A stretch of 20,000 nt of DNA from the sequence record SRR20825019_488. One strand, given 5' to 3'. The notes beneath the pieces are model-generated. The model made no database searches. It saw only the letters and a program-made list of their open reading frames with translations, and was not told the origin of the DNA. The first letter of the stretch is position 1. Every line of letters begins with the position of its first letter. Of this stretch, positions 1 to 20,000 are shown one piece after another. The translations under genes and the position numbers were made by a program.

Positions 1-36
1 TTTGTTGTTGGGCTGATCACGCTCGCCGGCAAACTC

Positions 37-67
37 GTCTACGGGGCACCTTGCATGCCCCGTAGAC
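37..67 (-). terminator. Stem-loop downstream of the DUF6160 gene (terminator or mRNA-stabilising hairpin)
   Basis: Perfect 12-bp inverted repeat GTCTACGGGGCA (37-48) / TGCCCCGTAGAC (56-67) with a 7-nt loop, 10 nt past the stop of 78..887. The U-tract is weak. Confidence 0.55.
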
Positions 68-77
68 CGTTTGGTCA

Positions 78-887
78 CTAGTGACCGTACACCCGCATCT
101 GGGTATTGGTGATCGCCAGATCATCAATGAAGATCTGGCCGATCGAGGCCTGCCCCACAATCACCTCCTGCATTCCGATGTCCGCCGCAAAGCTGGGCAT
201 ATCGATCGCCAGGGAGGAACCACCGTCTGCACGCTGGCCGTTGTAGATATACAGGTCCACTTCCGCGAACAGGTCCAACACGCTCGGGAAGGTCTGGTCG
301 TAGTCCGCACCGGTCAATGAAAGACCACGAATGCCCACGGCCGCAAACGGCACATCGAAATCCATTACCTCAATGGCAAACGCAGAACGTAGCCGCATGA
401 CGTCGGTGTCTGTATCAATGTGAATAGAGCCACGCCCCAACACACCTTCAATGAACAGGTTGTCCATCAGCGCCGTGTTCTGGCCGCCCTGCCCCCACAA
501 TTCCCACGCACCGGAGGTCACACGGAAATCTATGGCATTGAAGAATTGCGGGCGGATATTGATGGCCGCATCGCCGTCGGCGAGCACATCAATATCGATA
601 CGGATGTTGTCCAGCAGATCATTGGAATCTGGCCCACCCAGGCCATTGAAGCCAAAGAAGTCTGTCCGTTCCGCACCGCCGATGCTGATATCGCTGATCG
701 TCAGCGACCCTTCATCGGTATAGATAAAGCGGTCCATATTGATCTTGGTTTCCAGCTCAATGGACACACCGGCCTGGCCGGTAATGTTTCCCATTGCGCT
801 ATCCTCCAGCATCACAATGTCTGCCATTGCGGCAGCAGGCAACCCTGCGACGCCCAGCGCAAGCAGTGTTCGTTTCAGGCCTTTCAT
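78..887 (-). CDS. DUF6160-family secreted protein (FilA-like, putative pilus/filament-associated)
   Basis: 269 aa. Signal peptide MKGLKRTLLALGVAGLPAAAMA, then 'LEDSAMGNITGQAGVSIEL...YTDEG', typical of the DUF6160 proteins abundant in Marinobacter. Confidence 0.75.
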   Translation of the reverse strand: MKGLKRTLLALGVAGLPAAAMADIVMLEDSAMGNITGQAGVSIELETKINMDRFIYTDEGSLTISDISIGGAERTDFFGFNGLGGPDSNDLLDNIRIDIDVLADGDAAINIRPQFFNAIDFRVTSGAWELWGQGGQNTALMDNLFIEGVLGRGSIHIDTDTDVMRLRSAFAIEVMDFDVPFAAVGIRGLSLTGADYDQTFPSVLDLFAEVDLYIYNGQRADGGSSLAIDMPSFAADIGMQEVIVGQASIGQIFIDDLAITNTQMRVYGH

Positions 888-1048
888 TATTATGTTCCTT
901 TTATAGTAGTTTTCACTTCCTGTGGGCCACTACCTCTTACGACTCCACATCACTACTTTAGCGACAGGTACAAAACGGGTACGTGCATCGGTCACATTTA
1001 ACTGACTTTATGAACCTTTTTTCAGATTTTTCGCTGCGCACTTTTTGA

Positions 1049-1064
1049 CCACAACATCTAGTGG
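1049..1064. promoter_or_regulatory. NrdR box
   Basis: ccaCaAcATcTaGtgg matches the palindromic consensus acaCwAtATaTwGtgt and lies upstream of an RNR operon. Confidence 0.7.
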
Positions 1065-1150
1065 TTTCCAGTAAAATGCCTCAACGCGGCGTTTCTGCGG
1101 GCATTTCAGGATATTCAAGCATTCATCCATTGATTTTCTTTCGCTATGAG

Positions 1151-1229
1151 CCGCAATCTATAGTTGTCTTCTTATTCACAGACCACTATATCCTGTTATA
1201 CTCATCTCATATTCACCCATATATAGGGT
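1151..1229. promoter_or_regulatory. Three tandem NrdR boxes (1151-1166, 1183-1198, 1214-1229)
   Basis: ccgCaAtcTaTaGttg, ccaCtAtATcctGtta and cacCcAtATaTaGggt. Start-to-start spacing is 32 and 31 bp, the characteristic NrdR tandem spacing. Confidence 0.75.
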
Positions 1230-1338
1230 TTGCTCGGCCCGCTCACCACAAACGGCGCGCCAGTAAACCACGCGGGTGACCATCTTTCCTGAAAACCCGC
1301 TGTTACGCCCTTTCCAAGGCGGGCAGCAGGTTAGAAAA

Positions 1339-1354
1339 ACACCAGATCTAGTGT
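1339..1354. promoter_or_regulatory. NrdR box
   Basis: acaCcAgATcTaGtgt, a near-consensus palindrome about 120 bp upstream of the nrdJa start. Confidence 0.75.
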
Positions 1355-1470
1355 TTCACCGGATCTGAAGCATAACGGCCTTCCAGGCTGAGACATCTTA
1401 ACGACACATGGGGTATGGCCGGCTGCGGTTTGCAACGGCCATCAAAAGACATACCGGACATCCGAGGGTG
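1355..1470 (+). ncRNA. Possible structured nrdJ leader (candidate nrdJ RNA motif)
   Basis: Long 5' leader with a hairpin ATGGCCG...CGGCCAT and an alternative GTATG/CATAC pairing just before the RBS. A conserved nrdJ RNA motif is known upstream of proteobacterial nrdJ genes. Not verified with a covariance model. Confidence 0.3.
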
Positions 1471-1473
1471 GCA

Positions 1474-3612
1474 ATGAACGCTAAAGCACAGGCAGTGATA
1501 ACAACAATTCCAATGCAGGAAGCTTCGCTGGACATCTGGAACAGCAAGTACCAACTCAAAACCAAGACCGGCGAACCCGTCGATAAGGACATCGAAGCAA
1601 CCTACGAGCGTGTTGCCACTGCCCTTGCCGAAGTGGAAAACAAAGCCAACCGCGCCAAGCACAAGAAAGAATTCGTCTGGGCCCTGCGCCACGGTGCCAT
1701 CCCCGCTGGCCGCATTACCTCCAACGCCGGTGCGGAAGCCCACAAACCAGCCACGTCCACCATCAACTGCACCGTGTCTGGCTCCGTTCAGGACTCCATG
1801 AACGACATCCTGGAAAAAAACCACGAAGCCGGCCTCACCCTCAAAGCCGGTTGTGGTATTGGTTATGAATTCTCCACCCTGCGCCCCCGCGGCGCCTACG
1901 TTGCCGGTGCGGGTGCCACCACCTCCGGCCCGCTGTCGTTCATGGATATCTTCGACCGCATGTGCTTCACCGTGTCTTCCGCCGGTGGCCGCCGTGGCGC
2001 GCAGATGGCCACCTTCGACGTACACCACCCGGACGTCATCGACTTCATCCAGGCCAAGCGTGAAGACGGCCGCCTGCGCCAGTTCAACCTGTCGCTGCTG
2101 ATCACCGAAGACTTCATCGAAGCCGTGCGCAACGGCGACGACTGGCACCTGTCGTTCCCCGTCACTGAAAAAGAAGTGGAAGACGAAGGCCTGGACCTGT
2201 CCGACGAAACCCAGTTCGTGTACCGCGACTTCCCGATCCAGAAGGGTTACGTGGTCAATGGCGAAGGCAAGGTTGCGTGCCGCATCTACCGCACCCTGAA
2301 AGCCCAGTTCATCTGGGACACCATCATGACCAGCACCTACGACTACGCCGAGCCAGGGTTCATCCTGATCGACAAGGTCAACCAGATGAACAACAACTGG
2401 TTCTGCGAAGACATCCGCGCCACCAACCCCTGTGGCGAACAGCCCCTGCCCCCGTACGGCAGCTGCCTGCTGGGCTCTGTGAACCTGACCATGTTCGTGG
2501 ACTACCCGTTCACCGACAAGGCCAGCTTCAACTATGAGAAGTACCGCAAAGTCGTGGGCATCTTTACCCGCATGCTGGACAACGTAGTGGAAATCAACGG
2601 CCTGCCGCTGGAAGAGCAGCGCCACGAAATTACCTACAAGCGCCGCCACGGCATGGGCATCCTCGGCCTGGGCTCCACCCTCGCCATGCTGCGTATGCCG
2701 TACGGCTCGTCCGAATCCGTGCAGTTTACCGAAGAAGTCGTACGTGAAATGGCCGTGGAAGGCTGGCGCCAGTCCCTGGCCCTGGCCGACGAAAAAGGCC
2801 CGGCGCCGATCATGAACGACGAGTTTGAAGTCACCCCCAAGATGCTGACCAAGTGCCCGCAGCTGTCCCAGGACGGCTACAAACTGGGCGACAAGCTCAA
2901 GGGCAAGGTACTGCACGCCAAGTACAGCAAGTACATGCAGCAGATCGCCGGCGTAGAGCCGGAGCTGATCGAGCAGCTGGCCGAGAAAGGTGGCCGCTTC
3001 ACGCACCACACCTCCATCGCGCCCACCGGCACCATCAGCCTGTCACTGGCCAACAACGCCAGTAACGGCATCGAGCCGAGCTTCTCGCACCACTACGCGC
3101 GTAACATCATTCGCGAAGGGCGCAAGACCAAGGAAAAAGTCGACGTATTCTCCTTCGAGCTGCTGGCTTACCGCCACCTGGTTAACCCCGGTGCCATGCC
3201 CTTCTCCGAAGAAGAAGACAAGCGCCTGCCCCATTACTTCACCACGTCTGAAGACGTGACGCCGGCGCAGCACGTGGACATCCAGGCCGCGGCCCAACTG
3301 TGGGTGGACTCGTCCATCTCCAAGACCGCCAACGTGCCCCAGGACTTCGCGTATCCGGACTTCAAAGACATCTACATGTACGCCTACGACAAGGGCCTGA
3401 AGGGTTGCACCACCTTCCGCTTTAACCCGGAAGCCTTCCAGGGCGTGCTGGTTCAGGAGAAAGACCTGGAAAACACACTGTACGAATTCACCCTGGACGA
3501 CGGCAGCAAGGTGACCCTCAAGGGCAACGAACAGGTGGAGTACGACGGTGAGCTCCATAACGCCGCCAACCTGTTTGATGCGCTTAAAGAAGGCACCTAC
3601 GGCAAATACTGA
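1474..3612 (+). CDS. nrdJa: Adenosylcobalamin-dependent (class II) ribonucleotide reductase, large subunit
   Basis: RNR motifs TINC, GGRRGAQM, ATNPCGEQ (thiyl Cys/Glu), GSCLLGS, IAPTGTIS, SISKT and KGCTTFR. No ATP cone. Start reassigned to ATG 1474 after RBS GAGGG (712 aa). Confidence 0.95.
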   Translation: MNAKAQAVITTIPMQEASLDIWNSKYQLKTKTGEPVDKDIEATYERVATALAEVENKANRAKHKKEFVWALRHGAIPAGRITSNAGAEAHKPATSTINCTVSGSVQDSMNDILEKNHEAGLTLKAGCGIGYEFSTLRPRGAYVAGAGATTSGPLSFMDIFDRMCFTVSSAGGRRGAQMATFDVHHPDVIDFIQAKREDGRLRQFNLSLLITEDFIEAVRNGDDWHLSFPVTEKEVEDEGLDLSDETQFVYRDFPIQKGYVVNGEGKVACRIYRTLKAQFIWDTIMTSTYDYAEPGFILIDKVNQMNNNWFCEDIRATNPCGEQPLPPYGSCLLGSVNLTMFVDYPFTDKASFNYEKYRKVVGIFTRMLDNVVEINGLPLEEQRHEITYKRRHGMGILGLGSTLAMLRMPYGSSESVQFTEEVVREMAVEGWRQSLALADEKGPAPIMNDEFEVTPKMLTKCPQLSQDGYKLGDKLKGKVLHAKYSKYMQQIAGVEPELIEQLAEKGGRFTHHTSIAPTGTISLSLANNASNGIEPSFSHHYARNIIREGRKTKEKVDVFSFELLAYRHLVNPGAMPFSEEEDKRLPHYFTTSEDVTPAQHVDIQAAAQLWVDSSISKTANVPQDFAYPDFKDIYMYAYDKGLKGCTTFRFNPEAFQGVLVQEKDLENTLYEFTLDDGSKVTLKGNEQVEYDGELHNAANLFDALKEGTYGKY

Positions 3613-3640
3613 TCCCGGGAACCGACACAGGACAACGAAC

Positions 3641-4330
3641 ATGACCGTTAAAATCAGCAACAAAATCGTCGGCTACCGCGTAAAGAAAGCCGACCCAGAA
3701 GCAGCACAACCAGCCGCGCAGCCGGAAAACAAACCGGTTGAGATGAACGAATACATCGAGCGGCCGGACTTTCTGCTGGGCACCACCTACAAGATCAAGC
3801 CGCCGGTGGCCGAGCACGCGATGTACATCACCATCAATGACATCCTGCTCAACGAAGGCACCGACCACGAAAGCCGGCAGCCGTACGAAGTATTCATCAA
3901 CTCCAAGTCGATGGAACACTTCCAGTGGGTTATCGCCCTCACCCGCGTTGTCTCCGCCGTGTTCCGCAAAGGCGGCGACGTAACCTTCCTGGTGGAAGAA
4001 CTGCGCAGCGTGTACGACCCCAACGGCGGCTACTTCAAGAAAGGCGGCGTATTCATGCCCTCACTTGTCGCCGAAATCGGCGCCGTGATCGAGAAGCACC
4101 TCAAGGCCATCGGCCTGATTGAAAGCGAGGAAATGAGCGAAGTCACCAAACGCATCCTCGCCGAAAAACGCGCCGAATTCGAAGCCAGCCACACCACGGC
4201 CACGAACGACGACAAAGCCGGCGACTACCCACCCAACGCCACCATGTGCGGCAAGTGCAGCACCAAGGCGGTGATTGTGATGGATGGGTGCGCGACTTGC
4301 CTGTCTTGTGGCGATAGTAAGTGCGGTTGA
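3641..4330 (+). CDS. nrdJb: Class II ribonucleotide reductase small (C-terminal) subunit
   Basis: MTVKISNKIVGY...TYKIKPP...YITIND...PYEVFINSK, with a C-terminal Cys cluster CGKC...DGCATCLSCGDSKCG. Immediately follows nrdJa; AGGA RBS before ATG 3641. Confidence 0.92.
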   Translation: MTVKISNKIVGYRVKKADPEAAQPAAQPENKPVEMNEYIERPDFLLGTTYKIKPPVAEHAMYITINDILLNEGTDHESRQPYEVFINSKSMEHFQWVIALTRVVSAVFRKGGDVTFLVEELRSVYDPNGGYFKKGGVFMPSLVAEIGAVIEKHLKAIGLIESEEMSEVTKRILAEKRAEFEASHTTATNDDKAGDYPPNATMCGKCSTKAVIVMDGCATCLSCGDSKCG

Positions 4331-4356
4331 GGTGATTGACTGCGATGTGTGATGAG

Positions 4357-4395
4357 AAGGCCTGGAGTGTGAAAGCTTCGGGCCTTTTTTGTTTT
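4357..4395 (+). terminator. Rho-independent terminator of nrdJab
   Basis: AAGGCCTGGAG / CTTCGGGCCTT stem followed by TTTTTTGTTTT. Confidence 0.85.
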
Positions 4396-4500
4396 CGCTC
4401 GGATGTAATCGCCTGACCGCTTCGTTATTACGTGGCGATATTACGACAGAGCTAGGCATCCGACTCGCAACATCTTGAAATATTGGCGGCTTTTAGGCGT

Positions 4501-4591
4501 GCGTTCTATATTTTTGCGGAATAACGACGCGCAGTAATGCCGAAGTCACGTTTTGGAATATTGAAGCGTTCTATCAAGTACGCAGTTAGGT
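4501..4591 (+). other. attI-like integron recombination site at the head of the array
   Basis: Core site GTTAGGT (4585-4591) is the exact complement of the first cassette's inverse core ACCTAAC (5990-5996). The upstream sequence is not palindromic (so not an attC) but has direct repeats GCGTTCTAT (4501, 4566), GGAATA and CGCAGT. Confidence 0.6.
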
Positions 4592-4642
4592 ATAGGCGCT
4601 GATCGAAAAATATCTTTATTTTTCAATAACAAGGAGAACGAA

Positions 4643-5584
4643 ATGCCAAATGTTGTAAGTATGATTAATTGGAAGGGTGGCGTGGGGAAAACATCACTTA
4701 CGCTACATCTCGCGTCAGGTTTAGCTACACGGCATAGTAAGCGCGTTCTCCTGATTGACCTGGATGCTCAGTGCAACCTATCTTTTTTAGCTGTCGGCCT
4801 CTCTCCTTATGTTGACCACACCTATAAGCGTAACGGGCCAACATTGAAAACGATTTTTGATGCATACTTTGATCGTAGTTCTCTGAATCCAAAAGATGTG
4901 ATCTTGGAGAAGCAGGTTCGTGCGCGTGCCGGAAAGATATACACCCAAGTCGGTATCATCTTGTCTCACCAAGAACTCACCTTGCTAGATATGAAGCTTG
5001 CTCGTGAAAAGAGGTCGGGGAAGGACCATAGAGAGGAAACCCGATTTGAGATAGAAAAGCTTTCTGTAATTAAAAATATAATAGACTCAGTTTCGGATGA
5101 ATACGATTATGTACTTCTAGATTGCCCACCAAACGTCAATCTGGTTACCCAAAATGCTTTTTTTGCAAGCGACTACTATGTTGTTCCGGCGATTCCAGAT
5201 TTTTTATCAACCGTTGGTATCTCTTTGATTACAAAATACATGGATCAGTTCAATAAAGATTATAGTTCGATGTGGAGTTATGCAGGGCTTCCTGGAAGTT
5301 ACAACGATACAAAGTTTGGTGGAATTATTTTCAACATGGTTGACGAGTACGGTGGTGGTCCTAAGGACGGTCATCAGCAAATCATTAACTCCACTGCGTC
5401 GCAACTTGGCAAAGGAGCAGTTTTTGATAAATATGTTACGGATGGTGATGGCATGTCAGCGGCAGCACAAGTAAATCTTCCTGTATTTGCTTTTGCTGAC
5501 CTACCACGATCCCAGCAAAACGCCCAAAAGCAAGCTACGTATCTTGAGGGCGTGGTCGATGAGTTTATCACGCGAATTATATAA
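4643..5584 (+). CDS. ParA/Soj-family ATPase (cassette 1, gene 1)
   Basis: Deviant Walker A KGGVGKTS, A' motif LLIDLDAQCNLS, Walker B YVLLDCPP. RBS AAGGAG. 313 aa. Confidence 0.9.
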   Translation: MPNVVSMINWKGGVGKTSLTLHLASGLATRHSKRVLLIDLDAQCNLSFLAVGLSPYVDHTYKRNGPTLKTIFDAYFDRSSLNPKDVILEKQVRARAGKIYTQVGIILSHQELTLLDMKLAREKRSGKDHREETRFEIEKLSVIKNIIDSVSDEYDYVLLDCPPNVNLVTQNAFFASDYYVVPAIPDFLSTVGISLITKYMDQFNKDYSSMWSYAGLPGSYNDTKFGGIIFNMVDEYGGGPKDGHQQIINSTASQLGKGAVFDKYVTDGDGMSAAAQVNLPVFAFADLPRSQQNAQKQATYLEGVVDEFITRII

Positions 5585-5596
5585 GGTGGCTAATCT

Positions 5597-5995
5597 ATGA
5601 AGACACATGAGCTAGCCAACCAACTTGAATTGTTGGCAAAATTACTCAGAAGTATGCCAGACACTGAGTTTAGTGAAGCAAGTGGAGAGCAAGTGCAGCA
5701 CTCTCTACAACTATTTGAGAGCAAAACTACTAAGCCTTCTTCTCGTGCCAACAAATCATTGCCAAAAGGAATAGAAGAAAGCCTCTCAGGGAAATCTCCG
5801 GCTGAAATTGAAAAATTCCTTAGTTCCGAGGATGAGAACTTTTCCCTTAATAATCTCTTAGAGTTTGCGGAGCGTTTAGGTATTTCTACTTCAAAGCGGC
5901 AAAGCAAAAGTGCAGTAATAAACCTCATTACTAGGCATTTTGAGGCAAAGCAAATGCATTCGATAATTCGCAACACTAAGCCCGATGATACCTAA
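5597..5995 (+). CDS. Hypothetical ParA partner with a C-terminal Rho_N/HeH-like helical motif (cassette 1, gene 2)
   Basis: 132 aa, 12 bp after parA with no attC between them. The stop TAA lies within the attC inverse core. 'SLNNLLEFAERLGISTSKRQSKSAVINLI' resembles helix-extension-helix nucleic-acid-binding modules. Confidence 0.7.
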   Translation: MKTHELANQLELLAKLLRSMPDTEFSEASGEQVQHSLQLFESKTTKPSSRANKSLPKGIEESLSGKSPAEIEKFLSSEDENFSLNNLLEFAERLGISTSKRQSKSAVINLITRHFEAKQMHSIIRNTKPDDT

Positions 5996-6073
5996 CCAAA
6001 ACAGGCACGGCGACGGCTACTCCACTGCGGCTGCGCCTCCATTCCGTAGCCGCGCGTGCTGTTGGCGTTAACG
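5990..6073 (+). repeat. attC site 1 (84 bp)
   Basis: ACCTAAC...GTTAACG with palindromic arms (CAGGCACG/CGTGCTG, CGGCTAC/GTAGCCG). Homologous to attC3 and attC4. Confidence 0.9.
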
Positions 6074-6095
6074 TTTTATCTATCAGAAGGAGTTC

Positions 6096-6743
6096 GTGTT
6101 GTCTCTGAAAGGTTTGATTGAAGAAGGTGCTGTAGCGAAACGTCTACTGAAGCCCGTTTTTTCGTGGGGTAGAGGCTCCTGGTTCAAAAGGCTTTTGGTT
6201 TTAAGTCTGTTTGGTCTGATTTTTATCACTGGTTACTACCTATTACTTCAGTCACTGCTTTCAGAGGTCAGAAAGCATGATGATCAGGTGTCAAAAGAAA
6301 GGAATCGGATTGTAGACGCAAGTCTCTACCAAGCAACGATTGGTTTTGCGGAGCTGTGTCTTAAACCGGCAACGATAGATAAAGAGAACGCCTCTTGGTA
6401 TTGCGAAAAGGCTTTGCAGTTGTATAAGAACAACAACAAAGGAACGCCACCTGAATTAAGGAATGAGATTGTCGAACGTAAGGCGTACGGGGCTATGGTT
6501 GCCGACATGGAATCTCAACTTAGAGGTATCAAGCTAGATCGACTTGATCAGACGTCCCCTGCTCTTGATTGGCTTGATCAGATATTGAGCAAAACTGGTA
6601 TGTTTTTAACATTGTCCTTGGCTCTCTTCGGTATTTTGGCTTTGGTGTACGGCCTATATTTACACCGTGACAATTCGGAATCTGATGAGCCAGAAGGGGG
6701 TTCCAGTAATTCTCAAAACACGTTAACAAGTGGGTCAAGCTGA
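6096..6743 (+). CDS. Hypothetical membrane protein with two TM segments (cassette 2)
   Basis: GTG start with AGGAG RBS. Hydrophobic stretches at about aa 33-54 and 167-187. The ORF reads into the attC. Confidence 0.7.
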   Translation: MLSLKGLIEEGAVAKRLLKPVFSWGRGSWFKRLLVLSLFGLIFITGYYLLLQSLLSEVRKHDDQVSKERNRIVDASLYQATIGFAELCLKPATIDKENASWYCEKALQLYKNNNKGTPPELRNEIVERKAYGAMVADMESQLRGIKLDRLDQTSPALDWLDQILSKTGMFLTLSLALFGILALVYGLYLHRDNSESDEPEGGSSNSQNTLTSGSS

Positions 6744-6798
6744 CCGGGGTAAGTCCAACAATGTGCTTCGCACGTTGCCCCTTCGCAAAGCGTTAGGC
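6721..6798 (+). repeat. attC site 2 (78 bp, different family, right arm degenerate)
   Basis: CGTTAAC (complement of the previous core GTTAACG)...GTTAGGC, with a central hairpin CAATGTGC-TTC-GCACGTTG. Confidence 0.75.
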
Positions 6799-6809
6799 AT
6801 GAGGGAGTT

Positions 6810-7301
6810 ATGGATAATTCTGACTACATAGCACTTGGATCGGCTGTAATTGCTTTGGCGGCTTTTGGAGTCGCCATATGGCAGGGACATATAAGCCGAC
6901 GGCACAATATTTTGTCAGTTAAGCCACGCTTTCATATTGATAAGAGCTATATCGAAGGCCTTCACTATCGGCTGGAGAGTCAGGGGCTAGGTCCTGGAGT
7001 AGTGAGAGAATTTTCCATTCTTGTGAATGAGCAAGAAATTACCGACCCTACAGAAGATCCATGGCCCGACATATTCAAAGCTCTAGGGGTAACCGGGATC
7101 AATTATGATTTTCACATCCCGGCGGTTGGATCAACCCACGCACCCAACACCTCAAGGCAGCTGCTAAGCGTTACCTTTGCCAATATTTCAACTGACCCCA
7201 AAGTGATTGAGACGATTGATCAAGCAATAAACTTTAGGATTAAATTCAAATCACTGTATGAGAATGAGATGTTCTCTTACAAAGGGGGGGAGGATGCCTA
7301 A
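6810..7301 (+). CDS. Hypothetical protein with an N-terminal membrane anchor (cassette 3)
   Basis: GGGAG RBS. N-terminal helix IALGSAVIALAAFGVAIW. The stop TAA lies inside GCCTAAC. Confidence 0.75.
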   Translation: MDNSDYIALGSAVIALAAFGVAIWQGHISRRHNILSVKPRFHIDKSYIEGLHYRLESQGLGPGVVREFSILVNEQEITDPTEDPWPDIFKALGVTGINYDFHIPAVGSTHAPNTSRQLLSVTFANISTDPKVIETIDQAINFRIKFKSLYENEMFSYKGGEDA

Positions 7302-7380
7302 CCATCGCAGGCACAGCGACGGCTTCTCCATTGCAGCTTCGCCTCCCCTCCATTCCAAAGCCGCGCATGCTGCAGGCGTT
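7296..7380 (+). repeat. attC site 3, interrupted at GTT by a MITE (original core resumes at 7549-7555)
   Basis: GCCTAAC CATCGCAGGCACAGCGACGGCTT...AAGCCGCGCATGCTGCAGGC GTT. Aligns with attC1 and attC4 apart from a 5-bp CCTCC duplication. Confidence 0.88.
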
Positions 7381-7548
7381 GAGGCTGTAGAAAATGTCCC
7401 GAGGTATTCTGGGGTGGCGCTCATACGTGAAATTTGAAGGATTTTTCGGAGCAAAATATGCCTCAGATTTTATGAAAAGGCGCTATTTTTAGTGCGAAAT
7501 TTAAACAACTCGAGGCTTCGAAATAACTCTGGGGTTTTCTACAGCCTC
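7381..7548. mobile_element. MITE / non-autonomous IS derivative (168 bp)
   Basis: Perfect 14-bp terminal inverted repeats GAGGCTGTAGAAAA (7381-7394) / TTTTCTACAGCCTC (7535-7548), flanked by a GTT direct repeat (7378-7380, 7549-7551). No internal gene. Confidence 0.85.
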
Positions 7549-7564
7549 GTTAGGCGAGAATCGA

Positions 7565-8059
7565 ATGAGCATACTAGCCACACATGCACAGGATTTCCTG
7601 AATGCCTACGAGATCTTAAGGGAGAGCAACGACTCGTTCGTTAAACAGAACATACCTGATGCAGATGAACGGTGTATCGGAAAAACTTTTGGTACTCGTC
7701 CTGCAATGGGTGTCGATATCGTTTGCTTGGCATTTTCGGTCGAATTGCATTTGAAGGAACTGCATCGGGTGTCTTATGGCAAGATCCCTCGAGGACACAA
7801 GATCATTGAGCTTTTCAAGGCTTTGTCGGGAGCAGAACAGGAAGGAGTCGTTTCTCACCATTCCATAGCACGATACGGTTGGGATTGCGCACAATTGAAA
7901 TGTGAGCTACTTGCCATCAGCGACAGTTTCGAAAAGTGGAGATACGCCTACGAGAGCACAGCCCTCCGGTACAACATTTATTTCGCGAAGGCTCTAATAG
8001 AGGCTCTGCAATTCGTAGCAGCAAGAAAAGGAGGCGTGCATGAGGCAAGGCGCACCTAG
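7565..8059 (+). CDS. HEPN-like domain protein (cassette 4)
   Basis: Motif pattern 'LAFSVELHLK...RGHKIIELFKAL...FEKWRYAYE' is typical of HEPN-fold proteins. The stop TAG lies in the inverse core position. Confidence 0.7.
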   Translation: MSILATHAQDFLNAYEILRESNDSFVKQNIPDADERCIGKTFGTRPAMGVDIVCLAFSVELHLKELHRVSYGKIPRGHKIIELFKALSGAEQEGVVSHHSIARYGWDCAQLKCELLAISDSFEKWRYAYESTALRYNIYFAKALIEALQFVAARKGGVHEARRT

Positions 8060-8137
8060 CAAGCGCAGACATCGCGACGGCTTTTTCATTGCGGCTTCGC
8101 CTTCATTTCAAAGCCGCGCATGCTGCGGTCGTTATAT
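8054..8137 (+). repeat. attC site 4 (84 bp, inverse core mutated)
   Basis: ACCTAGC...GTTATAT. The body is homologous to attC1 and attC3. AAC>AGC change in the inverse core. Confidence 0.85.
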
Positions 8138-8153
8138 TTTACAGGGAGGTTGA

Positions 8154-8714
8154 ATGGACACCCAGCAGTTACTTGAGGCTGCGCAGACAATCGACATTCT
8201 TCGATCAATGTTCGCCGATGATAAAAACGAATGGTTGCCGGTCATTGCAGCAATTGGGGGTGCATTCGTAGGCGGTATCTCGACCTTCGTCCCTAGCTAT
8301 CTTCTGGAAAAGAGGAAGTTAAAGCAGGAGGCGCGCTCCGTAGAAACCGCCCTTGTTTCCGAAGTATCAGCCTTGCTCGAGGTTATTGAGCATCGAAGGT
8401 ACGTCTACGGATTGGAGGAGTCGGTTCACTATCTCAAGCAGAATCCTGGTAAGAAAAAGGTTTTTGCGACAAAAATACCTGAGCACTACTCACGTATTTA
8501 TCAAGAGCACATCTCCAAGATTGGTCTGCTTCACCCCGACCTGTCTGCAAAAATCATCCGGTTTCATCAACTGATAGATTCGGGAGTCCAAGACATCTCT
8601 ACAGGAGGCTTTATCGCAGAAACTGGTGGTGGCATTGAAGCTTTCGAAGAGTTACTCGAAATATTCTATTCGGCAGTGAAGATCGGCCGAGAGATTGTCG
8701 GAACAGAAATATAA
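8154..8714 (+). CDS. Hypothetical protein with a single TM segment (cassette 5)
   Basis: GGGAGG RBS. Hydrophobic WLPVIAAIGGAFVGGISTFV segment followed by a helical domain. The stop TAA lies within ATATAAC. Confidence 0.75.
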   Translation: MDTQQLLEAAQTIDILRSMFADDKNEWLPVIAAIGGAFVGGISTFVPSYLLEKRKLKQEARSVETALVSEVSALLEVIEHRRYVYGLEESVHYLKQNPGKKKVFATKIPEHYSRIYQEHISKIGLLHPDLSAKIIRFHQLIDSGVQDISTGGFIAETGGGIEAFEELLEIFYSAVKIGREIVGTEI

Positions 8715-8769
8715 CCAGTCGCTGTAGTACGCGGTGCACTTACCCCAGTGAGAGAGGCTGCCGTTGATG
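8709..8769 (+). repeat. Truncated/degenerate attC site 5
   Basis: ATATAAC (8709-8715) is the exact complement of the preceding core GTTATAT and is followed by CAGTCGCTGTAG. The right arm is not recognisable. Possible core GTTGATG at 8763-8769. Confidence 0.5.
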
Positions 8770-9330
8770 GACGAAGAGGAATCCCTAAACAGAGCAATTC
8801 ACGAAGATGTGAAGCTCTACCAATACAACCCCAACTGGCCAGCAATGTTCCAGGATGAGCGGGACCGCCTCCTTCATTTGTTTCCGGGTGAGTTTCTGGC
8901 GATCGAACATATCGGCAGCACCGCAGTACCCGGCCTATCGGCCAAGCCGATCATCGATATCCTGGCGGGGGTAGATTCGATGTCACGGGCCGATGAGTTA
9001 ATGGAACCGTTGTGCCAGTCAAAATACGCTACCTCAATGGATTTCAATGCCTCGTTAGTGGATCGGCGTTGGCTTATGCGATGGGCCGAGGGGCGCAGGA
9101 CACATCACCTGCATCTTATGGTGTTCGGTAGTCAGGAGTGGGATCGGCGCCTGGCCTTTCGGAACATACTTCGTGCCAATACGGAACTGGCACAACGGTA
9201 TGAGCAAAATAAGCGGATGTGGGTGGCGGAATTCCGTTCGGATAGAGAGGCCTATACTGCGGCTAAAGCAGATTTTATACGGGAGGCATTGAACCACTGC
9301 AACCCAGCTTCAGGACACAAGATCAGATGA
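8767..9330 (+). CDS. GrpB family protein (UPF0157, nucleotidyltransferase-like)
   Basis: YNPNWPAMF...IEHIGSTAVPGLSAKPIIDI...HHLHL...FRNILR...YTAAKADFI signature. Confidence 0.9.
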   Translation: MDEEESLNRAIHEDVKLYQYNPNWPAMFQDERDRLLHLFPGEFLAIEHIGSTAVPGLSAKPIIDILAGVDSMSRADELMEPLCQSKYATSMDFNASLVDRRWLMRWAEGRRTHHLHLMVFGSQEWDRRLAFRNILRANTELAQRYEQNKRMWVAEFRSDREAYTAAKADFIREALNHCNPASGHKIR

Positions 9331-9680
9331 GCGAATTCGTCGATAACCTCAATGATGTATTTTGCCAGTTCGGCCCGGTTTCCGTTCGGCGTATGTTCGG
9401 TGGCTATGGTGTGTACCACGATGGCGTGATGTTTGGCCTTGTTGCGGATGATGTTCTGTATCTGAAGGTCGATGGGGAATCGATGGGGCGGTTTACAGAG
9501 CTGGATTTGGAGCCGTTCGAATACGAGAAAAATGGCGCTAAGATTAAGATGTCTTACTACATGGCACCGGAGAGCATTTTCGAGGATTCTGAAGAGGCAA
9601 AAGAATGGGCAGAGCTGGCATTCAATGCGGCGCTCCGGGCCAGGAAACCAGCAGCAAGAACCAAGGCAAACAAGAAATGA
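9327..9680 (+). CDS. TfoX/Sxy N-terminal domain protein
   Basis: RRMFGGYGVY-DGVMFGLV-DDVLYLKVD...PFEY...MSYY. ATGA overlap with grpB. Confidence 0.88.
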   Translation: MSEFVDNLNDVFCQFGPVSVRRMFGGYGVYHDGVMFGLVADDVLYLKVDGESMGRFTELDLEPFEYEKNGAKIKMSYYMAPESIFEDSEEAKEWAELAFNAALRARKPAARTKANKK

Positions 9681-9760
9681 CCGCCTACGTAATCGTCCAT
9701 GGACTTACCCCGGTACAGTAGGCGCTCCTAGCCTTTGATCGGAGCATAAGAGGAATTTTC

Positions 9761-10501
9761 ATGAGAGTAGGCTTGCTGATCATCGTCGCATTCTGGTGCC
9801 TTCCAGTTTCTTCCCAAACGCTCGAAATTATGGGGTCGGACGAGGGTTTTCTGCCGTTTTATTACGGTGACAACCTTAACAAGGGCATTCTGGTTGAGGT
9901 GATCAATGAGTTCAGCCTGGAGGCCGGTATTACAGCCGGTTTTCGCCCGATGCCGCGCAAGCGCCAGGCCTGGGCCCTGGAAAAAGGACAAGCCAACGCG
10001 GTTTTTGCCAACCCGTTGTGGATGCCGCTACCAAGCCGGATGCACGCCGTCGGACCGGTGTTAACCTGGCGAGATCGTCTGTTCGCACAACCTGGCCGAC
10101 AACCGGCCTCCTTCGATGATCTTGATGGCAGCATCTGTCTGCGAAAATGGTTTGTCTACAGTGATCAACTTGAGCGGCGGATTGGTACCAACCTGGCCCG
10201 CCATGACTCTTATAATGCCCAACAGATGCTGGGCATGTTTCTGAACAAACGCTGCGATTACGCCGTCATGAACGAAATGGAGTTCCGGTTTCTGGCAAAG
10301 TTGGTGGAAGTCGATCCGAATTTTTACAGCACGGAACTGATCGACGCCGAATGGCCGGTCTATCTTGGTATCCTCAAAACCGAGGCGGCTCTGATTGAAG
10401 CGGCGGAAGCTTTTTTCGCTACCCGCACGGTTGATGCGGAAGCCATGCTACCCAAACTGCCGCCGCCGGACCGGCACATCTCGATTCAGCCGGACAAGTA
10501 A
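9761..10501 (+). CDS. Periplasmic substrate-binding protein (family 3-like)
   Basis: Signal peptide, then 'FLPFYY...GILVEVI...MPRKR...LEKG' and 'MFLNKRCDYAV'. RBS GAGG. Confidence 0.7.
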   Translation: MRVGLLIIVAFWCLPVSSQTLEIMGSDEGFLPFYYGDNLNKGILVEVINEFSLEAGITAGFRPMPRKRQAWALEKGQANAVFANPLWMPLPSRMHAVGPVLTWRDRLFAQPGRQPASFDDLDGSICLRKWFVYSDQLERRIGTNLARHDSYNAQQMLGMFLNKRCDYAVMNEMEFRFLAKLVEVDPNFYSTELIDAEWPVYLGILKTEAALIEAAEAFFATRTVDAEAMLPKLPPPDRHISIQPDK

Positions 10502-10515
10502 GGCAACTGATTACT

Positions 10516-11619
10516 ATGACCGCTACCCTCACCATGGATCATTTGCGCCGCTACGCCATCTCGCGCAGTCTCTTCAAGCCGACCACTTTGGCACGTGCGA
10601 TCAATAAACTGGGTTTTGTCCAGCTCGACCCAATACGAGCGCCGGCACGGGCGCAGGATTTGACGCTCCGCCATCGTGTTATCGACTACCAGGCGGGTGA
10701 CCTGGAGGCTCGCTACCCGCGCCTGGCGGTCGAGGAAGATTTCTTTATCAACTACGGGGTTCTGCCCCGCACCACGCAGCGCCTTATGCACCCGCGCACG
10801 GCGCGCACCGAGTGGCCACGCTCACGCTGGGAACAGGCGCAGGCGGTGCAGGAATTTGTGCAAAGCCGTGGTGTCGTTCACCCGCGCGAGGTGGACTCAG
10901 CCTTCGAGCATGGCACCACCAAGAATTGGTTCGGCGGTAATAGCCGTGCCAGTACGCAGCTCCTGGACGGCATGCATTATCGTGGGCTGCTGCGTGTGGC
11001 GAAGCGCGAAGGCGGGGTACGCCTGTATGCGCCGCCGCTCGCTGATGAGCTCGACGCGGTGAACCCGGATACCACTCTGGACGCATTGGTCGACGTCGCA
11101 GTCGCAAAGTATGCCCCGCTGCCTGCGGCTACGCTCAGCCGCCTGGTAACGAGCGTGAGTTCTTCAGCGGTCCCGCAGTGGCGCGAGCGTCGTCGTGAAG
11201 CACTCGCGCGTGCAAAGGCTCGCCTGCCCCAGGCGACAGTTGATGGCTGTCGCTGGTTTTGGCCCATCGGCGAGAATCCTGGCAGTCGCCGCTTTGCGAG
11301 TGACAATGTGCTGGATGACCGCCTGCGCCTACTGGCGCCCTTCGATCCTTTAGTTTGGGACCGCGATCGCTTTGAGCGTTTCTGGGGCTGGGCCTACCGT
11401 TTTGAGGCCTACACTCCGGCACCAAAGCGGGTGCGTGGTTACTATGCACTACCTATGCTGTGGCGCGGTCATGTCATAGGCTGGGCTAATGCCGCCGTAC
11501 GTAATGGGCAACTGGAGCTAGAGCCAGGGTACGTGCGCGGACATGCCCCAGACGACACCGCGTTCAAGCCAGCGTTGCAGGACGAGCGGGTACGCCTCGA
11601 GCGCTTTCTTTCGCTGTGA
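10516..11619 (+). CDS. AlkZ/YcaQ-like DNA glycosylase (HTH_42, interstrand crosslink repair family)
   Basis: GFVQLDPI (QxD catalytic motif), LLAPFDPLVWDRDR, FWGWAYRFEAYTPAPKRVRGYYALPML. Confidence 0.88.
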   Translation: MTATLTMDHLRRYAISRSLFKPTTLARAINKLGFVQLDPIRAPARAQDLTLRHRVIDYQAGDLEARYPRLAVEEDFFINYGVLPRTTQRLMHPRTARTEWPRSRWEQAQAVQEFVQSRGVVHPREVDSAFEHGTTKNWFGGNSRASTQLLDGMHYRGLLRVAKREGGVRLYAPPLADELDAVNPDTTLDALVDVAVAKYAPLPAATLSRLVTSVSSSAVPQWRERRREALARAKARLPQATVDGCRWFWPIGENPGSRRFASDNVLDDRLRLLAPFDPLVWDRDRFERFWGWAYRFEAYTPAPKRVRGYYALPMLWRGHVIGWANAAVRNGQLELEPGYVRGHAPDDTAFKPALQDERVRLERFLSL

Positions 11620-11689
11620 GGCTCGGTGTGCGTGCGTAAAATGAGAGCAGTGTACTTGAAGTGACACCCTCCACCAGGGAGAAGCCCGG

Positions 11690-12232
11690 ATGGGTCTGAA
11701 AGAACATTTCCAATTATTGGCCGCTTACAATCAGTGGATGAACGCAAAGGTCTACGAAGCGGCCGGTCGCCTCTCCGCCTCGGAGTTAGCCAAGGACCGT
11801 GGGGCCTTCTTCGGCTCCATTCTGGGAACGCTCAATCACATCGTTGTGGCGGACACCGTGTGGCTCAAACGGTTTGTGACCCATCCATCCTGCGTGGACA
11901 CGTTTCAGACGGTCGCTGAGCTCGACAATCCTGCCAGCCTGGATCAGATCCTCTTTGACGATCTCGGGCGTTTAAAAGAACACCGGATCTGGCTGGATCG
12001 CCAGATTATCGACTGGATATCCCATCCCTCCGAAGGCGACCTGGATGTTGTTCTCAGTTATCACAACATGAAAGGTGTTTCCGCCAACAAGCGGTATTCG
12101 AGCCTGGTTCTCCATTTCTTTAACCATCAAACCCACCACCGCGGGCAAGTTTCAACGTTGCTGTCGCAGGCAGGCGTGGATGTTGGCGTTACCGACCTGT
12201 TGGAACGGATTCCGGATGAAACGCAGGTATAA
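11690..12232 (+). CDS. DinB/YfiT-family protein
   Basis: YNQWMN...AFFGSILGTLNHIVVADTVWL...HFFNHQTHHRGQ metal-binding His motif. Confidence 0.9.
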   Translation: MGLKEHFQLLAAYNQWMNAKVYEAAGRLSASELAKDRGAFFGSILGTLNHIVVADTVWLKRFVTHPSCVDTFQTVAELDNPASLDQILFDDLGRLKEHRIWLDRQIIDWISHPSEGDLDVVLSYHNMKGVSANKRYSSLVLHFFNHQTHHRGQVSTLLSQAGVDVGVTDLLERIPDETQV

Positions 12233-12310
12233 CACGACAAACAACCTCATCCGGTCCTTTTTACCTACGGGTTGGGAGGTAACGATGAACTCTGGTAGCA
12301 GGTCTTTTGA

Positions 12311-12763
12311 ATGAATATGGATATCTCGATCCAGCAAGGAACAGCTGAACACCTCTCGGGCATACACCACCTTGTTCTGGAATGGGGGTATTCCTCCAAC
12401 GAATCTCAGACTGGGGCATGGCTAGAGGCGTTGTTGGAATCCCCGAGCCATCAGATATGGGTGGCTATTTCAGATGCCGCAGTGGTTGGGTGGGCGGTCG
12501 CCGAGAGGCGTATTTCTATCCGTGAGCTGTTTACCTCTGAGATCACTGGGCTGGTCGTGAGCGCCAATGTTCGACGGGCGGGTGTTGGGCGCTTGCTCGT
12601 TCAGGCTGTTGAAGACTGGTCCCGCGCCAAAGGGCTCTCACGGGTTGTGGTACGATCCAATGTGAGTCGTTCGGAGTCCCATGGGTTTTACCCGTCTATC
12701 GGTTTCGAGCATGCAAAGACGACTCATGTTTATGTGAAAGATCTGGATGGGTCCACGCTATGA
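12311..12763 (+). CDS. GNAT family N-acetyltransferase
   Basis: LVVSANVRRAGVGRLLV acetyl-CoA motif A and SHGFYPSIGF motif B. Confidence 0.88.
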   Translation: MNMDISIQQGTAEHLSGIHHLVLEWGYSSNESQTGAWLEALLESPSHQIWVAISDAAVVGWAVAERRISIRELFTSEITGLVVSANVRRAGVGRLLVQAVEDWSRAKGLSRVVVRSNVSRSESHGFYPSIGFEHAKTTHVYVKDLDGSTL

Positions 12764-13056
12764 AGTGCATTTTCACCATACTTTTGGTCATAGGCCTTAT
12801 TGGTTGTGCTTCGCAGCAATCAGCCGTCGACCTGAAGAACTCGGATTCTGCCATCATTGGTGAAAAGCCTGAAGGTTATCCAAAAACCTTTATCAAGCGC
12901 CTGCCTGATTTGCCCGGCTTTTGTATTGAAGTGACAGAAGACTGGAGAAAACATCCGTATCAGGGTGAGACGATCTGGCTGAAGGAAAAGACGATAAAGA
13001 GCCTGAACTGCCCTGGGGAACCCTTGCCGGGCTCTACCAATGTATTGAAGAGATAA
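12760..13056 (+). CDS. Small hypothetical lipoprotein
   Basis: Signal peptide with lipobox LIGC. ATGA overlap with the GNAT gene. Confidence 0.65.
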   Translation: MKCIFTILLVIGLIGCASQQSAVDLKNSDSAIIGEKPEGYPKTFIKRLPDLPGFCIEVTEDWRKHPYQGETIWLKEKTIKSLNCPGEPLPGSTNVLKR

Positions 13057-13059
13057 AGA

Positions 13060-13290
13060 ATGATTGACCGCAAATATCACAGAATCGTATTTTCGTTTTT
13101 CATGTCACTGTTGATGTCCTGCATCATGTCGCTGGTGATCAGCGTTTTTAACGTGGGGTGGACCAGCAATATCGTTTCAATCTGGCTGAATGCCTGGCTT
13201 TTTGCGTTTGTCGTCGCCTTTCCCACCATCATGCTGGTGTCGCCCGTGGTTCACAAGCTGGTCAGCCTGGCGTTGAAGGACGAGGCTTGA
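13060..13290 (+). CDS. DUF2798 family small membrane protein
   Basis: 76 aa, 'FSFFMSLLMSCIMS...WLNAWLFAFVVAFPT...PVV'. Confidence 0.8.
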   Translation: MIDRKYHRIVFSFFMSLLMSCIMSLVISVFNVGWTSNIVSIWLNAWLFAFVVAFPTIMLVSPVVHKLVSLALKDEA

Positions 13291-13299
13291 TTTCTATTT

Positions 13300-14475
13300 C
13301 TATGCCTCTGCTCGGAGCAACCTCGGCCGCTTGCGCTTCATCTGCCAGCGCCAGAGCCATTCCAGGGGCCCTTGGGTGAACAGCCGCAGCCAGACGGCGC
13401 TGAAGATCATCTGGGCGATGAAAAATACCGTTGAATACAGCATCAGCGCTGCGAGCGAGAGTGAGGCGAAGCGGTCGCCCCACATGCCATAGAACACGCA
13501 GATGCAGACGGCGGACTGCAGAATGTAGTTGGTGAGCGCCATACGACCGGTTGGCGCAAGGGCTGAGCGAACCACACCGGTCAAGCGCCCCCTGCCCCGC
13601 CACCAGAGCAGCAGAACGGCACCATAGCCCATGGCAAGCAACGGTGGAGCGCCTACACCGCCCAGCAAACTTACAACCCTGTGGGCCAGGCTCTCTTCAC
13701 CCAGTTTGACCTCGGCCATGGCCAGGGCGGTGCCGACCACCAGGCCAACCAGTGCCACCACAATCAATAGCCGGACATGGCCCGAATTGCGCTCCGCCAG
13801 GTGCAGGCGGGCAGCAGCGGCGCCAAATAGAAACATCGCCATCACCCGTAGGGGGCGCAGGTGTTCAATCCGATCCAGAAACACGCTGACGCTGAGGTAG
13901 GCATTGGCTTCGACCACCTCCAGGTAACTCCCCCCACTCAGGGCTGGCACATTGTCCTGCAGCAGGCGCAGTGAAAGGCCGCTTCCGAGATCCGCCAACC
14001 CCAACTGGGGCTCGAACCAGAGTGCTACACCCGTGACTACCAGCAGGGCAACGCCGCAGGCAGCCAGCGTTGGAGCGCGAACGTTCAGGAAGGCCCCCAG
14101 GAAAAGCCCCATTACCCCGTACAGCATGAGGATGTCCCACGGGGATAGGAACAGAGAATGGGCGGTGCCAATAACCAGCAGCCCCAGCATTCGCCGCAAG
14201 TGATAGCGGACGGGGCTTTGCTGTACCCGCTGGGCCAGCATCATGAAGCTGTAACCAAACAGCAGGGAGAACAGGCTGTAGAACTTGGCCCGCACCAGGA
14301 TGTCCAGCCAGGTGGCAATGGGTTCGTCCCATTCCGACCAGGTTAACGCTTGCCTTGTGTCAGCGGAGACGAACCCCCAGCCCGAGAACACCTGAATATT
14401 AATCAGCAGGATACCGAAGATGGCAAAGCCCCGAAGGGCATCCAGACCGTCAATACGTTCGCCTTTGCTCGCCAT
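13300..14475 (-). CDS. DUF418 (YeiB-like) membrane protein
   Basis: RIDGLDALRGFAIFGILLINI, KFYSLFSLLFG, GRMALTNYILQS, QGPLEWLWR. Start reassigned to ATG 14475 (GGAG RBS). Confidence 0.88.
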   Translation of the reverse strand: MASKGERIDGLDALRGFAIFGILLINIQVFSGWGFVSADTRQALTWSEWDEPIATWLDILVRAKFYSLFSLLFGYSFMMLAQRVQQSPVRYHLRRMLGLLVIGTAHSLFLSPWDILMLYGVMGLFLGAFLNVRAPTLAACGVALLVVTGVALWFEPQLGLADLGSGLSLRLLQDNVPALSGGSYLEVVEANAYLSVSVFLDRIEHLRPLRVMAMFLFGAAAARLHLAERNSGHVRLLIVVALVGLVVGTALAMAEVKLGEESLAHRVVSLLGGVGAPPLLAMGYGAVLLLWWRGRGRLTGVVRSALAPTGRMALTNYILQSAVCICVFYGMWGDRFASLSLAALMLYSTVFFIAQMIFSAVWLRLFTQGPLEWLWRWQMKRKRPRLLRAEA

Positions 14476-14668
14476 TTCGGATACTCCCTGCGCCGCAGTT
14501 GGGTTCTTTCCGTATAAACGCAACCTTCGCATATCAGGTTTAGCGGTAATAGATGAAGATCGCTTGAAGGCTACCGGATCGTAACTGGCGGTTCGTTGAC
14601 AGCCGTCGGACTGTGCACGCAGCATTGGAACCCTTAGCATTTGTAACCCGGCGCAAACAGGGAGCTCC

Positions 14669-15730
14669 ATGAATCTGCAACCTATCTTCTCGCAGGCCGG
14701 TGCGGCACTGTTGGCCCTCTTCGTTCTCAGCCTGGGTTCTGTGGCCCAGGCCGATGACTGGTCCCCGACTCTGCAGAAAGAAATCGAACGCATTGACCGA
14801 ACCTTCTCTGGCGATCTCGGGGTCTACATCCGTCATCTGGGTACGGGCCAGAAGGTTTCTCATAACATCGACCAGGACTGGTATCTGGCCTCTACCGTCA
14901 AAATTCCGCTAGCCATCGTATTGATGCAACGTGCCGAGAACGAAGGCCTGGATCTGGAGCAGAAACTCACTCTCCGGGCTGCAGATTATGTGGATGGCAC
15001 TGGAGATCTGCTCTGGGTGGACCCCGGTGCCCGTTACAGCCTGGAAGAGCTCAACAGACGCTCTATTGTCGACAGTGACAGCACAGCAACCGACATGTTG
15101 ATACGTTTTCTTGGCGAGAAATCATTCGGAGAGGATGTGGCACGGCTGGTTCCCGAAGGGCTGGGGCCGATTACCACGATCCTCCAGGTGCGCTACGACG
15201 CATACAGGGAAGTTCACCCCAGTGTTTCGGTGCTGACCAATCGTGATTTCATCGATCTGAAAACCGCCCGCACCTACCAGGCGCGGTACGATATGTTGCT
15301 GGAAAAACTCAACATTACTGCAAGAGAGGCGGATGCCAAAGGCGTGCGTGAAGCCTTTGAGCGCTATTACCAGCGGGGAATCAACTCAGGCAGTCTCGAA
15401 GCCTTCGGGGCATTGCTGGAGCAACTGGTCAGGGGCGAACTGTTGAATGACGCCCACACGGACCAATTGCTGGGGTATCTATCCGAAATAACCACGGGTG
15501 ATCACCGGATTGCAGGGGGCTTGCCAGCGGGCACCCATTTCGCCCACAAAACCGGCACCCAGGTGGCCCGCTCCTGCGATATCGGCCTGCTCAACCCCCA
15601 GGCACCCGATGAAGCGGTTATCGTCGCGGTTTGCGCACGCGATTATGCAGCCCTGTCGGAAGCGGAAAGAGCCTATCAGGCGATTGGCAATGCGCTGCAT
15701 GAGTCGGGGCTAACGAGGACCGTAGATTAA
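14669..15730 (+). CDS. Class A beta-lactamase-like serine hydrolase (periplasmic)
   Basis: Signal peptide, SxxK (ASTVK), SDS in place of SDN, and HKTGT. Confidence 0.8.
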   Translation: MNLQPIFSQAGAALLALFVLSLGSVAQADDWSPTLQKEIERIDRTFSGDLGVYIRHLGTGQKVSHNIDQDWYLASTVKIPLAIVLMQRAENEGLDLEQKLTLRAADYVDGTGDLLWVDPGARYSLEELNRRSIVDSDSTATDMLIRFLGEKSFGEDVARLVPEGLGPITTILQVRYDAYREVHPSVSVLTNRDFIDLKTARTYQARYDMLLEKLNITAREADAKGVREAFERYYQRGINSGSLEAFGALLEQLVRGELLNDAHTDQLLGYLSEITTGDHRIAGGLPAGTHFAHKTGTQVARSCDIGLLNPQAPDEAVIVAVCARDYAALSEAERAYQAIGNALHESGLTRTVD

Positions 15731-15808
15731 GGCGCGTCACCCAATTCCAAACTCACCCAATCATGCTAGGCTGATCTCAAACAAATCGAACCAGCCAAGG
15801 CATAACCA

Positions 15809-16555
15809 ATGAGAAAGACCATTCTGATTACCGGTGCCAGCACCGGCCTCGGCGAAGGCATGGCCCGCGAATGGGCCGCCAAGGGCTGCAACCTTGCGCT
15901 CTGCGCGCGGCGGGCGGATAAGCTGGAGGCACTGCAGCGGGAATTGCAGCAAACCTACCCCGATATTCGGGTGTTGGTCCGGGGCCTGAATGTGTGCGAC
16001 TACGATCAAGTGTTCGAGGTGTTTCGGGGATTCCGGGATGAGTTGGGCAGTCTTGACCGTGTGGTTGTGAATGCGGGTATTGGCAGTTCCCAGCCGATTG
16101 GGCGTGGGCACTTTGCCGCCAACCGGCAGACGGCCGAAACCAACTTTATCGCCGCCATCGCCCAAAGCGAGGCAGCCATGGAGATTTTCCGGGAGCAGAA
16201 CAGCGGGCATCTGGTGCTGATGTCGTCGGTCAGCGGTGTTCGCGGCTTCCGTGGGCCTATCAACGTCTACGCCGCCACCAAGGCCGCCGTGGCGTCGCTC
16301 GCCGAGGGCCTGCAACTGGATACGAAGGGCAAGCCCATCAACGTCAGCAACATCATGCCGGGCTACATCCTCACCGACATCAACCGAGAGACAAAGAATG
16401 CGCCCTTCCGGGTGGACCTTGAAACCGGCGTGAAGGCACTGGTGAAAGCAATTGATTCCGAGGTACGCCGCGCCTATGTGCCCTGGTGGCCCTGGACGCC
16501 GCTCAGCTATGTGTTGAAGGCCCTGCCCTTTGGGTTGTTTGCACGGGCGATGTGA
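15809..16555 (+). CDS. SDR family NAD(P)-dependent oxidoreductase
   Basis: TGASTGLG nucleotide-binding motif, VNAG, and YAATK catalytic motif. Confidence 0.92.
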   Translation: MRKTILITGASTGLGEGMAREWAAKGCNLALCARRADKLEALQRELQQTYPDIRVLVRGLNVCDYDQVFEVFRGFRDELGSLDRVVVNAGIGSSQPIGRGHFAANRQTAETNFIAAIAQSEAAMEIFREQNSGHLVLMSSVSGVRGFRGPINVYAATKAAVASLAEGLQLDTKGKPINVSNIMPGYILTDINRETKNAPFRVDLETGVKALVKAIDSEVRRAYVPWWPWTPLSYVLKALPFGLFARAM

Positions 16556-16563
16556 CTGGCCAC

Positions 16564-19131
16564 TCACCCGTCCCGCAACAACACCGCCGGATTCAGCCGC
16601 ATGGCCCTCAACGTAGGCAGCAGCCCTCCCAGCAATGCCAGTGAACTGACGGCGCCAGCCACCAACGCGCCAATCCACCACAGGTCCCCCGCTGGCAGTT
16701 TTAGCGCCAGGTCCGCAACCGGCAGAGCAATCAGCGCCCCGAGCCCCGTTGCAAACACGGTTGCCAGTAGCGTCAGCAAACCGGTTTCCAGCAACATGGC
16801 ATTCCGGATGGCCTGGTGCCTGGCCCCGAGGCAATGTAGCAAGTTGGCTTCGTAGAGTTGTCGCCGGCGGCTGACGCTGACCACGCTCGACAGCACCAGC
16901 AAGCTAGCCAGAAGACTGACCGAGGCAACCGCCGCAAGGCCAGCGGCGGCCTTATTGAGCAGGCCGCCGGCTGTTTCAAGCCAGTCTGCGGTGCGCAGGG
17001 TGATAACGTTGGGGATGTTGCCGGCCAGCCATTGCTGGGAGTCTTTGGCGGCCGCGTCGCCCTGGTAGACGGCGCCGACGTAAAGGCTGATTAAGCCATC
17101 CAGGGCGCCTTGCTGCAGTACGCCTTCAAACCAGAACCGCGTCTGCAGGCCTTTCTGGCGGTATATCGCCCGAATTTCGGCAACGATCGGCTGGTCCTGC
17201 GCCGTGAACTCAATCCGGTCGCCCACCGTCAGCCCCAGTTCGTTGGCTTCGCGGTCTTCCATGGCCATGTACACAGGCTCGCCTTCCGGTGCAGGCGAGC
17301 TCCACCAGTTGCCCTGCACCAGCTCCAGACCTTCCGGATTTCCCGCCAGATAGGTGAGCTTGTATTCGTCCCCCATGGCCTCACGCCTGGCTCGCGGGTT
17401 ATCGGCCAGTGCCTCCGCGATAGGCTCAGCGTTAATGGCGGCCATTCGGGCGCGAACCAGTGGCAGGAGTTCCGTCCTGCTGGAAGGATCCAGGGATTCC
17501 AGGCCGGACTTGAGTGGCTCCCTCTGGTCCGGGAACACTTCGTACAGGATCAGCGCGGGGGATTCCGCCGGGATGGTGGTTTCCAGAGCTCGCAGGAGCG
17601 TGGTGACCATCAGGGTGCAGGCCACTACCAGAGTCAAGGCGGTACCCAGCGACAACAAGGTTGCCCGCAGGGGCGAATCCGGCCGATGAAGGTTGGCCAG
17701 TGCCAGGCGCCGGGCGAATTTGCGGTCGGCGAAGCCACTGTTTTCCAGCGCTTTTGCGCCCCGCCGCAGCCCCTTGATAATGCCTTCCAGCAAGCCCCAG
17801 AGCACACATACCGCCAGCAGAAAAAGGAACCCCAATTGTGGCGACGGTAACCAGAACAGCGTCGCGCCGATATAGATGGTCAGCAGAATGTAGCTCGCGA
17901 TCCGCCAGGTTCGGGGTTCGTTACGGGCGGCCTGCACCTGCCCACGGAAAAGTCCGGCTGGTGATGCCGCGAGCGCCCTGGCCAGGGCCGGCAGCGCGAA
18001 GACGTAGGCCGTGAGCACCGCAAACAACCAGCTCAGCAACAAAGGGATAAACCACAAAGACAGCCAGCCCCCTACCCCGTCCGGCCCCGACAATGCATAA
18101 GCGTCGCCCGCCATGGATATCGCCACGGCGGAAAGCCCCAATCCGATTCCGCCACCGATCAGGCCCGCCAGACTGCCCAGCAGGCCGACCTGCAGCAGGT
18201 AGATGGCCACCAATGGTTTGCGGCGCAGGCCCAGCGTCTGCAGGGTGGCGATGGTGCCCAGCTTTTCGTCCAGGTAGGCGTGGATGCTGTTTGCCACCCC
18301 AAGGCCGCCAATGAACAGCGTCGTGAAGGCGATCAGGATAAGCGCTGTGGCAATCTGATCCAGCCGTTCAGCGATGCGTTCGCTACGCTCCGCGAAGGTA
18401 GTGGTGTCCCAGTTCGGCTCCGGGAACGCCTGTTCGAAGTCCGCCAGCCATACATCCAGGTTCTGGTCGGTCTTCACCTTGTACTCGTAGTCCACTCGGC
18501 TACCGGGCCGGATCAGTTCCGTTGCCTCCACCGCCTGCTCGGAAATCATGATGGGCAGGCCGCGCCAGTTTGCGTTCAGGCGTCGGTCCGGCTGTTTCTG
18601 GATCAGACCGCTGATGCGGAACGTGGCCGCGCCGATCTCGATCTGGTCTCCGATGGTCTGGCCCAGGCGTTCAGCCAACAACGGATCGATCACGGCACCC
18701 CAAACACCGTCTTTGCGTGCGGTTAGCTCAGCACGCGACTGGTCCGGCGTGAGCTGCAGCTCGCCGTAAAGCGGATAGGCCGCATCCGGAATCAGTATCT
18801 CGGCGCGGAAGAAGCCGTCACCGCTCTCGCCACTGACAATGGTGTCGAACTCCCGAACCAGCGAGAGCGTCCCGGTGCGCCCCACCCATTCGATTACGTC
18901 ACTCGGCAACGGCTCGCTGGCATCGAGCTCCACATCGCCGCCCAACAACATGCGCGTGTCCGCCAGCAGGCTCTGCTCGATCACCCGGTACAGGCTGGCC
19001 GTGGCCGCCACCAGGGTCACGCCGAGGATGAGGCACGCCAGAAACACTTTAAGCGCTGAGAGCCGTGATCGCAGATCGGTGATCGCGAATTTGAACATCC
19101 AGAGCGGCTTTGTGGAGGCGTTACGCTTCAT
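16564..19131 (-). CDS. ABC transporter permease (YbbP/FtsX-like, duplicated architecture)
   Basis: LLGGD, YPLYGEL, IATLQTLG and LHCLGA repeats with multiple TM helices. Start ATG 19131 overlaps the end of the ATPase gene. Confidence 0.88.
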   Translation of the reverse strand: MKRNASTKPLWMFKFAITDLRSRLSALKVFLACLILGVTLVAATASLYRVIEQSLLADTRMLLGGDVELDASEPLPSDVIEWVGRTGTLSLVREFDTIVSGESGDGFFRAEILIPDAAYPLYGELQLTPDQSRAELTARKDGVWGAVIDPLLAERLGQTIGDQIEIGAATFRISGLIQKQPDRRLNANWRGLPIMISEQAVEATELIRPGSRVDYEYKVKTDQNLDVWLADFEQAFPEPNWDTTTFAERSERIAERLDQIATALILIAFTTLFIGGLGVANSIHAYLDEKLGTIATLQTLGLRRKPLVAIYLLQVGLLGSLAGLIGGGIGLGLSAVAISMAGDAYALSGPDGVGGWLSLWFIPLLLSWLFAVLTAYVFALPALARALAASPAGLFRGQVQAARNEPRTWRIASYILLTIYIGATLFWLPSPQLGFLFLLAVCVLWGLLEGIIKGLRRGAKALENSGFADRKFARRLALANLHRPDSPLRATLLSLGTALTLVVACTLMVTTLLRALETTIPAESPALILYEVFPDQREPLKSGLESLDPSSRTELLPLVRARMAAINAEPIAEALADNPRARREAMGDEYKLTYLAGNPEGLELVQGNWWSSPAPEGEPVYMAMEDREANELGLTVGDRIEFTAQDQPIVAEIRAIYRQKGLQTRFWFEGVLQQGALDGLISLYVGAVYQGDAAAKDSQQWLAGNIPNVITLRTADWLETAGGLLNKAAAGLAAVASVSLLASLLVLSSVVSVSRRRQLYEANLLHCLGARHQAIRNAMLLETGLLTLLATVFATGLGALIALPVADLALKLPAGDLWWIGALVAGAVSSLALLGGLLPTLRAMRLNPAVLLRDG

Positions 19132-19792
19132 ACAGGCGCCCACCATCCATCCGGACCCGATGCTGACAGCGCTCCGCGACACGTTCGTCGTGGGTGACCA
19201 GCACCAGGGTGGATTTGCTTTCCTTGTGGAGGTCGAACAGCAGGGAGAGCACTTTTTCGCCGGTGGCATGGTCCAGGTTGCCGGTGGGCTCATCCCCCAG
19301 CAGCAGGCTGGGCTGGTGCACCAGTGCCCGTGCGATTGCGACACGCTGTTGCTCGCCCCCGGAAAGCTGCCCCGGGTAGTGCTGCAATCGGTGGCTCAGG
19401 CCAACCGCGTCAAGCATGGCCAGGGCCTGCTCACGGGCGTTCCCCTGCCCGGCGATTTCCAACGGCAGGCTGACGTTGCCCAGCGCTGTCAGCCCCGGCA
19501 GCAAATGGAAGGATTGGAAAATGATGCCAAGGTGCTCACTGCGCCAGTCGGCCAGCGAATTGGCATCCATGTCGCCCAGGCGCTGGCTGCCCACCAGGAT
19601 CTCTCCGCTGGTCGGGCGCTGGAGGCCGGAAAGCAACAGGAGCAGAGACGTTTTCCCGCTTCCGGAGGGACCGGTAATCGCCAGTGTGTCGCCGGGCGGA
19701 ATCGTGAGCGAGGCGTTGTTGAGCACCGCGACCGTGCCGGACTCGGTTGGGTAGCTAAGGTTAATGTCGCTTATCTGAACGCTGGTGGACAC
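19121..19792 (-). CDS. ABC transporter ATP-binding protein (YbbA/LolD-like)
   Basis: [35 protein letters not shown]. Confidence 0.93.
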
Positions 19793-19980
19793 GAAAGCAC
19801 CTTTCTTTTTTAATAACAGAATGTAGCTTGCACGGCGATTATGACGATAGCTGGCAGCCGCGCAGAAGTTGGAAAGTGATTCAAAGTCATTGAGAGTACG
19901 AGCAGTTTTCCAGACTAGCGCACTCTAAAAAAAGGGCCAGACGAAGTTTTACACGACTTTTGCAAAGATGGGAGAACGCT

Positions 19981-20000
19981 ATGGCAGGTGGTTGGTCCCG
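19981..20000 (+). CDS. 5' end of a probable DksA/TraR C4-type zinc finger protein (YbiI-like), truncated by the window edge
   Basis: GGGAGA RBS, then ATG GCA GGT GGT TGG TCC (MAGGWS), resembling the YbiI-family N-terminus MAxGW. Only six full codons are visible. Confidence 0.45.

Follow-up and report, generated by a model that had tools for sequence, protein, structure and literature searches.

The DNA between positions 4586 and 6067 of the window, as we call the whole 20,000-nt stretch analysed here (record SRR20825019_488), is a complete two-gene integron cassette on the + strand, encoding a ParA/Soj-type deviant Walker A ATPase and a small partner protein of an undescribed family, and the unit is a self-contained, horizontally mobile two-gene module. 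Since the pair travels as a mobile cassette and also occupies anti-phage cargo slots elsewhere, it is a good candidate for a defence or anti-plasmid system. We give about equal weight to accepting and to doubting the broader reading, in which the pair is a conflict cargo of integron arrays, phage satellites, prophages and mobilisable islands that serves anti-phage and/or anti-plasmid interference.

The bounds of the cassette follow from a second copy in different surroundings. An 8605-nt contig of the public DNA run X9 matches window positions 4585-6067 with 51 substitutions and 11 gap letters, its flanks are unlike the window on both sides, and the similarity ends precisely at 4585 and 6067. 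These match limits place the two breaks at the G|TT of a GTTAGGT core site of the R' type (4585-4591, +), which is part of the upstream recombination site and puts the cassette start at 4586, and at that of GTTAAC (6067-6072), the R' of an attC (5990-6072, +) whose R'' ACCTAAC lies over the partner stop codon and whose crossover comes after G6067. The GC content also shifts, from 0.56-0.60 in the nrdJ flank to 0.40-0.43 in the cassette. The attC-like site belongs to a three-copy repeat family (5990-6070, 7296-7376 and 8054-8134), the fold of its bottom strand is an imperfect hairpin with a modest z of -1.4, and in X9 the same attC type is also present in other contexts, at about 6-fold higher depth. 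The first-pass annotation had proposed a single two-gene cassette at 4586-6067 with no attC between the genes, and both points are confirmed, as the two ends are exact and the attC-like site of the cassette lies 3', at the partner stop. Its placement of the cassette in first position holds in the sense that this is the first cassette after nrdJ, and fails in that the window has no integrase gene upstream of it: neither intI nor attI adjoins the cassette, no integrase was found among the 20 window ORFs scanned, and nrdJ is directly upstream, so that the array is integrase-less as far as the window shows. In the homologous loci L016 and L004, too, GTTAGNT precedes the ParA ATG by 50-58 nt; these two and L025 have cassette-type 5' ends, as L017 probably does, and the ParA-partner pair is known from four or five cassette settings. 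The unit is a genuine mobile integron cassette.

A small inverted repeat with 11-nt arms and a 4-nt spacer (4602-4627), which precedes the start of ParA by 16 nt, is a possible operator; it is not a conserved motif in the other loci. The RBS-like motifs AAGGAG and AAGGTGG are present, one for each of the two genes, and a promoter-like site at 4483-4512 was discarded as no better than chance (4 found versus 3.0 expected). In three metatranscriptome runs there are short contigs, at a depth of 2-3.5, whose sequence is the same as that of the window; they cover 4451-4597, 5455-5721 (which spans the ParA-partner junction) and 5601-5768. They give a weak hint of cassette expression, because DNA may be present in such libraries and the contigs carry neither strand nor end information.

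The first gene (4643-5584, +) encodes a 313-aa protein that matches the Pfam families AAA_31 (2.8e-35, 122 bits; cut-off 27) and CbiA (3.7e-14, 53 bits; cut-off 25.4). Its deviant Walker A motif, NWKGGVGKT, occupies residues 9-17, with Lys11 and Lys16 invariant in all 24 aligned members, and Asp39 and Asp41 of the Walker A' motif (DLDxQ) and Asp160 of Walker B (LLDCPP) are likewise invariant in the alignment. The AF2 model (pLDDT 86) finds its best Foldseek matches among ParA, Soj and McdA structures (TMt 0.82-0.88), including ParA 8ray with an E of 3e-15 and a TMt of 0.87. The protein is an ATPase of the deviant-Walker-A kind, intact and with the Soj/ParA fold. Compared with the X9 copy, 25 of the 30 listed differences in the ParA gene fall at third codon positions, a bias that suggests purifying selection on ParA, while for the partner the figure is 3 of 8; across the same seven loci ParA retains 79-87% identity versus 46-56% for the partner. 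Pfam and NCBIfam searches show no domain with a killing function (nuclease, protease, pore or other) in either protein, which counts against the reading as a conflict cargo.

The second gene (5597-5995, +) encodes the 132-aa partner, for which no Pfam, NCBIfam or PADLOC family scores above threshold. It has 64 homologues, and the family comprises about 200 representative clusters at 50% identity, nearly all of 125-170 aa. In the AF2 model, which is entirely helical and free of strands, a helix at residues 3-18 is followed by a low-confidence linker that is variable across the family and by a helical C-domain at residues 57-127, in agreement with the earlier description of an N-terminal helix, a linker and a C-terminal motif domain. 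The amphipathic N-terminal helix (5603-5650, +; MKTHELAxxLExLAKLLR) is the most conserved block of the partner family, and we infer that it contacts ParA. The C-terminal domain (5765-5977, +) appears to be an HeH module of the SAP/Rho_N/endonuclease VII C-domain kind. VIA-align places it closest to the T4 endonuclease VII C-domain (Z 6.0, rmsd 2.0 over 52 aa) and the Rho N-domain (residues 1-48, Z 5.2), with SAP, LEM, Ku70 and FAN1-SAP entries at Z of about 4, all of these Z scores lying below the tool's own confidence level for small helical domains. In addition, the family profile matches P0290, a Rho_N/SAP-repeat protein (Pfam Rho_N 1.4e-36, SAP 1.1e-33), at an E of 1.4e-7 in five stretches; the PHROG match to endonuclease VII is weak. 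The partner itself (P0002) has no Pfam Rho_N or SAP match above the gathering score, and its tandem-domain relatives P0279 and P0297 reach 18-20 bits versus a cut-off of 24.9. The family profile link, with a fold likeness below that confidence level, supports the HeH/Rho_N-like assignment of the first-pass annotation. The Foldseek check that it had suggested was negative, with nothing in the PDB at E<=0.001 for the whole partner model; the family profile likewise found nothing below an E of 0.04 among solved structures. A HEPN_RiboL-PSP identity was considered and rejected, as the Pfam score is 19.1 versus 28.4 bits and the Rx4-6H motif is not conserved in the family alignments. An alignment-free complex prediction with two ParA, one partner and two ATP scored 0.00 and is uninformative on binding either way.

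The two genes behave as a unit. In the window the partner starts 12 nt downstream of ParA on the same strand, and across the loci the genes overlap or are 8-12 nt apart. Homologues of the ParA number more than 2,800. Among loci with an intact ParA at at least 50% identity, the partner lies directly downstream in 29 of 29 (24/24 from genomes and plasmids, 5/5 from IMG/VR), spanning Proteobacteria, Firmicutes and Bacteroidota, which substantiates the view of a coupled and self-contained pair. The distribution is patchy, with 52-87% identity across several phyla, which fits a conflict cargo; a point against that reading is that a DNA search of 5,426 complete E. coli genomes with the enterobacterial (Klebsiella) version gave no match. 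Such tight coupling would also suit an addiction pair of the toxin-antitoxin kind, a function that is common among the two-gene cassettes of chromosomal integrons. Free ParA would then be harmful, for instance by coating the nucleoid or by blocking replication or division, the partner would restrain it, and the pair would stabilise arrays and islands with no immune role. The decayed copies are compatible with this, both genes being decayed in L011 and L031 and ParA being the decayed gene in L002 and L033; these copies also fit the reading as a conflict cargo. Against it, neither protein matches a toxin or antitoxin family in Pfam or NCBIfam, a very strongly conserved ATPase of 313 aa would be an atypical toxin, and the long-then-small gene order and the sizes are unlike those of usual type II pairs. 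We therefore consider an addiction function improbable.

Even less credit is given to a host-beneficial role unrelated to genetic conflict, in which the pair would position a non-DNA cargo or regulator in the manner of McdAB, ParC/ParP or PpfA/TlpT. Small unrelated partners are described as acting with ParA-type ATPases to position many cargos (PMC9178275). Nevertheless, a third gene that might encode the cargo is not conserved (no Pfam family recurs in more than 2 of the 129 neighbours), and the pair is rare, patchy across phyla and carried on mobile elements, so that this explanation seems very unlikely.

The genomic settings of the homologues support the reading as a conflict cargo. Four P4-like satellites (L093, L092, L094 and L011) carry the pair in the slot bounded by int and psu, where it adjoins the Abi genes for an AIPR protein in L092 and a RexA-like protein in L094; in a P2-like prophage (L091) it adjoins the portal and gpP-like terminase genes, and in L014 it is 68 nt from HamB/HamA of a Hachiman system. 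The P4 int-psu and P2 cos-proximal slots are described as antiviral hotspots, of whose cloned systems only "more than a third" defended (Rousset et al. 2022, PMC9122126). Homologues are thus found in recognised anti-phage cargo slots. The first-pass annotation had looked to gene neighbourhoods for co-occurrence of the two genes and for enrichment in defence islands; co-occurrence is complete in the 29 loci with an intact ParA, but the 129 neighbours at 25 chromosomal loci are mostly housekeeping or transport genes, and L014 is the only one of these loci with clear defence neighbours. Matches to "RT" and "Cas1" defence models beside L002 come from one protein that also matches homing-endonuclease models, and it was left out of the defence context because it is probably a group II intron RT. 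No defence model was matched beyond the P-loop in PADLOC-DB 2.0, where ParA gave only P-loop-length matches to PDC-M28B (18.5 and 14.9 bits) and the partner reached 13 bits.

A rival reading is a minimal partition or positioning system, made of ParA and a DNA-binding adaptor of a new type. It would stabilise episomal carriers such as plasmids, excised islands and the P4 plasmid state, and would be a functionless hitch-hiker in integron cassettes. In type Ib par loci parA comes first, followed by the gene for a small protein that has an N-terminal element and a DNA-binding C-domain, and both the gene order and the partner layout seen here (N-terminal helix, DNA-binding-like C-domain) correspond to theirs; the ParA fold is closest to Soj, ParA and McdA. 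P4 can live as a plasmid, and the satellite slot is therefore compatible with a maintenance role. The start of the pair in L090 comes about 130 nt behind a Rep3 gene, and a Pantoea plasmid has it 3.6 kb from repA; both are positions in which a par locus would sit. Besides, a relaxase gene of the MobA/MobL type precedes the pair in Brenneria and Klebsiella grimontii (L029, L030). The statement of the first-pass annotation that a partition function makes little sense was overstated, since the pair lies near the rep genes of two plasmid-like replicons, and for the same reason a stabilising role on episomes has to be weighed. However, both of these carriers also hold another ParA, and most copies are in chromosomal, non-replicating contexts. 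Searching 72,556 plasmid records yielded four matches at E<=1e-30, namely two near-identical Pantoea plasmids, a Klebsiella chromosome of 5.4 Mb that is filed among the plasmids, and a generic ParA (30%), so that only two true plasmid records of a single plasmid type remain, and 50,697 phage records gave none. Within the unit parA is preceded by only about 55 nt, no centromere-like repeats are present in or beside the cassette, and positions 4300-6200 contain no tandem array; nor is there an iteron-like array, only scattered two-copy matches of 10-16 nt. Pfam finds no ParB_N/Srx domain in the window proteins, Pfam and NCBIfam find no RHH or HTH family for the partner, and the NCBIfam ParA_partition equivalog NF041546 scores ParA at 63.7 bits, far below its cut-off of 180. 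The reported absence of ParB/Srx domains and of parS-like repeats is accordingly borne out, and the pair does not qualify as an ordinary type Ib par locus of a plasmid, being near-absent from plasmids and devoid of centromere repeats and of an RHH or HTH partner. On balance, we regard the partition explanation as rather unlikely.

For the reading as a conflict cargo, a mechanism may be envisaged as follows. ATP-bound ParA would dimerise and bind DNA non-specifically, like Soj, and the N-terminal helix of the partner would dock on the ParA dimer and set its ATPase cycle; N-terminal peptides of ParB, ParG, MinE and McdB set the cycles of their own ATPases. The HeH module would tie the partner to nucleic acid, possibly to invading or branched replicating DNA, and the pair would mislocalise or sequester foreign DNA or disturb its ParABS-type segregation, for which the island-encoded orphan ParA named ParI (PP_3700) could serve as a precedent. 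The original paper on ParI is reportedly that of Miyakoshi in 2012. Alternatively, titration of the partner during infection might lock ParA onto the nucleoid and arrest the cell, as in abortive infection. The fast-evolving partner would then be the part for specificity or sensing, and the highly conserved ParA an effector acting on a universal target. We hold only tentatively, and with somewhat less than even confidence, to the full form of this proposal, in which a fast-evolving HeH adaptor recognises invading phage, satellite or plasmid DNA or a foreign protein and the ATP switch of nucleoid-bound ParA either drags or sequesters the invader so that it is kept from replication, segregation or packaging, or freezes the host nucleoid, making this the first immune system with a ParA/MinD-type gradient ATPase at its base, passed between phyla as a 1.5-kb cassette. 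If true, it would mean defence by mislocalisation and not by degradation.

ParA-type ATPases are positioning motors, and we know of none that forms the core of an anti-phage system; to our knowledge, ParI is the one anecdotal case that ties a ParA carried on an island to the exclusion of plasmids. The compact pair described here is found in three independent kinds of cargo slot that are used for defence genes (integron cassettes, the P4 hotspot and the P2 hotspot), and it is strictly two-gene, rare, promiscuously transferred and, at 1.4 kb, directly clonable. Should defence or interference prove true, the pair would represent a mechanistically new class, acting by DNA mislocalisation or a nucleoid switch, and would give a function to an undescribed HeH family; should it show no such phenotype, it would stand as a ParA-adaptor positioning system that is new and independent of plasmids. 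Our literature search found no description of a ParA-HeH pair and nowhere "ParA-like ATPase" together with "anti-phage". ParA, Soj and partition are not mentioned in the main text of the integron and hotspot literature examined, whose supplementary tables could list the pair.

Of the known systems, chromosomal Soj/ParA and the type Ib plasmid loci (ParF-ParG, delta-omega) share the ATPase fold, with 8ray, 2bek and 6iub as the best Foldseek entries and the delta protein 2oze lower, and type Ib loci likewise have a small downstream partner with an N-terminal element and a nucleic-acid-binding-like C-domain. By contrast, the ParA described here is only 16-21% identical to solved ParAs and longer than typical type Ib ParAs, its partner is an all-helical HeH protein instead of one of the ParB_N/HTH or ribbon-helix-helix kind, and the pair lacks centromere repeats and is almost never on plasmids. 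McdA-McdB and MinD-MinE are alike in their two-gene logic, with a small partner of unrelated fold that is thought to drive the ATPase cycle, and McdA (6non, 6nop) ranks with the best fold matches, whereas the present pair has no carboxysome or division context, carries an HeH partner and is mobile cargo and not a core gene. ParI from a genomic island of Pseudomonas putida KT2440 is an orphan ParA that destabilises IncP-7 plasmids in a Walker A-dependent manner (PMC9178275). As an island-borne ParA-type ATPase interfering with a foreign replicon, it is a functional precedent for the proposed mechanism; ParI is described as having no partner and a Walker A motif of KGGVGKS, whereas here a partner is present and KGGVGKT is invariant. 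Finally, the pair shares its genomic slots with the cargo of the int-psu (P4) and cos-proximal (P2) hotspots and with the defence cassettes of integrons, and its size of about 1.4 kb fits the short systems that these elements are described as carrying (PMC9122126).

The first-pass annotation had placed a two-gene cassette at 4586-6067, and these coordinates proved exact. The cassette runs from core site GTTAGGT (4585-4591) to GTTAAC (6067-6072) and carries the ORF of a 313-aa ParA/Soj-type ATPase (P0001, hereafter ParA; 4643-5584), preceded by a Shine-Dalgarno-like sequence, as well as that of a 132-aa partner protein (P0002; 5597-5995), which starts 12 nt past the ParA ORF, has its own Shine-Dalgarno-like sequence, and ends in a stop codon contained in the attC R'' box ACCTAAC. 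An 8605-nt contig in the public DNA run X9 corresponds to window 4585-6067 with 51 substitutions and 11 gap letters, while both of its flanks are unrelated to the window. Since the likeness is limited to this stretch, 4586-6067 represents the true recombination ends of the mobile unit, and in each core site the crossover point follows the G. The attC core alone recurs on several other X9 contigs at a summed depth about 6-fold higher; for the attC type of the ParA cassette (5996-6052), found on at least seven contigs, the summed depth is ~580 versus ~100 for the cassette body, which suggests that the organism has a large cassette array. In addition, a sampled-word index returned the whole 4400-6100 stretch from five further runs of two other studies, apart from one run from which the window may itself derive.

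In the left part of the window two overlapping frames encode a class II-like ribonucleotide reductase (Pfam Ribonuc_red_lgC and TSCPD), the barrel domain at 1408-3612 and the TSCPD domain at 3548-4330. Pseudomonas nrdJ has a naturally split form, nrdJa/nrdJb, and a natural split or a frameshift are both possible readings of 1408-4330. These frames are followed by a terminator-like hairpin (4354-4389), and from ~4500 the G+C content drops from 0.56-0.60 to 0.40-0.47. Past this point same-strand ORFs follow in a row, spaced by three copies of a repeat family of attC make-up (5990-6070, 7296-7376, and 8054-8134), whose bottom strands fold into imperfect hairpins. No integrase gene was present among the 20 window ORFs scanned and, as far as can be seen within the limits of the window, the row beside nrdJ is an integrase-less array. 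The region 5' of the first cassette (4418-4563) contains the direct repeats CGTTATTACG/CGATATTACG (4423-4445) and ACATCTTGAAATATTG/ACGTTTTGGAATATTG (4470-4485 and 4548-4563) together with an inverted repeat (4418-4432/4517-4531), which may be remnants of attI or of a decayed attC. A 175-nt unit without an ORF (7381-7555) lies between two core sites, bears perfect 14-nt inverted repeats (7381-7394/7535-7548), and has the 3' end GTTAGGC; this end (TTTCTACAGCCTCGTTAGGC) is almost identical to the sequence directly 5' of the ParA cassette in L016, a locus elsewhere with a homologous pair. A second short repeat (GGGGTAAGTCCA and its complement) occupies three intergenic sites of the array (6743-6757, 8735-8752, and 9700-9714). 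Four further cassette ORFs (215, 163, 164, and 186 aa; 6096-8714) gave no Pfam, NCBIfam, or PADLOC match, and the region right of the array (8764-15730) holds genes for GrpB, TfoX_N, an AlkZ-like DNA glycosylase, DinB, a GNAT acetyltransferase, a DUF418 acyltransferase-like membrane protein, and a class A beta-lactamase-family protein (14669-15730).

P0001 is a genuine ParA/Soj-type ATPase belonging to a separate subfamily. It matches the Pfam families AAA_31 (122 bits) and CbiA (53 bits), scores far under the cut-off of the NCBIfam partition equivalogs, and lacks an N-terminal HTH, because its Walker A motif begins at residue 9. The motifs NWKGGVGKT, DLDxQ, and LLDCPP are invariant across 24 aligned relatives (76% mean column identity). 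The best Foldseek matches of the AlphaFold model (pLDDT 86, pTM 0.88) are ParA (8ray), Soj (2bek, 1wcv, and 6iub), and McdA (6non), with TM 0.82-0.88 on the target and 16-21% identity. The enzyme is presumably active.

The partner could not be assigned to any Pfam, NCBIfam, or PADLOC family. A set of 5.8 billion proteins yielded 64 homologues, and a profile including divergent members retrieved 200 representative clusters from 1.84 billion proteins, nearly all of them stand-alone proteins of 125-170 aa. The family comprises an N-terminal helix (MKTHELAxxLExLAKLLRxLP), a variable linker rich in Lys/Ser/Glu, and a C-terminal block (LxELAxRLGIxxSKRQSKxALxNxIxRHFEAxxMxxIIR); correspondingly, the AF2 model of P0002 (pLDDT 71) displays a helix at residues 3-18 joined by a linker of low confidence to a helical domain (residues 57-127). 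In VIA-align the top match was the C-terminal domain of T4 endonuclease VII (Z 6.0, with 52 residues superposed at rmsd 2.0); the Rho N-terminal domain came third (Z 5.2), and lower rows at Z ~4 list the SAP domains of Hcc-1, DEK, MKL1, Ku70, and FAN1 and the emerin LEM domain. The partner-family profile also matches an 1803-aa protein (E 1.4e-7) in which Pfam recognises Rho_N (1.4e-36) and SAP (1.1e-33), relatives with a doubled C-domain give Rho_N matches below threshold, PHROGs returns weak endonuclease VII matches to the C-terminal part of the profile only, and the nearest named cluster in the ESM Atlas, a lead only, is Rho_N (0.80). Each of these signals is weak singly, but all agree, and thus the best reading of the C-domain is a putative HeH (SAP/Rho_N-like) nucleic-acid-binding module. 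No catalytic domain was found in the partner. Five distant family members of 204-244 aa (P0279, P0289, P0297, P0302, and P0322) combine the partner-type N-terminal helix with two tandem HeH modules.

The two genes are coupled, as the first reading of the cassette had assumed. A scan of 185,579 species genomes with two peptide patterns, which some loci may escape, identified 25 loci in which ParA shares 50% identity or more; the best match after these reaches at most 40%. The partner gene lies directly 3' of parA in 24 of 24 examined genome and plasmid loci with an intact or contig-cut ParA, and in all five IMG/VR loci. Carriers include Beta-, Gamma-, Alpha-, and Deltaproteobacteria, Firmicutes (Oscillibacter, Lachnospiraceae, Heliorestis, and Sporosarcina), and Bacteroidota. 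The exceptions to pairing are decayed copies: ParA is truncated beside an intact partner in L002, both genes are broken in L011 and L031, only ParA residues 1-168 remain in L033, and L034 has a truncated ParA close to a contig end. L002 and L033 reside in one metagenome-assembled genome; in L002 the last 134 residues of ParA are left, and the adjoining reverse transcriptase looks like that of a group II intron. No third gene is conserved; among 129 flanking proteins, every Pfam family is limited to one or two occurrences. Such a pair could also act in addiction, which we consider improbable; neither Pfam nor NCBIfam detected a toxin-antitoxin family domain in it. Across the same seven loci ParA is 79-87% identical, whereas the partner is only 46-56% identical. 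Compared with the X9 copy, 25 of the 30 listed differences in ParA fall at the third codon position versus 3 of 8 in the partner, whose listed changes affect residues 18-45, that is, the end of the N-terminal helix and the linker. A conserved ATPase with a fast-changing partner would fit an effector plus specificity-factor arrangement, and ParA-ParB pairs display a similar asymmetry.

The pair occurs as an integron cassette in the window, L016, L004, L025, and probably L017, with GTTAGCT 50-53 nt 5' of the start codon in L016 and L004, an attC-like flank in L025, and a flanking direct repeat in L017; the L016 genome encodes a true intI (413 bits) on another contig. In P4-like satellites it lies between integrase and psu, as sole cargo (L093), with an AIPR gene (L092), with a RexA-like gene (L094), or with both genes broken in a Klebsiella pneumoniae satellite (L011). 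In L091 it adjoins prophage portal and gpP-like terminase genes, a location that matches the P2 slot. Rousset et al. (2022, PMC9122126) describe as antiviral hotspots both the int-psu slot of P4-like satellites and, in P2-like phages, the cos-proximal slot flanked by gpA and the portal gene gpQ. Further copies are situated 68 nt from HamB/HamA (L014, Pseudoxanthomonas), behind a tape-measure gene (L023), and behind a MobA/MobL relaxase gene (L029 and L030). Apart from the two plasmid-like replicons described below, the other loci have ordinary chromosomal neighbours, e.g., methylmalonyl-CoA mutase, an AcrB efflux operon, anthranilate synthase, and serine dehydratase. A positioning system with no part in conflict we regard as very improbable.

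An ordinary plasmid partition locus, in line with the first-pass annotation, is ruled out. Only 4 of 72,556 plasmid records match ParA at E<=1e-30: two represent a single Pantoea plasmid type, a third is in fact a 5.4-Mb chromosome deposited among the plasmids, and the fourth holds a generic ParA of 30% identity. Deposited phage genomes gave no match. The cassette contains no tandem or iterated repeats and only ~55 nt of DNA ahead of parA, and the partner is neither of the ParB_N nor of the ribbon-helix-helix type found in plasmid partition loci. The main rival to a conflict function would be a minimal system of a new type that partitions or positions the carriers in their episomal forms. On a 204-kb Pantoea plasmid the pair lies 3.6 kb from repA, beside a contact-dependent-inhibition toxin/immunity pair, and on the 38-kb element L090 directly after a Rep3 gene; both plasmid-like replicons carry a second ParA-type gene (a 222-aa type Ib-like ParA with a 96-aa ORF in L090, a 402-aa ORF on the Pantoea plasmid). 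We hold this rival to be rather unlikely, though still live. In L090, which is filed as viral, a single rep gene is thus framed by two ParA systems; the order in L090 5571-9346 is 222-aa ParA and 96-aa ORF, Rep3 initiator, 313-aa ParA (85% identical to that of the window) and partner, and resolvase.

No description of the pair was found in full-text literature searches, nor any paper joining 'ParA-like ATPase' with 'anti-phage'. In Vibrio cholerae, a fifth of the cassettes without predicted function reportedly defend against phages. The main text of the integron and hotspot papers examined mentions neither ParA, Soj, nor partition, although supplementary tables might list the pair; according to a Xanthomonas integron preprint, recognised defence cassettes are few. 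The pair joins ParA to an adaptor of a new family and is unusual in living both as a cassette and as cargo of hotspots. The earlier proposal of an ATPase with a nucleic-acid-binding partner finds partial backing in the pairing, the HeH signals, and the cargo slots; the pair is absent from the defence systems of PADLOC-DB 2.0. It represents a clean, compact, cross-phylum candidate that is directly testable and has no effector domain.

Genes and models establish that the ParA-type ATP switch is intact, that the small partner is obligate, and that both genes move together into cargo slots; an immune or anti-plasmid role of the candidate pair is plausible. By analogy with ParA/MinD systems, the ATP-bound ParA dimer would bind DNA non-specifically, the N-terminal helix of the partner would contact this dimer and control hydrolysis, and the HeH module would tie the partner to nucleic acid. 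For a function in conflict, to which we give about even chances, two routes are conceivable: diversion of the partner during infection might turn ParA into a nucleoid-locking arrest factor, or the pair might mislocalise or sequester foreign DNA and disturb its segregation. The latter route has a precedent in ParI, an orphan ParA encoded on a genomic island in P. putida, for which a review (PMC9178275) records Walker-A-dependent loss of IncP-7 plasmids.

What the first reader, a model, noticed from the sequence alone, without database searches (positions are those of the whole stretch)
7378..7555. 168-bp MITE inserted exactly at the attC recombination triplet GTT
Seen: ...GCAGGC-GTT-[GAGGCTGTAGAAAA...TTTTCTACAGCCTC]-GTT-AGGC. 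The 14-bp perfect terminal IRs extend imperfectly inward (CCCGAGGTATT vs CCCAGAGTTATT), and GTT is duplicated (CGTT is an alternative reading). Removing the element restores a canonical attC. Because GTT is retained on the left, attC3 should still fold and recombine, which would make the MITE the 5' part of the next (HEPN) cassette so that it hitchhikes on cassette mobility. Inference: a non-autonomous, attC-targeting element. Terminal IRs with a target duplication differ from the IS1111-attC group and suggest a DDE-type (possibly IS1182-like) partner.
Basis: partly seen in the sequence, partly recalled or inferred. Interest (0 to 1): 0.75.

Follow-up and report, generated by a model that had tools for sequence, protein, structure and literature searches.

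The report
MITE of an attC-targeting IS1182 clade
A 168-bp non-autonomous transposon sits exactly at the recombination point of an integron cassette site, and it belongs to a widespread group of IS1182-type insertion sequences, not found in the papers searched, that home to these sites in one orientation.

Summary
Window 7381-7548 is a 168-bp element with perfect 14-bp terminal inverted repeats. It is flanked by GTT on both sides and splits an attC site (R'' GCCTAAC 7296-7302; R' GTTAGGC 7549-7555).

It is not a chance hairpin. The same ends 125-155 bp apart occur in 120 loci of a truncated genome scan. Of 130 copies, 114 have GTT on both sides and 117 have identical 3-bp flanks. Their neighbouring bases match the attC R' consensus.

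Elements of 1.6-1.9 kb carry the same ends and encode a 514-543 aa DDE transposase of the IS1182 family. All 16 copies with both ends visible sit at GTT/GTT, with the transposase gene reading in the cassette direction. A close relative's sequencing run holds an 1837-letter contig with these ends.

Hitch-hiking on cassette recombination fits three flank-exchange cases, but recombination between copies explains them equally.

Eight literature searches found only IS1111-attC elements and group IIC-attC introns as attC-targeters. I rate it a new variant of a known kind.

The parts
7296..7380 (+). 5' part of the interrupted attC (attC3). R'' GCCTAAC is at 7296-7302, followed by the L boxes, and it ends with the left copy of the duplicated GTT (7378-7380).
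   Evidence: homologous attC in 164 of 191 Marinobacter-genus genomes. Bottom-strand folds.
7378..7380 (+). Left copy of the 3-bp target duplication (GTT). It coincides with the G|TT crossover triplet of R'.
   Evidence: In the family, 117 of 130 copies have identical 3-bp flanks.
7381..7548 (+). The 168-bp MITE. It has no transposase ORF.
   Evidence: Its subfamily relatives are L082 and L155.
7381..7394 (+). Left terminal inverted repeat, GAGGCTGTAGAAAA.
   Evidence: The consensus end of 15 full-length ISs found by protein search is GAGGCTGTAGAAAAA.
7535..7548 (-). Right terminal inverted repeat.
7549..7555 (+). Right copy of GTT (7549-7551) plus AGGC. Together they are the R' core GTTAGGC and the start of the next cassette.
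   Evidence: A homologous cassette in L154 starts GTTAGGCGAGA directly after a different attC, with no MITE.
6810..7301 (+). Upstream cassette ORF (163 aa, no family hit), to which attC3 belongs.
7565..8059 (+). Downstream cassette ORF (164 aa).
   Evidence: A nucleotide homologue at 69% identity is in L154.
5990..6073 (+). Uninterrupted paralogous attC (attC1), serving as a within-window reference for the empty site.
8054..8137 (+). Uninterrupted paralogous attC (attC4), with GTT at 8131-8133.
   Evidence: In run X3 an attC4-like site is followed, right after the GTT, by the IS left end.

Best explanation
Window 7381-7548 is a miniature inverted-repeat transposable element (MITE). It is an internally deleted, non-autonomous derivative of a clade of IS1182-family (DDE) insertion sequences.

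The transposase recognises the ~15-bp ends GAGGCTGTAGAAAAA. It inserts with a 3-bp staggered cut into the R' core of integron attC sites, with target consensus C-GTT-AGGY, and so duplicates the GTT that IntI uses as its crossover point. Insertion is orientation-specific: in full-length elements the transposase gene reads in the cassette direction.

Shown here: the anatomy, the family, the partner transposase, the target consensus, the 3-bp duplication (including at non-GTT sites) and the orientation bias.

Inferred:
(a) The target is read as double-stranded sequence that resembles the element's own tip. The tip is (G)AGGC and R' is GTT-AGGC, so the left junction GTT(G)AGGC regenerates an R'-like core.
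(b) The interrupted attC can still be used by IntI at either GTT, so the MITE can travel with a neighbouring cassette.
(c) The window copy would move only if a cognate transposase is present in its genome.
For: Family size. The flanks were not part of the pattern.

Flanks. Of 130 copies (129 in loci plus the window), 114 have GTT on both sides and 13 have GTT on one side with a 1-nt change on the other. The other 3 have different identical triplets: L039 AAT, L058 TTC and L112 TTT.

Flank logo (n = 123). Position -4 is C in 114; +4 is A in 110; +5 is G in 84; +6 is G in 71; +7 is C in 53 and T in 40.

attC architecture (AAC, spacer, L''/L' pairing, spacer, GTT). With up to 1 mismatch in the L box it fits 80 of 113 testable copies, against 282 of 2000 random GTT sites. 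With an exact L box it fits 43 of 113 against 42 of 2000. For CGTTAG sites in the same loci the figures are 61 of 199 and 22 of 199.

Autonomous partners. Elements of 1.57-1.85 kb carry the same ends. Their transposases hit Pfam DDE_Tnp_1_6, DUF772 and DDE_Tnp_1 and NCBIfam IS1182.

Orientation. 16 of 16 long elements with both ends visible have GTT/GTT flanks, and their longest ORF lies on the attC top strand. Transposase identity to the query goes down to about 41% there. Single ends of 38-39% relatives also abut GTTAG or GTTGG.

Deletion intermediate. A 663-bp element in L109 has the ends of the full-length Oceanospirillum maris IS and GTT/GTT flanks.

Integron context. 5 of 5 host genomes tested encode an integron integrase above the TIGR02249 cut-off, against 0 of 14 control genomes. 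In G002 the integrase gene lies about 13 kb from the two L026 MITEs, in the expected relative orientation.

Close relatives. Run X5 has the same attC3-MITE-cassette junctions at 99% or more. In run X3 one contig covers 7393-9500 without gaps. Another, of 1837 letters, begins with window 7376-7394 and ends with 7531-7551. Its word depth is 170.6, against 11.1 for the first contig.

Empty state. In L154 the homologous cassette follows a different attC directly.
Against: No transposase and no second copy lie in the 20-kb window. The window's own genome is not held, so a partner in the same cell is not shown.

The interior of the window MITE matches none of 15 sampled full-length ISs beyond the terminal 14-21 nt. 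Its direct parent is therefore unknown.

My attC rule recognises only 80 of 113 insertion sites. By eye many of the misses are attCs with degenerate R'' or tandem elements, but this was not quantified with a proper attC model.

MITE copies keep one orientation within sequence clusters although their repeats are symmetrical. The counts are 22:1, 18:0, 8:0, 5:0 three times, 4:0, 3:0 and 2:0 three times. The determinant is unknown.

Cluster 0 splits 17:15 into two subfamilies whose interiors are mutually inverted.

Nothing here is experimental.
Confidence: 0.88

Rival explanations
1. The element is an ORF-less, hairpin-shaped integron cassette. IntI, not a transposase, inserts and excises it at G|TT, and the flanking GTTs are simply cassette boundaries.
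For: Any cassette is bounded by G|TT...G|TT. Copies keep one orientation relative to attC within clusters. Tandem copies separated by exactly GTT exist (L025, L117, L095 and L004). Flank exchanges occur precisely at either GTT.
Against: The element has no attC of its own. Its ends are inverted repeats flanked by direct GTTs, not an AAC...GTT inverted core. The same ends bound 1.6-1.9 kb elements that encode a DDE transposase. Three copies sit at non-GTT sites with identical 3-bp duplications (AAT, TTC, TTT), as a staggered transposase cut would give. The conserved part is the ~15-bp tip, while the interiors fall into 32 unrelated clusters. That pattern is typical of transposase-end recognition.
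Confidence: 0.05
2. The transposase recognises the folded single-stranded attC hairpin, as IntI and group IIC-attC introns do, and not the double-stranded R' sequence.
For: Occupied sites are richer in full attC architecture than CGTTAG sites of the same loci: 80 of 113 against 61 of 199. Strict orientation (16 of 16) would follow from strand-specific recognition.
Against: The three off-target insertions lie at sequences that resemble the linear core NNT-AGGY (CTTC-GGGC, CTTT-TGGT, AAAT-AGCA). No attC was noted at them, and they were not examined with the attC rule. Tandem insertions use the junction GTT-GAGGC, which mimics the core. From my own knowledge, DDE transposases of the IS5/IS1182 type act on double-stranded DNA. 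The asymmetric linear motif is enough to explain the orientation.
Confidence: 0.2
3. The shared-flank cases do not show hitch-hiking by IntI. They arise from RecA-dependent recombination between MITE copies lying in the same orientation in one array, or from independent insertions of the same MITE next to the same cassette.
For: MITE copies are 160-170 bp of near-identical sequence in fixed orientation. Recombination between them would join the left flank of one copy to the right flank of another, and the breakpoints would appear to lie at the MITE borders. A paper seen in passages (PMC11023631) shows recombination between IS copies inside a chromosomal integron. Every attC is a target, so repeated insertion is plausible.
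Against: In L031 versus L084 the MITE and at least 700 bp upstream are 100% identical in two species-level genomes, and divergence starts right after GTTA. In L032 versus L074 the same holds downstream. This fits an attC x attC exchange equally well. Folding predicts that the R box still forms with either GTT. The data cannot separate the two explanations.
Confidence: 0.45

Closest known systems
[quoted passage not shown] I know these only through citing passages in PMC3001079, PMC12444791 and PMC11089894. The original papers are not held.
   Same: They are insertion sequences that home specifically to integron attC sites in a fixed orientation. A monophyletic subset of a larger IS family carries the trait.
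   Different: According to the PMC3001079 passage, they insert near the 5' end of attC and antisense to the array. From my own knowledge they have a DEDD transposase, subterminal repeats and no target duplication. The present clade has a DDE transposase, terminal repeats, a 3-bp duplication and insertion at the 3' R' crossover triplet. Its transposase reads in the sense direction.
Group IIC-attC introns (PMC3001079; passages seen).
   Same: They are mobile elements that target attC sites and can change the expression of downstream cassettes.
   Different: They are retroelements (ribozyme plus reverse transcriptase) that insert antisense. They have no inverted repeats, no duplication and no transposase.
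IS1182 family, named example ISMno38 on pMNOD01.
   Same: The transposase architecture is the same (DUF772 plus DDE_Tnp_1_6). The NF033551 hit is above its cut-off for L064. Both are elements of 1.3-1.9 kb with terminal repeats beginning GAG.
   Different: The transposase is only about 27.5% identical. The one ISMno38 copy examined is flanked by CTAG on both sides, not by GTT. No attC association is known to me or was found in print.
MITEs associated with integrons: Acinetobacter MITE-flanked class 1 integrons and the integron mobilization unit. Search listings only; details are recalled.
   Same: They are short non-autonomous elements with terminal repeats found at integrons.
   Different: Those elements flank whole integrons or cassettes and mobilise them as composite units. 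They are not reported to insert into the attC crossover triplet.

Membership tests
MITE | Short (tens to a few hundred bp), with no transposase gene. | tested here: met
   It is 168 bp. No ORF of 60 aa or more lies wholly inside 7381-7548.
MITE | Terminal inverted repeats. | tested here: met
   14 of 14 nt are complementary.
MITE | Target-site duplication. | tested here: met
   GTT/GTT in the window. In the family, 117 of 130 copies have identical 3-bp flanks, including 3 non-GTT cases.
MITE | Shares its ends with an autonomous element that encodes the transposase. | tested here: met
   Elements of 1.57-1.85 kb with the same ~15-bp tips occur in other genomes and in run X3 of a close relative. 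The window's own genome could not be tested.
MITE | Multiple copies in the host genome. | not testable with these tools
   No whole genome is held for the window. The window has one copy. Marinobacter genomes that carry the pattern have 1-3 copies.
IS1182 family (the autonomous partners) | The transposase matches the family model. | tested here: met
   NF033551 scores 281 bits against a cut-off of 270 for the L064 protein. The L002 protein scores 260 bits, just under the cut-off. Pfam DDE_Tnp_1_6, DUF772 and DDE_Tnp_1 hit both.
IS1182 family (the autonomous partners) | Length of about 1.3-1.95 kb with terminal repeats (range recalled from ISfinder). | tested here: met
   1573-1854 bp, with ~15-bp tips.
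IS1182 family (the autonomous partners) | DDE catalytic residues present. | not tested
   Only domain-level matches were obtained. The catalytic residues were not mapped.
IS1111-attC group | IS110/IS1111-type DEDD transposase, subterminal repeats and no duplication (recalled). | tested here: not met
   The partner transposase is DDE, IS1182-type. The repeats are terminal and a 3-bp duplication is present.
IS1111-attC group | [quoted passage not shown] | tested here: not met
   Insertion is at the R' GTT at the 3' end of attC. The transposase reads in the sense direction in 16 of 16 elements.
Integron gene cassette | Carries its own attC, with inverted R''(..AAC) and R'(GTT..) cores at its 3' end. 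| tested here: not met
   The ends are inverted repeats bounded by direct GTTs. No AAC...GTT core pair bounds the element.
attC site (the host site) | R''-L''...L'-R' imperfect palindrome with conserved AAC/GTT, repeated along an array. | tested here: met
   GCCTAAC at 7296-7302 and GTTAGGC at 7549-7555. Paralogues lie at 5990-6073 and 8054-8137. Homologues occur in 164 of 191 genus genomes. No integrase gene lies in the window, so the array is a cluster of attC sites without a neighbouring intI.

The most novel reading that the evidence does not exclude
This IS1182 clade is a third class of attC-homing mobile element, not found in the papers searched, and it has evolved to be compatible with the integron. 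Its tip (G)AGGC copies the R' core, so insertion turns one crossover site into two usable ones (GTT-GAGGC and GTT-AGGC).

The IS, whose transposase then reads like a cassette gene from Pc, and its MITEs would have two modes of movement. One is transposition into any attC. The other is IntI-mediated transfer as part of either neighbouring cassette. That would explain near-identical ends across Gamma- and Betaproteobacteria and in Nitrospira and Anaerolineae MAGs.
Probability: 0.3. Interest if true: 0.8.

Novelty: new variant of a known kind. Interest (0 to 1): 0.66.

Why it matters
Integron cassette arrays are a main route of gene exchange. Elements that home to attC sites can silence, activate, split or rearrange them.

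Until now, in the papers I could search, only IS1111-type elements and group IIC introns are named as attC-targeters. A 2024 cassette survey found that 49% of cassette-associated transposases were 'IS5' by best ISfinder hit and offered no targeting explanation (PMC11089894, passages).

An abundant DDE clade sits exactly on the crossover triplet and reads in the cassette direction. Among the 8000 candidates scored, 6699 transposase homologues had E <= 1e-50. This has three consequences:
- Annotation pipelines will count these transposases as cassette genes.
- Arrays acquire portable repeats that can drive rearrangement.
- A DDE transposase with an 8-10 bp oriented target is a candidate tool for site-specific insertion, and a tractable model for how such specificity evolves.

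Tried and rejected
attC detectors of my own that discriminated poorly. I do not use them as evidence of absence.
- Exact R''/R' complementarity: 33 of 118 copies against about 10% of controls. It fails because R' in an array is a hybrid with the next cassette.
- Whole-hairpin energy.
- Basal-stem energy: 51 of 113 copies at or below the control 5th percentile.
- Local inverted-repeat alignment.
- Short-BLAST flank paralogy, which missed even the window's own paralogous attCs.
Only the architecture rule is reported.

Searches and scans with nothing to report:
- Rfam at gathering thresholds: 0 matches in the window.
- Promoter and terminator consensus scan of 7200-7700: 0 and 0, so no support for an outward promoter.
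- The MITE as DNA against plasmids: no match.
- The transposase against plasmids: 7 records, the best at 41-44% identity on Pseudoalteromonas replicons, none close.

Tools that did not deliver:
No metagenome data were obtained.
- The whole genome of the window is not held.

Not found or not looked at:
- A direct empty allele (same upstream cassette, attC3 and downstream cassette, without the MITE) was not found. The upstream ORF had no nucleotide homologue in the 191 genus genomes.
- In one search, parts of the stretch without contig cover (for example 6170-7241 in all four runs) say nothing.
- Supplementary files of papers were not opened. The IS-family tables of PMC11089894 and PMC4889954 could bear on whether IS1182-type elements were already noted in arrays.

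Considered and rejected:
- A REP/RAYT or IS200/IS605-type element, because the ends are terminal repeats with a duplication and the partner is DDE.
- A structured RNA, because there is no Rfam hit and the interiors fall into 32 unrelated clusters.

Full report
WHAT IS THERE.

The window holds a short cassette array without an integrase gene. Pfam scans of the ORFs found no integrase. Upstream lie a ribonucleotide reductase gene (1408-3612) and a ParA-like gene (4643-5584).

Three attC sites of one type are visible: 5990-6073, 7296-7380 plus 7549-7555, and 8054-8137. The middle one is split by a 168-bp element at 7381-7548. The element has perfect 14-bp terminal inverted repeats and GTT on each side.

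The 14-mer occurs nowhere else in the window, even at 2 mismatches. Shuffles expect 0.10 matches. The strand folds into a long hairpin with z = -4.6.

IT IS A FAMILY, AND THE FAMILY SITS AT attC.

A scan of one genome per species looked for the 12-nt repeat cores 125-155 nt apart. By record title they come from:
- Marinobacter, Microbulbifer, Oceanospirillum, Marinospirillum, Paraglaciecola and Halomonas;
- many betaproteobacterial MAGs;
- a few Nitrospira/Nitrospiraceae MAGs and one Anaerolineae MAG.

The flanks were not part of the pattern. Even so, 114 of 130 copies have GTT on both sides. Thirteen more have GTT on one side and a one-letter variant on the other. The remaining three have other identical triplets: AAT, TTC and TTT.

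The neighbouring bases give C-GTT-AGG-Y, which is the attC R' consensus. A simple architecture rule looks for AAC, a spacer, L''/L' pairing, a spacer and GTT.
- With up to 1 mismatch in the L box it fits 80 of 113 testable sites, against 282 of 2000 random GTT sites.
- With an exact L box it fits 43 of 113, against 42 of 2000.
- For CGTTAG sites in the same, array-rich loci the figures are 61 of 199 and 22 of 199.

The rule is crude. Thirteen left flanks printed, taken from rule hits and misses alike, all look like attCs by eye, some with degenerate R''. Four other detectors of mine were too weak to use.

The window's attC type matched in 164 of 191 genomes of the genus of G005, whose record title is Marinobacter oulmenensis. 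The window therefore probably comes from Marinobacter or a close relative. Five of five host genomes tested encode an integron integrase above the TIGR02249 cut-off, against 0 of 14 controls. In the complete genome G002, the integrase gene lies about 13 kb from two MITE copies, in the expected relative orientation.

THE AUTONOMOUS PARTNER.

Lone repeat ends in the loci led to elements of 1.7-1.8 kb with the same tips. They encode 514-543 aa proteins. These proteins carry DUF772, DDE_Tnp_1 and DDE_Tnp_1_6. They hit NCBIfam's IS1182 model at 281 bits (cut-off 270) and at 260 bits.

Searching the transposase in five host genomes and in 400 sampled genomes of the class gave more copies. The tally of 21 of 400 includes two genomes flagged unpublished. 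Their loci were left out of everything else.

Of 27 candidate repeat pairs 1.5-2.1 kb apart, 16 have matching GTT/GTT flanks. In all 16 the longest ORF reads in the same direction as the attC top strand, which is the cassette direction. The other 11 are mostly chance pairings of ends from different copies.

Identity to the query transposase runs down to about 41% in these. Single ends of relatives at 38-39% also abut GTTAG or GTTGG. The tips of 15 protein-found elements give the consensus GAGGCTGTAGAAAAA.

A 663-bp element in Oceanospirillum maris has the ends of that species' full-length IS. It looks like a deletion intermediate.

Names given by databases to the 120 best homologues listed are only generic: 'IS1182 family transposase', 'IS4 family transposase', 'transposase' or 'hypothetical protein'. 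Among the 8000 candidates scored, 6699 proteins reach E <= 1e-50.

EVIDENCE FROM NEAR RELATIVES OF THE WINDOW.

Two sequencing runs bear on this.
- Run X5 holds the same attC3-MITE and MITE-cassette junctions at 99% identity or more.
- In run X3, one contig covers 7393-9500 without gaps, with 72 differences. It starts inside the left repeat, so this organism has the same MITE in front of the same cassette.
- Also in X3, a separate 1837-letter contig begins with window 7376-7394 (GCGTT plus the repeat) and ends with 7531-7551 (the repeat plus GTT).
- That contig's word depth is 170.6, against 11.1 for the first. Depth is not a copy number. The picture is that of a multi-copy full-length IS whose copies share GTT flanks.
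- Other contigs show an attC-like sequence followed by the IS end immediately after the GTT. In run X4, an attC3-like site is followed by a different cassette directly after its GTT.

In another Marinobacter genome (L154), a homologue of the downstream cassette (69% nucleotide identity) begins GTTAGGCGAGA directly after a different attC, with no MITE. The MITE is therefore an insertion at the cassette boundary and not part of the cassette.

HOW IT MOST LIKELY WORKS.

Shown: a DDE transposase family whose ends, target consensus, 3-bp duplication and orientation are conserved over deep divergence.

Inferred: the target is read as a linear asymmetric motif. Three observations point that way.
- The three off-target insertions lie at CTTC-GGGC, CTTT-TGGT and AAAT-AGCA, all of which resemble C-GTT-AGGY.
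- Tandem copies use the junction GTT-GAGGC.
- The element's tip (G)AGGC repeats the R' core.

As a result the left junction reads GTT(G)AGGC and the right junction GTTAGGC. Folding the bottom strand predicts that R'' can pair with either. The MITE then extrudes as its own hairpin when the right junction is used. These folds are predictions. Their energies are no better than those of shuffles, as is also true of the intact attCs.

HITCH-HIKING.

Among the 130 copies, three pairs show exchange at a junction.
- L032 versus L074: MITE similarity 0.95, and at least 650 bp downstream 94-100% identical, with unrelated sequence upstream right up to the GTT.
- L019 versus L043 (one genome): same MITE and same downstream flank over the 53 nt available, with a different upstream attC.
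- L031 versus L084: MITE and at least 700 bp upstream 100% identical (92% in the first 50-nt bin), with divergence right after GTTA.

This fits IntI using either GTT after the insertion. Homologous recombination between co-oriented MITE copies, or repeated insertion, would look the same. I rate the hitch-hiking inference plausible but open.

UNEXPLAINED.

MITE copies keep one orientation relative to attC within sequence clusters although their repeats are symmetrical. The counts are 22:1, 18:0, 8:0, 5:0 three times, 4:0, 3:0 and 2:0 three times. The window's subfamily (window, L082, L155) and the Marinobacter subfamily have mutually inverted interiors.

COMPARISON WITH WHAT IS KNOWN.

The papers I could read name the IS1111-attC group and group IIC-attC introns as the elements that target attC. 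Both insert near the 5' end of attC and antisense (PMC3001079, passages). Papers of 2024 and 2025 still cite only the IS1111 work (PMC11089894 and PMC12444791, passages).

Eight literature searches found no description of an IS1182-type or MITE-type attC-targeter:
- IS1182 with attC;
- attC, MITE and cassette terms;
- IS1111-attC;
- chromosomal integron and IS terms;
- IS1182 family with target site and integron;
- the repeat strings themselves;
- attC with target site duplication.

Of the 13 papers holding both IS1182 and attC, I opened four. None was relevant.

Subscription journals, ISfinder and supplementary files could not be checked, so prior description cannot be excluded. One named IS1182 member, ISMno38, is 27.5% identical in its transposase. 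In the one copy I examined it is flanked by CTAG.

VERDICT.

The element is an ordinary MITE in its anatomy. It is unusual in belonging to a large clade of DDE insertion sequences, not found in the papers searched, that home in one orientation to the integron crossover triplet. I rate it a new variant of a known kind, with interest 0.66.

Noticed in passing
window 4643-5995: A ParA-like ATPase (AAA_31, E = 2.8e-35) is followed by a 132-aa ORF with a weak RiboL-PSP HEPN hit (E = 0.0013, below the cut-off). Together they form a two-gene unit that ends at attC1. A possible cassette start, GTTAGGT, lies at 4585-4591, with no integrase gene upstream.
   Followed up: partly
window 14669-15730: A 353-aa ORF has a strong Pfam Beta-lactamase2 (class A family) match, E = 1.3e-44. 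It lies outside the cassette array, next to a DUF418/acyltransferase gene.
   Followed up: no
window 6745-6800, 8712-8769, 9690-9740: A second kind of attC-like sequence occurs here. 8712-8733 (TATAACCAGTCGCTGTAGTACG) resembles the start of the attC upstream of the cassette in L154. A motif, GGACTTACCCCGG or its complement, recurs at three cassette ends. The right-hand border of the array is unclear.
   Followed up: no
L025:528-707, L117:698-888, L095:7397-7580, L004:6-190: Tandem elements are separated by exactly GTT. The junction GTT-GAGGC of a resident copy therefore seems to serve as a target again.
   Followed up: partly
L109:1004-1666 and L044:2494-3075: These are elements of intermediate size (663 and 582 bp) with the same left tip. 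The L109 element has both ends of the full-length Oceanospirillum maris IS and GTT/GTT flanks, and is probably a deletion intermediate on the way to a MITE.
   Followed up: partly
cluster 0 (window, L082 and the Oceanospirillum/Marinospirillum copies versus the Marinobacter/Halomonas copies): Two MITE subfamilies share about 80 nt of interior at 72-78% identity, but in inverted orientation relative to the attC. Each subfamily is itself fixed in orientation: 17 and 15 copies.
   Followed up: partly
L186:907-1059 (IMG/VR contig): One copy of the element, flanked AAC/AAC (GTT/GTT on the other strand), lies on a 46-kb contig classed as viral.
   Followed up: no
L039:1366-1548, L058:6288-6445, L112:7639-7804: Three copies lie at non-GTT sites with 3-bp duplications (AAT, TTC, TTT). 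Their targets still resemble NNT-AGGY. L039 is in a Bacteroidales MAG.
   Followed up: partly
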